A stretch of DNA of 64,000 bases from Candidatus Heimdallarchaeum aukensis (GTDB taxonomy: Archaea > Asgardarchaeota > Heimdallarchaeia > Heimdallarchaeales > Heimdallarchaeaceae), in contig CP084166.1 in assembly GCA_021513695.1 (NCBI GenBank), forward strand, positions 1,920,001 to 1,984,000. Direction: 5' to 3'. Within the stretch, counting starts at the first letter, position 1; each line of letters starts with the position of its first letter. The notes below the pieces were generated by a model. That model was given only the letters and a program-made list of their open reading frames with translations. It ran no database searches and was not told the origin of the DNA. Of the stretch, positions 1 to 64,000 are shown piece after piece. The position numbers and the translations under genes were made by a program.

Positions 1-440
1 CATATGATGCAGGAAATAGAAAAGGTAATTTTCCTGTGCACATACATCTAGTAGCTAAAGAAAAATGTCAAATAAGGCATACAGCATTAGAAGCAGCACG
101 TATTGCAGTAAACAGAATATTATCAAGAAACCTTGGTACAAAAAATTATCATATGACAATTAGAGTTCACCCTCACCATATTTTAAGAGAGAATAAAATG
201 ATGGCTGTTGCAGGAGCAGACCGTATACAAGACGGAATGAGAAGATCTTTTGGAAAACCCACAGATCGAGCTGCAAGAGTAAGAGTAGGGCAAGAACTAA
301 TTACAGTACGAACTGAAGCAAAAAACTATAAGCTTGTTTTAGACGCATTAAAAAGAGGAGCAGACCGTTTTCCAACTCCGTGTACATATAAGATTGGAAA
401 GGGTGAAGAACTAGTTAGAGAGTATTTGAAAAAGAAGTAA
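1..440 (+). CDS. rpl10e: ribosomal protein L10e (uL16), C-terminal part; gene starts upstream of the window
   Basis: The reading frame is open from nt 3. The motif GADRIQDGMRRSFGKPTDRAARVRVGQELITVRT matches the conserved L10e/L16 core. Confidence 0.7.
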   Translation, partial: YDAGNRKGNFPVHIHLVAKEKCQIRHTALEAARIAVNRILSRNLGTKNYHMTIRVHPHHILRENKMMAVAGADRIQDGMRRSFGKPTDRAARVRVGQELITVRTEAKNYKLVLDALKRGADRFPTPCTYKIGKGEELVREYLKKK

Positions 441-765
441 GAAAATATTTTTTTCCTTCTTAACTTCTAAATTTTTCTCTGCAATAAGATCAGTAAAATC
501 CATTTAAGATGCTCAATATTATCTGGCAGAGGATATAAAGTATCGATAATATGATTATCCTTTTCCACCAAATGAAGTAGATTTTCTTTTTCAAAAAAAT
601 CCTTTTTGTAGTTTGAAATACAAAAAATACCACTCCAAGAAATAAGCAGATTCTAGAAAATAGATCTACTAAATAAATAATAAAATAAACATAATTTACG
701 GATAACATTAACAATTTAACAATAATGAACTATTAATAGACCACAATTTTTGAAAGAAAAAAATA

Positions 766-1701
766 TCAATCAATCAAGGGTCTATTTTTTCTGGTGAATT
801 TAATTGAAACAAGAAACATTGAGAGAATTATCAAGAAAATTCCAAAAAGAGACCATGTTCCAGGAATTGAATGAGGAAACAGACTTGGAAAAAAGATCGA
901 TAAAATGATTTCTAAACTAAAAGCTACCACAATTTCTAGTAAAAGAAAGATTGAACTTTGACTCACATTAGCAAACTTTAGAGCAAATAAATAAAGACTA
1001 AAAGCTCCAACAGTACAAAAAATAACCAAATAGAGCAAGCATAAAATAGATATTAAAGAAAAATCTAAAACTGCATTCTTTTTTAGAACTAAAAAATAAA
1101 GGAATTCAGGAAGCAAAAAGATAGTTGTCCAGAAAATGGAGCCAAAAAAAGTTTCTAGCTCACTATTGGTTTCATCAAGTGATTTTTTAGATATTATTAT
1201 ATACCCTGTCCAACCCAAACTTGCACCAAATGTTAATATGTTTCCAAGAAAAGTCCCAGACATTAATTCCTTGAAATTTAAATTAGTGCTTACAAAAAAG
1301 ACTCCAATAAAACCAATAACTGCGCTGATATAGGTCTTTATACCAATCTTTTCATTTAGGATAAAATGTGAAAAGATAGGAACAATTACCACATAAAAGT
1401 TTACAAAAAGAGCAGAATTTCCAGCAGTGGTTAAATCTTGGCCAAGATATTGAAAGAAAAAGGCAACAAAATTAAAAAAACCGATACCTATTATTTTTCT
1501 ATCAAAAAGAACTTTTTTGACGTTTATTTTTTTAATTATAATCACGGGAAGAAACAAAAAAACAGAAAATAAAAACCTCAAAAAGACAAAAGATATTGGA
1601 TCAAAATAATTCAATCCAAAACGAATAACAACAAAACTAGTTCCCCAAATAAGAGCAGTTGATGCAACAAGAAAATTAGCAGTATATTTTGAAGTTGTCA
1701 A
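766..1701 (-). CDS. EamA/DMT-superfamily-like integral membrane transporter
   Basis: 311 aa with about 10 hydrophobic helices arranged as two repeated halves. The family assignment comes from this pattern and was not confirmed by any search. Confidence 0.45.
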   Translation of the reverse strand: MTTSKYTANFLVASTALIWGTSFVVIRFGLNYFDPISFVFLRFLFSVFLFLPVIIIKKINVKKVLFDRKIIGIGFFNFVAFFFQYLGQDLTTAGNSALFVNFYVVIVPIFSHFILNEKIGIKTYISAVIGFIGVFFVSTNLNFKELMSGTFLGNILTFGASLGWTGYIIISKKSLDETNSELETFFGSIFWTTIFLLPEFLYFLVLKKNAVLDFSLISILCLLYLVIFCTVGAFSLYLFALKFANVSQSSIFLLLEIVVAFSLEIILSIFFPSLFPHSIPGTWSLFGIFLIILSMFLVSIKFTRKNRPLID

Positions 1702-1838
1702 TCTTGCATTAGCGAACTTCTTAACATTAAAAAACTTTTACTTTTAATTACGAGAAACGACAAATTTTTAGAGAAAATAAACTCAAGAGAACTTCAAATA
1801 ATACAAAAAATTTACAATGATTGAAAAAAGTTTTGATT

Positions 1839-2180
1839 ATGAAACTTGAAATAGTAAACAAAGATGTTGAAATAGAAGATAATTTATTTTTTCTTACAGT
1901 AATTTTTTTTGATAACGGAATATCTATATTTATATCAGAAAAATCTCCGAAATTAGGCACTATAGGTTTGTCATACCCTCCAATCGATTTTTCTTCTTCA
2001 ACTAGCCTTTTACATGGAATGAAAAACGAACAATTTGTAAGAATCATAGGAGAGAGATATTCCAAAATAACTGGGAAAATGGTCCTTGTTTCCTTAAACA
2101 TTGAGAATATCAATATTTTTGACGATATATTATCAACATTAAATGAAATCATTATAAATAGAGAAAAAATTAATGAATAA
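1839..2180 (+). CDS. hypothetical protein
   Basis: Open frame with non-repetitive composition; the ATG at 1839 lies inside the tracked 1821..2180 ORF. The opposite-strand ORF 1748..2152 is low-complexity. Confidence 0.3.
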   Translation: MKLEIVNKDVEIEDNLFFLTVIFFDNGISIFISEKSPKLGTIGLSYPPIDFSSSTSLLHGMKNEQFVRIIGERYSKITGKMVLVSLNIENINIFDDILSTLNEIIINREKINE

Positions 2181-2229
2181 TAAGGAACAATTAAAAGGTT
2201 TATTTACATCTTTTATTAAAACAAAATGA

Positions 2230-3528
2230 GTGTTTAAAGTGAGTCTTAGAGGATATATCAATGAATTAGAAAAAAGAAAACTTTTAACCATAATTGATGA
2301 TACTGTTGATTCAAATTTAGAAATTACAAAACTCATGAAGAAGCATAGTAATAGCTCAATTCTTTTTAAAAAAGTGAAAAATGCAAAATACCCATTAATT
2401 GGAAATTTATTACAATCAAGAAGCTGGTTTAATCTATTATTAAAATCAAATAAAAAGGAAATGTATGAAAAACTCAATAATGCGTCTACAAAAGCAAAGT
2501 ATCCCGAAGAAACTGACTTTTCAACAAGCTTTGAAGTTGAAACTGAAGTCGACTTTAACCAGCTGCCTATCCCTAAATTTTTTCCGAAAGATGGTGGAAG
2601 GTATTTAACCTCTGCTATTGTCATCGCAAAAAACCCAGAGACAGATAAAGTCAATGCTAGTATACATAGAATCATGATTCTATCTAAAAATGAGGGAATT
2701 ATTCGTTTAGTACCACGTGATTTGTATCAAATATTTCATTCAAATCGTAAAAATGGGAGAAATACACCAATTGCACTAATTGTTGGTTATCATCCATTAA
2801 TTGCTCTAGCAGCATCAACACCTCTTAAATATGGAGAAAGTGAACTTTCTGTTGCAAATGCTTTATTAGAAAAAGGAATAAAGGTTATCAAAACACCAAT
2901 TTTTGGAATTGATGTTCCTGTAGATGTTGAATTTGTAATTGAAGGAGAAATAATTGCGGATGAAACAGAGGAAGAAGGGCCTTTTGTAGATATTACAGGA
3001 ACTTTAGATACAAAAAGAATTCAACCTGTAATAAGATTCAAAAAACTATATCACAGAAAAGATGCTATTTTTCAAACAATATTACCAGCTCATGAAGAAC
3101 ATTATCTTCTGATGGGGTTCCCGAAAGAAGCTGCAATATACTCATATGTTAAGAAGATAGTCCCAGAAGTTCATGATTTAGTTTTAACATCAGGAGGATG
3201 TGGATGGTTACATGCAGTTATTTCTATTACTCAAAGAAAAACAGGAGATGCAAAGAATGTAGCTTTAGCTGCTTTTGCAGCTCATCCATCGTTAAAATGG
3301 TGCACAGTAGTCAATGAAGATATTGATGTAAACAATCCCTCAAGCGTTGAATGGGCAATGATAACAAGAGCAGGTTCAGGAGATATTATTGTTATAGATA
3401 ATATAAGAGGTTCATCTTTAGATCCTTCTCGAAATAAAAATGATGATACCAGCATTAAGGTAATTATTGATGCTACAAAAAAAGAGAGCAGAAATGAAAG
3501 CGAATATAATAGAATTATCTTTGATTAA
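2230..3528 (+). CDS. UbiD-family (prenylated-FMN dependent) decarboxylase
   Basis: 432 aa. The segment GGRYLTSAIVIAKNPETDKVNASIHRIMIL and the overall length fit the UbiD family. Confidence 0.65.
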   Translation: MFKVSLRGYINELEKRKLLTIIDDTVDSNLEITKLMKKHSNSSILFKKVKNAKYPLIGNLLQSRSWFNLLLKSNKKEMYEKLNNASTKAKYPEETDFSTSFEVETEVDFNQLPIPKFFPKDGGRYLTSAIVIAKNPETDKVNASIHRIMILSKNEGIIRLVPRDLYQIFHSNRKNGRNTPIALIVGYHPLIALAASTPLKYGESELSVANALLEKGIKVIKTPIFGIDVPVDVEFVIEGEIIADETEEEGPFVDITGTLDTKRIQPVIRFKKLYHRKDAIFQTILPAHEEHYLLMGFPKEAAIYSYVKKIVPEVHDLVLTSGGCGWLHAVISITQRKTGDAKNVALAAFAAHPSLKWCTVVNEDIDVNNPSSVEWAMITRAGSGDIIVIDNIRGSSLDPSRNKNDDTSIKVIIDATKKESRNESEYNRIIFD

Positions 3529-3643
3529 AGCAATTATCACAACCACCACTCTCGAGTAAAGATAAATTTTTATTAGCCATCGTTTTTTCAATTATAAGTG
3601 CAGAAGAATATTTAATGATATAGTAGAAGATATAGAAACATGA

Positions 3644-3729
3644 GCCAGGATAGCCAAGCGGACTACGGCGCTGGTCTTGAAAATCAGTTCTCTCTGAGAT
3701 CCGGGGTTCAAATCCCCGTCCTGGCTCCA
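3644..3729 (+). tRNA. tRNA-Ser (anticodon TGA), genomically encoded CCA
   Basis: Acceptor stem gccagga/tcctggc; anticodon stem ctggt/atcag with loop cttgaaa; long variable arm; T arm cgggg-ttcaaat-ccccg; discriminator t followed by cca. Confidence 0.8.
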
Positions 3730-3772
3730 TTCAGTGCTTTTTCTTGAGAAGTAAACACTTGGAGATTAAATA

Positions 3773-5875
3773 ATGCCAACATCTAAAATAACTCCGCCGT
3801 ATATTATAGGAATTGCAGAAAAACCCCAAGCTGCTAACAGATTAGCTTGGGCTATTGATGAACAAAATAAACCAGAAAAAGTTGATATCAAAGGAGTTTC
3901 TGTTTATTTGTGCAAGAGGAATAAGAAAAAGATCATTATTGTTCCAGCTATAGGACACCTATTCACATTATCTCAAATTGGAGAGAATTGGTTATATCCA
4001 GCTTTAGATTTCAGATGGATACCAACATACAAAGAAGGAAAAAGTAAAAGAACAAAAAAATACGTTGAAGTCTTTCAATCATTAAGAAATGGAACTAAAG
4101 ATATAATCATAATGACAGACTATGACAGAGAAGGAGAAGTAATTGGATACTTAATCCTGAAATATGTTTTTGGAAAAGAAAATGCAAAGAGAATGAAATT
4201 CTCAACTCTAACAAAACGAGATATAAACAAAGCATTTGATGCAATGGAAAAATCTTTAGATATAGGTTTTTTAAATGCGGGGTTATTAAGACACTATGTT
4301 GACTGGTTATATGGAATAAATTTTACAACTGCCCTTTCTAACGCATACAAACGGATTACAGGAAAATTTAAACTCTTATCAATTGGTAGAGTTCAAGGCC
4401 CTACACTTTTCTTTATTGTTGAAAGAGAAGAGAAAATCAACTTATTTGTTCCCATTCCCTACTGGAAAATTTCAGCAGAAGTTAAAATGGGAGGAAATAA
4501 TCTCTCTGTTTCATACTTTAAAGATAAAATTGATACTCTTGCAGAAGCACAAAAAATCTCTTCTGAATGTAGTTCGTTAGAGGGGACTATAACCGACATT
4601 AAAAGTGAAGAAAAACCCATATACAACCAACCACCTTTTAATCTAAGTGAATTACAGAGACAAGCTTATTGGTTTTTTAAATTCTCACCAAGTAAAACCC
4701 TAAAAATCGCAGAAAAACTCTACCTCAAGGGTATAATTTCCTACCCCAGAACAGATAGTCAGAAGCTTCCCATGACACTAGGACATAAAAATATTTTGAG
4801 TAAACTTAGTCAAATATCGCAATATCACGAATTAACAGAAGAAATTCTAGAGAAAAAGAAGTTTAAACCTTTTGAAGGTAAAAAAACCGATGCTGCTCAC
4901 CCAGCTATTCATCCAACGGGGTTACCCCTAGATTCCCAAAGCACGAAAGATGAAAGAAATCTGTTTGATCTAATAGTAAAAAAATATCTGTCTGTTTTTG
5001 CTGGTCCTGGTAAAAAGATAGAAAAAAGAATAGAAATAAGTGTAAACAAACATATATTTTATTTTAAAGGGCAAGAGCTAATAGAAGAGGGGTGGATGAG
5101 ATACTATAAACCCTATGTGTCATTTGAAGAAAAAGCCACACCAAATGTAGAATTAAATGATAAGGTAATTTTTAACTTCATAAAACATGAAAAACATTTC
5201 ACAAAACCGCCAAATAGGTTTAATGAATCAACACTATTAAAGAAAATGGAAGACGAAAAATTAGGAACAAAAGCTACGAGAGCAGATATAATAACAACCC
5301 TCTACACAAGGGAATATATTGAAGGAATTGAAATAAAACCTACTCTATTAGGAGAATCCATTATACGAGTGTTGTTAAAAAATTTCCCTCTCATAATAAC
5401 ACCTACCATGACACGGAACTTAGAAGAAATGATGGATAAGATCCAAGAAGAAAAAAGAGAACTAAAATCAGAGTTAATTTCAATCCAACAAGAACTAACA
5501 GAAACCTTGAAAGGCTTTCATGAAAAAGAGGAAGTAATTGGATATGAATTAGCAACTGATCTCCATTCAATGCCAAATAATAATGAACAAACAACTGTTT
5601 TAGGAAAATGCCCTGTATGTAAAAAAGGAGAACTCATAATCGTAAAAAATAAAAAAACAAAAAAGCGTTTTATTGCTTGTTCGGCTTTTAGGAATCCAAA
5701 AATACAATGTAAAGCTACCTTTCCTTTACCTCAATATGGCAATATTTATCCAACAGAAGAAATTTGTGAATATGATAACCTTCCAATGATAAAAATTGAA
5801 AATAAGAAAAAGACAATAATTTCATGCATATCAATGGATTGTCCTTCAAAGAAGAGTGATAAAAATGAAAAATAG
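3773..5875 (+). CDS. topA: DNA topoisomerase, type IA (TopA / Topo III-like) with C-terminal zinc ribbons
   Basis: Toprim acidic motif MTDYDREGEVIGY; central type IA topoisomerase core; C-terminal CPVCKK...CS and CxxC zinc ribbons. Confidence 0.85.
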   Translation: MPTSKITPPYIIGIAEKPQAANRLAWAIDEQNKPEKVDIKGVSVYLCKRNKKKIIIVPAIGHLFTLSQIGENWLYPALDFRWIPTYKEGKSKRTKKYVEVFQSLRNGTKDIIIMTDYDREGEVIGYLILKYVFGKENAKRMKFSTLTKRDINKAFDAMEKSLDIGFLNAGLLRHYVDWLYGINFTTALSNAYKRITGKFKLLSIGRVQGPTLFFIVEREEKINLFVPIPYWKISAEVKMGGNNLSVSYFKDKIDTLAEAQKISSECSSLEGTITDIKSEEKPIYNQPPFNLSELQRQAYWFFKFSPSKTLKIAEKLYLKGIISYPRTDSQKLPMTLGHKNILSKLSQISQYHELTEEILEKKKFKPFEGKKTDAAHPAIHPTGLPLDSQSTKDERNLFDLIVKKYLSVFAGPGKKIEKRIEISVNKHIFYFKGQELIEEGWMRYYKPYVSFEEKATPNVELNDKVIFNFIKHEKHFTKPPNRFNESTLLKKMEDEKLGTKATRADIITTLYTREYIEGIEIKPTLLGESIIRVLLKNFPLIITPTMTRNLEEMMDKIQEEKRELKSELISIQQELTETLKGFHEKEEVIGYELATDLHSMPNNNEQTTVLGKCPVCKKGELIIVKNKKTKKRFIACSAFRNPKIQCKATFPLPQYGNIYPTEEICEYDNLPMIKIENKKKTIISCISMDCPSKKSDKNEK

Positions 5876-6101
5876 TATAAAACACTGCCCAATTTGTAAA
5901 AAGGAAAAAAATGGAGAAAACACTTTTTGCGAAATTCATGAAAAAGCCAAAAAGTCACTTTTAGAAGGATACGAACTCTGGCTTAAAGCGTATGGGATAT
6001 TATCATGGGAAGCATACTTAAAAGAACTTTCAGCTTTAGATGAAAGAGTCGGAAAAACTGTAAAAGAAGTTATAGACTATGAAAGATTCTTCAAGAAGTA
6101 A
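5856..6101 (+). CDS. small zinc-ribbon protein (hypothetical)
   Basis: 81 aa containing HCPICKK...FCEIH. It overlaps the topA stop by 20 nt. Confidence 0.35.
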   Translation: MIKMKNSIKHCPICKKEKNGENTFCEIHEKAKKSLLEGYELWLKAYGILSWEAYLKELSALDERVGKTVKEVIDYERFFKK

Positions 6102-6107
6102 AAGATG

Positions 6108-6344
6108 TTAAGAAGAGAAGAGAGCAATATGAATCTGATCTTTCTCTAGAACGCCCTCAAATTTCTTTTTACCAATAATTATAGTAGGTAAAACGGTTAC
6201 TGATGCTTCCATGTCTTCGTGTTCAACGTTTTTAAGTTTCAATTCAAACAAGTCTCCATATTCATCAATAACTTCCTTTAATTTCTTTTCAGCAATAGAA
6301 CAATATAAGCAATCGTTGGATGTGAATAGAATAATCTCGTTCAT
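6108..6344 (-). CDS. glutaredoxin/thioredoxin-fold small redox protein
   Basis: 78 aa with an N-terminal CLYC (CxxC) motif in a beta-alpha-beta context. Confidence 0.55.
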   Translation of the reverse strand: MNEIILFTSNDCLYCSIAEKKLKEVIDEYGDLFELKLKNVEHEDMEASVTVLPTIIIGKKKFEGVLEKDQIHIALFSS

Positions 6345-6496
6345 CGGTGTATAAATAAAATTCTTAAAAACTTAAAAACTGAAACAAAAAAAGTCGACAA
6401 GTGACTAATAGTCGGAAAATTTTTTGATATTTTTTAGAAACAAAATTAATATATATAAAATATAAATATGGACAATATAGAGATAATTCGTCGAGT

Positions 6497-7441
6497 GTGA
6501 AATACATGAAAGTATTAGAAGTGAATGAAGATGGTTCATTAACCGAACTTCCTGATTTACAATTAAAGCCAGAAAGCGTTATCATTATCGTAGATGAAGT
6601 AGATAAAAGGATGTGGTTATGGAAGGGCCAAAATTGTCAAATAAGAAAGAAGTTTATTGGAAGTAGAGCACTATCAGATTTAAGGAAAAAAGAATATGGA
6701 TTCGCATATATTCCTCAAACATGCGATCAAGGAGAGGAAACAGCAGAATTTGTTGCTATGCTTCAAAAAATAGGAAAAGAGGATCTAGTTAGTAGTGAAG
6801 TCTTGAGAAAGGCAAAAGAACTCATGGAAAGACAAAGTAGAATAAATGTTTTTGATGAAGTTGAGGAAGAACCTCATAAATTAACTGCATCAATTAGCGA
6901 TGAGGAAGTAGCTAGAATAAAAGATCGACCAGCACAAGTTCCTACATCACAATTGCCAGCAAAGATGGCCAAAATGGGCGCACCAGGAAATAGACCTACA
7001 CCTTCGATCTTATCAGCACTGGACGCGCTAGAAGAGGAAGGGGAACAAGGACCGCCTATTCCAAAAACAAAACAAGTGAGTCAGGAAGTAGAAATCTCAA
7101 CCAAAAGAGCTATGCAAGAACAAGCGGACGATTTACTCAAAAAATCTTTTGAAATTTTGAAAGATTTAGGTGTTCCAAAGGGATTTTATAGAGATCTTAT
7201 AATTATAGGAACAAACGTATATACAGAATCATATGATGGTTCATTCGAAGAATTAGATGAACCACCAGAAGGAGTATTCTTTTCTAGATCTCATGTGCCA
7301 AGAATGATATGTGAAAATGGAATTGTAAGAGCGATAGAATTCCTTAAACCAGAGGAAGGAGCAGAATTAAGCGAGGAAGACGAAAAAATAGCTCAAGATA
7401 TCGAAGATATCTTAAGTATGTTTGAGATAGACATAGGATAA
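6497..7441 (+). CDS. hypothetical acidic protein
   Basis: 314 aa, glutamate-rich; I recognise no family. Confidence 0.4.
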   Translation: MKYMKVLEVNEDGSLTELPDLQLKPESVIIIVDEVDKRMWLWKGQNCQIRKKFIGSRALSDLRKKEYGFAYIPQTCDQGEETAEFVAMLQKIGKEDLVSSEVLRKAKELMERQSRINVFDEVEEEPHKLTASISDEEVARIKDRPAQVPTSQLPAKMAKMGAPGNRPTPSILSALDALEEEGEQGPPIPKTKQVSQEVEISTKRAMQEQADDLLKKSFEILKDLGVPKGFYRDLIIIGTNVYTESYDGSFEELDEPPEGVFFSRSHVPRMICENGIVRAIEFLKPEEGAELSEEDEKIAQDIEDILSMFEIDIG

Positions 7442-7480
7442 AAAAGAACAAATTAAAGGTAAAGTAGATAGGGTGATAGA

Positions 7481-7771
7481 GTGGATATAAAAGACTACGC
7501 CTCTCTACAAATTCTTTTTCACCCTTCAATTCCAATTAATCAAAAAAAAATAGAGAAAAGAGTGAAAAAGGGTCTAACGATAGGAGAAGCATTAATTGAA
7601 ACACTTAAGGAAAGTGAAGAAGCATTTAATTATTTAGTAAAGAACGAAAAAATACGCCCTGGATTTTTAATCTTAAATAACAAAATAGAACTAAAGACAA
7701 CAGGAAAACTGGGAAGTAAAATAGAGGGAGATTTAACTATAAGAATAATTCCAATTTCACACGGCGGATAA
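7481..7771 (+). CDS. MoaD/ThiS/SAMP-like ubiquitin-fold protein ending in Gly-Gly
   Basis: 96 aa with the C-terminus ...IPISHGG immediately before the stop, as in beta-grasp sulfur carriers and archaeal SAMP modifiers. Confidence 0.55.
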   Translation: MDIKDYASLQILFHPSIPINQKKIEKRVKKGLTIGEALIETLKESEEAFNYLVKNEKIRPGFLILNNKIELKTTGKLGSKIEGDLTIRIIPISHGG

Positions 7772-7891
7772 GATATAGATAAAATAATCCAAGAAGAATT
7801 ATAAGAAAAAGAAAAAAAGATTTCAAATAAATTTTAGATTAAAAGAGAAGAAATAAGCAAAAAGAGAGAAGAGATTATTTAACCGTCTTTT

Positions 7892-8623
7892 TTAGTCTCT
7901 TTTTTTTGTTTCTTTTTTAGAGTCCTTTTTTGAAGAGAAGAGGTCCAACAAACTGTCGATCCATAAGGAGACAGTGTTTAAAATTGGAACATTCTGCCCT
8001 TCAATTATAAAAGCAAACAAAATTGTACCAAAAAAGCCAATAGGCTTACCTAACACGTCATGAGACCACATCCAAGCAGCATCATAGGTAGTACCATAAT
8101 CAACCATGAGTGTGACAGTCATACCAACGATTAAAGCTATACGCAAAAAATTAGTTAGAACAAGAGCCAAGATAGTAAAACTAGTGGCTTTAACTTTATC
8201 CCAAGGCTTGGCGGGAGTAACAATAATAAGAGCCATGAGTAAAGCACCAGCTTGCATGGCAGTACAAGCGCGAACAATGGCAAAACGCTTGTTAACAGTA
8301 ATAGCCTTAATAACAGGAGATTGACCATTATGAAAGTCAAACTTAGCAAAAAAGTCGATTATAGAACCAATAAAGGAACCCTCGATAGCAGGGCTAGTGT
8401 CAATAAATAAGCCATCATAACGAACATTGAATTGGTAAAGCTTCAAGATAGAAAAAGCAGTACTATAAGTAATCTCTTCTAAGAAATAATAGTCAGGAAC
8501 AACATACAATAAAAAAGTTAAGAGTATAACAACGATAAAGGAATAAAGAGAATAAACATGCTTGGATCTACCTTCAAGGCGAATTAAATCACGTAAAACT
8601 AAAGGCTCGGTTTCACTATTCAT
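7892..8623 (-). CDS. archaeosortase/exosortase-family membrane protein
   Basis: Polytopic membrane protein of 243 aa. A single conserved-looking Cys sits in IVRACTAMQAG and an N-x-x-R motif in LTNFLRIALIVG, resembling exosortase/archaeosortase catalytic residues. Confidence 0.5.
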   Translation of the reverse strand: MNSETEPLVLRDLIRLEGRSKHVYSLYSFIVVILLTFLLYVVPDYYFLEEITYSTAFSILKLYQFNVRYDGLFIDTSPAIEGSFIGSIIDFFAKFDFHNGQSPVIKAITVNKRFAIVRACTAMQAGALLMALIIVTPAKPWDKVKATSFTILALVLTNFLRIALIVGMTVTLMVDYGTTYDAAWMWSHDVLGKPIGFFGTILFAFIIEGQNVPILNTVSLWIDSLLDLFSSKKDSKKETKKRD

Positions 8624-8879
8624 ATATTATCGAACAACGATGAATATAGGTAGTTAAAAATACTTCGATATTAAAAAGATTATTTGATAAAAGAGTTCGT
8701 TTGCCTTTCTAAAAAGACTCTAAACAACAATTTTTAATAGCTGTTGAGAAATAATAATATTAGTAAGCAATAACAAAGAAACGTTCGTTTGGTTCGACAA
8801 AAAAAGAAAAAAGCCAACGAACGAATAATTTAAAAACGATGCAAAAACAACAAAATTGCAAACAAACGCAGCATCACCT

Positions 8880-8928
8880 CCAATGATAACAAGAACTCTA
8901 AGCGTGAAAAACAGATGAGTTAGAGAAT
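8880..8928 (+). other. pre-16S rRNA processing stem, 5' arm
   Basis: ccaatgataacaagaactctaagcgtgaaaaacagatgagttagagaat is complementary, with G-U wobbles and small bulges, to the segment at 10563..10616 downstream of the 16S gene. Confidence 0.65.
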
Positions 8929-9054
8929 TTTAGGCCAAAAAAAAATTTTGGTAGTACAGAAAAAGCGTGACACTTGGAGTGTGCGTAAAAGTTAATTCAA
9001 GTTTTAAAAAGCGAAAAAGGTAATAACGACCGTACGAAAATCGTCTGAAAAAGA

Positions 9055-10531
<1,477 letters not shown>

Positions 10532-10536
10532 AAGTT

Positions 10537-10558
10537 TGGGGGGCCTCAGGCCCCTCCC
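10537..10558 (+). other. GC-rich hairpin immediately 3' of the 16S gene (ggggggcc-tcag-ggcccctccc)
   Basis: A perfect 7-8 bp G/C stem, the only such structure in the AT-rich flank. It is present in both copies of the direct repeat. Confidence 0.55.
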
Positions 10559-10562
10559 TATT

Positions 10563-10616
10563 ATTCTCTTTATTTACTCTCTGTTTTTCATTGCTTGGAG
10601 TTCTTGTTATCATTGG
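10563..10616 (+). other. pre-16S rRNA processing stem, 3' arm
   Basis: The reverse complement reads ccaatgataacaagaactccaagcaatgaaaaacagag..., matching 8880..8928. Confidence 0.65.
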
Positions 10617-10644
10617 ACTTTTTTATTTGTCTCAACTTTTCTTT

Positions 10645-10980
10645 ATCTCTTCTATTTTTTTCCATCTTTTTCTTTTATTACGTTTTCTCTTTTTTTCTCC
10701 TTTCTCCCTTTTTTCTCTAGGAGGTGATCCTACCTTCTGTTCTCCTACGGCTACTTTCTTGTTACTTTTTTTCTTTTTCCGCGCTTCTACCTTATTTTTG
10801 CAACAACGGGTGGTATGTTCTTTTTCTTTTTCCTTTTCCATTTCCTTTTTTTATCTAAGTATTAGATTTGTGATCTACGTAATTAATTGTATAGTGATTA
10901 GTTCGGTTGATAAAGCTTACAAAAATAGATTTTTCTTCGATTTTTCGATATTTTTTGTTACTTTTCTGATTTAAAGGTAC
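10645..10980 (+). repeat. long polypyrimidine (CT-rich) low-complexity tract
   Basis: The plus strand is almost purine-free over several hundred nt. ORFs called here are composition artefacts. Confidence 0.8.
10719..10820 (-). pseudogene. inverted, degenerate fragment of the 16S 3' terminal region
   Basis: aggaggtgatcc...cctacggctac...cttgttac...ccgcgcttctacc...gcaacaacgggtggtatgttc aligns to the reverse complement of 16S 10392..10531 with an internal deletion and many purine-to-pyrimidine changes. Confidence 0.6.
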
Positions 10981-11324
10981 TAGACTTTGTAATATAAGTC
11001 TTATAAAATCTAGCAAAATACCGAAACAGTAAGCGAGGATTTTAATTTTATTTTAGTTTCAACTACCTAATTCATGGCTCAATGAGTGGTAGGTTCTTCC
11101 TCCCTCCCGGATGGACCTTTCCCGAGAGCAAGATTACAGTACAAAAATTTTGTACAAAAATCGAGTTGATGGAACAATGTCTTCCTTTGGTCAGGTAAAC
11201 TTCTCTCCCTTGTTACTGTGACTGTATGTCTCATCCTAAATTAGCACAAAATATTGTTGTGGTTTTCTCCAATACAGAAATGAATTATTACAACAAGCCG
11301 TTAAATTAGAAAAAAGAATCAGAT

Positions 11325-12152
11325 ATGTTTCATATTAGGGTTACAAGGTTTAATATTTTTAAACAAAGGTTTTTTATACCTAAACAAATATTAATTATTA
11401 GAACATCTTATATTTTAAGCGTGCACACAATGGATTTTGAAGATTCAATTGAAATATGTATGAAAGTAGATAACATTAATTCAGAAATAGATGTTAATAT
11501 ATCAGAAGAAGAAAAAGATAGGATATATTTAGAGGTAATTCAATGGTTGAATGACAATCCAATTCGTTCGTTAAGTTCTGTAAGCGATTTTATGCAACTC
11601 TTGGAAAGTTTATTATGCTTGGAGATTAAAGAAGATGGAAGACTTATATTAAGTACTTCTGCTTACAGTGATCAACAGTTAAGTGAAGGACTTAAGAGAA
11701 ATAAGGATTTCTTTAATAATTTAATTAAGGAATTTCAAAATAATATTGATAAAGAAATAAATAGAGAGTATGAAAACGAAACAGAAGAGGTTCTATTATT
11801 ACGTTTTCTTAATACAGAAGAACAGATTATTGAGGGAATAAATGAAGTATCAAAAGCATTGACAAAATTCTCTTTCAACAGAAAAAGACGTAGATTTACA
11901 AGAATATTAATTGAAGCATTATTTGAATTTTTAGATAGTATTATTCTAATATTCATAAGATGGATTGAAATAAGTGCTAATAGAAACACAAAGAGAGAAA
12001 ATTTGTCTTTAGAATTATTAGAATGGGATATAAACACGTTTAAATCGACCATCTATAATATAAATAGAATTGCACAATTATCTCAAACAAGTATCGAAGA
12101 AGAAGGAAATAAAAATTTAGCAAAGGTCTTTATAGAAATTTTACAACAGTAG
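11325..12152 (+). CDS. hypothetical protein (the true start may be the ATG at 11430)
   Basis: Open frame with protein-like composition. The first 35 codons read like an AT-rich promoter. First gene of the island. Confidence 0.4.
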   Translation: MFHIRVTRFNIFKQRFFIPKQILIIRTSYILSVHTMDFEDSIEICMKVDNINSEIDVNISEEEKDRIYLEVIQWLNDNPIRSLSSVSDFMQLLESLLCLEIKEDGRLILSTSAYSDQQLSEGLKRNKDFFNNLIKEFQNNIDKEINREYENETEEVLLLRFLNTEEQIIEGINEVSKALTKFSFNRKRRRFTRILIEALFEFLDSIILIFIRWIEISANRNTKRENLSLELLEWDINTFKSTIYNINRIAQLSQTSIEEEGNKNLAKVFIEILQQ

Positions 12153-12162
12153 GAGGTTTTTC

Positions 12163-12948
12163 ATGTCTTTAATTTCAATTGGACATGATACATGTATTCT
12201 TTTAGCATACATATATGATGATGGAATTAGAGATGAATTTGAAAATTATCTTGAAATAAGTAATAATATTAACAATAGAAGTTATTCAAAATATTATCAC
12301 TTACTTCTAAAGTCAGTCGTTGATGAGATTAGTGCGGTGATAGGATCTCGTTTAGGTAATATAATTAAAGAAATGTCAAAAAAATTACAAGAAATAATAC
12401 CTGAAAGAACTACATCTTTATCAATGAAACAATTAAGCGAATTCCTTGAATATATGGAAGATCTAGAAACGATTTATCCAAAAGATGCTGGATTAATTAG
12501 ATATATTAAAAGAAATATGTTAGACAAGAAAAAAAATTACTCTTCTTTAATTGATACAGCTTCAAGAAGGAAAAAATTTTCAGAAATGATAAGTCTAAAG
12601 AATAGGTTCGATATTAATTACTTTTCATCACTTTTTGGAACCTACTTTAAATACTATGATCCAACTGATAAGCTAAGAGATACTGAAATTAAGGAAGATT
12701 TTGAAGAGATAATGAAGAAAATCTTTAAAGGTGCAAGAACAAAAAGAAATACTTATGATAAAATTCACATTTACTCATGTTGCGCTTTTATACGGGAAAA
12801 TAGAAATGATAATCTAAAGTTTACGACCTCTGATCAAATACTACTTGAAAACTCTAGATTATTAGAAAAATATTTTGAGATAGTAGATATGCAATCGTTG
12901 GTAAGATTACTTTACACCCACATGGATTCTCTTCCAGAATCTGTTTGA
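12163..12948 (+). CDS. hypothetical protein
   Basis: 261 aa, preceded by a perfect SD, aggaggtttttcATG. I recognise no family. Confidence 0.5.
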   Translation: MSLISIGHDTCILLAYIYDDGIRDEFENYLEISNNINNRSYSKYYHLLLKSVVDEISAVIGSRLGNIIKEMSKKLQEIIPERTTSLSMKQLSEFLEYMEDLETIYPKDAGLIRYIKRNMLDKKKNYSSLIDTASRRKKFSEMISLKNRFDINYFSSLFGTYFKYYDPTDKLRDTEIKEDFEEIMKKIFKGARTKRNTYDKIHIYSCCAFIRENRNDNLKFTTSDQILLENSRLLEKYFEIVDMQSLVRLLYTHMDSLPESV

Positions 12949-13025
12949 CCTAGTTAATATTTTTCATTTTCTTTGATTTTTATACCGTTTACCGTTCTCT
13001 TTAAACCCATGAAGTATGGTTTCTT

Positions 13026-13301
13026 ATGGCAGATAGATGGAAAGATAACCAAGATAACATTTTTGAGCAATTTTTTCTAAAATATTTTGAATTTAGAAAA
13101 AATAGTAATAATAAACAAAATGATGCATTAAATGAAATTTTAGAGTATATTAAACAAAAAGAAAAATCCAGATATTGGGATTTATATTGCTTTCTTCAGT
13201 CAACTCCTGTGAGAAAAGAATCCCCTTATGTTCGCAAGTTTTCAACAAAGCCATTAAATAAAAGATGGCTAATTTATAAATGGAAAAGCTTTTTTTATTA
13301 A
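13026..13301 (+). pseudogene. gene fragment paralogous to an internal segment of the downstream NACHT-LRR gene
   Basis: ADRWKDNQDNIFEQFFLKYFEFRKN...ILEYI compared with IADKWKDSKENNFEKFIIKCLEFRRD...ILDYI. The 17-nt string gaagtatggtttcttat is identical at 13008 and 14986. Confidence 0.55.
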
Positions 13302-13345
13302 TAGCGTAAAAACTAATCTTGTTTTAAAGAAAGGAGTAAAAAACT

Positions 13346-16300
13346 ATGCCTAATAAGAAAAGAATCTTCGTATTTTTTATTATTCTGTTAGTACTTTCTT
13401 TCCTTGTTGGAGCACTACCTGCTTTAGTTTCAGAAGGAATCTTTCATTTAAATAGTACGTTAGTTATCATTCTTGCATTATTAAGCCCAATACTAAGCCC
13501 CTTTATTGAGCTTATTTACAGTAATATTGCAAATATAGTTAAAAAGGCCAACTATAACAGAAAAAGAATCGTTTCAATCTTAGAAGAAAATTATCGCAAT
13601 TTTATTCAACATTTAATTATTCCTTCTGCGAGAGGAAACACAGTTAATGAACTTTTACCTCTCCATTCAATAGAACGAAGAATTATGAGCGTTGAAGATT
13701 TGGAAAAATATGTCGAAAGGGGTGAGAAGAACGTTGATTCTTTTCCTTTTACACAAATTGTAGAAGAATTAAAAGGTTCACCTCCAAGATCACTCTCTTC
13801 TAGCCCCCTAAAATATATTATTACGGGAATCTTGAGAAAAAGAAAAAAAATAAAGAACGAGGGAAAAAGACTTCTCAAATATATTATTACAGGAATTCCC
13901 GGAGTAGGGAAGACTAGTTGTTCTTTTCAACTTGCCCTAAAACAGTTAGAAGCTTTCAATAACAAAGAATCAAATTATCTTCCTCTTTGGTTTGATATAG
14001 GTGAAAGAACTGGAAGAAAACAGCTAGGAAATGGTTTGAAATCATTACGTGATATACTTAAGGATTGTAGTACTCAGGTGTCAAAAGAAGAACAACTTAA
14101 AACCTATCTTGCTTTTCTTGAAGGTAAATCTGTTGATAATGTAGAATTACGTCTTTCTGATGATGATTTTGAAATCTTCTGGATTCTCGATGGATGGAAT
14201 GAAAACCCCATAAATGATATGATTACTTGGTTAAGCAATAGAGATACCATAACTATCTTTTCTAGAATGGGAGGAGAACCTTTAGGCTCATCTTCAATTT
14301 CTTTTGATAAATATACTCTTAGACCTTTTACTGTTCAAGATTCCATCTCTTTTCTAACTCAGTTTAATCATGTCCCTGAAAAATGTGCACGTATTATCGC
14401 TAGTTCACTAGATGAACATTATGGTGAAGAATTTCTTATTCCTTTCTTTCTAAATATTATAGTTTATAACTTATCAATACAAGGGATCAATGATACGGTT
14501 CAAACAATAAATTACTTCAACATCGAGCAGACTACTAAATTTAGTTTTTTAAAAGATTTTTTCTACTCTATACTCGAACGTGATTTTTCAAGTATAAATG
14601 CTCAACGTAAACTTAATGATCGACTAAAAAGACAAATTCTCTCTTGGTTCTCTCAAATTCTCTATTTTATAGTGAAAAAAAACTCTAATGTCCCTTCAAG
14701 GATGATTTTCAGAGAGGAAGATTTGCAAGACGCAATAGATAACGTACGTCCTCCAGAAATTGTGAGAACTGATCCTTTAGAAGTATTGACTGATTTATTA
14801 TTTATAGAAAAAGTACAAGATAACAGAGGGGAACGGACTATTTCTTATAGTTTAGTCCATGAACTATATTTAGACTTTTTTCTAGCTTATGCTATTAGTT
14901 CCTTTTGGGAAAAAAAAGAGAATGAGCCTAAATTTGATAACGATGGTCGAATGTATCTTCAGTGGATGGATAATGAATCTTTCGATGAAGTATGGTTTCT
15001 TATTGCTGATAAATGGAAAGATAGCAAAGAGAATAATTTTGAGAAATTTATTATAAAATGTCTTGAATTTAGAAGAGACAAGAAAGACAATCAAGATCTT
15101 ACACTACAACACATTTTAGACTATATTAGAAATAGAGTACTTTCCTATTCTTTTTTACATCCTAATAAACGAAGTATCTCTTCTCATCATAACATATGTT
15201 TATCTTTAAGACTTTTTCCTGGTGGAATTAAAGAATTAGATTTGAGTGAAACAAAAGTTACAGACATTAGTGCTCTTGTGCACTGCACAAATCTACGATA
15301 CTTAGATTTAAGTGGAACAAAAGTTACAGACATTAGTGCTCTTGTGCACTGCACAAATCTACAATACTTAGATTTAAGTGGAACAGACGTTCAAGACATT
15401 AGTCCTCTTTCGCACTGTCCGAATCTACAAAAAATATATTTAAGTGGAACAGATGTTCAAGACATTCGTCCTCTTTCAAGTTGTCCAAATCTACAAGTGC
15501 TGTATTTACTTGGAACACACGTTCAAGACATTAGTCCTCTTTCAAGTTGTCCAAATCTACAAGTGCTGTATTTACTTGGAACACACGTTCAAGACATTCG
15601 TCCTCTTTCAAGTTGTCCAAATCTACAAGTGCTGTATTTACTTGGAACACACGTTCAAGACATTCGTCCTCTTTCAAGTTGTCCAAATTTACAGAGATTA
15701 CGTTTAAGTGGAACAAAAGTTACAGACATTAGTGTTCTTAAAAACTGTCCGAATCTACAAGAATTAGATTTAAGCGATACAGACGTTCAAGACATTAGTC
15801 CTCTTTCAAGTTGTCTAAATCTACAAGAACTGTACTTACTTGCAACACACGTTCAAGACATTAATCCTCTTTCGCACTGTCCGAAACTACAAGTATTAGA
15901 TTTAAGGGGTACACACGTTCAAGACATTAATCCTCTTTCGCACTGTCCGAAACTACAAGTATTAGATTTACATGGAACAAAAGTTACAGACATTAGTGTT
16001 CTTAAAAACTGTCCGAATCTACAAGAATTAGATTTAAGTGGAACAAAAGTTACAGACATTAATCCTCTTTCAAGTTGTCTAAATCTACAAGCACTGTATT
16101 TAAGTGATACAGACGTTACAGACCTTAATCCTCTTTCAAGTTGTCTAAATCTACAAGCACTGTATTTAAGTGATACAGACGTTACAGACCTTAATCCTCT
16201 TTCAAGTTGTCTAAATCTACAAGCACTGTATTTAAGTGATACAGACGTTACAGACCTTAATCCTCTTTCGCACTGTCCGAAACTACAAGTATTAGATTTA

Positions 16301-16861
16301 CATGGAACAAAAGTTACAGACCTTAATCCTCTTTCAAGTTGTCCGAAACTACAAGTATTAGATTTACATGGAACAGACGTTCAAGACATTAGTCCTCTTG
16401 TAAGCTTACCCCATCTACAATACTTAGTTTTACGTGGAACAGACGTTCAAGACCTTAATCCTCTTTCGCACTGTCCGAAACTACAAGTATTAGATTTACA
16501 TGGAACAGACGTTCAAGACATTAGTCCTCTTGTAAGCTTGCCCCATCTACAATACTTAGATTTAAGTGGAACAGACGTTCACGATATTAGTGCTCTTTCA
16601 AGTTGTCCAAATTTACAGAGATTACGTTTAAGTGAAACAAAAGTTACAGACATTAGTGTTCTTGAAAACTGTCCAAATCTACAAGAATTAGTTTTACGTG
16701 GAATAGAAGGTGAATTTAATATTTCTCCTATCATTCGGCATAGACAATTATTAAATCTTGATTTTGATTCTTCACTACAGTTGCTTTGTCCTCGAGACCT
16801 TCAGGATAGTATTGAAGCTCCTGCTCTTCTCAAGATAAAAGATCAAATACAATTTTTCTAA
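13346..16861 (+). CDS. membrane-anchored NACHT/STAND NTPase with C-terminal leucine-rich repeats (NLR-like protein)
   Basis: Two N-terminal hydrophobic helices. Walker A GIPGVGKTS at about 13892..13918. NACHT-type Walker B FWILDGWNE. Helical middle region. About 22 tandem 22-aa repeats of the form LxxCxNLQxLxLxGTxVxDIxPL. Confidence 0.8.
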   Translation: MPNKKRIFVFFIILLVLSFLVGALPALVSEGIFHLNSTLVIILALLSPILSPFIELIYSNIANIVKKANYNRKRIVSILEENYRNFIQHLIIPSARGNTVNELLPLHSIERRIMSVEDLEKYVERGEKNVDSFPFTQIVEELKGSPPRSLSSSPLKYIITGILRKRKKIKNEGKRLLKYIITGIPGVGKTSCSFQLALKQLEAFNNKESNYLPLWFDIGERTGRKQLGNGLKSLRDILKDCSTQVSKEEQLKTYLAFLEGKSVDNVELRLSDDDFEIFWILDGWNENPINDMITWLSNRDTITIFSRMGGEPLGSSSISFDKYTLRPFTVQDSISFLTQFNHVPEKCARIIASSLDEHYGEEFLIPFFLNIIVYNLSIQGINDTVQTINYFNIEQTTKFSFLKDFFYSILERDFSSINAQRKLNDRLKRQILSWFSQILYFIVKKNSNVPSRMIFREEDLQDAIDNVRPPEIVRTDPLEVLTDLLFIEKVQDNRGERTISYSLVHELYLDFFLAYAISSFWEKKENEPKFDNDGRMYLQWMDNESFDEVWFLIADKWKDSKENNFEKFIIKCLEFRRDKKDNQDLTLQHILDYIRNRVLSYSFLHPNKRSISSHHNICLSLRLFPGGIKELDLSETKVTDISALVHCTNLRYLDLSGTKVTDISALVHCTNLQYLDLSGTDVQDISPLSHCPNLQKIYLSGTDVQDIRPLSSCPNLQVLYLLGTHVQDISPLSSCPNLQVLYLLGTHVQDIRPLSSCPNLQVLYLLGTHVQDIRPLSSCPNLQRLRLSGTKVTDISVLKNCPNLQELDLSDTDVQDISPLSSCLNLQELYLLATHVQDINPLSHCPKLQVLDLRGTHVQDINPLSHCPKLQVLDLHGTKVTDISVLKNCPNLQELDLSGTKVTDINPLSSCLNLQALYLSDTDVTDLNPLSSCLNLQALYLSDTDVTDLNPLSSCLNLQALYLSDTDVTDLNPLSHCPKLQVLDLHGTKVTDLNPLSSCPKLQVLDLHGTDVQDISPLVSLPHLQYLVLRGTDVQDLNPLSHCPKLQVLDLHGTDVQDISPLVSLPHLQYLDLSGTDVHDISALSSCPNLQRLRLSETKVTDISVLENCPNLQELVLRGIEGEFNISPIIRHRQLLNLDFDSSLQLLCPRDLQDSIEAPALLKIKDQIQFF
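15221..16710 (+). repeat. 66-bp tandem repeat array (about 22 units, several adjacent units nearly identical) encoding the LRRs
   Basis: For example, the units at 15469..15534, 15535..15600 and 15601..15666 are near-identical at the nucleotide level. Alternative-frame ORFs in the track repeat the same peptide. Confidence 0.9.
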
Positions 16862-17159
16862 ATTGTTGTATATTAGTTTTTTCTTTTTAGAACACCTATC
16901 TTTCTGAAAAAAATCTATTGTTCAGTTATAGCCATAAATCTTTTTTTATGATTGTAAATTTGAATCTATCTTACACAAAAGATCTACCTGTTAACATCCC
17001 TTATTATTTTAGGTAAGATTCTATCCCTCTTTCATGATACAGTTCTAGATATACTGAATTATCTACAAACTGTCAAAGAGCAATACAACATAACAGTGGT
17101 TACTCTTGCTTTTTAGAAATCTCCCTTCATTAGGAGAAAGGAAAAAAACACGATATTGT

Positions 17160-17289
17160 CCTGCGGATGGATCACCTCCTAAGTTTGGGGGGCCTCAGGC
17201 CCCTCCCTATTATTCTTTTTACTCTCTGTTTTTCATTGCTTGGAGTTCTTGTTATCATTGGACTTTTTTATTTGTCTCAATTTTTCTTT
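17160..17289 (+). repeat. direct repeat copy 2 (last 20 nt of 16S + GC hairpin + processing-stem 3' arm) without an upstream 16S gene
   Basis: Identity with 10511..10644 begins exactly at cctgcggatggatcacctcct. Confidence 0.9.
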
Positions 17290-17496
17290 CTTTCATGTTC
17301 TAACACTTTTAGTCGTGTTTCCACCAAAATCCCTTTTCAACTTTCTAAATTTTTTATTCTCGCTCCCATTCTTCTCCATTTTTCTCCATTTTTCTTTTTT
17401 TTTCTAACTAACCTTTTTCTCCCTCTTCCTTTCTTTCTCTCTCCTTCCCCTTTCTTTTTTGGATAAATTTATGTACTTTTTTTCTCTCTTTTCTGT

Positions 17497-18117
17497 ATGT
17501 TTCTTTCTCCTGACCTTTCTTACCTTGTTGGTGCCTTACGTGACGGTTCTGTTTACTATTATTCTCGGAATAGGTCTTACTATACTCTTTTTTATCAAAA
17601 GTATCGTTCTTGGCTTGTTCACTCTATTGGTAAGCGTATAACTAGATTATTTGGTTTAAACTATTCTATTGACGAATATAAGCGCGGTCATTATCGTCTT
17701 CGCATTTCAAGCAAGCGCTTGTATTCTCTCTGGATTGACCAATTTGGTTTTCCTCGTGAGGGTGAGACTCAGTTACACTGGGATGTTCCTCGTCTTATTT
17801 TAGATAGCGATCTTCTTACTCAGTCTTACTTTCTCCGAGCTTTTTTTGACACTGAGGGTGATGTTTCTCCTTCATCTAGTTCTACTTATTATCTTGGTTT
17901 AAGTCAAAAGAATACTACTGTTTTATATCAACTTAAATCTCTTCTTTCTTCTTTCGATATTAAAACTTCCTCCATTCATTTAGCTGATAAAAAGTCTAAT
18001 ACTTACAGGTTTAGTATTGTTGGCAAGGAAGAAATTTTCAAATTTAGGGACAAGATAGGTTCTGAGCACCCTGTTAAGAAAGAAAAAATTGACCAAATTC
18101 TTCTTTCCAGCGACTAA
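17497..18117 (+). CDS. free-standing LAGLIDADG homing endonuclease (two-motif)
   Basis: Motif 1 LSYLVGALRDGSV and motif 2 YFLRAFFDTEGDVS. 206 aa. Strongly T-rich codon usage (tct, ctt, cgt, ttt) unlike neighbouring genes. Confidence 0.75.
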   Translation: MFLSPDLSYLVGALRDGSVYYYSRNRSYYTLFYQKYRSWLVHSIGKRITRLFGLNYSIDEYKRGHYRLRISSKRLYSLWIDQFGFPREGETQLHWDVPRLILDSDLLTQSYFLRAFFDTEGDVSPSSSSTYYLGLSQKNTTVLYQLKSLLSSFDIKTSSIHLADKKSNTYRFSIVGKEEIFKFRDKIGSEHPVKKEKIDQILLSSD

Positions 18118-18619
18118 ATTATTATTTTTTAATTATCAAGAGCATTAAGGGTTTATTCAGCTTATTTTTGTCTCTTTAGATATGGATTAGCTTTTTCTTT
18201 CTTAGATGGAAGTTGTTTGTTTATAGAATTGCCTTTCCTCCTTCCTTCTCTTTCTTATCCTTTCTTATTTTCTCTTTATTCCTCTTTATTAAGTTTCAAA
18301 TACATATTCATTGTTAGTTTATTCTTTCTAGCCTAATTTATTCATTTTTAGATCCATACCTTTCCTTTTTAGTTAACTTTCTTTTTAGCTATCATATTAC
18401 AGCTATCACTATCAATAATGCTATCGACTATCACTATCAAAGGGAGTGATAACATTAAGAAAATAAAGATAAAGTGAATGAAAAGAAAGGAAAAAATAAG
18501 TAAAAGCAGAAAAAGTAAAAAACGGACATAAGGTAAAAAAAATAGAAGAGTAAGACTTAAGTCAAATACAAAAAAGTTTAAGATAGAATTGTAAAAAAGA
18601 GAATCAAAAGGAAAAATAA

Positions 18620-18715
18620 GACCCTGTAGCTCAGCAGGATAGAGCGCTGGCCTTCTAATCTCAGTTGAGAGAAGCTAGTCAGCGGTCGACGGTTCGAATC
18701 CGCCCAGGGTCGCCA
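18620..18715 (+). tRNA. tRNA-Arg (anticodon TCT) with a 19-nt intron after the anticodon loop (about 18659..18677), CCA encoded
   Basis: Acceptor stem gaccctg/cagggtc; D stem gctc/gagc; anticodon stem ctggc/gtcag with loop cttctaa; T loop ttcgaat. One A-C mismatch in the T stem lowers confidence. Confidence 0.55.
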
Positions 18716-21127
18716 TTACATTTTTAGTTTTCCTATTATTGTTATTATTTCCCCCTTTTTGTCTTTGAATACTTCACTCTCTGCTATTTCTCTTAATTTT
18801 TTCAAGTATTTCTTTACCAATTCGTTTTCTTCTGGTAAGTTTACTTTTTTCTTTTGTACGTTGGGCTTTTTTTCTTTTTCTCCCACCAGTTTAACTTTGT
18901 ATTCTCTTTTTTGTTTTCCTTCTTTCACTCTTATCTTGTTTTGATTAGTCACTTCATATTCTTTTTTTGCATTCTCTTTTCTGTCATTCTCTTTTCTGGC
19001 ATTCGAGAACCCTTTTTCTTTTATCAATTCCACGAATTTTTCTCCTACTTTATTCCACACTTGTTGGTATTCCCACATAATCAGTATTATCAGAGCTATA
19101 TCTTCTTCTTTTCCTTTCAGCATATTTACTCCGTTTATAGACATTCCTTGTTTTATTGCTGTTGATAGACCAGCTCTTTTTTTCAGAATAGACAGTTTTC
19201 CCTCACTTAAATTGTACTTTTCTTTTAGATATTTTATCCAAGCTTCTCTTTTCTCTATCATTCTTGAGTTACCAAAGTCTACGAAAAGTTTTCCTTTTTT
19301 ATCTATCTTAAAATACATTGGTTCGTGCAACAGAACAGGGCTAAAGTTCTTTATATCAACATTTTTCATCAATTCGTTTAATAAATTGAATTTGCAAGTT
19401 ATCAGTGGGCTTTTTCTGTTCTCGCTTACTCTTAAAAGATCTCCCCTTTCGTTTTCTAGTATAACAAACGTGTCTTTTGATATATTTCTTTTTTCGGTTA
19501 TCTTATGTCCTATCCAATTGCCATCTATAGTTCCTACTTTAAATTTGAAAAATTCTGTAACTTTTTTTGCTATTGAAGAATTATTGGCTAATATATTTTC
19601 TATTTCTTCTAAAGAAAGACAGGTAAAATCCACATTTTCTATTTTCTTTATTATTTCTTTGAAGATTTGCTCTGTAAAACTTTTAATATTGTTAATTGTT
19701 TCAATATTTTTACTTTCAGAAATTTTTGTTATTAAAGAGAAACGTTCATTTGTTGGCACTAAATTAAGAACAATTTCGTCGTAAGTTCTAATTGCGTATC
19801 TAGAAGCCCATTTTTCTAAATAAGAGTAATAGTAAAACAGCTCATCTTTGCACCCAATAAATTCTAAACGGTGTTTTGTTTCGCAGCTGCTTAAAACTTC
19901 AAAATCCTTGAATAGCCCCTCTTTTGTAATAATATTATAAAGGACGTCCTGAATCTTGATGATTGTCTCTATAAAACTATATTTATTTTCTAGGTTATAA
20001 ACAAATTTTCTCTTTTTCAGTCTCGTGAGAAGAAGATTATCTATTTTTTTGAAAATATTTTTATTTTCATTTTTTTCTTCAAATGATGGAATCTCAATAA
20101 AATCAAGGTTAATTCTTGGTTGAAGATCAGTTGCTTCAATTCTCACTATAGAGTTATTCTCACTCACTAGATCTATATAATTGACTATATCGTTTGTAAC
20201 TACTAAATATCCTTGAAGGTTTTTTGTTGCTTCAAATGTCCAACCATTTTCAAGTAAAGAAATAAGTTGATGTTGTTTTATTGCTGCATTTAAGATAAGA
20301 TTTATTGTATCAAGATCTAAACCACTTTTTATTAGCGCTTCTTTTAGATCTCCGTTTTTTTCTTTTCTTAGGAAATCTAAGCCAATATCGTGTAGAGAAC
20401 TTCTTCTTTTTCTTATTAACATTCTTACTAGTTCTTTTTTCTCTTTCACTGCCTCATCTAGACTACCTATTTCAGAGTTTATTTTTTCAAAGATTTTAGA
20501 TTTACGTCTGAAATATACGTTATTTGAACCATTAAACTTCAAGTTTATCGTTTTAATTATATATTTCCCTGAAGCATCTCTTGCCAGCAGTAACTGATCA
20601 AATCCATTATTTTTCCTCTTTCCAAATTTACCAAAACATAGAGTCTCTTCTGCTGTTCCTATCAACTCAACAACATATTTTGTTGTTAATGTGCTTAAAA
20701 TATAAATTAACTGAAATCTCTCAACATAAGCTCGTGGATCATTAACAAAAATTACTTCTTCTTTTATTCCTGCTAAAAATAAGATGATTCTAATAAAAGC
20801 TTCTATTTCAATCTCATTAATTGTTCTAAAAAAGTGCTTGTACTTCTTTTCAAATTCCTTTTTTCCTACTTTGCTATAAATTGAACTTTCTATTTCCTTT
20901 ATTATTTTATTTATAAAAATCATAAAGAATAATTTAAGAGATTCTAACTCCAGTCTAGTAATTGAATCCACTCTTAATTTACTTATTTTCTTTAAGTTAT
21001 TTCTTTCTAAATCCAGTTCTTGTTGTTCTTTGAGGAGATGAAATAATTCTGTAATAGTAGAGCAACGCAAAAGATTCCAGATATTTAAATTTGCATTTTT
21101 ATAAACAATTTTTTTCATTATATGCAA
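18716..21127 (-). CDS. large hypothetical protein with a lysine-rich C-terminal tail
   Basis: 803 aa with no recognisable catalytic motif. The C-terminal ~100 aa are K/E-rich. The stop codon abuts the CCA end of tRNA-Arg. Confidence 0.5.
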   Translation of the reverse strand: MHIMKKIVYKNANLNIWNLLRCSTITELFHLLKEQQELDLERNNLKKISKLRVDSITRLELESLKLFFMIFINKIIKEIESSIYSKVGKKEFEKKYKHFFRTINEIEIEAFIRIILFLAGIKEEVIFVNDPRAYVERFQLIYILSTLTTKYVVELIGTAEETLCFGKFGKRKNNGFDQLLLARDASGKYIIKTINLKFNGSNNVYFRRKSKIFEKINSEIGSLDEAVKEKKELVRMLIRKRRSSLHDIGLDFLRKEKNGDLKEALIKSGLDLDTINLILNAAIKQHQLISLLENGWTFEATKNLQGYLVVTNDIVNYIDLVSENNSIVRIEATDLQPRINLDFIEIPSFEEKNENKNIFKKIDNLLLTRLKKRKFVYNLENKYSFIETIIKIQDVLYNIITKEGLFKDFEVLSSCETKHRLEFIGCKDELFYYYSYLEKWASRYAIRTYDEIVLNLVPTNERFSLITKISESKNIETINNIKSFTEQIFKEIIKKIENVDFTCLSLEEIENILANNSSIAKKVTEFFKFKVGTIDGNWIGHKITEKRNISKDTFVILENERGDLLRVSENRKSPLITCKFNLLNELMKNVDIKNFSPVLLHEPMYFKIDKKGKLFVDFGNSRMIEKREAWIKYLKEKYNLSEGKLSILKKRAGLSTAIKQGMSINGVNMLKGKEEDIALIILIMWEYQQVWNKVGEKFVELIKEKGFSNARKENDRKENAKKEYEVTNQNKIRVKEGKQKREYKVKLVGEKEKKPNVQKKKVNLPEENELVKKYLKKLREIAESEVFKDKKGEIITIIGKLKM

Positions 21128-21206
21128 TTTGTCTATTTTAGAATTCTATAAAAACATATAGCGAAACATTCATTATAAATCAATTACTTTCAGATTCTCC
21201 TTTAAA

Positions 21207-21518
21207 GTGTTTAAAACAGTCAATTCCTGCGATATTTTCACTTTCAATTTTTTTACCGAGTATCAATTTTCTGTGGAGTATAAATATTATTTATTTTTAT
21301 TATTAATAATGATTGAAAATAGTGAGCAAAATAATAAGTGGAAAAGTCTTCCTTACTTTAATCTCTCAATAGGTGTTCCTCTACTTTTAATTGTAGTCTA
21401 TATGATATTTTCAGGTGCTCTCCAACTATCGATATTTATTATTGTATCAATAAGTCTACTTTTCATAGGTCTTGCGTATTCTGTTTATATTATTAAAAAA
21501 AGAAAGAAGGATGTTTAA
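21207..21518 (+). CDS. small membrane protein (hypothetical)
   Basis: 103 aa with two hydrophobic helices. Confidence 0.3.
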   Translation: MFKTVNSCDIFTFNFFTEYQFSVEYKYYLFLLLIMIENSEQNNKWKSLPYFNLSIGVPLLLIVVYMIFSGALQLSIFIIVSISLLFIGLAYSVYIIKKRKKDV

Positions 21519-21618
21519 AAGTAAAAGAGAGTAGTTTCTTTGATTTAAAAGAGGATAAATAATTTAGTAGAGTAAAATAGTGTAATATTTTTATAGATTC
21601 TTCAGACCGTTTTCTCGA

Positions 21619-23169
21619 ATGGTAATTCCCGAGAAGCTTAAAGAACTTATGAGTAGCGGTTATCAACTTACGCCAGAAACATTTTCGTTTTTGATGCAAG
21701 AGACGGATAGAGATGGGATTATAGATAAGATTTTGAAAATTAAACCAAAAGAAGTTATTTTAGATCTAGATACAATCAAAAGAATCATTAAAACAGATAT
21801 TTCAGAAACTAAATTAAGTGATAGTGAGAAAAAAAAGCAAATTGAGATTACTGAAAAAAAAGTTATAGAAAAAAAAATTGTCCAAAAGAGTCCTCCAGCA
21901 ACAATACCAAGAGAGAGGAAAAATAAAATTGACACACAATTAGAGATTATTAATACACCTTCAATGGAAGTAGATAGAATCTCTGTGGATCGATTTCACG
22001 AATATTTTGTTAGTCGATTTAAACAAATATCAAAGATATTTGAGGGAAGGCGTGATATAAAAAATATTGTCAATACAAGATATCTAAAATCGATTGATTC
22101 ACGTGATGAAGTTTCAGTTATCGCCTCTGTTTTTTCCAAAACTGAAAGAAGTAACGGCATTTTTTCTTTTGAATTGGAGGACTTAGAAGGTAAAATAGAA
22201 GCAATATTAGTAAAAAAACCTCAAACAATAATACAAAAAGCTATTCATGTCCTTGAAGATTCAATTCTTTGTTTCACAGGTCAATGGAGACGAGGATTAC
22301 TTTACATTTCAGATATTTTCTGGCCAGATATTCCATATAATAAACCAGTACATTATTCAGAACAAGATGTTTTTGCTCTATTTATTTCTGACATACACAT
22401 AGGTTCAAGACATTTTCTCAAGAATTTGTTCATGAAGAGTATAAAATTTCTTAACTCTGATTTAAATTCTTCAAAGCTTAATAAAATAGGAGAGCAAGTA
22501 AAATACCTTTTTGTAGCAGGAGATGTAGTAGACGGAGTAGGGGTTTACCCTAATCAAGATGCAGATCTTGTATTAAAAAATATTAAAGTTCAATATTTGC
22601 AAGCTTCAGAATATTTTGAAAAGATCAATTCAGATATTGAGATAATTATAATACCAGGAAATCACGACGCAGCAAGAGCTGCAGAACCCCAATCACCCAT
22701 TAGAAAAGAATTTGCAGAAGAGCTATATGAAATAGATAATATCCATTTATTGGGTAGTCCCGCATATATTAAAGCTCATAATGTAGAGATTTTAATGTCT
22801 CACGGCAATTCAATAATTGACATTAATGCAGCAATTAGGGATATTCCCAATGAATCTGCAGTACCTGCCATGGTCGAAATGCTAAGAAATAGGCATTTAG
22901 TCCCAATATATGGACAGAGAACACCGATTATGCCAGATTATATTGATCAATTAGTCATCAATCGTATCCCAGATATTTTTCATGCTGGACACACACATCT
23001 TTGTGAGGATTCCACCTATAGAAATGTTACTTTAATTAGCTCAGGAACATTCCAGTCACAAACAGAATATCAGAAAAGTATGAATATTAATCCAAATCCT
23101 GGAGAAACCTATATTATAAATTTAAAGAATCTGCAGAGAATAGGTATTGATTTCAAAAATATAAATTAG
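21619..23169 (+). CDS. polB: DNA polymerase II (PolD) small subunit DP1, calcineurin-like phosphoesterase
   Basis: Metallophosphatase motifs FISDIHIGSRHF, GDVVDG, IIPGNHDAAR and HAGHTHL. N-terminal region typical of DP1. Confidence 0.85.
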   Translation: MVIPEKLKELMSSGYQLTPETFSFLMQETDRDGIIDKILKIKPKEVILDLDTIKRIIKTDISETKLSDSEKKKQIEITEKKVIEKKIVQKSPPATIPRERKNKIDTQLEIINTPSMEVDRISVDRFHEYFVSRFKQISKIFEGRRDIKNIVNTRYLKSIDSRDEVSVIASVFSKTERSNGIFSFELEDLEGKIEAILVKKPQTIIQKAIHVLEDSILCFTGQWRRGLLYISDIFWPDIPYNKPVHYSEQDVFALFISDIHIGSRHFLKNLFMKSIKFLNSDLNSSKLNKIGEQVKYLFVAGDVVDGVGVYPNQDADLVLKNIKVQYLQASEYFEKINSDIEIIIIPGNHDAARAAEPQSPIRKEFAEELYEIDNIHLLGSPAYIKAHNVEILMSHGNSIIDINAAIRDIPNESAVPAMVEMLRNRHLVPIYGQRTPIMPDYIDQLVINRIPDIFHAGHTHLCEDSTYRNVTLISSGTFQSQTEYQKSMNINPNPGETYIINLKNLQRIGIDFKNIN

Positions 23170-23196
23170 AATTTTAAAAAAATAATAAAAATAAAT

Positions 23197-23595
23197 TTAT
23201 TCTTCGTCAATTTCTACATAGGATAAAATATCTGCAATCTTTGGTGCATGGCTAGATAGTACCGCTATCGCTGTTTTAAATTCTTCAATATCGCTTGTTC
23301 CACCAATTAAGTGAAAATCTCCAATAGATTTGATAATCAACAGCCCGTTTTTTCCTCGTACCATAACATCATTAATAGGTGAAAAATTTAGACGTTCTAA
23401 TGCCAATCTAGCTGCAGCAACAAGTGCTGCTCCAATAGCTGATAATTCTGTAGAATTAGCTTTTTTATCTCCTGCATAAAAAGCCACCCTATCACCTGTT
23501 GCAGTTAAGACCGCAAGAGCTTCTAATTTAGCTTGTTGTGTAATTTCTTTTAGTTCTTTAGCTAAAGCATAGGCAATTTTTCTTTCTAGTTTCAT
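23197..23595 (-). CDS. Roadblock/LC7 (MglB-like) domain protein
   Basis: 132 aa with an alpha-beta-alpha pattern and a length typical of Roadblock/LC7. Confidence 0.55.
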   Translation of the reverse strand: MKLERKIAYALAKELKEITQQAKLEALAVLTATGDRVAFYAGDKKANSTELSAIGAALVAAARLALERLNFSPINDVMVRGKNGLLIIKSIGDFHLIGGTSDIEEFKTAIAVLSSHAPKIADILSYVEIDEE

Positions 23596-23674
23596 TTTTT
23601 TCCCCTTAACATCTTTTCTTAAATAACGATTAAAGCATACTAGCTTAATTAATTTTACTATAAAAAAAGTGAAT

Positions 23675-24487
23675 TTATCTTAAAATTATCTTTATCATCC
23701 TATCCACTAATCTATCAGGTAAGTACTCTAAAACGCGTCTACCTCGATTATTTTTAATTTTATATCTTGGTTTTGGATTTTTCGTATGCATAACTTTGTA
23801 AACCAATTTTGCAATAGTGTAGGGATCAGTAGCTCTTTTCCACTCTGCTGAACTTAATTCATGTATTCTCTTTATTTGCCTTGAAAATAAAGAAGACTCT
23901 GATTCTGCATAATAATTAGGAGTCTTGTCTAAAAGGTTGGTTTTTACAGCACCAGGCTGTATCGTTGAAACTTTAACGCCAACAAACATCAATTCGCGCC
24001 GTAAAGCATCAGAAAATGATTCTATTGCATATTTGGTCATAGAATAGGGCCCACTAAATGGGGGAGTAAATCTACCAGCTTCGGAACTAATATTAATTAT
24101 TCTTCCTTTTCTTTTATGGATCAGTGAAAAAAAAGTTTTAGTAACAAAAATTGTTCCAAACACATTTACTTCGAAAATCCTATTTATTAGTTCCATATCC
24201 ATCTCAATCAATGAACCACCAACAAAAATTCCAGCATTGTTAACTAAAGCATCAATTCCTTGATACTGCTCTTCTACAAGTTCCTTTGTTATTAGTATAC
24301 TATCATGGTTACTTAAATCCATTTTAAAGAAATCAATATTTGAATACTGCTCAAGAATTTCATCAGAAAGTTTACTTTTATCTGTTGCAATAACATAGTC
24401 TCCTTTTTCTGCCAGAAATTTAGTAATAGCTAACCCAATTCCAGCTGATGCTCCTGTTACAAGAACAAACTTAGATTTTTTCGCCAT
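23675..24487 (-). CDS. short-chain dehydrogenase/reductase (SDR)
   Basis: TGASAGIG Rossmann motif, NNAG, and YSMTKYAIE (the catalytic YxxxK). Confidence 0.85.
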   Translation of the reverse strand: MAKKSKFVLVTGASAGIGLAITKFLAEKGDYVIATDKSKLSDEILEQYSNIDFFKMDLSNHDSILITKELVEEQYQGIDALVNNAGIFVGGSLIEMDMELINRIFEVNVFGTIFVTKTFFSLIHKRKGRIINISSEAGRFTPPFSGPYSMTKYAIESFSDALRRELMFVGVKVSTIQPGAVKTNLLDKTPNYYAESESSLFSRQIKRIHELSSAEWKRATDPYTIAKLVYKVMHTKNPKPRYKIKNNRGRRVLEYLPDRLVDRMIKIILR

Positions 24488-24712
24488 ATAGATCGCTTTT
24501 TAGTTTTGATTGAAATTTTTTTAGTTACTATAAGTTTTTCTAATTATTGATTTTTATAGTTTGAAATCTTAAACACTAAATCGGAGGATTATTCAAATAA
24601 AAAAATTAACAAATAAAAATTAATCTGATAAGTAATGTTTTTAAACCTCACACTTCTACTCATTTCAAATAATAAGAGACTAAAAAATAGTTCAACAATT
24701 AGGTGAATAACT

Positions 24713-26962
24713 GTGTCTAGCAACGAAGGCTTATCAGATATGTTATCAAATTTATGGGATCGTATAGTCGATCACTTCGAAGATTATGAAATAAAAAAAG
24801 AGGATATTCTGCACAAATTAGCTTTTCTACTTATTTTATCAGTAGGAATAATAGTAAGATTATTTAGTGTCATCAAAGGATATGACCCTTTGATAAAAGC
24901 ATTTGATCCCTATGTTCAACTACAAAGTGCGACATACATTAGCGATCACGGTTTTGCAAATTTTGTTCATTGGTTTAAAACAGATTCATGGTATCCTTTT
25001 GGTTTTAAGATTGGACAAGAATTGTATTGGGGAGTACCTTTAAGTGCTGTTTTGCTAAAGATGATACTTGGTTTTCTATCAATAAATATAACTATGCAGC
25101 AGGCAGCCTATTACAGCCCCGTAATTTATGGAACTTTAACAATAATCGCAGCCTATTACTTAGGAAAAGAAGCAAATGGTCCAAGAACGGGATTATTTAC
25201 TGCATTTTTCATGTCGATTACTCCTGCATTCTTATCAAGAAGTGTTGCGGGATTTTTTGACAATGAATCAGTAGGTATCCTATTTACAGTTCTCTCATTG
25301 TACTTCTTCATAAAGGCAATGAAAAACGGTAAGACCTCATCAGCAATTTGGGGAGGAATAAGTTTAGCTGCTTTGATGGGTAGTTGGGGTGCCTACAGGT
25401 ACGTTTTAGATCTACTACCTTTGACTGTATTTTTCTTAGCAATGCTTCGTAAACTTAACTATAAAATTGTAAAAAGTTACACAATAACAATTTCCACAGC
25501 ATTAAGCTTAGGTTTTGTTGTTATTCGTGTCCTCAAGAATGAATTTTTCAATATTGAAATCATGATACCTGTCTTAATGATTGTTTTTCTAATATTGGTA
25601 AGTATGATACAAAATATGGCTAGCAATCTGAGTGAAAGATTGTTTAAGAAAATAGTCGTTATTAGTGTCCTAAGCATAATGACATTAGTTGCTGTTGCTA
25701 CTGCAATCTTCCTTTCTTTAGGTATATTCCAAAACATTGCTGACAAATTCTGGGCAGTAATTCTACCTAGTGGTCGATCTTCAATTCCAATAATATCATC
25801 AGTAAGCGAACATCAACCTATGGCTTGGGGAGAATTATTCAATAACATTCACATAATGACATTTCTGATACCATTAGGCATTTACTATTGCTTAAAAAAA
25901 CCAACAGATGTTAATATCACCATATTACTCTTTGGAATAACAACGATATACTTCTCAGGTTCAATGATAAGATTAGCCTTATTACTTGCACCCGCTGCAT
26001 CTTTATTAAGTGCAATAGCTATTGATAAATTATTATTCCCATATGCGTTAAGTGCTCATGGAAAAATAGCCCTAACAAAGAGAAAACTACGTGTTGCAAA
26101 ATCAATAGGAAGAGATGAGGCAATTATAGTATATGTAATAATTTTTGGTTTACTAGTTACCTTTGTTTTCCACAGTATGGGAATAGCTAAAAACTTTGCT
26201 CAATCTGAAATGGCTCCAATAGTTAACAGCCAAAATCTGCTGCCACTCACAGATTGGCAAGAAGCCCTACTTTGGTTAAGAAACAATGCGCAAGGAGAAG
26301 GAATAGTGAAAAACAGCCCTTCAGTGGTGCTCAGCTGGTGGGATTACGGGTATTGGATAACAAATTATGGAAACGCTACAACACTTGTTGATAACGCAAC
26401 CACTAACAAAACGCAGATTGGTGTAGTTGGAACAATGCTTATGTGGAACTTCACAGAAGCAGTGAAATTAATGTACAAATATAATGTGAAATACGTCTTG
26501 ATCAACAGTCAAGCAGGAGAAACTGGTTTAGGTTCAGATCTAGGAAAAGCAATATGGCCAATACGTATTGCAGAATCTACAGTACCTAGATATGGAATAA
26601 ATGAAACAGAATATTATTCCAAATCAGAAACTGAAGGAGAAGGCACAATATATAAGGAACCATTCTATATGTCAGTCTTATATAGATTAGCAGCCTATGA
26701 TGAAAATTCAGGTTTCGCTTTCCATCCAAACGGACCTCAAACATCAGAGAGCGGATCGTTTGTATTAATGAAAAATTATCCTGTAAAAACCTTAGAAGGA
26801 AGTGATGGCTTCGTTTACTTCAAAGAAGTTTTTAGAAGCTTTGGTCTAGGTGGCCTATCAGAAGCAAGAGCATACCCAACAGTCAGAATATACGAAGTCA
26901 TTTATCCACCAAATATTGCACAGTTGGCTGCTGAACTTAATTCTTTATATCCAGAAGTTTAA
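24713..26962 (+). CDS. aglB: archaeal oligosaccharyltransferase AglB (STT3 family)
   Basis: 749 aa polytopic N-terminal domain plus the diagnostic WWDYGYWI motif. Confidence 0.85.
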   Translation: MSSNEGLSDMLSNLWDRIVDHFEDYEIKKEDILHKLAFLLILSVGIIVRLFSVIKGYDPLIKAFDPYVQLQSATYISDHGFANFVHWFKTDSWYPFGFKIGQELYWGVPLSAVLLKMILGFLSINITMQQAAYYSPVIYGTLTIIAAYYLGKEANGPRTGLFTAFFMSITPAFLSRSVAGFFDNESVGILFTVLSLYFFIKAMKNGKTSSAIWGGISLAALMGSWGAYRYVLDLLPLTVFFLAMLRKLNYKIVKSYTITISTALSLGFVVIRVLKNEFFNIEIMIPVLMIVFLILVSMIQNMASNLSERLFKKIVVISVLSIMTLVAVATAIFLSLGIFQNIADKFWAVILPSGRSSIPIISSVSEHQPMAWGELFNNIHIMTFLIPLGIYYCLKKPTDVNITILLFGITTIYFSGSMIRLALLLAPAASLLSAIAIDKLLFPYALSAHGKIALTKRKLRVAKSIGRDEAIIVYVIIFGLLVTFVFHSMGIAKNFAQSEMAPIVNSQNLLPLTDWQEALLWLRNNAQGEGIVKNSPSVVLSWWDYGYWITNYGNATTLVDNATTNKTQIGVVGTMLMWNFTEAVKLMYKYNVKYVLINSQAGETGLGSDLGKAIWPIRIAESTVPRYGINETEYYSKSETEGEGTIYKEPFYMSVLYRLAAYDENSGFAFHPNGPQTSESGSFVLMKNYPVKTLEGSDGFVYFKEVFRSFGLGGLSEARAYPTVRIYEVIYPPNIAQLAAELNSLYPEV

Positions 26963-27037
26963 CTTTTTTCTACTTCTTTTCTTCTCTTTTTACCTTTATC
27001 TTTTTTCAATTTTAAAAATGAAGTAAAATCAAAAAAG

Positions 27038-27196
27038 TTACAAACTAAAGTTTATCCTTGTTTTTGTATTATCAGGTTTGTGATTTAAGTATTGTACAAC
27101 GTAATGAGGAAGGCAATAATATTTTCCATCTTCCCCCATTATGAGATGATGATTACTACTGCATCCACATATAGCACATTTCCTAATGGTTGGCAT
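27038..27196 (-). CDS. 52-aa zinc-ribbon-like small protein (not in the ORF track)
   Basis: MPTIRKCAICGCSSNHHLIMGEDGKYYCLPHYVV..., preceded by the SD ggggga. Confidence 0.3.
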   Translation of the reverse strand: MPTIRKCAICGCSSNHHLIMGEDGKYYCLPHYVVQYLNHKPDNTKTRINFSL

Positions 27197-27400
27197 TTGT
27201 ATCCCCCAATATAATGAGCAGTAAAATCATTAATAAAAATTTTGTTTATTATAATATTCGTGTAATTTATCATTAATAGACAGTAATTAAAATAGTTTTT
27301 CGTTTTTAAAAATAGCAATTTAATTATATATAAGGCAATTTATTATTTAATTATGTAAGTGTAAAAGAAACCCCCCAATTTTGTTGCATTTTTATAAACA

Positions 27401-28717
27401 ATGATAGTAATAAAGATGATGATTAAAGAAGTAAGCATACGTGAAGAAATTAAAGAGATAAGAAGATTGATTGAAAATTTACTTGAAGGGTATATATCAC
27501 CTACCGAATTTAGAATGAAAACAGCGAAGTACAGTCAAAAAAAGGTGTATACATTATTCAGAGACTCTTTTCCGAAATTTGAAACAACAATAAAAAATAT
27601 TGTTGTAAGATTGTTTAAAAGTTATTTCTTTTCTAAAGATTATGAAAAAAATATTTTTTTAATAGAATATGTAGACTACAAAAATTTTTTCCCAGAACTA
27701 AAACAATTCCATGATTCAGTATATTTCAAAGGAATGAATTTGAAAGAAATTGAAAATTATTTTTTAAAACAATTAGTAGAAAAAAGTACGTTTACTCCAT
27801 TAGAAAAAGAATTTCTGAAATTATTAAATGAACAAATAGAAAGCAAAGAACCAATCATATTTAATAAGATTGCAAAAAAATTAAACGTTTCCAACAAGAA
27901 GATCACTATAATCTTAAACAATTTGAAGAAAAAAGGAATAAGGTTAAAAGCTAGTATAGATTGGAAAAAGATCGGAATAAATGAATGTTTCACCTTATCA
28001 GAGAAAGAAGTTGGTAAATCAATATTAATGAAAAAGAATTATACTCTTTTTCCTGATTTAAAAATCCATTACATAATATCATTAAACGAAAATAAAACAG
28101 CAGATTATAGAGTAGTTAATAAAAAATATATTATTAATATTCCAATAATTTTAAAGAACAGAAACCTATCTAAGCAGAATAAAATAATGGAACAAGTAAT
28201 ATTGCAAAAAAAAGAAAATTTAGAGGATAAATCAAACTATTTAAAGATTAATAGTACAAATCATATAGAAAAAAAAACTAATGACTATATTCTCAGCTTG
28301 TTAGTAAATTGTGCAAAAGACTATAAACGACCAAATTTTAAAGTAATAACTGAAAATTATGAAATATCAGAACGAACATTAACTAGAACAAAGCAGAAAT
28401 TTGTGGATCAAGAGATAATCAAACCAGAAATCAGGATTAAAAGCAAAAATCATGTTAAAATTCTACTAATTACTAAAACACAACAATCATTTTTATATCC
28501 CTTATTACCATCTTTAGAAGAATACCATGTTATTGATAAGATGAATAATCAGTCATGGTTTTATATCCTCCAAATATGGAGAGAAGATGTTGAAGATTTA
28601 CTAAAAATTCTTAAAAAATACCCTAATTGTTATCTAGTAATTAACGAAGAAACAAAATATTATCAAGGAAAAAAAATGCAATTAATGCAAGAAAAAAAAT
28701 GTATAATGAATTTTTAA
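27401..28717 (+). CDS. hypothetical protein, possibly a multi-winged-helix DNA-binding protein
   Basis: 438 aa, K/I-rich; I recognise no catalytic motifs. Confidence 0.4.
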   Translation: MIVIKMMIKEVSIREEIKEIRRLIENLLEGYISPTEFRMKTAKYSQKKVYTLFRDSFPKFETTIKNIVVRLFKSYFFSKDYEKNIFLIEYVDYKNFFPELKQFHDSVYFKGMNLKEIENYFLKQLVEKSTFTPLEKEFLKLLNEQIESKEPIIFNKIAKKLNVSNKKITIILNNLKKKGIRLKASIDWKKIGINECFTLSEKEVGKSILMKKNYTLFPDLKIHYIISLNENKTADYRVVNKKYIINIPIILKNRNLSKQNKIMEQVILQKKENLEDKSNYLKINSTNHIEKKTNDYILSLLVNCAKDYKRPNFKVITENYEISERTLTRTKQKFVDQEIIKPEIRIKSKNHVKILLITKTQQSFLYPLLPSLEEYHVIDKMNNQSWFYILQIWREDVEDLLKILKKYPNCYLVINEETKYYQGKKMQLMQEKKCIMNF

Positions 28718-28847
28718 CTTTATAAAAGGATAAGATAAATACTACCTACACAACAATAATAAAAGAGAATATTGATGAATTAAATAAAGAAATATCAAAA
28801 AAAAGCTATATTAAAAATCGTGATAATTAAAAAGAAAGAGGATTTAG

Positions 28848-30962
28848 ATGGATAATTTAAAAGAAATAATAGACAAAATAGTTTTGGAAACAGGAAAAAC
28901 GAAAGATGAAATTTATAAATTGATATCGGAACACAAGGAAAAACTAGGAGATCTCGTTACAGAAATAGGTGCAGCACATATTGTTGCAAAAGATCTCAAT
29001 GTTGACTTATCGTCAAAAGAGGAAATTGAAAAAGCTTTACCTGTTACAACCCCAATTAAAGATTTAGTGCCAAATTTGAACAATGTTTCAATATTTGGTA
29101 GAATTTTAAGGATATACGGAGAATATACTTTTCAATCAAAAACAGATAATAGAGAAGGAGTTTTACAATCATTAATTGTTGAAGATAAAACAGGAACAAT
29201 AAGAGTTGTTTGCTGGAATCAAAAGGTAACAGATTTAAGAAATGCAAATTGTAAAATTGGTGACCCTATCAGGATTATAGGAGCTTATACGAAGGAAGGA
29301 AGAAATGGAGAGTGTGAGCTACATGTTGGAAACAAAGGATATGTACAAATTCGTCCGTCAGATATTAGTGAAGCGGATTTGCCAGAATATAAGATCGATG
29401 CATATAAAATAAAAACAATTAAAGGAAATGAAAAGGATATAGCAATCTTTGGAAAAATAACTAAAAAGGACGAAGAAATACTAAATTTTCAAAGAAATGA
29501 TGGAACAGAAGGATATAAGGTTACAGTTATTATTGGAGACGAAACAGGAGAAGTGATAGTTAACTGTTGGAATGAATTAGCACCAGAAATTTCACAATTT
29601 AAAGTAGGAGATCTAGTGTATATTAATGGACTAAATGCCAAAATTAGAGGCGATGGACAAATAGAATTACAGTCTACACGAGTAAGTAAGATCATAAAAT
29701 TGGATGCTGAAAAAGAGGTTAAGGTAAAAAAAGAACTAATACGAGCAAACAATATTGAAAATATAGAATTAGAACCTCTGCAGAGCATAAATGAACCAAA
29801 CAAAATGGTTTCAACTAAGGGAATTATTACTTCTATAATGCCCATAAGAGAATTTAAGAGAAACGACGGAACAGTGGGACTAGTTCGTAACTTAATTATT
29901 TCAGATGGAACTGCTTCAATTCGCGTTGTATTATGGGATAATAACGCCAAAAAAATAAACGAAGAAGATCTTCATAAACAACTAAAGATAATAGGAGGAT
30001 ATACAAAGAAAAACGATAATTTTGGGCTAGAAATATACTGTGGGAACCAAACAAATATTGTAATTGATGAAATTAAGGAAGAACTCAAAGATTTAGGTAT
30101 AAAAATCACAAATATTAACGAAATTTCGAGTGAAACAGAGATAGTAAATGTAAGAGGAGTTATAACAAACTTAGAACCGATAAGGGAGATTCAGACAAAG
30201 ACGGGAGAAACAGTAGAGCTACAAACGTTTAATTTGAATGATAATACTGGAAAGATTCGTGTAACATGTTGGCGAAATAATGTTAAAAAATTAATGAATT
30301 TCTCAGATAACGATTATGTCCAAATAATAAATGCAAAAGTCAAAATAAATGAAAATTACCCCCCAGATTTGATAGTCACAAATAGCACTGTTCTGATAAA
30401 GATTAATAAAAAACCAGATGAGGAGCTAGGATTTGTTTCAGGAAATAAGATTGCAGAAATTGAATTGTCTAAAGAGAAAATCATAGACTTAGATGAGATA
30501 AAACAAGGAGAAAAAGTGATAGTAGAAGGAACAATAATACATTTGTATGATAGACCATTTATTTACTATTTGTGCAAAGAGTGTGGAAAGAAAGTTTCTA
30601 TCGATAGTAATGGACAATTTATATGCCCTACGCATAATATGATCTCTGATGCTGATTCTCTGCTTATTTTCAATTTTGTAATAAATGATGGAACAGAGAA
30701 TTTAAACATAGTTTGCAGTAGAAAAACGGCTGAACAAGTAATAGGAATGGATACACAAGCGATTATATCTTTGATCAAAGAGAGTGAGTCGGATAAAGCA
30801 CCATATATGTACTTGAAAAATAAAAACTTCATTGGAAAACTTGTTAGAATTACAGGCTTTGCTAGACTGAATAATTATCTTAATGTTATAGAAGTCAGTG
30901 CATCAAAAGTGGACTTTTTAGATCATCGTGAAGGAGCTAATGAAGTATTAAAATTAATTTAA
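28848..30962 (+). CDS. rpa: replication protein A (RPA)-like ssDNA-binding protein with multiple OB folds and a C-terminal zinc ribbon
   Basis: Repeated OB-fold-like modules (...IRVVCWNQ..., ...IVNCWNE..., ...IRVTCWRN...) and CKECGKK...CPTHN. Confidence 0.7.
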   Translation: MDNLKEIIDKIVLETGKTKDEIYKLISEHKEKLGDLVTEIGAAHIVAKDLNVDLSSKEEIEKALPVTTPIKDLVPNLNNVSIFGRILRIYGEYTFQSKTDNREGVLQSLIVEDKTGTIRVVCWNQKVTDLRNANCKIGDPIRIIGAYTKEGRNGECELHVGNKGYVQIRPSDISEADLPEYKIDAYKIKTIKGNEKDIAIFGKITKKDEEILNFQRNDGTEGYKVTVIIGDETGEVIVNCWNELAPEISQFKVGDLVYINGLNAKIRGDGQIELQSTRVSKIIKLDAEKEVKVKKELIRANNIENIELEPLQSINEPNKMVSTKGIITSIMPIREFKRNDGTVGLVRNLIISDGTASIRVVLWDNNAKKINEEDLHKQLKIIGGYTKKNDNFGLEIYCGNQTNIVIDEIKEELKDLGIKITNINEISSETEIVNVRGVITNLEPIREIQTKTGETVELQTFNLNDNTGKIRVTCWRNNVKKLMNFSDNDYVQIINAKVKINENYPPDLIVTNSTVLIKINKKPDEELGFVSGNKIAEIELSKEKIIDLDEIKQGEKVIVEGTIIHLYDRPFIYYLCKECGKKVSIDSNGQFICPTHNMISDADSLLIFNFVINDGTENLNIVCSRKTAEQVIGMDTQAIISLIKESESDKAPYMYLKNKNFIGKLVRITGFARLNNYLNVIEVSASKVDFLDHREGANEVLKLI

Positions 30963-30989
30963 CAAAAGGAAGAAATAAAGAGGAATAAT

Positions 30990-31241
30990 CTATTCAGAAT
31001 CGGATGATCCTGTGTGAAATGCATGAAAGAAAAGTCCAAAAAATGCTCCCAATATTGCCAGTATAATAGTCAACACATATACTACATTAAAGTCCATATT
31101 AATCATCTCACCCATTTTATTCCTATTAATAAGCATTTCGTTATCTGGAATACATATCAACTCGATTTTTGTACAAACTAGTTGTACGTCAATCTTGCTC
31201 GCGGAGAAGTCAAAAATTTTAGAAAAAGTAAGTTTAACCAA
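30990..31241 (-). CDS. small membrane protein (hypothetical)
   Basis: 83 aa with one C-terminal hydrophobic helix. Confidence 0.3.
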   Translation of the reverse strand: MVKLTFSKIFDFSASKIDVQLVCTKIELICIPDNEMLINRNKMGEMINMDFNVVYVLTIILAILGAFFGLFFHAFHTGSSDSE

Positions 31242-31376
31242 TTACGTGACAGAACAGCCTAGAGAAAATCTTACAGAAAATTCTTGATAATTACTTTAAA
31301 TTATAACTTCTTGAGCACAATACAATTTTGGGAATAGTTTGTCATTTTAGCCTTAATTCTTTAAAATAATAAAAAA

Positions 31377-32135
31377 TTATTTTTTGATTAATATTTTTTT
31401 ATCGATAGGATATAAAGTGAACCTATCTGGATTCTCTTTAACAATTTTAAACAGAATAGGTTCAATAAAAGATGCGGGAATATCAACCTCTGTTGAAATT
31501 TCGTCGAATGATATTTCTAGGGAGCTTTGGCTTTGTTCTTCAATTATCTGAATTACCAACTGGAAGGTTTGTTGCTCTGAAAGGAATATGGAATTACTTT
31601 TTATTGCTCCTTTAACTTCATTATCATTTAAAAGGGACTTGGCAAGTTTAAGAATGATTTCTTCATCCAAACCAAGCTCATCAGACAGATTCTTAAGAGA
31701 GAACTCTTCTTCACATTTCATTAAATTGTCTTTTAGGAGAGAGTAAACATAATTATAAGAGTAATAGAAGGTATGACCCAAAAAACCTTTTCCAAATTTT
31801 TGAAGTACAGAAGACAACAATTTCTCACTTATAGGCCATTGTTTTTTTAGATTTTGTATATCAAATTTACCTGTTTGCTTAAGCTTTTGTTCTATTTCTA
31901 CCATCAATTTTTCCTCAAGTGAAAAAAAGTATTTTTTCTTGGGTAAGAAAATACCAGAGATTAAACTTTCTGCTAGTAATCTATTTACTATATCAACTCT
32001 TTGATTATATGCTAGCTTTGTTTCTATTTTAGCTAAATTAGCGTATCTCTTTTCATCTAATATCTTGTAAAATTTTTCAATGAAATCTTTCTCTTTACTT
32101 ACAAACAGTGAACGTAAGAAACCAATTAATTTCAT
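31377..32135 (-). CDS. hypothetical protein
   Basis: 252 aa; no family recognised. Confidence 0.4.
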   Translation of the reverse strand: MKLIGFLRSLFVSKEKDFIEKFYKILDEKRYANLAKIETKLAYNQRVDIVNRLLAESLISGIFLPKKKYFFSLEEKLMVEIEQKLKQTGKFDIQNLKKQWPISEKLLSSVLQKFGKGFLGHTFYYSYNYVYSLLKDNLMKCEEEFSLKNLSDELGLDEEIILKLAKSLLNDNEVKGAIKSNSIFLSEQQTFQLVIQIIEEQSQSSLEISFDEISTEVDIPASFIEPILFKIVKENPDRFTLYPIDKKILIKK

Positions 32136-32203
32136 TTATACAAACCTTCCTTTTCATCTCAAAGATTTTTTTGGCCTTTATATAATTTTCATATGTATAG
32201 TAA

Positions 32204-33136
32204 TTGATAATAATGGAAAACATAGATAGAATCTCTTCAGGAATTAATGGAATAGATAAATTGCTCTATGGAGGATTTATAAAAAACTCGATCAATTCTA
32301 TTGTTGGGAGTAGTGGAACTGGAAAAACAACTTTTGCATTAGCATACCTACAACAAGGAATAATGGCAGGAGACGATGTTTTATATTTGTCATTTGAAGA
32401 AGAACCGAAGAAGTTAATATCAGAAGGAAAATCTCTCGGTATTAATCTTGAAGAAAAGCACGAAAACATAAGTGAAGTCATTCATTTAGTAGAAAGTGAG
32501 AAAATAGTAGAGTTTATGACAGAGATATTACCTGCACTTGCAAAAAAACTTAAAACTCAACAAGTTAAGCACACAAGAATTGTATTAGATCCTTTAACCC
32601 CAATTCTTTGGGAATTCACATCAGAAAGAGAGCAAAGAAGAGTTTTGACAAAAGTCTATAATTACTTAAGCTCTTTAGGAACAGTATTACAAACAGTAGA
32701 AGAACCGAATGCATTTGGGCAAACAGATATTGGTGCAAGTGAGACAAGAGTGCCAATTTACTTATCAGATACTGTTATCCACATCCAAAACTTAGGTTTA
32801 GGTGGAAAGTACAACCGAACTTGTAAAGTAATAAAATCACGGAAGACTGCACATTTAGAAGGAATTTACCCATTAAGATTTAACTATGGAACAGGAATTG
32901 AAATTGAAACAGGGGTTGAACATGAAACATCTTTTAACGCATACTTAGTGGAAAGAAAAAAAGAAATTTTAGAAAAATTGAAACTATGGTCTAAATCTAA
33001 TGATAAAAAACAGCGTGCAATAGCTGAAATTGGGATTGATCTAATAAAAAAACCAAATAGGAAAAATCAAGAGACAACTTACGAGATAATAAAATTACTT
33101 GCAGATAGTGGTATAGTTCAAGAGGTAAAAAGATGA
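32204..33136 (+). CDS. KaiC/RadA-like RecA-superfamily ATPase
   Basis: Walker A GSSGTGKTTFAL and a KaiC-like architecture. Confidence 0.6.
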   Translation: MIIMENIDRISSGINGIDKLLYGGFIKNSINSIVGSSGTGKTTFALAYLQQGIMAGDDVLYLSFEEEPKKLISEGKSLGINLEEKHENISEVIHLVESEKIVEFMTEILPALAKKLKTQQVKHTRIVLDPLTPILWEFTSEREQRRVLTKVYNYLSSLGTVLQTVEEPNAFGQTDIGASETRVPIYLSDTVIHIQNLGLGGKYNRTCKVIKSRKTAHLEGIYPLRFNYGTGIEIETGVEHETSFNAYLVERKKEILEKLKLWSKSNDKKQRAIAEIGIDLIKKPNRKNQETTYEIIKLLADSGIVQEVKR

Positions 33137-33492
33137 GTTCTATTAATAGAATAAAATCTGAATTAGAAGATTTACTTGAATTAGAAGATGTAGAAGCAGT
33201 GGTATTGTTTAGAATCGACGGAAGTGTAATTGAATCATCATTTGACAATAATTACACAAGCAGAAAAATAAGAGTGTTACAATGGTGTAAAGATAATATC
33301 CCAAGAGTTTCACAAGAAATGAGAGGGAATAACCTTCAAAAAGTCACTTATGAGCTTTCTGACACATGTATTCTATTTTTTGCTATAGGAAAAATTGGAA
33401 TATTGACAACGTTAGCGAACAATACTGCAAATTTGAGTCTATTAGCTGTAGAAACAAAAAGAAAAGCTAGTATAATTGAGAACTATATGTGA
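33133..33492 (+). CDS. Roadblock/LC7 (MglB-like) domain protein
   Basis: 119 aa. The start overlaps the upstream stop (ATGA). Confidence 0.55.
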   Translation: MSSINRIKSELEDLLELEDVEAVVLFRIDGSVIESSFDNNYTSRKIRVLQWCKDNIPRVSQEMRGNNLQKVTYELSDTCILFFAIGKIGILTTLANNTANLSLLAVETKRKASIIENYM

Positions 33493-33501
33493 GGGGTTTT
33501 T

Positions 33502-34809
33502 TTGCAAGTAAATTCAGGAATAGTGAGTAATCGCTCTCTCAAAAAAGTAGTAAAAGGGTTAATTAATGATGTAATTTTTGAAATTAAAGGCATACCTGAT
33601 TTCTTACTAATAGCTTTTACATCAAAATATAAGCGATCAGACTATAAAAAAGCACTAGAATTAATAACACAAGAAACAGGAATAAAAAATTTAATTGGAG
33701 GGACATTTCCAACCATAGGAGTCCAAAATGAAATTCCAACAACTCAAGGAGGGGCAGCGTTTACTTTCAAGGGAAACGAAATAAAAGTTCAAAGACCAGT
33801 CATCTACAAAAATATTAGAACAAAGAAAAAGAAGTTTATCAGTGAGTTTCCAAGAATCTACAATTCTATAAAAGCAAAATCAAAAATATCTTTTGTCCTT
33901 TCTACGGGACCAAAACTTCAACCAAATGCGATGGAACAGCTAAAATTACTTGATAGTTATCCTGCAATAAAATATCAAAACATGTTCAATGTACTTGGTT
34001 CAGGGTTGGAATGGTTCTTAGGAAAACAAGGTCTAGGAACTGGAAGTTATATAGATGAATTATTAAATTATTTAGCAATAAATAATGTTTCAGACTTAAT
34101 TGGTGGTGCAACTTTTGATATTGATCTACAAGACAACTATCAGTTTGTAAATAATTTCATTCATAGCAATTCTTTAGTAGGCACCAGTTTCTCATCCGAT
34201 ACGATTAAATTCGGACATAGTTGGGCCTTTGATAAATCAGAAAAGACTAGAGAATACTCTATCACTCATAAATTGAAGAGTGGATATATCCAGAAAATAA
34301 ACGGAGAAAGAGCAAATAACCAGCTTCTACAAATAATGGATCTCCCGAGTAACATATACAATGAATTTTTTGAGAGATTTTCTTACGCAAACGCACTTTA
34401 TCTTTCAGGAATTAAAGAAGAAGATGGCGACTATCATCCATTTATGACAGCAAATCATCCAAAGCTGAAAGGAGTTGTTTCTACCCTACCTCCGAGTAAA
34501 ATAACTAAAAAACCTATAAAAGCAGAGCTGTTCACACAGTCAGGATTGGGAATACAAAGATCAGCTTATGAGTGTGCAAATAAAGCAGTAAAAGAAATTA
34601 TTAATCCAAAATTCGGAATTTTCATCAATTGTGCAAATAGGTTATTGATTGCAGGAGACAAGATTGCTGAAGAAAATAAGAAACTTGCAGAAAGGTTAGG
34701 AGAAGATGTGCCATTCATCACTTTATATTCTGGTTGTGAATTCTCAATTTTCAATAAAAAACCAATGTATACAACTGTTTCTATCCATGGACTCGTAGCT
34801 GGAGAATAA
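33502..34809 (+). CDS. hypothetical protein (operon partner of a small GTPase)
   Basis: 435 aa; no family recognised with confidence. Confidence 0.45.
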   Translation: MQVNSGIVSNRSLKKVVKGLINDVIFEIKGIPDFLLIAFTSKYKRSDYKKALELITQETGIKNLIGGTFPTIGVQNEIPTTQGGAAFTFKGNEIKVQRPVIYKNIRTKKKKFISEFPRIYNSIKAKSKISFVLSTGPKLQPNAMEQLKLLDSYPAIKYQNMFNVLGSGLEWFLGKQGLGTGSYIDELLNYLAINNVSDLIGGATFDIDLQDNYQFVNNFIHSNSLVGTSFSSDTIKFGHSWAFDKSEKTREYSITHKLKSGYIQKINGERANNQLLQIMDLPSNIYNEFFERFSYANALYLSGIKEEDGDYHPFMTANHPKLKGVVSTLPPSKITKKPIKAELFTQSGLGIQRSAYECANKAVKEIINPKFGIFINCANRLLIAGDKIAEENKKLAERLGEDVPFITLYSGCEFSIFNKKPMYTTVSIHGLVAGE

Positions 34810-34851
34810 AAAATTGTGGTGTTTTAAATAGTTAAAGTAGTTGACTTAACA

Positions 34852-35439
34852 ATGATCTCGGAAAATTGGAAAACAAAAAAAACTCTGAAAATTGCAATAT
34901 TGGGTGAAGGTTCTGTAGGAAAGACAACAATATCAAAAAAATATTCTGAAGACTTATCTGAAACAGAAAAAATTACAATGACAAAAGGAGTCGACATTGC
35001 GGTAAAGAATCTTATTCATAAATCTACGCCCATTGCTTTACAAATTTGGGATTTTGCGGGTCAAAAGCAGTTTCGATTTATGATTGATATTTTCCTAAGA
35101 GGAGTAAAAGGAATCGTATATGTCTATGACGTAAACGATATAGAAACATTATACCTGCTTTATGAATTTGTAGAAATTGTGCGAAATTATTTTAAAGAAA
35201 ATAATATCTCCCAGGTCCCAGAAGTACTTGTAGGAAACAAAATTGATATTGGTGATGCAGAAGTTTCAATTGAAGATATATACAGCTTTATGAATACTCA
35301 CAACATTGAAAAGCATTTTCTCGTTAGCGGAATGTATGGAGATAATGTTTATCCATTATTTGATTATTTAATAGAAAAAATAGTCTTTGATGAGTCTAAG
35401 GAGCATATCTCTACAATAAATCAATATTCACTTAAATAA
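34852..35439 (+). CDS. Ras-superfamily small GTPase
   Basis: G1 GEGSVGKTT, G3 WDFAGQ, G4 GNKID. 195 aa. Confidence 0.75.
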   Translation: MISENWKTKKTLKIAILGEGSVGKTTISKKYSEDLSETEKITMTKGVDIAVKNLIHKSTPIALQIWDFAGQKQFRFMIDIFLRGVKGIVYVYDVNDIETLYLLYEFVEIVRNYFKENNISQVPEVLVGNKIDIGDAEVSIEDIYSFMNTHNIEKHFLVSGMYGDNVYPLFDYLIEKIVFDESKEHISTINQYSLK

Positions 35440-35494
35440 TGACTATAACTCTTTCAATTTCATATGTTTTACAAACTGATAAAGGGAGAAAAAA

Positions 35495-35815
35495 ATGGAA
35501 AAATTTCAACAATTCATTAATAAAACTCTTGTCTGTTCTAAATGTAATAGAAAATTAGACTTCAAAATCGATAGGAAACAACTTGAAGAATTAAGGAATA
35601 GCCAATTATTCAACTTTGTTATAATGCATGCCAACGATCATACTTTAGTAATTTCGGTTGATGGAAGGGGGGAAATTAGAAGATCAAGAATTGCAACCTT
35701 GAATGCTATTGAAGAAGAGAAAAAAAGTAATAATGCTTTTCAAGATATCCAAATTATTGAAGAAAGTAATAACTTACGAGAAGCTTTTGTAAACTGGTTT
35801 GAAAAAAAGAAGTAA
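35495..35815 (+). CDS. hypothetical protein
   Basis: 106 aa, preceded by the SD agggag. Confidence 0.4.
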   Translation: MEKFQQFINKTLVCSKCNRKLDFKIDRKQLEELRNSQLFNFVIMHANDHTLVISVDGRGEIRRSRIATLNAIEEEKKSNNAFQDIQIIEESNNLREAFVNWFEKKK

Positions 35816-35826
35816 AAAGAGAGAAA

Positions 35827-37119
35827 TTATTTAGGAACTACGTCCTTAACTATTCCTACAGCAACAGTTTGACCCATATCTCTAACTGCAAAACGGCCAA
35901 GTTCTGGGAATTCACTGTATTTTTCAATAACCATGTCTCTTGTGGGGATCATTTTAACTATTGCTCCATCCCCATTCTTCAAGAAGGCTGGCTTATCTTC
36001 GGTTTGGCCTTTACTCATCTTTTTAACAAGTTCAGCAAATCTTACAGCAACTTGGGCAGTTCCTGCATGAATTACTGGAGTGTAACCTGCAGCTATAGCT
36101 GATGGATGTCTAATAACTTGTACTTGAGCTGTGAACTCTGCTGCGATGGTTGGTGGGTTTGAAACATGTCCTACAACGTCTCCTCTACGAACATCTTTCT
36201 TTGATAACCCTTTGCAACTAAATCCGATGTTGTCACCAGGTTCAGCTTTAGGAATTTGCTCATGATGCATTTCAATAGACATGACTTTTGCTTTTTTACC
36301 AGTTGGTTGGAAGATAACTTCATCATTTGGTTTAAGAACACCAGTCTCCACTCTTCCTACTGGAACAGTTCCTATACCAGTAATTGTGTAGACATCTTGA
36401 ACGGGTAATCTAAGAGGTTTGTCTATTGGTTTCTTTGGTACTTCAAATTTATCTAAGGCTTCTAGAATTGTTGGTCCTTTATACCATGGCATTTTGGTGG
36501 ATTTATCTTTTAAGTTATCTCCATCCATACCACTGCAAGGAACAAATTCGACCTTATCTAAATTAAAACCAAAACGTTTTAATTCACGACCCATTTCGTT
36601 TTTAATTTCTTCGTATCGTTCTTGTTTATAATCTGCAAGATCCATTTTATTAACTGCAACAAGGAACTGATCGACACCCAATGTTTTTGCAAGAAGAGCA
36701 TGCTCTCTTGTTTGACCAGTTGCGCTAATTCCTGCCTCAAACTCTCCAGTTCCAGCGCTGACTACTAAGATAGCGGCATCTGCTTGTGAAGTTCCTGTGA
36801 TCATGTTTTTAACAAAGTCTCTATGGCCTGGAGCATCAATGATTGTGAAATAATATTTGTTGGTTTCGAATTTGTAGAAAGCAAGATCGATGGTTACTCC
36901 TCTTTCTCTCTCTTCCTTGAGCTTATCTAAGACCCAAGCAAATTTGAAACTTCCACGGCCGATAGATTCTGCTTCTTTTTCATATTTTGCCATTTCTCTT
37001 TCGCTTATGCCTCCGCATAAATAAAGTAAATGGCCAGTCATTGTTGATTTTCCATGATCAACATGACCAATGATTACTAAATTTAAGTGTGGTTTTTCCT
37101 TTGAACTCATATTTAACAC
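35827..37119 (-). CDS. tuf: translation elongation factor 1-alpha
   Basis: [17 protein letters not shown] and NKMD motifs. 430 aa. Confidence 0.95.
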
Positions 37120-37605
37120 CTTTAAGTTTCTAGATGTACTTACTATTATTCAAGTTGTACTTGAATAACACCCAAAGGTTCATTTTTAAAAGCATTTTGG
37201 TTTTGATGTTTTTTGCTAGAGGTTAGCTAACATCAGATTTCTTTGAGTTCTTGTGGTTTTGGGGTGAATAGTGACTGTAATGCTTCTCGAAATATCTCTT
37301 TGAAAGGGCTAAAGGAACTTTGTTTGTCCTTCACTAATTTCTGGTCTTCTTCTCTTCATTTCTCACGTGAGAAGAAAAAACCTTTTTTCTGGTTTTAGTG
37401 CTCGAGAAGTGCTCAATCTTCTCTTCTGGTACAATAAGTGGTTAGTTTTTCTCTCTTAACTTTCCTTTGAGTAAAATTACGTCGAACAATTTGTACAAAA
37501 ATTAAGTTTATGAAAATTTATTGTAAAAAAACTTTTTAAAAAATCGACCCTCACCAAATAAGCAATAATGAATATAGAAATATAAAAAATGACAAGATTT
37601 AACAA

Positions 37606-38433
37606 ATGTTAAAAACTGTTAAGTATATGAGCTTTGACAAAACAATTTTATTAACCAATGATGATGGAATTGCTTCATTAGGTCTACAAAGTTTAAGGAG
37701 AGAATTAGCAGAATTAGGGAATGTTATCTGTATTGCCCCAAGGTCCCCAAGTTCTGCAATATCAAAAGCTCTTACTTTCCATAAACCAATAAGGTACAGA
37801 TCAGTAAAATTTGAAGGAGGACAAAAAGGTTATAGTACTTCAGGTTCTCCTGCTGATAATGTACTAGTTGGCTTTCATTTACTAAATAGAAAACCAGATA
37901 TTGTAGTTTCAGGTATAAATTATGGAGATAATAGTTCAATTCACTCCGTTTTAACATCTGGTACCTGTGCTGCTGCATTTGAAGCAGCCTTAAATGGTGT
38001 TCCCGCAATTGCTTTTTCATCAGATGTTGCAGATGATGCACAATTAATAGAACAAGATGGAGTAAACTTTGAACCAATGGCAAAGATTGCAAAAAATATA
38101 ACAAAAGTAGTATTAGAAACAGAGTGGCCAAAAAATTTAGCTTTTTTGAATGTTAATTTTCCTGTAGAAATTACAGACGAAACAGAGATGTTTATAACTT
38201 TTCCAAATTTATACAAATATGATAACTACATGATCGCAAAAAAAGATCCGAGAGGACTACCTTATCTTTGGCTGTGGGGAGAAAGAAAAAAATCCTTTCC
38301 AGAAGGTTCAGACACATGGGCAGTTATTGAAAAAAAGGCCATCAGTATTACTCCTATCGGATTTAATCTTCATGCAAAAACAGAAGAAACATCAAAATTT
38401 TTAGAATATATTCAAAACAAAGTTAAGGGTTAA
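37606..38433 (+). CDS. surE: 5'/3'-nucleotidase SurE
   Basis: N-terminal LLTNDDGIAS signature. 275 aa. Confidence 0.85.
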   Translation: MLKTVKYMSFDKTILLTNDDGIASLGLQSLRRELAELGNVICIAPRSPSSAISKALTFHKPIRYRSVKFEGGQKGYSTSGSPADNVLVGFHLLNRKPDIVVSGINYGDNSSIHSVLTSGTCAAAFEAALNGVPAIAFSSDVADDAQLIEQDGVNFEPMAKIAKNITKVVLETEWPKNLAFLNVNFPVEITDETEMFITFPNLYKYDNYMIAKKDPRGLPYLWLWGERKKSFPEGSDTWAVIEKKAISITPIGFNLHAKTEETSKFLEYIQNKVKG

Positions 38434-38452
38434 GACTACAATTAATAAAAAA

Positions 38453-39859
38453 TTAACTATTAACATTTTTTTCTCCATAGTAAATAATAGACCACGGATA
38501 TTTAACTACGATTTCACTAATTACTCTACGGACTTTATTCTGTTCTGAGGTGTTATTATAAAATAAAATAAACACCTTTCCTCCTCGACTACGTTTCATC
38601 TTCTGATATACAGTTTTTGGACTATTAACTAAATCATAAACAATTAATACATCTGTTTGTGGAATATCAAGGTCACGTTCTCCAACAGAAGAAATTAATA
38701 ATACAGATTTTTCTTTCGCATTTTTAAAATTTATAAGAGGTTCCGCTTTTATAGTTGTTTTTCCTTCTAATACATAAACATTATAGCCAATAGATAAAAA
38801 TTGTTTTTTTAATGAGTAAATAGATGATAAATATGAACATAAAATAACAACTTTTTTGAATCTTTGCGCGACTTTTATTGTATAATTTTCTTTTCCTGTT
38901 TTCTGAGGATAGGGGGGCAATTGTTCAGGAGAAAATCCAAATCTAAGTAGATGTTTCCAAAAAGAGGAAACAGGCATAGAATAAACGTATTTCCTTAAAA
39001 TTAAAAGGTGATTTAACTTTTTTATTATTTCAGGTTCAATATCGAGAAATTGAAGATCATTTAAGAACATCTCATCGTTCTGAAGCTCACTAGAATGATC
39101 TTTCTTTATATTATCCTCTATTTTTTTAATTTCAAGTGATAGGAAATCTATAACTTCTTTTATTGAATCATCGTTTACTGGGTGAAGATAAATTTCTGTA
39201 TGGGTAATATAATTATTAATATCTGTTTTATTAAGATCTTCAAGATAAATGATATCAGTATTTGGAAAAAAGTCTAATAACGTAGACAATTCTTTTCTTT
39301 TGAAAACTTTCTTATCACTAGAGATTGTATGATAATCTCTTAAAGTCCCACTCATTCCTATAAATCTACAATGACTAAATCTAGATATTATGTGATTCCA
39401 TGGATTTCGCAATACTGTGTTATAACTAATTCTTCGAATTATAGTATCGATTTCATTTATAATTATTATATTAAAGGAAGATGCAATATTAGGGTACTTT
39501 TTGATTGTATTCATAAAAGATAAAGGTAGTGTAAGTATTATCCTGCTATTTTCTAAGATATATTTTCTTTGGATTGAACTGTGTTTTGAATGAACAACCC
39601 CTAAATCTTCAATGCCTCCATATCTATTGTTTAAGTAATCTTCTGTTTCTTGTAAACTTGATTGATTTTGAAGAAAAATCAAGATTTTCTCTTTTAAAAA
39701 AGCTTCTACTATTAAACGATAAATAATTACTCTTTTTCCCATCCCACAATCAAGTTCTAAAATAACATTCCGATTGTTATTAACAGAAGTCAAAATACGA
39801 TCAATTATATAGTTTTGATACTCACGATTCTCAATTCGATTTGATTCCAAAATCCTCAA
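38453..39859 (-). CDS. SF2 helicase-like protein (degenerate DExH motifs)
   Basis: Q-like REYQ motif; motif I LDCGMGKR; motif II-like IIINEID; SGT motif; C-terminal RecA-like domain. Confidence 0.45.
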   Translation of the reverse strand: MRILESNRIENREYQNYIIDRILTSVNNNRNVILELDCGMGKRVIIYRLIVEAFLKEKILIFLQNQSSLQETEDYLNNRYGGIEDLGVVHSKHSSIQRKYILENSRIILTLPLSFMNTIKKYPNIASSFNIIIINEIDTIIRRISYNTVLRNPWNHIISRFSHCRFIGMSGTLRDYHTISSDKKVFKRKELSTLLDFFPNTDIIYLEDLNKTDINNYITHTEIYLHPVNDDSIKEVIDFLSLEIKKIEDNIKKDHSSELQNDEMFLNDLQFLDIEPEIIKKLNHLLILRKYVYSMPVSSFWKHLLRFGFSPEQLPPYPQKTGKENYTIKVAQRFKKVVILCSYLSSIYSLKKQFLSIGYNVYVLEGKTTIKAEPLINFKNAKEKSVLLISSVGERDLDIPQTDVLIVYDLVNSPKTVYQKMKRSRGGKVFILFYNNTSEQNKVRRVISEIVVKYPWSIIYYGEKNVNS

Positions 39860-39953
39860 AATAATAAACGAGATTTCTCTATATAAAGTTAAAGAATTAT
39901 AACATAGCTGGTATTTTTGGAGTTTAAATATTTTCGTAGTATATCTCTAATGA

Positions 39954-40988
39954 ATGTCAATTGAAATATCTAATTTAACAAAAATTTACAAAGTAAAAGG
40001 AAGAGATATTATAGCACTAAATAACATTACCTTGTCCATTAAAGAAGGGGAGTTTGTTGGACTTCTAGGACCAAATGGGGCTGGAAAAACAACATTAACA
40101 AAAATATTAGCAACATTGGTATCACCAGATCATGGAACAGCTTTTATTGATAATATAAATATTAAAAATTCTAAAAAAATAAGGCAACTTATTGGGCCTC
40201 TTTTCGGAGAAAATGGAGGTCGGAGCTTGTATTATAGGCTGTCAATATATGACAATTTAATTTTTTATTCAAGTTTAGCCGGTGTTCCAAAAAAAATTGC
40301 AAAAAAAAGGATTAATGCTCTTTTAGATTATTTTGATCTAGATAAATATAGAGACGTATTAGTAATGAAATTGAGCACAGGAATGAAAACAAAAGTATTA
40401 TTTATTAGAACTCTCATACCCAATCCAAAGATATTACTGTTAGATGAACCAACACTTGGTTTTGATGCAAATACTTCAGATAAAGCTAGAAAAATTTTAG
40501 AATATTTCAATAAAAAATTCAAGACAACTATTATTCTTACAAGCCATAATTTTTTAGAAGTAGACAGCTTAACAAAACGCATTGTTCTAATTGATAAAGG
40601 AAAAATAATAAAAGATTGTGCTCCTGAATCTTTTAAACAACTAGCATCTAAAAATTTCATTGACATTCATTTTTCTATGCAAAAATTCAATAAGGAAATC
40701 TTTTCAGCATTAGTTTCACAAGTTGTTGGGGGACAACTAGTCAAAATAAAAAAAAGTGAAATAAAGAAAAATGTCCATATTTTTAATGCACGAATTTTGG
40801 CTAAGAAATTCCCAATCAATGAAACAATTGCACTATTAAATAGGATGATTGTAGAAAGGAGAGGAAAAGTGTTTCAACTACAACCATACCAACCATCATT
40901 GAAAGAGGCATTTTTAGCTTATCTAAATTCTAGTGAAAAAAAGTATGAGGAAAACATGGAACAAAAAATAAAGATTACTAATTGGTGA
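39954..40988 (+). CDS. ABC transporter ATP-binding protein
   Basis: Walker A GPNGAGKTT, signature LSTGMKTK and Walker B LLLDEPT. Confidence 0.85.
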   Translation: MSIEISNLTKIYKVKGRDIIALNNITLSIKEGEFVGLLGPNGAGKTTLTKILATLVSPDHGTAFIDNINIKNSKKIRQLIGPLFGENGGRSLYYRLSIYDNLIFYSSLAGVPKKIAKKRINALLDYFDLDKYRDVLVMKLSTGMKTKVLFIRTLIPNPKILLLDEPTLGFDANTSDKARKILEYFNKKFKTTIILTSHNFLEVDSLTKRIVLIDKGKIIKDCAPESFKQLASKNFIDIHFSMQKFNKEIFSALVSQVVGGQLVKIKKSEIKKNVHIFNARILAKKFPINETIALLNRMIVERRGKVFQLQPYQPSLKEAFLAYLNSSEKKYEENMEQKIKITNW

Positions 40989-40992
40989 GAAA

Positions 40993-41856
40993 ATGGTTAA
41001 TGTAGAGGAAATTCTACCCTTTTTCGTTGATAAGTCAAAAAAATATAACTTTTTTCAAAAAATTAAAGCCATAATTGGAGCTAAAATAAAAACAGCTTTA
41101 AACTATAAAAGTGCATTTTTCATGACTTTGTTTTTAAATATAATATATATCTTCATGTTTTATTTTTTTGGAGAAAACAATATTTCTATTGAAATTCATG
41201 GAGTGTCAATTACATACTTTCAATATGCCTTTGTTGGTCTATCTCTCCAGATGGTAGTAGGAACGGCTTTAGCTTCTACAGAGCAAAATATTCTGCAAGA
41301 AATTATTACTGGAACCTGGTCATCTACTTTTTTCTACTTTAATATTGTAGAATACGCATTAGGAACATCAATAGCAGGAATATTTTTGTCTTCATTTTCT
41401 ATATTGATATCATATGTTATAGCAACAGTTTTTCTAAAGATACCATTTTGGTTTTCCATTAATTTTACTATTTATTTAATTATCCTTTTCTTTTTAATAA
41501 TGCTGTCTTATATATCAATTAGCATATTTTTCAGTTCTTTTTCTATTTGGTACAAAAAGAATATTGGAATAACAAAAATGTTCTATGAATTAACAAAAGC
41601 TTTTACAGGAATCACTTTTCCAATAATTTTGCTGAAAGGATATCCTGTTGCGTGGTTCTTTTCTAGAATAATGCCTTTGACATATGGTCTAAAAGGGATA
41701 TATGCAGTTTTATTTCTAGATAATTTTGATAAGTCAGTCTTAGTAAACGCATCCATTTTGGGAGGATTTACTTTTATTATCGGAGTAATTGGAGTGGTCA
41801 TGGTAAACTTAAGTTTAAGAAAAATAAGAAAGGAAGGAAGTGTATCAATTTATTAG
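40993..41856 (+). CDS. ABC-2 type transporter permease
   Basis: 287 aa with 6 TM helices, immediately downstream of the ABC ATPase. Confidence 0.55.
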   Translation: MVNVEEILPFFVDKSKKYNFFQKIKAIIGAKIKTALNYKSAFFMTLFLNIIYIFMFYFFGENNISIEIHGVSITYFQYAFVGLSLQMVVGTALASTEQNILQEIITGTWSSTFFYFNIVEYALGTSIAGIFLSSFSILISYVIATVFLKIPFWFSINFTIYLIILFFLIMLSYISISIFFSSFSIWYKKNIGITKMFYELTKAFTGITFPIILLKGYPVAWFFSRIMPLTYGLKGIYAVLFLDNFDKSVLVNASILGGFTFIIGVIGVVMVNLSLRKIRKEGSVSIY

Positions 41857-41868
41857 GAGATAAACACT

Positions 41869-42756
41869 ATGTATGAAAGTTTGGAAGAGATAGGAAAAGT
41901 TTTTTCTACAAAACAGATAAAGATCCAATCAATAATCTCTGGATTCAGTGCAATCTTTAAAAGAAATATTTCAATAATAGCAAAATACAAACTAAAAATT
42001 TTCAACTCGTTTTTGAATAGTTTTATTGCATATTCAATGTATTTTTTTGTTTCTTTATTATTACCAAAGAAAGTAATAGCTACAGAAAGCTATACTGTTT
42101 CTGGTGTTTCTTATATTTTTTCTGGATTATTAATTGCATCATACGGTACTACAATCTTAGGAGCAGGATTAGGATCTTTAACTAATGAAATGAGACAAGG
42201 TACTTTTGAATCAATAGTTTTAACACCATATGGCCTTAAAAAATATATTATTATAGAAATAATTTCAGAGGTAATATATTATTCATTTCAGAATATCATC
42301 TTTCTTTTTCCAATTTTGTTAATTTACCCTTTTACAAGCAGTTTAACAAGTTTTACACTAAAAACGATTATGACACTAATAATTTTATTGCTTGCTTACA
42401 TACTATTCATGTCAATTCTTACATTAACATCATCTTTAATAGTTGTAGTATTAAAAAGAGGAAGAGAAATTGCTTTGGCAATTTCAGGCCTACTACACTT
42501 TTTGGGAGGAATTTTGTATCCAATATCAGTTTTCCCAAAATTTCTTCAAGCCATAGCTTTAGCTTCACCGTTAACACAGGCCATATCAGCTTTCAGAGAG
42601 ATATTATTTACTGGTGCAGTGCTAACAAACACAACAGTTTGGAGTGCAATTATTATATTACTGGTTTACGCTTGTGTATTAGTATGTTCATTCAATTGGT
42701 TATACAAAAAAGTCTACTTAATAGTGCAGAAAAAAGGCTCAATATCTCATTATTAG
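41869..42756 (+). CDS. ABC-2 type transporter permease (second)
   Basis: 295 aa with 6 TM helices, in the same operon. Confidence 0.55.
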   Translation: MYESLEEIGKVFSTKQIKIQSIISGFSAIFKRNISIIAKYKLKIFNSFLNSFIAYSMYFFVSLLLPKKVIATESYTVSGVSYIFSGLLIASYGTTILGAGLGSLTNEMRQGTFESIVLTPYGLKKYIIIEIISEVIYYSFQNIIFLFPILLIYPFTSSLTSFTLKTIMTLIILLLAYILFMSILTLTSSLIVVVLKRGREIALAISGLLHFLGGILYPISVFPKFLQAIALASPLTQAISAFREILFTGAVLTNTTVWSAIIILLVYACVLVCSFNWLYKKVYLIVQKKGSISHY

Positions 42757-42831
42757 CTTTTTAAAGTTCTTTATACGCTTTAGATAATTATTAACATTAA
42801 ACCACAATCTAGAAAAAATAAATCAGTACAT

Positions 42832-43140
42832 TCATTGTACTGCATTCAATATGTCACTATCTCCTGTTTCATAAATAGTTAAAGCAGAAACAAAATGTGG
42901 TCTTCCACAAGTAGCACCAAGATCTAATGTTGAACTAGGAAATGTTAAAACGGGTGTATTTGACATTTTTGCGTAATATTCAATATCAGATTTTACATTT
43001 TTTGGTGTATTTTCTGCAATAATAACTAATTTAGCTTTATTGTTTAATAGTGCATTAATAGCTGATTTTGCACCAAAATCAACTTTACCCGTATCTACGG
43101 CGATTCTAATACTCCGGTTTAAATCCATCTCATTATTCAC
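42832..43140 (-). CDS. rpl30e: ribosomal protein L30e (eL30)
   Basis: 102 aa with the KLVIIAENTP...YYA...PV...LGATCGRP pattern. Confidence 0.8.
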   Translation of the reverse strand: MNNEMDLNRSIRIAVDTGKVDFGAKSAINALLNNKAKLVIIAENTPKNVKSDIEYYAKMSNTPVLTFPSSTLDLGATCGRPHFVSALTIYETGDSDILNAVQ

Positions 43141-43381
43141 CTTGATTGGACTGTTAGATTTTTAGTTATAAAGATTATTAATAATGACAAAATTTTGGCA
43201 ATAATTATTATTCTAAATCCGAGTCTTCTTTTATTTCTTTCAATATCTAGAAAATAATGTTCTAATAAAGCTAGTTACAATCTTAACAATAAGAAATTCA
43301 AACAAAAAATTAACAAAAAACGTTTATCTCGTAGTGCGAAATGTTTAAAAGAACCAATGTTTTTCAAAAAATGAGAATATT

Positions 43382-43816
43382 ATGACGAAAAGATTACCGT
43401 GGATACTTCCGGGCATAAGAAGACCTAAATTTAATCTTCATCAAGTAACATTTCGAATACCCACTGAAATTCCACAAAGTGTTTGGTATTTTATAGTATA
43501 TGGAATAATATTTTACATTTTCAGTGGTGGAGCTTATGATATCGTCAATAAAGATTATATTGCTCCATTGGGAAGTGGATCGCAAGGACAACCTCTTTTT
43601 GTTTATCCTGCCACACAAGCACAATTTCTTATTGAAGGAATAGTAGCTGGTTTTATCATTGCCTTTGCAGCTTTAAGTTTATACTTATTTGATTATGCAA
43701 CAAGATTTACCTTTGATGTGAACACGGCACAAAAAATTGAAGTAATAGCTTCAATATTTGTTTTAATCTGGTATGTTGTTATAGTGCTTTTATACAAGAA
43801 AAAAACAGGAGGATAA
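43382..43816 (+). CDS. membrane protein (hypothetical)
   Basis: 144 aa with 3-4 hydrophobic helices. Confidence 0.4.
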   Translation: MTKRLPWILPGIRRPKFNLHQVTFRIPTEIPQSVWYFIVYGIIFYIFSGGAYDIVNKDYIAPLGSGSQGQPLFVYPATQAQFLIEGIVAGFIIAFAALSLYLFDYATRFTFDVNTAQKIEVIASIFVLIWYVVIVLLYKKKTGG

Positions 43817-43931
43817 TTTTTTTTCATATTTTTTTCTCGTTTAATTTTTTCATTAATCAAAATGTTCAAAAGACTGCACTCGAGAGTGCAATTAGCCTTA
43901 TGAAAACTACATTTACAAAGGTGCTTAATGA

Positions 43932-46643
43932 ATGAGTGAGAAATACGTCTATAGATTTTTTTCAAAAGAAAAATGTGAAGGTTCTGCAGAAATGAAAAGC
44001 TTATTGGGAGGCAAAGGAGCAAATCTTGCCCAGATGACTAGTTTAGGTCTACCTGTACCTCCAGGCTTTGTGATTTCTACAAAAGCTTGTTTACATTTTC
44101 TAGCTAATAACAATGAGTATCCCGAAGGGTTAAGCGAACAAATAGAAGAAGCATTGACTGAATTAGAACAAGTCAATGGTAAAAAATTAGGAGATAATGA
44201 AGATCCACTCCTAGTTTCTGTAAGAAGTGGTGCTGCAATATCAATGCCTGGAATGATGGATACTGTACTTAATCTAGGACTAAATGATGTATCAGTCGAA
44301 GGATTAGCAAAGAAGACTAATAACCCACGTTTTGCTTACGACGCATATAGACGTTTTATTTATATGTTCGCAGATGTTGTAATGGGTCTCTCTAAAGATT
44401 ATTTTGAAAAAGAATTAGAAAAGATGAAAGAAAAACAAGGAGTGAAATTCGATTCAGAACTTAGTGCAGAATCACTAAAGGAACTGGTTGAGATAAATAA
44501 AAAAGTATATGAGGAGCATCTAGGAGAGCCATTTCCACAAGATCCAAAAGAACAATTAGATAAAGCAATAAGAGCAGTATTTAATAGCTGGAACAATAAA
44601 AGAGCTATTGATTACCGCAATTATCATGGAATTAGCCATGATCTAGGAACAGCAGTAAATGTCCAAACTATGGTTTTTGGAAATATGGGGGATGACTCTG
44701 CAACAGGTGTTGCATTTACAAGAAATCCTTCTACTGGAGAAAAACAAGTTTATGGTGAATATTTAGTAAATGCTCAAGGTGAAGATGTAGTTGCAGGAAT
44801 TCGAACTCCTGAACCAATAAGCCACTTAAAAGATCATATGCCAGAAGTTTACAATCAATTAATAGAACTAGCTCAATTGTTAGAAAATAGATATAGAGAT
44901 ATGCAAGACATGGAGTTTACTATTCAACAAGGAAAACTATATCTTCTACAAACAAGAAATGGAAAAAGAACAGGTATAGCCGCAGGAAAAATTGCTTATG
45001 ATCTAGTACAAGAAGGATTAATAACTAAAGAAGAAGCAATATTGAGAATTAGTGCAAGTGACGTAGACAATTGTCTGTTTCCTAGCATTAATTGGGCTCA
45101 AATAAATCCAAATGCTCCAATAAAAAGCATAAAAGCAGAATTAAAGAAGAGGCAACTTGGAAAAGGATTACCTGCCGGAGCTGCAGCTGCTTGTGGAATT
45201 GCATATTTTACAGCTGATGGAGCAAAAGAAGCTGCAGACAGAGGAGAAGATACAATACTAATTAGAGTAGAAACAACTCCAGAAGATTTTCATGGTATGG
45301 CTGCATCAAAAGGAATTCTAACAATGAAAGGGGGATTAACTTCACACGCAGCAATAGTAGCTAGACAAATAGGAAAAGCATGTATTGTTGGTAGTGAAAG
45401 AGGAGGAATAACTATTGATCTTGAAGCTAAAGAAGTTCGTGGAAATGGACTAGTAGTCAAAGAAGGAGAATGGATAACAATTGATGGAACAGATGGAGCA
45501 ATCTACCAAGGAAAACTACCAACTACTCCAGCAGAATTACCAGAAGGAATGCAAAAAATACTTGAATGGGCAGATGAATACGCAAAATTAAAAGTAAGAG
45601 CAAACGCAGATAAGCCAGACCAATTCAGAAAAGCAATAGAATTTGGAGCAACGGGAATAGGATTATGCAGAACAGAGCATATGTTCTTTGACCACTTAGA
45701 CATAGTAAGAGAAATGATATTAGCACGTTCTGAAGAGGAAAGAAAAATAGCAGTAGATAAACTAGAACCATTCCAAGAAAAAGATTTCGAAGGATTATTC
45801 GAAGCAGCAGAAGGAAGACCAGTAATAATCAGATTAATTGATCCACCATTGCATGAGTTTCTACCAAGTGAAGAAGAATTACTAATAGAGATTTATGAAG
45901 CAAGATTAGCAGGAAAAACAGAAGAAGATCTTAAAGAACAATACAACATGCTAGAACACGTACGTCTAATGAAAGAACAAAACCCAATGCTTGGACTAAG
46001 AGGATGCAGACTAGGAATAACTATGCCTATAGTAACAGAAATGCAAAGTAGAGCAATATTCAGAGCAGCTGCAAAAGTTAAGAAAAAAGGAATAGAAGTG
46101 ATGCCAGAAGTAATGGTACCCTTAGTAGGATTTGAAACAGAGTTTAAACATCAAAGAAAAATAATCGATAGAATAGCTAAAGAAATAATGGAAAAAGAAG
46201 GAGTAGAATTCAAATATCTAGTAGGAACAATGATAGAAGTACCAAGAGCAGCAATAACAGCAGCAGATATAGCAAAAGGAGAAAAAGGAGCAGAATTCTT
46301 CAGCTTCGGAACAAATGATCTACATCAAATGACACTAGGATTTAGCAGAGATGATGCAGGGCCATTTATTAACAAGTACCTAAGTTTAGACATAATGCCA
46401 GCAGACCCATTCGTAACAATAGACCAGGTGGGCGTAGGAAGACTAATGCAACTATGTGTAAGTGAAGGAAGGTTAACAAAACCAGATCTGGAAATAGGCA
46501 TATGCGGGGAACAAGGTGGTGAACCAAAATCAATTGAATTCTGCCACAAAATAGGATTAAATTATGTTTCTTGCAGTCCTTTCCGTGTCCCAATAGCCAG
46601 ACTTGCTGCTGCTCATTCCGCATTAAAAGATACAAAGAAATAA
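43932..46643 (+). CDS. ppdK: pyruvate, phosphate dikinase
   Basis: N-terminal GGKGANLAQMTSLGLPVPPGF; phosphohistidine region GGLTSHAAIVARQIG; C-terminal PEP-utilising domain. 903 aa. Confidence 0.9.
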   Translation: MSEKYVYRFFSKEKCEGSAEMKSLLGGKGANLAQMTSLGLPVPPGFVISTKACLHFLANNNEYPEGLSEQIEEALTELEQVNGKKLGDNEDPLLVSVRSGAAISMPGMMDTVLNLGLNDVSVEGLAKKTNNPRFAYDAYRRFIYMFADVVMGLSKDYFEKELEKMKEKQGVKFDSELSAESLKELVEINKKVYEEHLGEPFPQDPKEQLDKAIRAVFNSWNNKRAIDYRNYHGISHDLGTAVNVQTMVFGNMGDDSATGVAFTRNPSTGEKQVYGEYLVNAQGEDVVAGIRTPEPISHLKDHMPEVYNQLIELAQLLENRYRDMQDMEFTIQQGKLYLLQTRNGKRTGIAAGKIAYDLVQEGLITKEEAILRISASDVDNCLFPSINWAQINPNAPIKSIKAELKKRQLGKGLPAGAAAACGIAYFTADGAKEAADRGEDTILIRVETTPEDFHGMAASKGILTMKGGLTSHAAIVARQIGKACIVGSERGGITIDLEAKEVRGNGLVVKEGEWITIDGTDGAIYQGKLPTTPAELPEGMQKILEWADEYAKLKVRANADKPDQFRKAIEFGATGIGLCRTEHMFFDHLDIVREMILARSEEERKIAVDKLEPFQEKDFEGLFEAAEGRPVIIRLIDPPLHEFLPSEEELLIEIYEARLAGKTEEDLKEQYNMLEHVRLMKEQNPMLGLRGCRLGITMPIVTEMQSRAIFRAAAKVKKKGIEVMPEVMVPLVGFETEFKHQRKIIDRIAKEIMEKEGVEFKYLVGTMIEVPRAAITAADIAKGEKGAEFFSFGTNDLHQMTLGFSRDDAGPFINKYLSLDIMPADPFVTIDQVGVGRLMQLCVSEGRLTKPDLEIGICGEQGGEPKSIEFCHKIGLNYVSCSPFRVPIARLAAAHSALKDTKK

Positions 46644-46678
46644 TCACTTTTTTCTTCTTTTTTATTAGATTAAATTTT

Positions 46679-47737
46679 TTATTTTAAGAGTTTTAAAAGG
46701 ATTTTTTTTCTATTTTCAGTTTCTTCAGAAAAATATTCTGGAAATTTTTCTTTTATTTCGTTTTTCCATTCTTTTTTAGAGATAGAATTAGAAAATTTGA
46801 ATGGAAACAACTCATTAGCTATTTTAAACAGGCGTGCTTGCTCAATATAGCTAAAGAAATCTTTTTTGTTTGTTTTTGTCAAAGAAATGCCTATCTGGTG
46901 GTGGTTACCTTTTTTTCTTATTTTTGCTTTAATCCCAACTTCTGATAAGAGTTTTATCAGATACTTTTGTTCTTCAAACGTAAAGTTATTTGTACATAAG
47001 GATAAATCAGTACCTGAAAAATAACCGTCGTCAATATACCAAAATAATAAAACAGTTGGTGTTAGAGTAAGATCTTTTTTCAAAACCTTTTTTGTTTTAC
47101 CTAATTTATTTGAATACCAATTTTCCCAATAACTAAAAAATTCTACAGAGGAAGAAGTATCAAAGCCACAAGACCATTTTATTGATTCTGTATTACTCGG
47201 TTTAACAAATACCTTTAGTTTCGTAAAACTGCTAAATAGAGGAATAAGAGTTTTAATCCACTGAAACTCTAATATAGATTTATGGATTCTTAATGCAGCA
47301 GTATTTACTTTTGAGATTTTAGATACACATTTATTCCAATTAGAGATATCTGTGTTAGTTATAGCTTTTCCTTCATTTACTTTCTTTCTTAATTTTTCGG
47401 CTCTATCCAATAAACGGAGATATTCTGACAAAAGAGGTTGCTTCTTACTCGCTTGCAATTTTGTTTGCAATCGTAAATTTGCGTCTCCCAACATCATTCC
47501 TTCAATGATTTCTTGTATCTCTAAAGGGATAGGATGTGTAAATTCCTTGTTAATATGGTTTCTAGTTTTCGTCCAAAGTGAACCAGGAAAAGGTATTTTC
47601 AAACCCATTGAAGTTAAAAGAGGTTTTATAGTTCTTGGATCTTTATTCAATTCTTTTCCAATTACCTTTATTCCCTTTAATTCACCAACATACATTTTTA
47701 ACAGTTTTTTTTGTATTTCTGTTATTTCTAATGTCAT
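46679..47737 (-). CDS. free-standing LAGLIDADG-family endonuclease-like protein
   Basis: Motif 1 IEGMMLGDANLR and motif 2 LLFWYIDDGYFSG. 352 aa, host-like AT-rich codon usage. It is wedged between ppdK and nadE. Confidence 0.5.
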   Translation of the reverse strand: MTLEITEIQKKLLKMYVGELKGIKVIGKELNKDPRTIKPLLTSMGLKIPFPGSLWTKTRNHINKEFTHPIPLEIQEIIEGMMLGDANLRLQTKLQASKKQPLLSEYLRLLDRAEKLRKKVNEGKAITNTDISNWNKCVSKISKVNTAALRIHKSILEFQWIKTLIPLFSSFTKLKVFVKPSNTESIKWSCGFDTSSSVEFFSYWENWYSNKLGKTKKVLKKDLTLTPTVLLFWYIDDGYFSGTDLSLCTNNFTFEEQKYLIKLLSEVGIKAKIRKKGNHHQIGISLTKTNKKDFFSYIEQARLFKIANELFPFKFSNSISKKEWKNEIKEKFPEYFSEETENRKKILLKLLK

Positions 47738-47891
47738 AGTAATTTCTTTCCTGTTGAAAACTGCAGATTTAACTACTTAATGCCCGGGTATTTATTTTCA
47801 ATAAGCTATTTATTATTAACTTAATTTATTCTAACTGTTCAAAAAAAGATTATACCAAATGACTTTATAATACAATTATTAATTTTTATCT

Positions 47892-49577
47892 ATGAAAGTG
47901 GCTATTGCACAAATCAACCCCACAGTTGGAGATTTAGAAAGGAATTACAAAAAAATTGTCAATTATACTAAAGAAGCTTATGAAAATGGTGCAAACATAG
48001 TTATTTTTCCAGAAGGATCTATACCTGGTTATCCAGCCAATGATTTAATGTTAGAAAAATCATTCATTAGGGAAAACAAGAATTATCTGATGAAAGCTGT
48101 AAACGAAAGTCCAGATATTGTTACCATTGTAGGGTTTATTGATTATAACCAAGAATACAAGCTCTATAATTGTGCAGCGATATATAAGTCTGGAAAAATA
48201 ATAGGAACCATAAAAAAGACTTTACTTCCAACATATGATGTTTTTGATGAGTTAAGATATTTTATTCCAGCAAAAAGAGAAGAGATAAAACCTGTAAAAG
48301 TTGAAATTGGAGGGAAAACGATTAATCTGGGGGTTGAAATTTGTGAAGATCTATGGGATCATGATTATGAAACCAAAGTAACAGAATTACTTGTTGAAAG
48401 AGGAGCTGAACTTATAATAAATATCTCTGCTTCACCATATTTTGTAGGAAAAGGAATTGAAAGAGAAGAATTAATCAAAGAAAAAGTTAGAAAAACGAAC
48501 ACACCCTTTGTTTATTGTAACTTAGTGGGAGGACAAGATGAGCTAGTATTCGATGGGCAAAGTTTGATAGTAAATAAAAATGCTCAAACAATCTATTATG
48601 GAAAAAAGTTTGAGGAAGAGTTATCCATAATAGAATTAGATTTAGAAAGAGGTAATGAAAAACCTGAAGAAAGACCTCTATACAATAGAGAGGAAGAGTT
48701 TTACAATGCTATAGTCTTAGGAATAAGAGATTATTTTAGGAAAACAGGCTTTAAGAAAGCAATTTTAGGATTAAGTGGAGGGATTGATTCATCTTTAGTA
48801 GCTTGTTTAGCATGTGACGCATTAGGAAAGAACAATGTAATAGGAGTATCCATGCCTTCAAAATACTCTAGTGACCATAGTAAAAGTGACGCAGAGCAAC
48901 TAGCAAATAATTTAGGAATAGTATATCTTAAATTTTCAATCCAAGACATTGTTGACATGTATTCAAGAGTTCTAGAAGAGCCATTAAAAAAAGTAAGAGA
49001 ATATTATAAAGTGTCAGAAGAAGAGGATAACAGTGTAGCAGATGAAAATATACAGCCAAGAGTAAGAGCGAACTGTTTAATGGATTTTTCAAATAGATTA
49101 TCAAAATTAGGTATTCTCGTTTTAAACACAGGAAATAAAACAGAATTAGCATTAGGATATTGCACAATATATGGAGATATGACAGGGGGACTAAGTGTAA
49201 TAGGAGATGTAAATAAATTAGATGTATATAAACTTGCAAAATATGTTAATATAAGAGAGAAAAAAGAGATCATACCAGAAAATGTATTCAGAAAAAAACC
49301 TTCTGCAGAACTAAAAGAAAATCAATATGACCCATTCAATTTTGATATAGTAAGTCCATTAGTAGATGAAATAATTGAAAACAGGAGAACAAAAAAAGAA
49401 TTAGAAGAAATGGGTTATCCTAGGGAAGAAATAGATAACGTGTATGAAAGAATAAGAAAAGCAGAATATAAGAGATGGCAAGCTCCGCCAACAATAAAAG
49501 TAACAAAAAGAGCTTTTGGAATAGGTTGGAAAATGCCAATAGTAAACAAATATACTGACAAATACGAAGAAGTGTAA
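47892..49577 (+). CDS. nadE: glutamine-dependent NAD+ synthetase (nitrilase domain + NAD synthase domain)
   Basis: N-terminal CN-hydrolase domain (VAIAQINPTVGD...) and the PP-loop LGLSGGIDSS. Confidence 0.9.
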   Translation: MKVAIAQINPTVGDLERNYKKIVNYTKEAYENGANIVIFPEGSIPGYPANDLMLEKSFIRENKNYLMKAVNESPDIVTIVGFIDYNQEYKLYNCAAIYKSGKIIGTIKKTLLPTYDVFDELRYFIPAKREEIKPVKVEIGGKTINLGVEICEDLWDHDYETKVTELLVERGAELIINISASPYFVGKGIEREELIKEKVRKTNTPFVYCNLVGGQDELVFDGQSLIVNKNAQTIYYGKKFEEELSIIELDLERGNEKPEERPLYNREEEFYNAIVLGIRDYFRKTGFKKAILGLSGGIDSSLVACLACDALGKNNVIGVSMPSKYSSDHSKSDAEQLANNLGIVYLKFSIQDIVDMYSRVLEEPLKKVREYYKVSEEEDNSVADENIQPRVRANCLMDFSNRLSKLGILVLNTGNKTELALGYCTIYGDMTGGLSVIGDVNKLDVYKLAKYVNIREKKEIIPENVFRKKPSAELKENQYDPFNFDIVSPLVDEIIENRRTKKELEEMGYPREEIDNVYERIRKAEYKRWQAPPTIKVTKRAFGIGWKMPIVNKYTDKYEEV

Positions 49578-49607
49578 TAGAGTAGAAAAAGAAAAGAAGG
49601 AAAAAAG

Positions 49608-50240
49608 ATGTTGGAAGAAATAGTTAAACAATGTCTGAAAAGAGGAAATTTAACACATATTGTAGGGCCACCAAAATCAGGAAAAAATACACTGTTATAT
49701 CATTTGGTATCAAAAGTGCGTAAAGGAGAGAAGGCAATAATTATTGATGCAGAAATAAGCGTGAGTGTTCAAAGACTTATAGAAATAACAAAATTCAAAG
49801 AAATCGAACTAGAAAGAATAATAATAATACAAACAAAAAATAGTTATGAGCAACACAAAACAGTGTTAAACCTGCATAATTTGATAGGTAGTAGAAAAAT
49901 AAAATTCATAGCAATAAATGGAATAACAAACCATTTCAGAAATAACGGAATAAAAATAGGAAAAGCAAATAAATACAATATTTTAGCCCTTCAAGTAGCA
50001 TATCTGAAAGAATTCGCAAAAAAAATGAAAATAGCAGTAATTGTAACAAATCAAATGAAAGGAGAAAGGGATAAATTCAGAGCTAGTATGGGGATAGTGG
50101 GTAAAAAAATCTTTGAAAAATATGTTGACACAACATTCGAAATTAATCAAGTAAATGAAAAATTATGGTCAATAAATAGCGATAAGAATTTTAGAAGTTT
50201 ATATTTAATCACAGAAGAAGGAATAAAGGTTTTAGATTAA
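49608..50240 (+). CDS. RecA-superfamily ATPase (RadB/KaiC-like)
   Basis: Walker A GPPKSGKNT. 210 aa. Confidence 0.5.
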   Translation: MLEEIVKQCLKRGNLTHIVGPPKSGKNTLLYHLVSKVRKGEKAIIIDAEISVSVQRLIEITKFKEIELERIIIIQTKNSYEQHKTVLNLHNLIGSRKIKFIAINGITNHFRNNGIKIGKANKYNILALQVAYLKEFAKKMKIAVIVTNQMKGERDKFRASMGIVGKKIFEKYVDTTFEINQVNEKLWSINSDKNFRSLYLITEEGIKVLD

Positions 50241-50260
50241 AATAAGCAATTAAGAAAATC

Positions 50261-50367
50261 TGGAGCCCCGAGGGGGGATTTCAAGCTTTTGCTCACAACA
50301 AAGAGCTATTTGAACCCCCGACCTTTACCTTACCAAGGTAACGCTCTACCAGCTGAGCTATCGAGGC
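50261..50367 (-). tRNA. tRNA-Thr (anticodon GGT) with a ~30-nt intron in the T arm (about 50278..50307), CCA encoded
   Basis: Reverse complement gcctcga-ta-gctc...gagc-g-ttacc-ttggtaa-ggtaa-aggtc-ggggg-ttcaaat-[intron]-ccccc-tcggggc-t-cca. A T-arm intron position is non-canonical. Confidence 0.55.
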
Positions 50368-50525
50368 TCGTAGTTGTTTCCTTAAGATAATTTATCCTTA
50401 ACGGATTTTCATCTCGAATATTTTTTAAACCTTATGATTGAGAATATTCCAATTTCCTCAAAGGGCGAAAACTCTAAATATAGTTCTTTTTATTTGCACT
50501 CAAAACAAGTATAAAGGAGATTCTA

Positions 50526-51578
50526 ATGAAATTTAAGACTCTTGCTTTCTTAATTCTTATAATGTCACCTTTTATTATGACAACAAAAGGACAATTTATT
50601 TTAGCTGCACCTAACACAGAAAAAGAATATGTGATCTTATTTGATGAATCACATGGCCAATATTTTAACCGTACTTTGATGAAAAGTGCTTTAAGTGCCA
50701 TAAATGATAGTTTAAATGTAAGATTTATCTTTTTCAATGAGTCGAAATTTAATTCTACTAATCTTCAGGGTGTTGATTTAGTTATTATTGGAAATCCTGG
50801 AATATACAAGAATTACAATTTGTCTTCGGAAGAGGTTGAGGTTATTCAAGATTATGTTGAAGCAGGAGGTTCATTATTTCTACTTGCTAATCCACTTTCT
50901 TCTGATACAAATATTACAGGACATGTTTCTTCCTTCAACGACATACTTAGTGCAAGATTATCAAAACTATCCTCAGCCAGATTCAGAACAGGATTAGATA
51001 AAAGTTCAACAGTTATAATGGATGATTATCATAATAAATATAATAATGAATCTTTTCTTTCAATAGTCAATTACAATACCTCTGATAATGAGTTTCTTGA
51101 AAAAAATAAGATTTTTGAGCAAACAAGTAAAGTTGAGAATTTAACAGTTTATTCTACTGCAATATCTTTTGACAGACCAGAAAAAGAAAACGCTATAGGT
51201 CGAACAGAAATAACTAGTTACGCATTAGAGAAAGATGGTTCAATCGTTCAAGATATGATAAATGGTTTTCTTGTTTGGTTATTTGCTAAAGAAATAGGAA
51301 ATGCACGAATAGTTCTTTCTGGTTCAACTATTATGTTCAGTGACTTGATAATTTATGAAGATCAGAAGTTTATTGATGAAGAACAAAACAAAGAACTATG
51401 GTTAAACTTAATCAACTGGTTACTACATATAACTCCTTATGAAGAAAGAAATCCTATAGCCATGCCTTTCTACGCTTTAGTTTTGTTAGCTTTAGGTTTT
51501 GCCGCAGTGGTTTTCGTTATCGCTTTATTGTTGTATAGTTACAAAAAACAAAAGAAAATAAATATAAAAATTAAGTAG
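50526..51578 (+). CDS. secreted, C-terminally anchored protein with many N-glycosylation sequons
   Basis: N-terminal signal peptide; at least 10 N-x-S/T sequons; C-terminus MPFYALVLLALGFAAVVFVIALLLYSYKKQKK. Confidence 0.45.
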   Translation: MKFKTLAFLILIMSPFIMTTKGQFILAAPNTEKEYVILFDESHGQYFNRTLMKSALSAINDSLNVRFIFFNESKFNSTNLQGVDLVIIGNPGIYKNYNLSSEEVEVIQDYVEAGGSLFLLANPLSSDTNITGHVSSFNDILSARLSKLSSARFRTGLDKSSTVIMDDYHNKYNNESFLSIVNYNTSDNEFLEKNKIFEQTSKVENLTVYSTAISFDRPEKENAIGRTEITSYALEKDGSIVQDMINGFLVWLFAKEIGNARIVLSGSTIMFSDLIIYEDQKFIDEEQNKELWLNLINWLLHITPYEERNPIAMPFYALVLLALGFAAVVFVIALLLYSYKKQKKINIKIK

Positions 51579-51604
51579 AAGATATTTCATTTTTTATTTT
51601 TTTA

Positions 51605-54600
51605 CTATTGTTCAAGAAGAAAATCTGATAAATTAACAGATTTCTTTTTCTCTGTTTTTCTAATTTTACGCTTTGATTTTTTATCAGCTGATCCATCATC
51701 AGGTAGGAACATTGTTAAAATGTTTTGTTTTAGTACGTCTATCCTAGATCGCAAATATTCTGAAACTGAATATTTCGAAACTAAATAATTGATAATATTA
51801 AGATATTTGGTTACTGATTTTTCAAAAACAGTAAGATTTAGCTTATTTGCACCACATTTTGTACAATATCCGCCCAAAGGAATACGACGATAGGTAGTAT
51901 TACAATTTGTGCAACGTATTTTTTGGCTACCAAATCTACGCATATTACCTATAAGATCTGGCAGAAATTGTTTGAAAATTACTCTTGTTGCTACATCGTC
52001 AACATCAACTGCTCTAATCTTACTAGCTAGTTCTAATTGTGCATCCACTTTTTCTTTCATTGTAGCTAAACGAGTATAAAGAGAAGATTTTTCGCCTACG
52101 AAAATTGAGGAAGTCTCATGACTATAGGAAAAACCTTCATAGGCAGCTTTTGTGTTTAACCTATGACTTACAATGTCAATTAAAGGGAGAACCTTCTTTG
52201 CGGGTAATGATTTCAGTGTAGATTCATAAAAAGACAAAGGATAAGAGTTACCTGTATCAACGTTATGAGACTCATCATCAACCTCAAAGGGATCTATTGT
52301 AGAAACCAAAATTAGCGGGGCATCCATTTGACCGCCTCTAACTTCTGGTAAAAAGAATTTTGAAAAATTAAGAAAAGCATCAAGAGCTAGAAGAATACTA
52401 TCCTCATCTCCATCGCAGTTCATCGTAATGCAACTAGTTGTCTGGAAATTATGTAACATTGTGTCATTTCTTATTGTTTCAACTTCCAAACAATATGAAG
52501 CCTCTTCTTTTGCAATATTATTTATTTCAGCTATTTGGTCACATATAGTATTATGTGCTTCTTTAAGTTCATAATAGTGATTGTTGTATTTTATCCGTCT
52601 ATTTTCAGGAAAACCTTTTTTAATAAATTGTTTCAGTTTTTCTTTTTTATTTTGATTAATTAGATCTAGATGTTGCATTATCCAAAGGTCTGCTCCTCTA
52701 ATAGATATTTTGTGAACAACTGTCTTTTTAGGCTCTTTTCCCAATTCTTTATATTTTTCCAATATTTTTTTGCCAAAATGTCCTTCTGGAGAAGATACTC
52801 TAGATCTTACGAATACACCAATGGTTGAAAAGAGATAAGTTATATCCTTTAATAATTCATTTGAAACAGAATAGAATGATATTTCCCCTACATCTTTTGA
52901 GAGCGTTCCATCTCCATCTAGATAGGCGGAAATAAAAGCTAATTTATATTTAGTTGGTACTGTATAGAGAAAGTTTGGCAAACGTTTTCTATAAGCTCCT
53001 TTCCCCATATTCCATGCATATGCGAAAAGATAGGCTAATATTCTTCCAGAACAAATAACGTTTCTTTCTTCGCTGATATAAGGAGTAAGACCTAGAGTTC
53101 GTTTTATTATTTCCACCAAATATTTTCTCATTTTTTCGTCTGGGATAGAAAAATTAATCTGATAACAGTTCTTATTATCCCGAATATGTCCTTCAGAAAT
53201 GTAATAACCTAGAATTCTCATTAACTCATCATTAAAAGGAAAATAGGGAGAAATAGTAAAATCATCTCTAGCCATCCCCAATCTTGCATCTGAAGGGATC
53301 TCATTCCAGTCAAAAATTCCTTCTTTTTGCAAAAGTTCTAAGTGGGATAAGGGGATAGAATCAAACCAGTGATTAGAAAAGAAGTATGTAGAATGAGGTA
53401 TATCGATTCCTTTTGAAAGAATATAATTTAGAAGTATCTTAGTACATGAAGAAGAGTTAATATTGCTGCTTTTTTCTTGAGAAAGTTTATTGCAGAAATC
53501 GTTTAACTTACTTTTTATCCAATTTCGGGCTTTTCTAAGTCTTACTGTGTGTTTAAATTCAGTAAACTTCTTGCTGTCAGGTAAGTTTTTTGCCAATTCC
53601 TCTAAAACATTTACTACTTTGTTATGTTGAAACCCTAACTCTGGAATCTTTGTTTTAATTGCAATATATTCGCCTATTTGTAAATTTCTTGCTTTCACAT
53701 TTTCGAAATCATTTGTCAGTTCATTCAACACGAGCATATTGTGGTCAGGTGTTACTGTTATTTCATTTCCACTTTTGGTTTTTATTTGCAACCATCTTTC
53801 ACTTTTTCCCTTAATCCAATGCTTGATGGGTTGTAAAATAGAAGAAGAGTTTTTTTGATCTAGACTAATGACCTTCCATTCTTTATGAAGATTCTCAATT
53901 GCAAATGTCCCAAAATCATCTACCAGCTTACTCTTAGCTCCTGATTTTATCTCTTCTTCTACTAGTTCTCCAATACTTTTTACAATGACCTGTTTCTTAT
54001 TTTCGTCCCAAATAAGTAGTTGTTCAGTTGGAAATAAACAATTTCTTCTTTTTGCTGCATGCCAATAAGGATGAGCTAATATTACTTTAGCATCAGTAAA
54101 TCCTATTAACCTTCCAGCAATACCTGCTGAAGTATGAGGAGCTAAACCTATAATTAAATGACCAACTAGGTCATTAATTGTTTTTGCTTTGTAAAAGGGA
54201 GGAAGTCCATACAATCTTTCTAACAACTCATCGATAAAATGAGAGACTTTTAGGAGATATTTACCTCCTTCCTCATTAACAATCACATCTTGAATTTTTA
54301 ATTCTAGTAGCTGATCTTCATTTTCTAGTAAATTCCCATGAATATCGTGTGTATAACCTATAGAATGGAGTTTTGAAATTGAAACACCAATTTCTTTTGG
54401 CTTAAAATGCGTAATTACAGCATCAGTAGCATCAAAACGTATTGTTCCATCACGGTATACAAATACATCGTTTAAAGAACGTAATATCCCTTTTACTATA
54501 AATTCTGGTATACGATGTTTATTCATCAGTTTTTTAACAGCTTTTACATTTTTAGGTAAATCAGAGTTAAATTCTCTTGCAATTTTTCTAAATTCTTCGT

Positions 54601-56776
54601 TAATAGGAAAGGGTTTAGTTTTGTAACTAATTAGAGGTATCCCACACCTTTTACATTTATCGTCATTAGATTCTAACCCACATCTTGGACAAAATTTAAT
54701 GATTTCTGTTACTACATTACAACGTGAACATATGGATAAATGCGTAGTAGAACCACATACATGACATTTTCTTTGTACTAATTCGATCTCTATAACTTTT
54801 TTTTCACTCGCGGAAACAATATTTCTTTGATTACCTCCTGCTTCACCAATTGGAAAAAGTAGATGCACTGGAGGTTTCATCTTTCTACTTTTAGCTTTTT
54901 CTGGACGCCCCATTCTTGCACCAGTATAACAAGGACACTTATCTCTCACTTTAATATATTTGTAGGAGTTAATTATTTCTAAAACAGTTTTTGCTTTATT
55001 TTCCACCGGAAGTAAACTTCCATTTTTAAAACCTAAAGATATTAGTAGAGTTTGCGAATGTTCCCCAAATAAAATTTTTCCATCCCTTATAGAGTGAGGA
55101 ATGCATATTTCTTCCAAAATTGTTTTTATCTCTTTATCATAAGGTAACTCTAAATTTTCATCTTTATTATAGTATGATGATATATATTCACGTAACCGAA
55201 TATATGCAGAAATTGAAATATCATTCCAATGATATGTATATTCAGGATGAAGTGGAATATCAAGTAAAAGCGATAGTCCTATAGCTTCTTCAGCGGTTGG
55301 GATAATGTTCAAGGGGTCTTTTATGAACTTATCAAACTTTTGTTTTTTATTTTTAAAAAACTGATTTATCTCTACTTCAGAAAAATTCATTAACTGCTTC
55401 TCAAGTTCTTTTGCCCACCATTCTTCACAATATCCAGAAGGTACAAGATCATGGTTAAACTGGTTAAATTCACCTACACCATAAAGCATATCTCCAAGAA
55501 AAAGAATCTTTTCTATTTGATCTTTTAATTGAATACCTTCTTCATAGGAATTAACTTTACAAACATTACCGTTTTTTAGAAGCACAATAGGTGGATGTAT
55601 AGAATCCACAGGCATGACAATGGCTCCTTTTCCGGGTCTTTCTGTTCGCAAATGTGTTCCACAAACCAAAAAATCATTTGTGATTGCAAAAAGTGCTGGA
55701 TGTACACCCATTGCAGCTAATCCAGTAATTCTAGAACGCCCATATCTAATCCTAAAACCACCTTTCGCGGATGGATGACTAAAAACTGGCCTTCCACCAA
55801 TTACGTCTTGAATATAACCTGTATCAGGCTTAATAAACAAATTATCTTGCTCAATTTCATGTTTACTTGTACCTTTTTCTTCATCAGTTTCTCCAGAATT
55901 CTCAATATTCTGGCTTGAGTGTATTTGTATTAAATCGGAAAACCAGTCCCAACCCTTTAATTTATGTTTTGATACTCTTTTTTCAAGTTTTTTTACTCTA
56001 CCCACAATACCGTCATTAAAAACTAAACAAGCACCTCCTCTAAGTCTATTAGTTTCAATACGTTTCAAATCTCTATTTCCAGAAACTTCAACTTTCTCAG
56101 TAGGTTCTCCTGTGATTTCAATGGGAAGATTTCTTGCCGCAAATCGCTGCTCCTCTTTAGTTGTGGGAAGTTGTAAATGCATTACTTTGTTGTAAAGATC
56201 TATTTCCTCTACCGTTCGCTCTATTTCTCTCTCTGTAGGTTTATACCTATCAAGTTTTAATGTTCGTCGTATGTGATCAGCCAACAAAACACTCATACCC
56301 GCTGCCGTACCACCAGCAGAGCGTATAGGTCCAGCATAGTAAACAGCTAAGTAGTCGGATCCGTCATCATTTTGCTTAATTTTTACTTTCGCTATACCTT
56401 CAAGAGGAGCTGCAGTGATGCTTTCAGTTATTATTGCCAATGATGTACGGAGTGCTTGCTCGGCGAGCTCAATTTTTTCAGAAGAAAAAAATTTACCTTC
56501 AGCTATTTCTTCTGCAATTTTAAATGCCACGCTTTCGCGAGAGAGACCTTGTCTTTCAAGTTCTCTAATTCTCTTCCCAACCCCTTTAGGTCCAATTAAT
56601 CCTTCAACTCGATCAGCAATATCTTTAGCGATAGGTATTTCAACTTCAGAAGAAGGATCATAACCTTTTTTTCTCGCCTGTTTAGCAATCCTATAAGTTT
56701 GTTCTATCAATGAATTAATTTCCTCAAAATATCCCCTAACATTTACTGAAATTAACTCGTCATCTGATATTTCCAT
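51605..56776 (-). CDS. polC: DNA polymerase II (PolD) large subunit DP2, interrupted by an intein
   Basis: N-terminal DP2 region; CxxC zinc clusters; conserved ...HAAKRRN / CDGDED... junction split by a 541-aa insertion. Confidence 0.9.
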   Translation of the reverse strand: MEISDDELISVNVRGYFEEINSLIEQTYRIAKQARKKGYDPSSEVEIPIAKDIADRVEGLIGPKGVGKRIRELERQGLSRESVAFKIAEEIAEGKFFSSEKIELAEQALRTSLAIITESITAAPLEGIAKVKIKQNDDGSDYLAVYYAGPIRSAGGTAAGMSVLLADHIRRTLKLDRYKPTEREIERTVEEIDLYNKVMHLQLPTTKEEQRFAARNLPIEITGEPTEKVEVSGNRDLKRIETNRLRGGACLVFNDGIVGRVKKLEKRVSKHKLKGWDWFSDLIQIHSSQNIENSGETDEEKGTSKHEIEQDNLFIKPDTGYIQDVIGGRPVFSHPSAKGGFRIRYGRSRITGLAAMGVHPALFAITNDFLVCGTHLRTERPGKGAIVMPVDSIHPPIVLLKNGNVCKVNSYEEGIQLKDQIEKILFLGDMLYGVGEFNQFNHDLVPSGYCEEWWAKELEKQLMNFSEVEINQFFKNKKQKFDKFIKDPLNIIPTAEEAIGLSLLLDIPLHPEYTYHWNDISISAYIRLREYISSYYNKDENLELPYDKEIKTILEEICIPHSIRDGKILFGEHSQTLLISLGFKNGSLLPVENKAKTVLEIINSYKYIKVRDKCPCYTGARMGRPEKAKSRKMKPPVHLLFPIGEAGGNQRNIVSASEKKVIEIELVQRKCHVCGSTTHLSICSRCNVVTEIIKFCPRCGLESNDDKCKRCGIPLISYKTKPFPINEEFRKIAREFNSDLPKNVKAVKKLMNKHRIPEFIVKGILRSLNDVFVYRDGTIRFDATDAVITHFKPKEIGVSISKLHSIGYTHDIHGNLLENEDQLLELKIQDVIVNEEGGKYLLKVSHFIDELLERLYGLPPFYKAKTINDLVGHLIIGLAPHTSAGIAGRLIGFTDAKVILAHPYWHAAKRRNCLFPTEQLLIWDENKKQVIVKSIGELVEEEIKSGAKSKLVDDFGTFAIENLHKEWKVISLDQKNSSSILQPIKHWIKGKSERWLQIKTKSGNEITVTPDHNMLVLNELTNDFENVKARNLQIGEYIAIKTKIPELGFQHNKVVNVLEELAKNLPDSKKFTEFKHTVRLRKARNWIKSKLNDFCNKLSQEKSSNINSSSCTKILLNYILSKGIDIPHSTYFFSNHWFDSIPLSHLELLQKEGIFDWNEIPSDARLGMARDDFTISPYFPFNDELMRILGYYISEGHIRDNKNCYQINFSIPDEKMRKYLVEIIKRTLGLTPYISEERNVICSGRILAYLFAYAWNMGKGAYRKRLPNFLYTVPTKYKLAFISAYLDGDGTLSKDVGEISFYSVSNELLKDITYLFSTIGVFVRSRVSSPEGHFGKKILEKYKELGKEPKKTVVHKISIRGADLWIMQHLDLINQNKKEKLKQFIKKGFPENRRIKYNNHYYELKEAHNTICDQIAEINNIAKEEASYCLEVETIRNDTMLHNFQTTSCITMNCDGDEDSILLALDAFLNFSKFFLPEVRGGQMDAPLILVSTIDPFEVDDESHNVDTGNSYPLSFYESTLKSLPAKKVLPLIDIVSHRLNTKAAYEGFSYSHETSSIFVGEKSSLYTRLATMKEKVDAQLELASKIRAVDVDDVATRVIFKQFLPDLIGNMRRFGSQKIRCTNCNTTYRRIPLGGYCTKCGANKLNLTVFEKSVTKYLNIINYLVSKYSVSEYLRSRIDVLKQNILTMFLPDDGSADKKSKRKIRKTEKKKSVNLSDFLLEQ
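52418..54040 (-). mobile_element. intein (541 aa) with a LAGLIDADG homing-endonuclease domain inside polD-DP2
   Basis: Begins with Cys (CLFPTEQ...). LAGLIDADG motifs GYYISEGH and ISAYLDGDGT. C-terminal block ...LHNFQTTSCITMN is followed by the extein Cys of CDGDED. Confidence 0.8.
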
Positions 56777-56885
56777 TACAAATAATTAATTGGTAAATGG
56801 CTTTTAGTTTTTTTCATATTCGTGAGTTAAAATATTTTACTAAATAGACGAACTATTTTTTAATATTATAAATAAACAGGTATTT

Positions 56886-56998
56886 CCCCTTTCACTGGAA
56901 ATTTTATTGTTATATTCTAATTCAACTTTTGTTGTGAATGGTTGTGAACATGTGAATAAAGAATCAGACTAATTCATCTTCCAGTGGAAATAAAGGGG
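56886..56998. promoter_or_regulatory. candidate replication origin: two inverted ORB-like elements flanking a 78-bp AT-rich stretch
   Basis: ORB-b is ttccagtggaaataaagggg (56979..56998). ORB-a is cccctttcactggaa (56886..56900), the reverse complement of ttccagtgaaagggg. Both resemble the archaeal ORB core TCCAGTGGAAA followed by a G-string. Confidence 0.5.
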
Positions 56999-57291
56999 TT
57001 AGTTAAGAATATATTTAATTATTTAATAAAATGAAGTAGTAAAATAAATCACATGTACATGCCATCTAGCAAGTAATTAAAGATTTTTTTTGTTGTGAAC
57101 AGCGGTGAATGTTTTAAACTCAAGAGTTGTGAAACAAAATAAAGACATTCTAAAGTATTCTGTCGGTTATATCTGTTCACTTATCTTCAAATCATTGTGA
57201 ATTTTGAAAACAACGTATCTGCTAGGTATTACGTTTGCAGTTCTCATAAAAAACCAATAAAGAATCAACAAAAAATCAAAAAAAAAGAAAA

Positions 57292-57726
57292 TCATGCATT
57301 AATTTTCTCAGCTTTATATTTTTCTAATATCTTGGCTATTCTTTCTGCAATTGGCCCTGTACCTTTTACTCCTTCCTCTGAAACTGTGAATCTATCTAAC
57401 ACTTGTATGATTCCTGCTTCTTCTATAATTTTCACATTTTGTGGTTGAAACATAGCTGATAATTCCTTTGCAAGACCAGTAAGATCAAAGGGTTCTTCTG
57501 CCAAAGTTATTTCGGAAATACTCTTCCCTGCAATAAAAACTCTAAATATTTTCACATTATCACTTTCAGCATCACCCAACACAAGATTCAAGGATTGATC
57601 TTGGATTCCACGTAATATTCCAGTATAGACTCTACCTGATTCTAAAATAATTTTTACACGTTTGTTCAAAAGTGCACTCAATTCTAACAGAAATTCTCGA
57701 TTTGGATTACTTGGCATATCTATCAA
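57292..57726 (-). CDS. Sm-like (LSm) archaeal protein with a C-terminal extension
   Basis: Sm1-like segment RVKIILESGRVYTGILRGIQDQSLNLVLGDA. Confidence 0.6.
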   Translation of the reverse strand: MIDMPSNPNREFLLELSALLNKRVKIILESGRVYTGILRGIQDQSLNLVLGDAESDNVKIFRVFIAGKSISEITLAEEPFDLTGLAKELSAMFQPQNVKIIEEAGIIQVLDRFTVSEEGVKGTGPIAERIAKILEKYKAEKINA

Positions 57727-57780
57727 GGTTCAATTTTTCTATTATTAAAAAAATGTTGTTATTTTTGAGCATTTAGTAAT

Positions 57781-59784
57781 TTAGAAATTAATCTCAGACA
57801 CGGTATTTTTTATTTTTTCCTTTGTATTTCGATGTGTTATTGTGTAAATAGGACACACATCAAAACATTTCTCACATTGGACGCAAGTACTAGGGTCAAC
57901 AATCAAACCTTTGTTATTAAAAGATAATGAATAGGTTTTACATTCATCAAAGCACAGTTTACACTCTAAACATTCTTCAGTTCGTAACACAGAAAAAACA
58001 AATTTTTCAACAAAATTTTTCAATTTCTTTTCATTATTTTTTCCCAATCTCAATTTAAAAGTCCCATCAGGATAGAGAAATGCTGTAAAATCATTTTTCT
58101 TTACCTGTATGAAATCTAAACTATTATTATTAACAACTTTTCCTACCATTGAAAGTGTTTTTTGTAGATTTTCAAATTTAGTAATCCTCGAAAAAGAACC
58201 AATTATAGTAGTTTGTTGTACTCTACATTCTGATTCTTCTACATCAATATCATCCAAATCAATAGCCATTTTTCTTTTTTCAATTATAAAGAGATCTTTT
58301 TTATCAAGTGTCAAAATATTTCTAATTTTTTGAGGGATGTGCTTAAAACGCCATAAGCCTTTAGTAATATACTCTTTCGGTAATTTCTTTTTATTTCTCC
58401 ATTTTTCTAATTCTCGTGATAATTTCTTATACAATCGCCTATTATTGTTTTTCAATAAATCAAATTGAGCAAGATTTGATGAAGGACAAACCCAACAGCC
58501 TATGCGTTCATATTGTTTATCATATAAAGGATTGTAAGGTAAGTTATTTAAGAAAATATATAACCAAACAACTAAAGCAGTCCAATTTTGAATAGGAGAG
58601 ACATTTATTTGATTAGGAATATAATGATTTTGCCAGATATCGGCAGTAGCTCGAGCATAAGATTCATAACGTCGTTGACCAACTAAACTTATACATTTTC
58701 CTTCAGGGTAATTCTGGAGTATTAACTCTCTAATAGGAGCTAGCTTCGCAAATTTACAACAATATCTATAATCCCTTCCAGGAGGACCAAATTTCTGAAA
58801 AGCATTCCAAAATGTTTTAGTTTTAACTTTTTTTACTTTTAAATTGTCTTTAAAATTCATTTTTTTACTTAACCTTTTTACATAAGAAACTGTTTGAGGA
58901 AATTCTATTCCAGTATCTACAAAAAAGATTTTCAAGTCTTCCTCTGGTAAAGCTTTTTGAGCTAAGTCTAAAGTAACCAAACTATCCTTTCCGCCACTAA
59001 AACTTACAGCCACAGGTAGCTTTAACTCCTCCTTTATTCTTCTGATAAATTGAACAGCTTCTTTAGTAATATCATTAATTATACTTGAATTTGCTTCAAT
59101 TACTTCATCCCATGTCGTTTTCTTTATTTTTCTTAGAGTTCTATTTTTTATGGTGACATAATTTTTTGCATAAGTCCCTCTTGCTTGTTTTTTTCTTTCT
59201 ACTTCATTAATTTTGGCTATGCCCCCAGCAATTACGTTTTTATTCTTATCCAAAATTGCAATGTAATTATCTTTTCTTATTCGACGATCTGCGTCGATAA
59301 TTCCAGGAATAAGCGCATTTGAGCCATTTAAAATGTTATTAATTGCACCATCATCAACAATTACCCAATTTTTTCTAATCTCTTTTTCTATCAATAAAAG
59401 TCCATAAGCATTTAATTTAATGGTCCAATGCCTATAAACTAGATCATATCGCCTTATTCCAATGATATTACCATAATAAACTATTTCATCCATCTGATCC
59501 TCTGAACCCACATGGTTGAGCAGTAATACGTCATCTAAAGAAAATATCTTTTTTCTTACTCCAAAATTCCGTTTTATTAGCTTTAATATTTCCTTTATAT
59601 CCTGTTTTGTAGCTGGGCGAACATCATAGGGAGGAGTTATTGGGATTTTATTTAATTTCTTCCCGCATTTAGGACAAATATCAGACTTAACAATTGGTAG
59701 AGAACAATCACTACAAAAATAGAGAATATTTTTTCCTAAATAGGGAATATTCTTCTTTTTCTTTCGTTTTTTCTTTTCTTGCAT
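57781..59784 (-). CDS. PAPS-reductase-family PP-loop ATPase with an N-terminal zinc ribbon and C-terminal 4Fe-4S ferredoxin domain
   Basis: PP-loop VAVSFSGGKDS. Ferredoxin-type cysteine motifs CLECKLCFDECK and CVQCEKCFDVCP. Confidence 0.6.
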   Translation of the reverse strand: MQEKKKRKKKKNIPYLGKNILYFCSDCSLPIVKSDICPKCGKKLNKIPITPPYDVRPATKQDIKEILKLIKRNFGVRKKIFSLDDVLLLNHVGSEDQMDEIVYYGNIIGIRRYDLVYRHWTIKLNAYGLLLIEKEIRKNWVIVDDGAINNILNGSNALIPGIIDADRRIRKDNYIAILDKNKNVIAGGIAKINEVERKKQARGTYAKNYVTIKNRTLRKIKKTTWDEVIEANSSIINDITKEAVQFIRRIKEELKLPVAVSFSGGKDSLVTLDLAQKALPEEDLKIFFVDTGIEFPQTVSYVKRLSKKMNFKDNLKVKKVKTKTFWNAFQKFGPPGRDYRYCCKFAKLAPIRELILQNYPEGKCISLVGQRRYESYARATADIWQNHYIPNQINVSPIQNWTALVVWLYIFLNNLPYNPLYDKQYERIGCWVCPSSNLAQFDLLKNNNRRLYKKLSRELEKWRNKKKLPKEYITKGLWRFKHIPQKIRNILTLDKKDLFIIEKRKMAIDLDDIDVEESECRVQQTTIIGSFSRITKFENLQKTLSMVGKVVNNNSLDFIQVKKNDFTAFLYPDGTFKLRLGKNNEKKLKNFVEKFVFSVLRTEECLECKLCFDECKTYSLSFNNKGLIVDPSTCVQCEKCFDVCPIYTITHRNTKEKIKNTVSEINF

Positions 59785-59788
59785 TGCA

Positions 59789-60808
59789 TTATACCTGTTT
59801 TAGTAATCTCATCAACACCCTAGGTAAGGAATTATAACTTTTTATTTCGGCAAATTTTCCTCGTCCTAATCTTGCAAGATCTTTGCATAACCTAGTTCCC
59901 CAATCATGTTTTGATGGAAGTGCAATAACATGTAATTTAGGATAATACATTAAGTATTTTCGGGGGTCTCCTCCTCTGTTGAATGCACCATCTGTTATTA
60001 AAATACCAAATTTATTCTTTCTTTTTATTTTCTCTAATTCAAGACCACCATATTTCAATCCTTCAGCAATATTTGTATAACCAGCACTCTCACTTTCTAA
60101 TATTCTATTTACTAATTCATCGGTTCTTACTCTTTCTTTCATTCTTTTAATCACAGTTGCTTTTGTATTGAACAATACTACACTGAAATTATCGCGTGCT
60201 AGGTTGTAGGCCATAACTGCAACAGCAAGAGCAGCAGTTGTAAATTTTTCACCATATAAAGAACCTGAAGTATCAAAAATCAATACGGCTGTTTTTAACC
60301 TCTCTTTTCTTTCTAAAGCTACAATATCTTCCCTATGCAATATTCTACTTCGATTTTGTAAGAATCGTTCTAGGGTTTCATCAATATCAAATTCATCTAA
60401 ACCAGGTTCAAACTCTGTTTGTTCAAAAACCTCTCCACGAATACCTTGACCAGTTATACCGTAAGCTGTTTTCAAGATTACTTGCCTAGCCAATCTCCTG
60501 AAAATAGGCCTCATTTTATCATCTATTGCTGTTCTTAGCATGAAAAACAATTCTGGAGCACTACTATCTCCTTTTGCAGCTCTTCGAGCTAGAAGGGTGT
60601 AGCCTTTTTTTGAGTTCAAAGCTTCTGCTACAGCAAATTTATTTGATATAGCTAATCCTTGAATAGCAGGCATATTGTTTACATCAATAGCTAATTCGGT
60701 CTGTTTTTTTATCTCATAGAAACTCATTCCATCTGAAAGACTAGAATATACAGATGGATTCCTTTTACCAGAGACTATTTCTGCTTCAAGTAGTTTGTTT
60801 TTATCCAT
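59789..60808 (-). CDS. von Willebrand factor type A (vWA) domain protein
   Basis: MIDAS motif VLIFDTSGSL. Paired with the adjacent MoxR ATPase. Confidence 0.7.
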   Translation of the reverse strand: MDKNKLLEAEIVSGKRNPSVYSSLSDGMSFYEIKKQTELAIDVNNMPAIQGLAISNKFAVAEALNSKKGYTLLARRAAKGDSSAPELFFMLRTAIDDKMRPIFRRLARQVILKTAYGITGQGIRGEVFEQTEFEPGLDEFDIDETLERFLQNRSRILHREDIVALERKERLKTAVLIFDTSGSLYGEKFTTAALAVAVMAYNLARDNFSVVLFNTKATVIKRMKERVRTDELVNRILESESAGYTNIAEGLKYGGLELEKIKRKNKFGILITDGAFNRGGDPRKYLMYYPKLHVIALPSKHDWGTRLCKDLARLGRGKFAEIKSYNSLPRVLMRLLKQV

Positions 60809-60864
60809 TCGACCTCTGTAAACGTATGGCTTTTGAAGATCAAAGCTTATGTCCCCCCCCTCTG

Positions 60865-61761
60865 TTAGAAAAAATCCTCTTCTTCAAACACCTTGTTTAC
60901 AATTTCTTTTATTACATCTTCTACTTGGCTTTCTACTCCATCCTCTAATTCTATCTTTGTAGCTAAAGCCATAATGCTGCTATCAATCCAAGAATCAATG
61001 TCATTAGGATCTAAAAATCGGATTATAGAAGCTAAATCTATTGCTCCACGGATTGAGGAACCTCTCCTTAGATCAGGCCAATCCCTTGTTTTTCTAACAA
61101 TTCTTACAGCAATTTTTACAATTTTATCGTCTTTTATTCCTGTTTTTACACGAACAATATTTTCTTCTTCTTCTTCAGATTGATAATTTAAACGAACCCA
61201 AACAAATCTATCTCTTAAAGCCTCACTTAATGGTGTTGTGGCTACAAGTTCTGCTGGATTCATAGCACTTATTATAAAGAAACCATCTTTAGCTTTCACT
61301 TCTCCTAATTTAGGCAAAATGATTGTACCCTCATCCATTGCAGCTAATAAAACATTTTGAGTACCTTCAGGCATACGGTTAAGTTCATTAAGAAAAAGTA
61401 TAGCTCCATCTTGCATAGCTTTTGTTAATGCTCCTGTGACAAAAGATTCCCAGCTATATCCTTTTTCTATTACCATAGGGGGATCAAAGTGCCCCACTAA
61501 TTTTGAACTACTATAACGCTCATCTCCGTCCACTCTTTCAATATTTTGTGAGAAGTAGGAAGCAATAGCATGAGCTAATGTAGTTTTTCCTACACCTACA
61601 TCTCCTTCTAATAAAATATGTCTTTCAGCTAGTTTGGCAGCTAAGCATTTTCTGAGTTCTCTTTCACGACCCACAATATTATATTTATCTTGTATCTCGC
61701 TAATCATCTCATCAATAGTCTTCTCTTGTTTCGCAACGCTTTTTGCAGTCATTTTAACCAC
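60865..61761 (-). CDS. MoxR-family AAA+ ATPase
   Basis: LLEGDVGVGKTTLAHAIA Walker A and a typical MoxR length (298 aa). Confidence 0.8.
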   Translation of the reverse strand: MVKMTAKSVAKQEKTIDEMISEIQDKYNIVGRERELRKCLAAKLAERHILLEGDVGVGKTTLAHAIASYFSQNIERVDGDERYSSSKLVGHFDPPMVIEKGYSWESFVTGALTKAMQDGAILFLNELNRMPEGTQNVLLAAMDEGTIILPKLGEVKAKDGFFIISAMNPAELVATTPLSEALRDRFVWVRLNYQSEEEEENIVRVKTGIKDDKIVKIAVRIVRKTRDWPDLRRGSSIRGAIDLASIIRFLDPNDIDSWIDSSIMALATKIELEDGVESQVEDVIKEIVNKVFEEEDFF

Positions 61762-62055
61762 TTATATTTGTAAACAACTATAATTTTAGTATACTCCACT
61801 TTGTGTTTTATATAGTTTTAGATTCAGCTTATTTCTTACACATATTTTTGCAGAGTATAATTGTTACTGCTGTTTGATATGTGTTTTATATAGTTTTAGA
61901 TAATGTTCAAGTTAAAAGTAATAAAAGGCTAAATACCCAAAGTGATATACAAAAAAGATTGCTACCTGATTAAAAATAGATAATAGTTGTTACTGCCATC
62001 AGAATTGATTAAAAAAAAATTAAAGATCAAGGCTTCTTAACGGAAATAATTTTTT

Positions 62056-62079
62056 GATAGTGATAGTGATAGTGATAGG
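62056..62079. repeat. hexanucleotide microsatellite (GATAGT)x3-4
   Basis: Reads gatagtgatagtgatagtgatagg. The same CTATCACTATCA motif occurs on the other strand around 18398..18440. Confidence 0.8.
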
Positions 62080-62281
62080 AATAATAATAACGATAGCAAT
62101 TGCATAATAATATCGAAACAGAAAATGTTAAAACGTAAGTGGAGAGCCAAAGCGGAAAAATGAGAAATCTTACCACACCACATAATATTATGTGGTAAGA
62201 TATTTCAATCAAGCAAAGTGGGTTTCCAGCCGAATAACAACAAAAATCAACTAAAAATGAGCTGAAAGACAAAATAAAACT

Positions 62282-62728
62282 TTATTTAGAAATTAGATCA
62301 GGAATTGAATGAATGTCTAGTTCACCATAAGCATTCAACAGCTTTTTAGTTACAGAATAATAACGTTGTGAAACATTTCCACGTCTTGTCAATAAACCTT
62401 CATCAGCCATTCTTGATAAGGTTGTACTTACAGTACTTAATCGTATGCCTTCATTAAAGATCTTTGAGTATAGTATTTCTATGTCATTAGATGTAAACCA
62501 ATCATTTTCAGGATAATGATTTCTCACAATAGAAGCTATTCTTTCCTTTTTTGAAGCACTTAGAAGCTCATTCTGGGTATTTATTTTGGTTACTTCCTCT
62601 TCGTCCTCGGTTATTTCACCTTTTCCTGTAACTAAAGAAATAATAGTTCTAATGGTCTCGGTGCTAGATCCCTCTGGTACGCTAATAATAGTACCATCAG
62701 GAAGTTTAATTGTAATCTCTTTACCCAT
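62282..62728 (-). CDS. hypothetical protein, possible winged-helix DNA-binding regulator
   Basis: 148 aa with a C-terminal helix-turn-helix-like segment, LSTVSTTLSRMADEGLLTRRG. Confidence 0.4.
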   Translation of the reverse strand: MGKEITIKLPDGTIISVPEGSSTETIRTIISLVTGKGEITEDEEEVTKINTQNELLSASKKERIASIVRNHYPENDWFTSNDIEILYSKIFNEGIRLSTVSTTLSRMADEGLLTRRGNVSQRYYSVTKKLLNAYGELDIHSIPDLISK

Positions 62729-63242
62729 TAGAACTCACTTAGTAATTCTATTATTATATATCGCATATTCATTTATAAAACTACATATTACCAATAGTAC
62801 TTTGGTGAGGTATTACAATAAAAGGTATTCTTTTTTTCTAGCCAGTAATATCACACTTAGAAAGGGTATAATCACTTTTTTTAAAAAAAAGTCAGTAATT
62901 TATAAACGATTTTAAAAGATGTAAAGATACCCGTTTATTTCTATTCGAGAATATATAATTTATTTAAGAGTGAAAAATATGATTTTCAAAAAGTTTATAT
63001 ATATAGAAGTTTGCAAAACTATGGGAGGGTATGTACTTTTAGTATATTAACTAATAGAGAAATTAGGTATGCAGTAAGTAAAGTTCCAGTTGACGTGTAC
63101 GGGAGTCTGTGCTTCTTTAAAAGACATTTTTATAGATTTGTACACATTTGCTTTAAAACCATATTTCATCATAGTTTTTTTTCGATAAGCAACTTCTTTG
63201 CTCTTCCAATAAGTTTAATAAAAAAAATCAACATTTTCGCTT

Positions 63243-63521
63243 ATGGTTACAAGAGTTCATTTTTGTCAGAAATGTGGACGCCCTATTAAAAGATCTGGAT
63301 ATTGTGAAGATTGTGCCTCTGAATTAAACGTAGGAATAAAAAATCGTTGTTCATTTTGTGGAAAAAGTAATTTAATGTCTCCTTTAGCTTATAACTTAAA
63401 AACTAAACATGTTTATTGTAAGACTTGTTTAGATCTTTTTGTAAAAGGACTTCGTTCTAATCATTTTACAGAACATGAAATTAAGAAAATAATTGATAAA
63501 GATTTTATCCCTGTTAGGTAG
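63243..63521 (+). CDS. zinc-ribbon protein (hypothetical)
   Basis: 92 aa with two CxxC pairs, CQKCG...CEDC and CSFCG...CKTC. Confidence 0.4.
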   Translation: MVTRVHFCQKCGRPIKRSGYCEDCASELNVGIKNRCSFCGKSNLMSPLAYNLKTKHVYCKTCLDLFVKGLRSNHFTEHEIKKIIDKDFIPVR

Positions 63522-64000
63522 TTATTGTTTTTTTATTATTTCATTTACACCAATTATTATTCCTAAATATGTTATTAGATAATTCAAAAAGCACAATAAT
63601 GAAATTTTCATACCTAACAATTTAGTAATAGTAATTTCTACAATGAAGTATTTGATAATAACTAAACCAAGTAAAAAGCTTAATACAAGTCCTGGAATAG
63701 TATTTAAACTCATATCATTTAACATACAATTCCGAAGTACTCTTTTTTTAGTTCCTATCTTATACATTAGTTTTATGTCGTCAGAATTTTCACTTACCAA
63801 TAGGATTCCAAAAGCTAGAAATCTTGTTAAAGTTATTATAAAAAGAATACCATAAATTGAGTTTACTAAATTAATTACATTCCACAGTCCTTTTATCTTT
63901 TTTTCAACGATTTCTGTGATATTGGATACTCGGTAATTACTTTCCTCAGCACTAGTATATATTTTACTAATTATATCACTTTTCACAGATTTAATAAGAA
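63522..64000 (-). CDS. FtsX/MacB-like permease, C-terminal part (the gene continues past the window end)
   Basis: Three C-terminal TM helices with an FtsX-like spacing. The frame is open to nt 64000. Confidence 0.4.
   Translation of the reverse strand, partial: LIKSVKSDIISKIYTSAEESNYRVSNITEIVEKKIKGLWNVINLVNSIYGILFIITLTRFLAFGILLVSENSDDIKLMYKIGTKKRVLRNCMLNDMSLNTIPGLVLSFLLGLVIIKYFIVEITITKLLGMKISLLCFLNYLITYLGIIIGVNEIIKKQ

What the first reader, a model, noticed from the sequence alone, without database searches (positions are those of the whole stretch)
32204..35439. Operon coupling a KaiC-like ATPase, a Roadblock/LC7 protein, an unknown 435-aa protein and a Ras-like small GTPase
Roadblock/LC7 proteins act as GAP or GEF partners of small GTPases (MglA-MglB in bacteria, Rag-Ragulator in eukaryotes). 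Here a Roadblock gene is translationally coupled to a KaiC-like ATPase. Two genes downstream is a GTPase with intact G1, G3 (DxxGQ) and G4 (NKxD) motifs.

A second Roadblock gene sits at 23197..23595. This looks like a GTPase polarity or signalling module of a kind poorly characterised in archaea.
Basis: partly seen in the sequence, partly recalled or inferred. Interest (0 to 1): 0.5.

Follow-up and report, generated by a model that had tools for sequence, protein, structure and literature searches.

The report
KaiC–Roadblock–FIST–GTPase signalling cassette, Heimdallarchaeia

Summary
Four co-directional genes lie at 32204-35439 in Ca. Heimdallarchaeum aukensis. The KaiC and Roadblock genes overlap by ATGA, and the GTPase has intact G1-G5 motifs.

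Three corrections:
- The "unknown" 435-aa protein is a stand-alone FIST_N/FIST_C sensor-type protein.
- The conserved unit also includes a fifth gene (35495-35815, a CxxC...HxxxH protein with no recognisable fold) and a divergent tandem winged-helix gene (31377-32135).
- The second Roadblock gene is on the minus strand and is not part of the unit.

Gene order is identical, wherever the contig reaches, in 26 Heimdallarchaeaceae species genomes and 14 of 15 metagenome contigs (the fifteenth holds only a FIST fragment).

More distant Heimdallarchaeia keep only KaiC-Roadblock-FIST (four lineages). Two others carry a small GTPase next to that triad, once in a different position. So the triad is the core and the GTPase is a recurrent add-on.

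Conserved BRE/TATA-like boxes precede KaiC and the GTPase, which suggests two transcription units.

Most likely this is a cytoplasmic signalling cassette: FIST senses, a KaiC ATPase with a Roadblock adaptor transduces, and the Rab-like GTPase is the output. The mechanism is inferred, not shown. It is not an MglA/MglB module. I found no description of it in the searchable literature.

The parts
31377..32135 (-). Divergently transcribed 252-aa protein with tandem winged-helix region resembling UFL1 (E3 UFM1 ligase) WH repeats
   Evidence: Pfam PF09743 E 2e-8, 34.7 bits, above the cut-off of 23.2. Found directly upstream of KaiC in 24 of 26 genome loci; in L007 it is on the same strand, so the linkage survives a change of orientation.
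32177..32184 (+). P1: TATA-like box TTTATATA upstream of KaiC. In most relatives the box is TTGTGGAGTTTATTTA.
   Evidence: It sits at the same distance from the KaiC ATG in 29 aligned loci, and 26 of them carry [T/G]TG[T/C]GG[A/T]GTTTATTTA. No Shine-Dalgarno-like sequence precedes the KaiC ATG. Promoter function is inferred, not shown.
32213..33136 (+). Single-domain KaiC-like RecA-superfamily ATPase (307 aa from the ATG; an alternative TTG start is at 32204) with a ~75-aa C-terminal tail
   Evidence: Pfam KaiC E 4e-34. Best solved relatives are KaiC proteins (8zn5, E 2e-37). Walker A, the SFEE glutamates and Walker B are present and conserved in 26 sequences.
33133..33492 (+). 119-aa Roadblock/LC7-fold protein (precomputed Pfam family PF27410 'AF0774'), translationally coupled to KaiC (ATGA overlap)
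   Evidence: An SD-like GAGGT lies 8 nt upstream of its ATG.
33502..34809 (+). 435-aa stand-alone FIST_N + FIST_C protein (TTG start)
   Evidence: Pfam hits. 34 orthologue clusters, all Heimdallarchaeia. It belongs to a narrow, divergent FIST clade: only 192 representatives at E<=1e-3 among 1.8 billion. Invariant residues include C358, C377 and H429.
34809..34831 (+). P2: conserved box AAAAATTGTGGTGTTTTAAATAG at the FIST/GTPase junction, a probable internal BRE/TATA promoter
   Evidence: Nearly invariant at nucleotide level in about 40 loci while the flanking FIST codons vary. In the Heimdallarchaeum genus it lies after the FIST stop codon, in non-coding DNA. It is the only exact TTGTGGNGTTT match in the 64-kb window. 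It resembles the box upstream of KaiC in relatives.
34852..35439 (+). 195-aa Rab/Ras-like small GTPase with G1-G5 intact and no C-terminal prenylation cysteine
   Evidence: The motifs are conserved in 26 orthologues.
35495..35815 (+). 106-aa protein with invariant C14, C17, H45 and H49 (CxxC...HxxxH, putative zinc site), a five-strand beta domain, a disordered linker and a C-terminal helix; fifth gene of the unit

Best explanation
This is a cytoplasmic signal-transduction cassette specific to Heimdallarchaeia.

Its core is three co-translated proteins:
- a single-domain KaiC-like RecA-type ATPase, likely active;
- an MglB-like Roadblock protein, coupled to the ATPase by an overlapping stop/start;
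- a stand-alone FIST_N/FIST_C protein of the kind that acts as a ligand sensor controlling a partner enzyme in bacteria.

In Heimdallarchaeaceae a second unit follows, probably with its own promoter. [quoted passage not shown]

Proposed mechanism (inferred): FIST binds a small ligand and alters the ATPase or assembly state of the KaiC-Roadblock complex. The Roadblock dimer, the classical platform for small GTPases, then sets the nucleotide state of the Rab-like GTPase as a GAP or GEF platform. The GTPase and the zinc protein carry the output. The divergent tandem winged-helix protein may be a regulator or a scaffold.

Shown: gene content, folds, motifs, conservation, and the modular gain and loss of the GTPase.

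Inferred: every physical interaction, the ligand, the direction of signal flow and the promoters.
For: - Conservation: the order KaiC-Roadblock-FIST-GTPase-orf106 is identical wherever the contig reaches, in 26 species genomes and 14 of 15 metagenome contigs.
- Spacing: gaps are -4 to about 25 nt in most loci.
- Core triad: it recurs in distant lineages whose FIST is only about 20-30% identical (L030, L033, L034, L036).
- GTPase link: a small GTPase is again adjacent to the triad in L031/L032 (same order) and in L056 (upstream of KaiC). Linkage that survives rearrangement argues for shared function.
- FIST-Roadblock link: it persists even without KaiC (L035 has two Roadblock-domain genes).
- Components: the ATPase motifs are intact and conserved, the Roadblock fold resembles MglB and LAMTOR, and the GTPase G motifs are intact.
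- Precedent for FIST: the stand-alone FIST-FIST_C protein NosP is an auxiliary sensor that controls a partner kinase (PMC8846402).
- Precedent for KaiC and Roadblock: KaiC-family ATPases are proposed archaeal signalling hubs, and both KaiC and Roadblock genes were noted as putative regulators in archaeal type IV pilus loci (PMC5847659, PMC4858521).
- Expression signals: SD-like sequences precede the internal genes (Roadblock, FIST, orf106) but not KaiC or the GTPase. Conserved BRE/TATA-like boxes precede exactly those two.
Against: - No interaction, transcript or ligand data exist.
- Four lineages lack an adjacent GTPase, so the Roadblock may act only on the KaiC ATPase, and the GTPase may be regulated in some other way.
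- The canonical KaiC phosphorylation sites are not conserved, so a KaiC-style phospho-switch is not supported.
- The FIST_C match of the window protein is below Pfam's cut-off.
- Conservation of the P2 box could partly reflect coding of the FIST C-terminus (..KNVVF*) in most species, or a T-run terminator. Similar boxes also occur upstream of unrelated genes.
Confidence: 0.5

Rival explanations
1. An MglA/MglB-type polarity or motility switch. The Roadblock protein is the dedicated GAP of the neighbouring GTPase, and KaiC and FIST are accessory.
For: The Roadblock model's best structural matches are MglB proteins. A small GTPase sits in the same cluster in three lineages.
Against: - The Roadblock gene is coupled to KaiC, not to the GTPase, and the FIST gene lies between them.
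- Four lineages keep KaiC-Roadblock-FIST with no adjacent GTPase.
- The GTPase is Rab-like with a canonical DFAGQ G3 motif, and its best solved relatives are Rab18, Rab3 and Rab1, not MglA.
- There are no motility, pilus or archaellum genes nearby.
Confidence: 0.12
2. A RecA/RadA-paralogue system acting in DNA repair or replication, with the KaiC-like protein as a recombination mediator.
For: The ATPase belongs to the RecA superfamily and weakly matches RadA, RadB and the Sulfolobus paralogue SSO2452. RPA genes lie within 1-5 kb in Heimdallarchaeaceae, and RadA is directly upstream in L030.
Against: It matches KaiC far better (E 2e-37) than RadA or RadB (E 1e-5 to 1e-3). The constant partners are a Roadblock protein and a FIST protein, both signalling-type. 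The position and orientation of the RPA genes vary, and they are absent from the distant loci.
Confidence: 0.07
3. A KaiC-based timer or oscillator in the cyanobacterial sense, with the Roadblock protein replacing KaiB as the reader of KaiC state.
For: Closest solved relatives are genuine KaiC proteins. A small partner protein is translationally coupled to it. A thioredoxin-fold gene follows FIST in L034.
Against: It has a single domain, not CI+CII. The positions aligned with S431/T432 are not Ser/Thr. No KaiA or KaiB is present. The L034 neighbour is an ordinary thioredoxin by Pfam.
Confidence: 0.06
4. Two independent units that are merely syntenic: KaiC-Roadblock-FIST, and GTPase-orf106, with no functional connection.
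For: A separate promoter-like box precedes the GTPase. The triad exists without the GTPase in four lineages.
Against: The GTPase is adjacent to the triad in three deeply separated lineages and in two different arrangements. An orf106 homologue accompanies the triad in L034 without any GTPase. The juxtaposition never breaks in about 40 loci while the outer flanks rearrange.
Confidence: 0.15

Closest known systems
KaiC-family ATPases as archaeal signal-transduction hubs (Makarova, Galperin & Koonin 2017, cited in PMC5847659; the paper itself could not be read here)
   Same: A single- or multi-domain KaiC-like ATPase is encoded next to small adaptor proteins and sensory domains. The active-site motifs are intact.
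   Different: The partner set here is Roadblock + stand-alone FIST + Rab-like GTPase + a CCHH protein. I did not find that combination in any searchable paper. It is restricted to Heimdallarchaeia.
MglA-MglB (bacterial Ras-like GTPase and its Roadblock GAP)
   Same: A Roadblock-fold protein with its best structural matches to MglB, encoded in one cluster with a small GTPase.
   Different: The GTPase is Rab-like, not MglA-like. The two genes are not adjacent. The Roadblock gene is coupled to an ATPase. The GTPase is dispensable for the conserved core.
NosP-NahK type auxiliary sensing (stand-alone FIST-FIST_C protein controlling a partner kinase; PMC8846402)
   Same: A stand-alone FIST_N+FIST_C protein is encoded with the NTP-using signalling enzyme it presumably controls.
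   Different: The partner is a KaiC-like ATPase rather than a histidine kinase. This FIST clade is very divergent. Haem or NO binding is untested.
Asgard LAMTOR1-like Roadblock + Rab-like GTPase + DENN operon (Liu et al., bioRxiv 10.1101/2020.10.19.343400)
   Same: A conserved Asgard gene neighbourhood that joins a Roadblock-superfamily protein and a Rab-like GTPase.
   Different: There is no DENN protein here. KaiC, FIST and a CCHH protein take its place. Whether the GTPase families are the same was not tested.
Rag GTPase-Ragulator nutrient sensing (eukaryotes)
   Same: Roadblock platform, small GTPase, an associated ATPase and a putative metabolite sensor.
   Different: The GTPase has no C-terminal Roadblock domain, and its Gtr1_RagA match is much weaker than its Ras/Rab match. 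There is no homology between KaiC and the V-ATPase, or between FIST and the eukaryotic sensors. This is an analogy only.

Membership tests
KaiC family (PF06745) | RecA-like core with Walker A, a catalytic Glu pair and Walker B | tested here: met
   GSSGTGKT, SFEE and IVLDP are present. Pfam E 4e-34. Conserved in 26 orthologues.
KaiC family (circadian KaiC proper) | Duplicated CI+CII domains and the S431/T432 phosphorylation sites | tested here: not met
   One domain (residues 4-231) plus a tail. The stretch aligned with SHISTITD reads RVPIYLSD. NCBIfam KaiC models score far below their cut-offs.
KaiC family (circadian KaiC proper) | KaiA and KaiB partners encoded nearby | tested here: not met
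   None in the window cluster or in any related locus.
Roadblock/LC7 (MglB-like) | alpha-beta-beta-alpha-beta-beta-beta(-alpha) fold | tested here: met
   AF2 pLDDT 92.8 with that topology. Foldseek probability 1.0 to MglB, Asgard Roadblocks and LAMTOR.
Roadblock/LC7 (PF03259) | Sequence match above Pfam's gathering score | tested here: not met
   16.6 bits against a cut-off of 23. The precomputed assignment is to PF27410 'AF0774'. A profile of orthologues hits 7f8m at E 3e-5.
Roadblock/LC7 (MglB-like) | Homodimer with GAP or GEF-platform activity on a small GTPase | not testable with these tools
   No multimer prediction or biochemistry was available.
MglA/MglB module | MglA-type GTPase encoded adjacent to mglB | tested here: not met
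   The GTPase has canonical DFAGQ, its best relatives are Rabs, and it is separated from the Roadblock gene by FIST.
Ras-superfamily small GTPase (Rab-like) | G1 GxxxxGK[ST], G3 DxxGQ, G4 NKxD and G5 motifs | tested here: met
   GEGSVGKT, DFAGQ, NKID and SGM. Pfam Ras E 1e-26. Rab18 E 3.6e-22.
Eukaryotic Rab | C-terminal cysteine prenylation motif | tested here: not met
   The protein ends ...STINQYSLK with no cysteine.
FIST (FIST_N + FIST_C) | Both Pfam domains in N-to-C order | tested here: met
   FIST_N 30.6 bits, above the 23.2 cut-off. FIST_C E 4e-4, below the cut-off in the window protein, but PF10442 is recorded for many orthologues.
FIST (NosP-like sensors) | Ligand (haem/NO or amino acid) binding | not testable with these tools
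   Only conserved residues (invariant C358, C377, H429) could be listed. No solved FIST structure was found by sequence.
Rag-Ragulator | Rag-type GTPase with a C-terminal Roadblock domain, forming heterodimers | tested here: not met
   The protein is 195 aa and G-domain only. Gtr1_RagA E 3.5e-8 against Ras 1e-26.
Operon / conserved gene neighbourhood | Same strand, short gaps, and order conserved across species while the flanks change | tested here: met
   Co-transcription itself was not tested.

The most novel reading that the evidence does not exclude
The cassette is an archaeal counterpart, by analogy or perhaps ancestry, of eukaryotic Roadblock-platform nutrient signalling of the Rag-Ragulator type. 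[quoted passage not shown] That would make it the first genomically defined sensor-regulator-GTPase circuit in Asgard archaea.
Probability: 0.12. Interest if true: 0.85.

Novelty: new variant of a known kind. Interest (0 to 1): 0.58.

Why it matters
Asgard genomes encode dozens of small GTPases and Roadblock or longin proteins. Tran et al. 2024 (PMC10933270) note that these genes are generally not in operons, so cognate GTPase-regulator pairs cannot be read from the genome.

This cassette is an exception. It is conserved in every Heimdallarchaeaceae genome found here, and it names a specific Roadblock protein, a sensor, an ATPase and a small zinc protein as candidate partners of one Rab-like GTPase. 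The origin of eukaryote-type GTPase regulation therefore becomes directly testable with five small soluble proteins.

It also adds a new partner set (Roadblock plus FIST) to the proposed KaiC signalling hubs of archaea, and it defines a fold-orphan protein family (orf106).

Tried and rejected
**Literature**
- Makarova et al. 2017, the key KaiC-hub paper, is not held in the library. Prior description of KaiC-Roadblock pairs in other archaea therefore cannot be excluded.
- Searches for KaiC with Roadblock, MglB or FIST, for "FIST domain" with archaea, and for AF0774 / PF27410 found nothing relevant.

**orf106**
- No Pfam, NCBIfam or meaningful PADLOC match.
- The PDB profile search gave only noise (Cas2 at E 0.016, EnvZ).

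**Other proteins**
- KaiC C-terminal tail: no family match.
- FIST: no solved relative by sequence.
- Defence system: rejected. There was only a weak mad8 P-loop match.

**Searches that were limited or failed**
- The metagenome scan with a diverse FIST alignment failed for lack of a conserved stretch. The repeat with closer sequences recovered only Heimdallarchaeaceae-type loci.
- The taxonomic placement of the distant MAG loci L030-L033, L036 and L056 could not be established.

**Promoter box**
- I first read TTGTGGNGTTT as a module-specific operator. That was weakened by similar boxes upstream of an rpL1 operon, a RadB-like gene and an ABC transporter.
Full report
**Source and anatomy**

The window is from Candidatus Heimdallarchaeum aukensis, an Asgard archaeon with a closed 3.08-Mb genome. 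The FIST protein is 100% identical to locus tag K9W45_08750, and the same contig is found in Logan run SRR15988954. GC content is about 30%.

Five co-directional genes lie on the + strand:
- **KaiC-like ATPase**, 32213 (ATG; a TTG is at 32204) to 33136. Pfam KaiC E 4e-34.
- **119-aa protein**, 33133-33492. Its ATG overlaps the KaiC stop codon (ATGA).
- **435-aa protein**, 33502-34809. It matches FIST_N above Pfam's cut-off and FIST_C below it.
- **195-aa small GTPase**, 34852-35439.
- **106-aa ORF**, 35495-35815.

EF-1alpha converges on the other strand 11 nt further on. A 252-aa gene (31377-32135, minus strand) diverges from KaiC and matches the winged-helix region of UFL1 (PF09743, E 2e-8).

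**The individual proteins**

*KaiC-like ATPase.* It has one RecA-like domain (residues 4-231) with Walker A GSSGTGKT, the SFEE glutamate pair and Walker B IVLDP. All three are conserved in 26 sequences. A roughly 75-aa tail follows, with no family match. Its best solved relatives are genuine KaiC proteins (E 2e-37). RadA and RadB are far weaker. The positions aligned with the KaiC phosphosites are not Ser/Thr.

*119-aa protein.* It is a true Roadblock protein despite a sub-threshold Pfam score:
- A profile of orthologues hits the Thorarchaeota Roadblock 7f8m (E 3e-5).
- The AF2 model (pLDDT 92.8) has alpha-beta-beta-alpha-beta-beta-beta-alpha topology.
- Foldseek returns MglB, Asgard Roadblocks and LAMTOR subunits at probability 1.0.
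- The precomputed Pfam family is PF27410 "AF0774".

*GTPase.* It has all G motifs (GEGSVGKT, DFAGQ, NKID, SGM). It is closest to Rab18, Rab3, Rab1 and a Thorarchaeota Rab. It has no C-terminal cysteine.

*106-aa protein.* C14, C17, H45 and H49 are invariant. The model shows a five-strand beta domain, a disordered linker and a terminal helix. It has no detectable structural or family relative.

**Conservation in Heimdallarchaeaceae**

A scan of one genome per GTDB species with a FIST alignment found 26 loci, all Heimdallarchaeota MAGs, with FIST 43-89% identical. I searched their ORFs with the window proteins. The order KaiC-Roadblock-FIST-GTPase-orf106 is identical in every locus as far as the contig reaches.
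- 23 loci are complete, and 3 are cut by contig ends.
- The winged-helix gene lies directly upstream in 24 of 26. In L007 it is on the same strand.
- The outer flanks rearrange. EF-1alpha is downstream only in a few loci, and the RPA pair moves and inverts.
- The KaiC/Roadblock overlap is 4 nt in 23 of 25 loci and 1 nt in the other two. Most other gaps are about 25 nt or less.

Of fifteen further metagenome contigs, fourteen show the same order as far as they reach. The fifteenth (L051) holds only a FIST fragment.

**Beyond the family**

An exhaustive HMM search with the FIST profile found only 192 representatives at E<=1e-3 among 1.8 billion proteins. This is a narrow, divergent FIST clade. 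I examined the contexts of the distant members with HMMs built from the Heimdallarchaeaceae orthologues.

| Locus | Arrangement | Adjacent GTPase |
|---|---|---|
| L031/L032 (GC 0.48) | KaiC-Roadblock-FIST-GTPase-orf106-like (all five genes) | yes |
| L056 | GTPase-KaiC-Roadblock-FIST | yes, upstream of KaiC |
| L030 | KaiC-Roadblock-FIST | no |
| L033 | KaiC-Roadblock-FIST, then a weak longin-like gene | no |
| L034 (Hodarchaeales-type) | orf106-like-KaiC-Roadblock-FIST-thioredoxin | no |
| L036 | KaiC-Roadblock-FIST | no |
| L035 | two Roadblock-domain genes and a gelsolin-domain gene, then FIST; no KaiC | no |

More remote FIST paralogues stand alone (L037, from Heimdallarchaeota LC_3; L038; L039).

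So the stable core is KaiC-Roadblock-FIST. The small GTPase joins it in three deep lineages and in two arrangements. The orf106 family follows the core even without the GTPase.

**Expression signals**

All of these are sequence inferences.
- Upstream of KaiC, 26 of 29 aligned loci carry [T/G]TG[T/C]GG[A/T]GTTTATTTA, about 30-45 nt before the ATG. In the window the homologous box is TTGGCCTTTATATA, with the TATA at 32177-32184.
- At the FIST/GTPase junction, AAAAA(A/T)TGTGGTG(T/C)TTTAAAT is nearly invariant at nucleotide level in about 40 loci. The adjacent FIST codons vary freely.
- In most species that box encodes the FIST C-terminus (KNVVF*). In the Heimdallarchaeum genus FIST stops five codons earlier, and the box persists in non-coding DNA (window 34809-34831). 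This argues for constraint on the DNA itself.
- It is the only exact TTGTGGNGTTT match in the window.
- The 16S rRNA 3' end is ...CACCUCCU. SD-like GAGGT, GAGGGGT and GGGAG precede the Roadblock, FIST and orf106 genes. None precedes KaiC or the GTPase.

This pattern fits two units, kaiC-roadblock-fist and GTPase-orf106, each starting with a leaderless or short-leader gene.

Two caveats apply. Related boxes also occur upstream of an rpL1 operon, a RadB-like gene and an ABC transporter, so the box may be a general strong promoter type rather than a dedicated operator. In some species the junction also forms a short hairpin followed by a T-run.

**Interpretation**

Several lines point to a sensory cassette:
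- FIST-FIST_C proteins are known as stand-alone auxiliary sensors that control a partner kinase, as NosP controls NahK. Their ligand chemistry is still poorly defined (PMC8846402).
- KaiC-family ATPases have been proposed as archaeal signalling hubs (cited in PMC5847659).
- KaiC and Roadblock genes were each noted as putative regulators in archaeal type IV pilus loci (PMC4858521).
- Roadblock dimers are the classical platforms for small GTPases, as in MglB and Ragulator.

The most economical reading is that FIST senses a ligand, a KaiC-Roadblock complex transduces the signal, and in Heimdallarchaeaceae a Rab-like GTPase with a zinc-protein partner is the output.

It is not an MglA/MglB module. 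The GTPase is Rab-like, the Roadblock gene is coupled to the ATPase, and the GTPase is dispensable for the core. It is not a circadian KaiC system either: there is a single domain, no phosphosites and no KaiA or KaiB. A role in DNA repair is unlikely given the partner proteins.

**Novelty**

Tran et al. state that small GTPase genes of the cultured Asgard archaeon MK-D1 are generally not in operons with Roadblock or longin genes, so cognate pairs cannot be predicted from the genome (PMC10933270). Liu et al. describe a different Asgard neighbourhood, LAMTOR1-like Roadblock + Rab-like GTPase + DENN, and their text mentions neither KaiC nor FIST. No searchable paper links KaiC, Roadblock and FIST.

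The one paper most likely to have touched KaiC-Roadblock pairs (Makarova et al. 2017) could not be read. I therefore rate the cassette as a new variant of a known kind. The components and the general logic are familiar. The combination, its strict conservation in the closest relatives of eukaryotes, and the orphan fifth protein are new as far as I could check.

Noticed in passing
window 23197-23595 (-): A second Roadblock-like gene (132 aa). Pfam Robl_LC7 E 6.5e-4, below the cut-off. Weak match to the Prometheoarchaeum Roadblock3 structure 9jue (E 0.006). Orthologues in L005-L007 match it at phmmer E 5e-75 to 1e-72. No detectable similarity to the operon's Roadblock. It lies next to the PolD small subunit and an SDR gene, not a GTPase.
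   Followed up: partly
window 31377-32135 (-): A 252-aa protein matching the winged-helix region of the eukaryotic E3 UFM1 ligase UFL1 (PF09743, above the cut-off). It is conserved next to the KaiC cluster in 24 of 26 genomes. It could be a eukaryote-like signature protein or simply a tandem wHTH regulator.
   Followed up: partly
window 9054-10531 (+): A complete archaeal 16S rRNA gene (1336 bits) with no 23S rRNA gene next to it. Protein-coding ORFs follow from 10591. It explains the GC peak at 8-10 kb.
   Followed up: no
window 18620-18715 (+): A 96-nt tRNA gene for which ARAGORN reports a four-base anticodon 'tcta' and no amino acid. It probably contains an intron.
   Followed up: no
window 17497-18117 (+): A 206-aa ORF containing 'YLVGALRDGS', which from memory resembles a LAGLIDADG homing-endonuclease motif. 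It lies between a 1171-aa gene and the odd tRNA. Not checked against any library.
   Followed up: no
L002 and L003 (Logan assemblies SRR15988958 and SRR15988959): In these assemblies of the same organism, KaiC is split (252 + 52 aa), orf106 is truncated to 68 aa and RPA is split (507 + 197 aa), while the GTPase is identical. These are either assembly frameshifts or strain variants with disrupted genes.
   Followed up: no
L035 6028-9317: A distant FIST gene is preceded by two Roadblock-domain genes (131 and 309 aa) and a gelsolin-domain gene (201 aa), with no KaiC. This may link FIST/Roadblock signalling to actin regulation.
   Followed up: partly
L033 7001-7474; L034 9526-9951: In triad-only lineages the gene after FIST is a weak longin-like protein (L033; Longin E 0.015, Fuz_longin_1 E 0.021) or a thioredoxin (L034). 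The output module appears to be exchangeable.
   Followed up: partly
L014 4112-5130; L010 12514-12528 (-); window 39915-39930: TTGTGGNG/TTTGGAG + TTTAWWTA boxes like those before KaiC and the GTPase also precede a small membrane protein + RadB-like ATPase pair, the rpL1-L10-L12 operon and an ABC transporter. This may be the Heimdallarchaeaceae BRE/TATA consensus for a class of promoters.
   Followed up: partly
L037 (Heimdallarchaeota LC_3) and L036: Both loci have ribosomal protein S8-L6 genes a few kb downstream of FIST. L036 keeps KaiC-Roadblock upstream of FIST, while LC_3 has unrelated genes there. This suggests loss of the ATPase-Roadblock pair in LC_3.
   Followed up: no

What the first reader, a model, noticed from the sequence alone, without database searches (positions are those of the whole stretch)
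56780..57291. Candidate oriC: inverted ORB-like elements flanking an AT-rich unwinding stretch, adjacent to the PolD large-subunit gene
The element ttccagtggaaataaagggg (56979..56998) matches the archaeal origin-recognition-box core plus G-string. A second element in inverted orientation, ttccagtgaaagggg (56886..56900), lies 78 bp away across an AT-rich segment. Inverted ORBs around an unwinding element is the standard Orc1/Cdc6-dependent origin layout.

No orc1/cdc6 gene is adjacent. The neighbours are polD-DP2 and an Sm-like gene. The same intergenic region also repeats a TTGTGAA motif at least five times.
Basis: partly seen in the sequence, partly recalled or inferred. Interest (0 to 1): 0.6.

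Follow-up and report, generated by a model that had tools for sequence, protein, structure and literature searches.

The report
Candidate Heimdallarchaeum chromosomal replication origin
This 515-base gap between genes in an Asgard archaeon (Candidatus Heimdallarchaeum) carries a textbook archaeal origin-recognition box, and the initiator gene orc1 lies 10 kb away just outside the window, so it is most likely the chromosome's replication start site, with an added family-specific repeat (TTGTGAA) of unknown partner.

Summary
TTCCAGTGGAAATAAAGGGG (56979-56998, +) and the inverted TTCCAGTGAAAGGGG (56886-56900, -) are the only exact TTCCAGTGNAA sites in 64 kb. Five TTGTGAA copies lie in the same gap.

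The genome is a Heimdallarchaeum, probably H. aukensis. A canonical orc1/cdc6 gene sits about 10.2 kb to the right, just past the window end.

In five other Heimdallarchaeaceae, a Hodarchaeum and a Promethearchaeote, ORB-bearing non-coding stretches lie 1.3-10 kb from orc1, whatever the flanking genes. The same 19-base ORB pattern occurs in at least 120 metagenome contigs. Ten of the 18 with 3 kb or more on both sides carry orc1. The usual layout, G-strings pointing outward, matches the window.

The gap is 78% identical to the sister species, against 56% at fourfold sites of two of three flanking genes.

Corrections:
- The inter-ORB segment is not especially AT-rich.
- ORB-B is only a mini-ORB and lost its G-run in the sister species.
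- GC skew is uninformative at this scale.

TTGTGAAY boxes are confined to Heimdallarchaeia origins. A small winged-helix gene accompanies orc1 across Asgard archaea.

Verdict: a probable Orc1-type oriC, a new member of a known kind, not yet functionally tested.

The parts
56777..57291 (.). Whole 515-bp intergenic region, the candidate oriC
   Evidence: It is the fourth longest of 46 gaps, whose median is 86 bp. It is 78% identical to Ca. H. endolithica PR6 over 436 ungapped columns, against 56% at fourfold sites of DP2 and the PAPS-reductase gene. Rfam finds nothing. There is no RNA-structure signal.
56979..56998 (+). ORB-A, a full origin recognition box: TTCCAGTGGAAA core, TAAA, then the GGGG G-string
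   Evidence: Sequence read. It is the only perfect core in 73.5 kb. It sits inside a 36-nt block (56972-57007) that is identical in PR6. Equivalents are TTCCAGTGGAAATGAAGGGG in YT1_002 (L030:8720) and TTCCAGTGGAAATGGAGGGG in L281:3323.
56886..56900 (-). ORB-B, an inverted mini-ORB: TTCCAGTGAAA followed directly by GGGG
   Evidence: It lies 78 bp from ORB-A with the G-runs pointing outward. In PR6 a 78-bp deletion bounded by TTTCAY microhomology leaves TTCCAATGAAAAAAA. Inverted partners lie at about 60-101 bp in L027, L030 and L074.
56932..56957 (+). Box cluster 1, between the ORBs: TTGTGAAT, TTGTGAAC and ATGTGAAT with 10- and 8-bp phasing
   Evidence: The stretch GTTGTGAACATGTGAAT is identical in PR6. 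TTGTGAAC about 30 nt upstream of ORB-A is invariant in the four-species alignment.
57000..57092 (.). AT-rich, fast-evolving spacer on the G-string side of ORB-A, one of two candidate unwinding regions
   Evidence: The 50-mer at 57000 is 90% A+T. The least stable 40-mer starts at 57009 and ranks in the top 0.05% of the window. Identity to PR6 is only 50-60% over 57015-57095, so composition is kept but sequence is not.
57093..57201 (.). Box cluster 2: TTGTGAAC (57093), GGTGAAT (57104), TTGTGAAA (57127), GTGAAC on the minus strand (57176-57180) and TTGTGAAT (57195)
   Evidence: All the GTGAA cores are conserved in PR6 while their flanks vary. This stretch is 82-85% identical to PR6.
57226..57232 (+). 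GTATTAC, a second short motif over-represented in these origin regions
   Evidence: Seven copies seen against 0.17 expected across four species' ORB regions. Its function is unknown.
57262..57291 (-). T-rich run downstream of the Lsm stop codon, probably the Lsm terminator
   Evidence: On the minus strand this reads as T-runs directly after the stop. That archaeal transcription ends at oligo-T is general knowledge, so this is an inference.
51605..56776 (-). PolD large subunit DP2 with a LAGLIDADG intein, the left neighbour; its start codon faces the gap
   Evidence: Pfam finds PolC_DP2_N, PolC_DP2_central and PolC_DP2_cat, plus Intein_splicing and LAGLIDADG_3.
57292..57717 (-). Lsm/Sm-like protein with an Lsm_C domain, the right neighbour; its 3' end faces the gap
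   Evidence: Pfam finds LSM and Lsm_C. The start was chosen at the Met. The exact protein was found on metagenome contigs.

Best explanation
The gap between polD-DP2 and the Lsm gene is a chromosomal replication origin of the classical archaeal Orc1/Cdc6 type, in a Heimdallarchaeum (Asgard) genome.

Proposed mechanism, by analogy with Sulfolobus oriC1. The Orc1 protein is encoded about 10 kb to the right, just outside the window. It binds as a monomer with fixed polarity to the full box ORB-A and, more weakly, to the inverted mini-box ORB-B. Its winged-helix domain reads the TCCAGTGGA dyad and its AAA+ domain reads the G-string. The two oppositely oriented Orc1 molecules recruit MCM hexamers to the roughly 110-bp interval between them or to the AT-rich stretch next to ORB-A, where the DNA opens.

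Arrays of TTGTGAAY boxes lie between and beside the ORBs. They are a Heimdallarchaeia-specific accessory element, presumably bound by a second protein. That would be functionally analogous to the ucm/UBP element of Sulfolobales or the G-rich enhancer of haloarchaeal oriC1.

Shown here: the sequence elements, their conservation, their linkage to orc1, and purifying selection on the gap.

Inferred: Orc1 binding, MCM loading, firing in vivo, and what the boxes do.
For: - **Canonical ORB.** ORB-A matches 12 of 13 positions of the Pyrococcus ORB1 mini-ORB and keeps the invariant TTCC and GAA. G-strings are read by the Orc1 AAA+ domain (PMC3936714).
- **The motif marks orc1-linked loci across archaea.** At least 120 metagenome contigs match TTCCAGTGGAAATNAAGGGG. 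Of these, 28 carry orc1, mostly within 500 bp, some at 1.2-2.6 kb and one at 10.2 kb. Ten of the 18 with 3 kb or more on both flanks carry it.
- **Layout.** An inverted partner on the dyad side, with G-strings outward, is seen in 48 of 125 ORBs, against 11 on the other side. The window has this layout at 78 bp.
- **orc1 is close.** A 405-aa Orc1/Cdc6 (AAA_22, Cdc6_lid, WHD_Cdc6) lies at window-equivalent 67192-68409, on a contig 100% identical to the window over 10.7 kb. It is 50-58% identical to Orc1 of Odin-, Thor- and Verstraetearchaeota and Methanocella, so it is the slowly evolving canonical type. The short gaps flanking orc1 hold no ORB, and ORB-A is the only full ORB in the 20 kb.
- **Comparative evidence.** The same ORB plus TGTGAA-box non-coding element lies at varying distances from orc1, with different flanking genes and orientations, which argues for an autonomous cis element rather than a promoter:
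  - PR6: 10 kb, same gene order as the window.
  - L027: 5 kb, after an inverted Lsm block.
  - L281: 3.5 kb.
  - YT1_002 (L030) and L074: 1.3 kb.
  - Hodarchaeum: ORBs near orc1.
  - A Promethearchaeote: a textbook inverted ORB pair 1.9 kb from orc1.
- **Selection.** The gap is 78% identical to PR6, against 56% at fourfold sites of two of three flanking genes (78% in the short Lsm gene). The ORB-A block is 36 of 36 identical.
- **Boxes.** TTGTGAA is the most enriched 7-mer in these regions, 15 seen against 0.4 expected.
Against: - No functional data exist, and no whole-genome skew or coverage profile could be computed.
- Within the 73.5 kb in hand, GC skew follows the coding strand (0.125 +/- 0.014) and shows no change across the gap (-0.016 +/- 0.017).
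- There is only one full ORB. ORB-B has a one-base-shorter dyad and a misplaced G-run, and it lost that G-run in the sister species.
- In Sulfolobus and Haloarcula both inverted ORBs are required. In Pyrococcus a lone mini-ORB does not hold Cdc6 in vivo.
- The inter-ORB segment is not notably AT-rich.
- The origin is 10 kb from orc1, whereas most characterised origins abut it.
- Gap length is not unusual for this window, which has several gaps of 400-635 bp.
- From general knowledge: some archaea, such as Thermococcus kodakarensis, carry an ORB origin that is dispensable. A canonical-looking origin therefore need not fire.
Confidence: 0.66

Rival explanations
1. The site binds Orc1 but is not an origin. 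The ORB would act as an operator controlling polD-DP2 transcription, or as a titration site that buffers free Orc1. The haloarchaeal ORB-rich oriC2D region and the ORB cluster inside Thermococcales dp1 are precedents. Replication would start elsewhere.
For: - ORB-B lies about 110 bp upstream of the DP2 start codon.
- Cdc6 binds an ORB cluster inside dp1 in Pyrococcus.
- ORB-rich regions can act as negative regulators by titrating Cdc6.
- Only one full ORB is present, and orc1 is not adjacent.
Against: - In L027, L030, L074 and L281 the same element is not next to DP2. It sits in varied gene contexts, including convergent and tail-to-head, so control of DP2 is not its conserved role.
- No other ORB-bearing gap exists in the 20 kb around orc1 that could serve as the true origin.
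- Titration regions described so far carry many ORBs (11 in oriC2D), not one or two.
Confidence: 0.14
2. The gap is mainly a transcription-regulatory region or a chromosome-organisation site, such as a segregation or centromere-like site. It would be defined by the TTGTGAAY box arrays and bound by a winged-helix protein. The single ORB would be incidental or a relic of an origin that has moved.
For: - The boxes often form TTCACA-N2-6-TGTGAA palindromes or 10-bp phased direct repeats, as expected for dimeric or cooperative HTH binding.
- In the Promethearchaeote L283 the few boxes lie in the orc1 upstream gap, away from the ORB pair.
- The nearest solved relatives of the linked winged-helix protein are small archaeal transcription factors and, weakly (E about 0.07), the plasmid segregation protein AspA.
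Against: - ORB-A is the best conserved block of the gap (36 of 36 identical to PR6) and recurs nearly unchanged in species whose gaps are otherwise unalignable. A relic would not behave this way.
- Boxes and ORBs co-localise in six Heimdallarchaeaceae and in Hodarchaeum.
Confidence: 0.12
3. The resemblance is chance, or the region is a structured non-coding RNA gene.
For: The genome is AT-rich and the gap holds many short repeats that could arise by chance. One example is the 12-nt repeat AATAAAGAATCA, which is not conserved in PR6.
Against: - A 20-nt match to a pre-specified consensus has an expectation of about 1e-5 in 64 kb at this base composition (my calculation).
- The element is conserved across species.
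- Rfam finds nothing above E = 1.
- Folding z-scores of the conserved block are +0.20 and -1.26.
Confidence: 0.03

Closest known systems
Sulfolobus/Saccharolobus oriC1 (Orc1-1-dependent; ORB3-DUE-ORB2 with the ucm motif bound by UBP)
   Same: - Inverted ORBs, each bound by one Orc1 monomer with defined polarity.
- A core interval of about 110-130 bp.
- A short accessory motif between the ORBs.
- This origin type is described as the most widely conserved in archaea (PMC12141716).
   Different: - In Sulfolobus, orc1-1 abuts the origin. Here it is 10 kb away.
- Sulfolobus has three full ORBs and a clearly AT-rich interval. Here there is one full ORB and one mini-ORB, and the interval has average composition.
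- The accessory motif here is TTGTGAAY in many copies, not a single 11-bp ucm.
- UBP is reported to be confined to Sulfolobales and Desulfurococcales.
Pyrococcus/Thermococcales oriC (ORB1/ORB2 inverted repeats plus 13-bp mini-ORBs; oriC-cdc6-dp1-dp2 cluster)
   Same: - Nearly the same core sequence: TTCCAGTGGAACT there, TTCCAGTGGAAAT here.
- A mix of full ORBs and mini-ORBs.
- The origin is physically linked to PolD genes and orc1. In Hodarchaeum and the Promethearchaeote, dp1 lies one or two genes from orc1.
   Different: - Thermococcales have many mini-ORBs and a second ORB cluster inside dp1. No ORB is seen in this window's dp1 (21619-23169).
- Here the origin abuts dp2, not cdc6, and that adjacency is specific to the genus.
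Haloarchaeal oriC1 (Haloarcula hispanica)
   Same: Two inverted ORBs with G-strings and a lineage-specific repeated element inside the pair that modulates efficiency (PMC3936714).
   Different: - Haloarchaeal ORBs have extended G-strings.
- The accessory element there is a G-rich inverted repeat.
- The cdc6 gene is adjacent.

Membership tests
Archaeal Orc1/Cdc6-dependent replication origin (ORB type) | At least one origin recognition box: a dyad core (TTCC...GAA, TCCAGTGGAAA-like) followed by a G-string | tested here: met
   ORB-A is TTCCAGTGGAAATAAAGGGG at 56979-56998. It matches the Pyrococcus mini-ORB at 12 of 13 positions. The same 19-base pattern recurs in at least 120 metagenome contigs, which are enriched for orc1.
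Archaeal Orc1/Cdc6-dependent replication origin (ORB type) | Two or more ORBs in inverted orientation | tested here: met
   ORB-B lies on the opposite strand 78 bp away with the G-runs outward, which is the prevailing layout (48 against 11). ORB-B is only a mini-ORB, with a shorter dyad and a misplaced G-run, and it lost the G-run in PR6.
Archaeal Orc1/Cdc6-dependent replication origin (ORB type) | An AT-rich duplex unwinding element flanked by the ORBs | tested here: inconclusive
   The inter-ORB 78 bp is 74% A+T, equal to the gap mean, and ranks only at the 14th-37th percentile for instability. The least stable 40-mer (57009) lies outside the pair, on the G-string side of ORB-A.
Archaeal Orc1/Cdc6-dependent replication origin (ORB type) | Linkage to an orc1/cdc6 initiator gene | tested here: met
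   orc1 lies 10.2 kb to the right, outside the window, so it is linked but not adjacent. In relatives the distance is 1.3-5 kb. One metagenome locus also shows 10.2 kb.
Archaeal Orc1/Cdc6-dependent replication origin (ORB type) | Conservation of the non-coding element in related genomes | tested here: met
   Six Heimdallarchaeaceae species carry an ORB plus boxes near orc1. The gap evolves more slowly than fourfold sites of two of three flanking genes.
Archaeal Orc1/Cdc6-dependent replication origin (ORB type) | A strand-compositional (GC skew or Z-curve) inflection at the site | tested here: inconclusive
   Only 73.5 kb was available. The skew there is explained by the coding strand, with no effect of side.
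Archaeal Orc1/Cdc6-dependent replication origin (ORB type) | Initiator binding and initiation in vivo (ChIP, EMSA, marker frequency, initiation-point mapping, ARS assay) | not testable with these tools
   No experimental data were found for any Asgard origin in the searchable literature.
ucm/UBP-type accessory element of crenarchaeal origins | A short conserved motif between the ORBs, bound by the UBP protein, with a ubp gene in the genome | not tested
   The position is analogous, since box cluster 1 lies between the ORBs. The ucm sequence is not given in the text I could read, and UBP is reported as restricted to Sulfolobales and Desulfurococcales. I therefore claim functional analogy only, not membership.
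Iteron-type plasmid or viral origin | Tandem 17-22-bp iterons next to a rep gene, with similarity to mobile-element DNA | tested here: not met
   The boxes are 8 bp and only locally phased. The neighbours are DP2 and Lsm, with no rep gene. blastn finds no match to plasmid or phage collections.

The most novel reading that the evidence does not exclude
Asgard archaeal origins may be two-part. Beside the universal Orc1-ORB pair they would use a lineage-specific second recognition system: arrays of TTGTGAAY boxes (Heimdallarchaeaceae and Hodarchaeales) read by the small winged-helix protein whose gene sits next to orc1 or the ORBs. That family (motif GPLTR..EL..TGIPRTTLYD.L..LI..G.V.K...RGRPKV.FK) is found in Heimdallarchaeaceae, Hodarchaeum, Promethearchaeota and one further contig. 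This protein would act as an origin accessory or licensing factor, analogous in role (not in fold) to UBP, to WhiP/Cdt1 or to bacterial Fis/IHF. My evidence shows only co-location of the boxes, the ORBs, this gene and orc1. It does not show binding.
Probability: 0.2. Interest if true: 0.7.

Novelty: new member of a known kind. Interest (0 to 1): 0.45.

Why it matters
I found no description of an Asgard replication origin in the searchable literature. Asgard archaea are the closest known prokaryotic relatives of eukaryotes, and eukaryotic origins have largely lost sequence definition.

This locus shows that Heimdallarchaeum keeps the almost universal archaeal ORB nearly letter for letter, linked to a canonical Orc1. 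That gives a concrete, testable site: coordinates for coverage or skew analysis on the closed genomes, and oligonucleotides for Orc1 binding.

Two further leads bear on a question the Sulfolobus ucm/UBP study left open, namely whether other archaeal lineages use accessory origin-binding factors. One is the TTGTGAAY box arrays. The other is the small winged-helix gene linked to orc1 and found only in the Asgard contigs among the loci sampled.

If the site is simply a standard origin, the result is useful annotation but not surprising.

Tried and rejected
- **Rfam.** Neither gathering thresholds over the window nor E up to 10 over the gap gave a family hit in the gap.
- **RNA folding.** The conserved block 57085-57250 has z-scores of +0.20 and -1.26 on the two strands, so no structured RNA is indicated. 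The ssDNA hairpin across the ORB pair (z = -2.6) only restates the inverted repeat.
- **Promoter and terminator scan.** The sigma-70 and intrinsic-terminator scan is not meaningful for an archaeon and found nothing above chance.
- **GC skew.** The cumulative curve peaks near 52 kb, but the regression shows this is a coding-strand effect, so it says nothing about replication.
- **12-nt direct repeat.** AATAAAGAATCA (56955 and 57256) is not conserved in PR6 and is treated as chance.
- **DP2 upstream regions in 15 more distant Heimdall MAGs (L002-L016).** The upstream gene differs, the gap is short and there is no ORB. Adjacency to DP2 is therefore genus-specific and not the defining context.
- **L024.** Its apparently longer gap is only a different gene call.
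- **L029.** Its 2.3-kb gene-free stretch is a 16S rRNA gene, not an origin.
- **Viral-contig scan for TTGTGAANNNTTGTGAA.** L174, from a neighbouring sample number, is unrelated.
- **blastn of the gap against plasmid and phage collections.** No match.
- **GTGAA boxes in the orc1 upstream gap.** They are not consistently conserved there. That gap instead holds a different conserved motif, CGACAAAGTTAWAR.
- **ORB-like site inside DP2.** At 55000-55011 it has one mismatch, but in PR6 it is degraded to two mismatches by synonymous changes, so it is treated as chance.
- **Search for the Methanothermobacter mini-ORB sequence.** I wanted to compare it with the boxes, but the literature search found no paper.
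Full report
**1. What is in the sequence**

The finding covers the 515-bp gap 56777-57291. On the left is a PolD large-subunit gene with an intein (51605-56776, minus strand). On the right is an Lsm/Lsm_C gene (57292-57717, minus strand).

Both quoted elements are present as described. TTCCAGTGGAAATAAAGGGG lies at 56979-56998 on the plus strand; I call it ORB-A. TTCCAGTGAAAGGGG lies at 56886-56900 on the minus strand; I call it ORB-B. They are 78 bp apart with their G-runs pointing outward.

TTCCAGTGNAA matches exactly only at these two places in 64 kb. TTGTGAA is at chance frequency in the window overall (18 copies), but five of them lie in 56932-57201, all on the plus strand. Counting GTGAA on both strands gives nine sites in about 300 bp. 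That is the densest cluster in 73.5 kb, against 0.65 expected.

- ORB-B is not a full box. Its dyad is one base shorter (GTGAAA rather than GTGGAAA) and its G-run abuts the core instead of following 4 nt later.
- The 78 bp between the boxes is 74% A+T. That is the same as the whole gap and only a little above the window mean of 68.6%. The least stable 40-mer of the gap starts at 57009, just beyond the G-string of ORB-A.

**2. Whose genome, and where is orc1**

A scan of reference genomes with the DP2 N-terminus returned only Heimdallarchaeota. The closest is the closed genome of Ca. Heimdallarchaeum endolithica PR6, at 91% amino-acid identity. A protein from the same contig is named by NCBI as Ca. 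Heimdallarchaeum aukensis. The window therefore probably comes from that species.

Pfam scans of 40 window ORFs found no Orc1/Cdc6. They did find other replication genes: PolD DP1, RPA, a type IA topoisomerase, an XPB-like helicase and a RadB-like ATPase.

Looking up the Lsm protein and a 92-aa window protein on public contigs gave sequence 100% identical to the window over 10.7 kb, extending 9.5 kb beyond its right end. A 405-aa Orc1/Cdc6 (AAA_22, Cdc6_lid, WHD_Cdc6) lies there at the window-equivalent position 67192-68409, plus strand. That is 10.2 kb from ORB-A. It is preceded by a 104-aa winged-helix gene and a divergently transcribed DUF6788 gene.

The short gaps flanking orc1 contain no ORB. 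ORB-A is the only full ORB in these 20 kb. PR6 has the same gene order from DP2 to orc1. The Orc1 is 50-58% identical to Orc1 of Odin-, Thor- and Verstraetearchaeota and Methanocella, so it is the slowly evolving canonical initiator.

**3. Is the ORB motif really a marker of Orc1 origins?**

From the literature:
- The Pyrococcus mini-ORB overlapping ORB1 is TTCCAGTGGAACT. TTCC and GAA are its invariant motifs. A lone mini-ORB does not hold Cdc6 in vivo (PMC1904270).
- The G-string is read by the Orc1 AAA+ domain, and both inverted ORBs are needed for Haloarcula oriC1 (PMC3936714).
- Sulfolobus oriC1 has inverted ORB2 and ORB3 within a 130-bp interval, and both are required (PMC12141716).

I also tested this empirically. 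tblastn with 20 Orc1 proteins found orc1 on 28 of them, including 10 of the 18 that have at least 3 kb on both sides of the match. Distances were mostly under 500 bp. Eight were 1.2-2.6 kb and one was 10.2 kb.

An inverted core with two or fewer mismatches within 400 bp lies on the dyad side (G-strings outward) for 48 of 125 ORBs, and on the G-string side for 11. The window's layout is therefore the common one.

**4. Comparative evidence in Asgard archaea**

| Genome (locus) | Orc1 identity to window | ORB(s) found | Distance to orc1 | Context |
|---|---|---|---|---|
| Ca. H. endolithica PR6 (L001, L153) | not determined | ORB-A inside a 36-nt identical block; ORB-B reduced to TTCCAATGAAAAAAA | about 10 kb | same order as window; a 78-bp deletion bounded by TTTCAY repeats removed ORB-B's G-run |
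| Third species (L027) | 90% | perfect-core inverted box; degraded ORB-A homologue TTCCAGATGAAGTGAAACGGTTACTTAAG | about 5 kb | Lsm block inverted; 1.5-kb gene-free stretch after Lsm |
| L281 | 72% | TTCCAGTGGAAATGGAGGGG | 3.5 kb | 827-bp gap |
| YT1_002 (L030) | 78% | TTCCAGTGGAAATGAAGGGG, inverted partner 89 bp away | 1.3 kb | only the DUF6788 and winged-helix genes lie between |
| L074 | not determined (88% to Heimdall Orc1 P0007) | full ORB, inverted partner 101 bp away | 1.3 kb | as YT1_002 |
| Hodarchaeum mangrovi (L282) | 53% | TTCCAAAGGAAATGAAGGGG and TTCCAATGGAAATTAAGGGG | about 2-3 kb | the two ORBs flank a small winged-helix gene |
| Promethearchaeote (L283) | 52% | inverted pair, G-strings outward, AT-rich spacer of about 150 bp | 1.9 kb | winged-helix gene between the pair and orc1 |

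In the more distant Heimdall MAGs the gene upstream of DP2 is different and there is no ORB there. Adjacency to DP2 is therefore a feature of the genus only.

The flanking genes and their orientations differ from species to species, while the element stays within 1.3-10 kb of orc1. That fits an autonomous cis element better than a promoter.

Against PR6 the gap is 78% identical over 436 ungapped columns. Fourfold-degenerate sites are 56% identical in DP2 and the PAPS-reductase gene, and 78% in the short Lsm gene. Within the gap, the ORB-A block and the box-bearing stretches are 82-93% identical. The AT-rich stretch 57015-57095 is only 50-60% identical, so there composition is kept rather than sequence.

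**5. The TTGTGAA boxes**

Across four species' ORB regions, TTGTGAA is the most over-represented 7-mer (15 seen, 0.4 expected). GTATTAC is also enriched (7 seen, 0.17 expected).

Fifty-three oriented instances give the consensus w-T-T-GTGAA-Y. They often occur as direct repeats 10 bp apart or as TTCACA-N2-6-TGTGAA palindromes. In each Heimdallarchaeaceae locus examined, box density peaks at the ORB region at 6-8 per 400 bp, against about 0.4 expected.

Boxes also accompany the Hodarchaeum ORBs. In the Promethearchaeote the few copies lie in the orc1 upstream gap instead. Around the ORBs of the 120 other metagenome loci they are not enriched (0.72 against 0.50 per kb); the one exception, L074, is itself a Heimdall contig. 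The boxes are thus a lineage-specific accompaniment of the origin.

Their position, partly between the two ORBs, recalls two known accessory elements. One is the ucm motif of Sulfolobales, which is essential for oriC1 and is bound by the small protein UBP. The other is the G-rich enhancer inside haloarchaeal oriC1. This is an analogy of role only, and membership was not tested. Alternatively the boxes could be degenerate ORB half-sites, since ORB-B itself reads CCAGTGAAA. I could not distinguish these possibilities.

**6. A linked winged-helix gene**

The 104-aa protein encoded just upstream of orc1 has homologues next to orc1 or the ORBs in all the Heimdallarchaeaceae loci, in Hodarchaeum (two copies, one lying between two ORBs), in the Promethearchaeote and in contig L033, where it also lies between ORBs.

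An HMM built from these sequences hit two of the 120 ORB loci from diverse archaea strongly: L074, which is Heimdall, and L033. It gave one further weak hit beside an orc1 gene and no hit in 120 viral control loci. Its nearest solved relatives are small archaeal transcription factors. It is a candidate, and no more than that, for the protein that binds the boxes.

**7. What could not be settled**

Within the 73.5 kb available, GC skew is explained by the coding strand (0.125 +/- 0.014). It shows no change across the gap (-0.016 +/- 0.017; third codon positions +0.023 +/- 0.024). The closed genomes could not be read in full, so neither skew nor coverage could be profiled. I found no paper describing an Asgard origin. 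Rfam, RNA folding, plasmid and phage similarity searches and a viral-contig scan were all negative or uninformative.

**8. Verdict**

This is most likely the Orc1-dependent chromosomal origin of a Heimdallarchaeum, or one of its origins. It is built from one full ORB, one inverted mini-ORB, an adjacent AT-rich stretch and family-specific TTGTGAAY box arrays. Its initiator gene lies 10 kb away, just outside the window.

It is a new member of a well-known kind. The open points are whether it fires in vivo, where the DNA opens, and what binds the boxes. My confidence that it is a replication origin is about 0.66. The main rival, at 0.14, is an Orc1-binding site that regulates rather than initiates.

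Noticed in passing
L025:13469-13783 (window-equivalent about 66711-67025, outside the window); alignment A3: A small winged-helix gene of about 100 aa (conserved motif GPLTR..EL..TGIPRTTLYD.L..LI..G.V.K...RGRPKV.FK) sits next to orc1 or the ORBs. This holds in Heimdallarchaeaceae, Hodarchaeum (two copies), a Promethearchaeote and contig L033. Its HMM hits almost none of 120 ORB loci from other archaea and none of 120 viral control loci.
   Followed up: partly
L282:7105-7947 and L033:2746-3076: In Hodarchaeum mangrovi and in L033, two ORBs flank the small winged-helix gene with their G-strings pointing inward. This is the opposite of the usual outward layout.
   Followed up: no
L025:13862-13875, and the same gap in L027, L029 and L030: A conserved motif CGACAAAGTTA(A/T)A(G/C) lies about 75-90 nt upstream of the orc1 start codon in four Heimdallarchaeaceae species. 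It is probably the orc1 promoter or an operator.
   Followed up: no
window 56818-56895: This 78-bp segment is present here but absent from Ca. H. endolithica PR6 and a close relative (L152). It is bounded by TTTCAT/TTTCAC microhomology. The deletion removed the G-run of ORB-B and part of the DP2 upstream region.
   Followed up: yes
window 9054-10531: A complete archaeal 16S rRNA gene has no 23S rRNA gene next to it, so the rRNA genes appear to be unlinked. In relative L029 a 16S gene lies about 1.4 kb upstream of the winged-helix-orc1 pair.
   Followed up: no
window 18620-18715: ARAGORN calls a 96-nt tRNA with an odd four-base anticodon, and Rfam scores it as a tRNA. It is probably an intron-containing tRNA.
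   Followed up: no
window 17497-18117, 46679-47737 and DP2 residues about 933-1437: Two free-standing LAGLIDADG homing-endonuclease ORFs, plus a LAGLIDADG intein inside PolD DP2. The DP2 of several more distant Heimdall MAGs is about 1190 aa, so it lacks the intein.
   Followed up: no
window 21619-23169, 28848-30962, 3773-5875, 38453-39859, 49608-50240: The window is rich in replication and repair genes: PolD DP1, a multi-OB RPA, a type IA topoisomerase, an XPB-like helicase and a RadB-like ATPase. In Hodarchaeum and the Promethearchaeote, dp1 lies one or two genes from orc1.
   Followed up: partly
window 23197-23595, 24713-26962, 31377-32135, 34852-35439, 43382-43816, 50526-51578, 13346-16861: Several genes have eukaryote-like domains: Roadblock/LC7, STT3, a UFM1 E3-ligase-like domain, a Ras/Arf-family small GTPase, OST3/OST6, an OST48/IFT52-GIFT-like protein and a 1171-aa leucine-rich-repeat protein.
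   Followed up: no
window 55000-55011 (minus strand, inside DP2): An ORB-like sequence, TTCCGGTGGAAAATAAAGC, with one mismatch to the core. In PR6 it is degraded to TTCCAATAGAAA by synonymous changes, so it is probably chance.
   Followed up: yes
window 61762-62281 and 62729-63242; L027:5693-5704: Two further gaps of about 515 bp flank a 148-aa gene of unknown function. In species L027 the equivalent gap holds an ORB-like TTCAAGTGGAAATCATAGGG. No such site is present in the window's gaps, although GTATTAC-like motifs recur there.
   Followed up: partly
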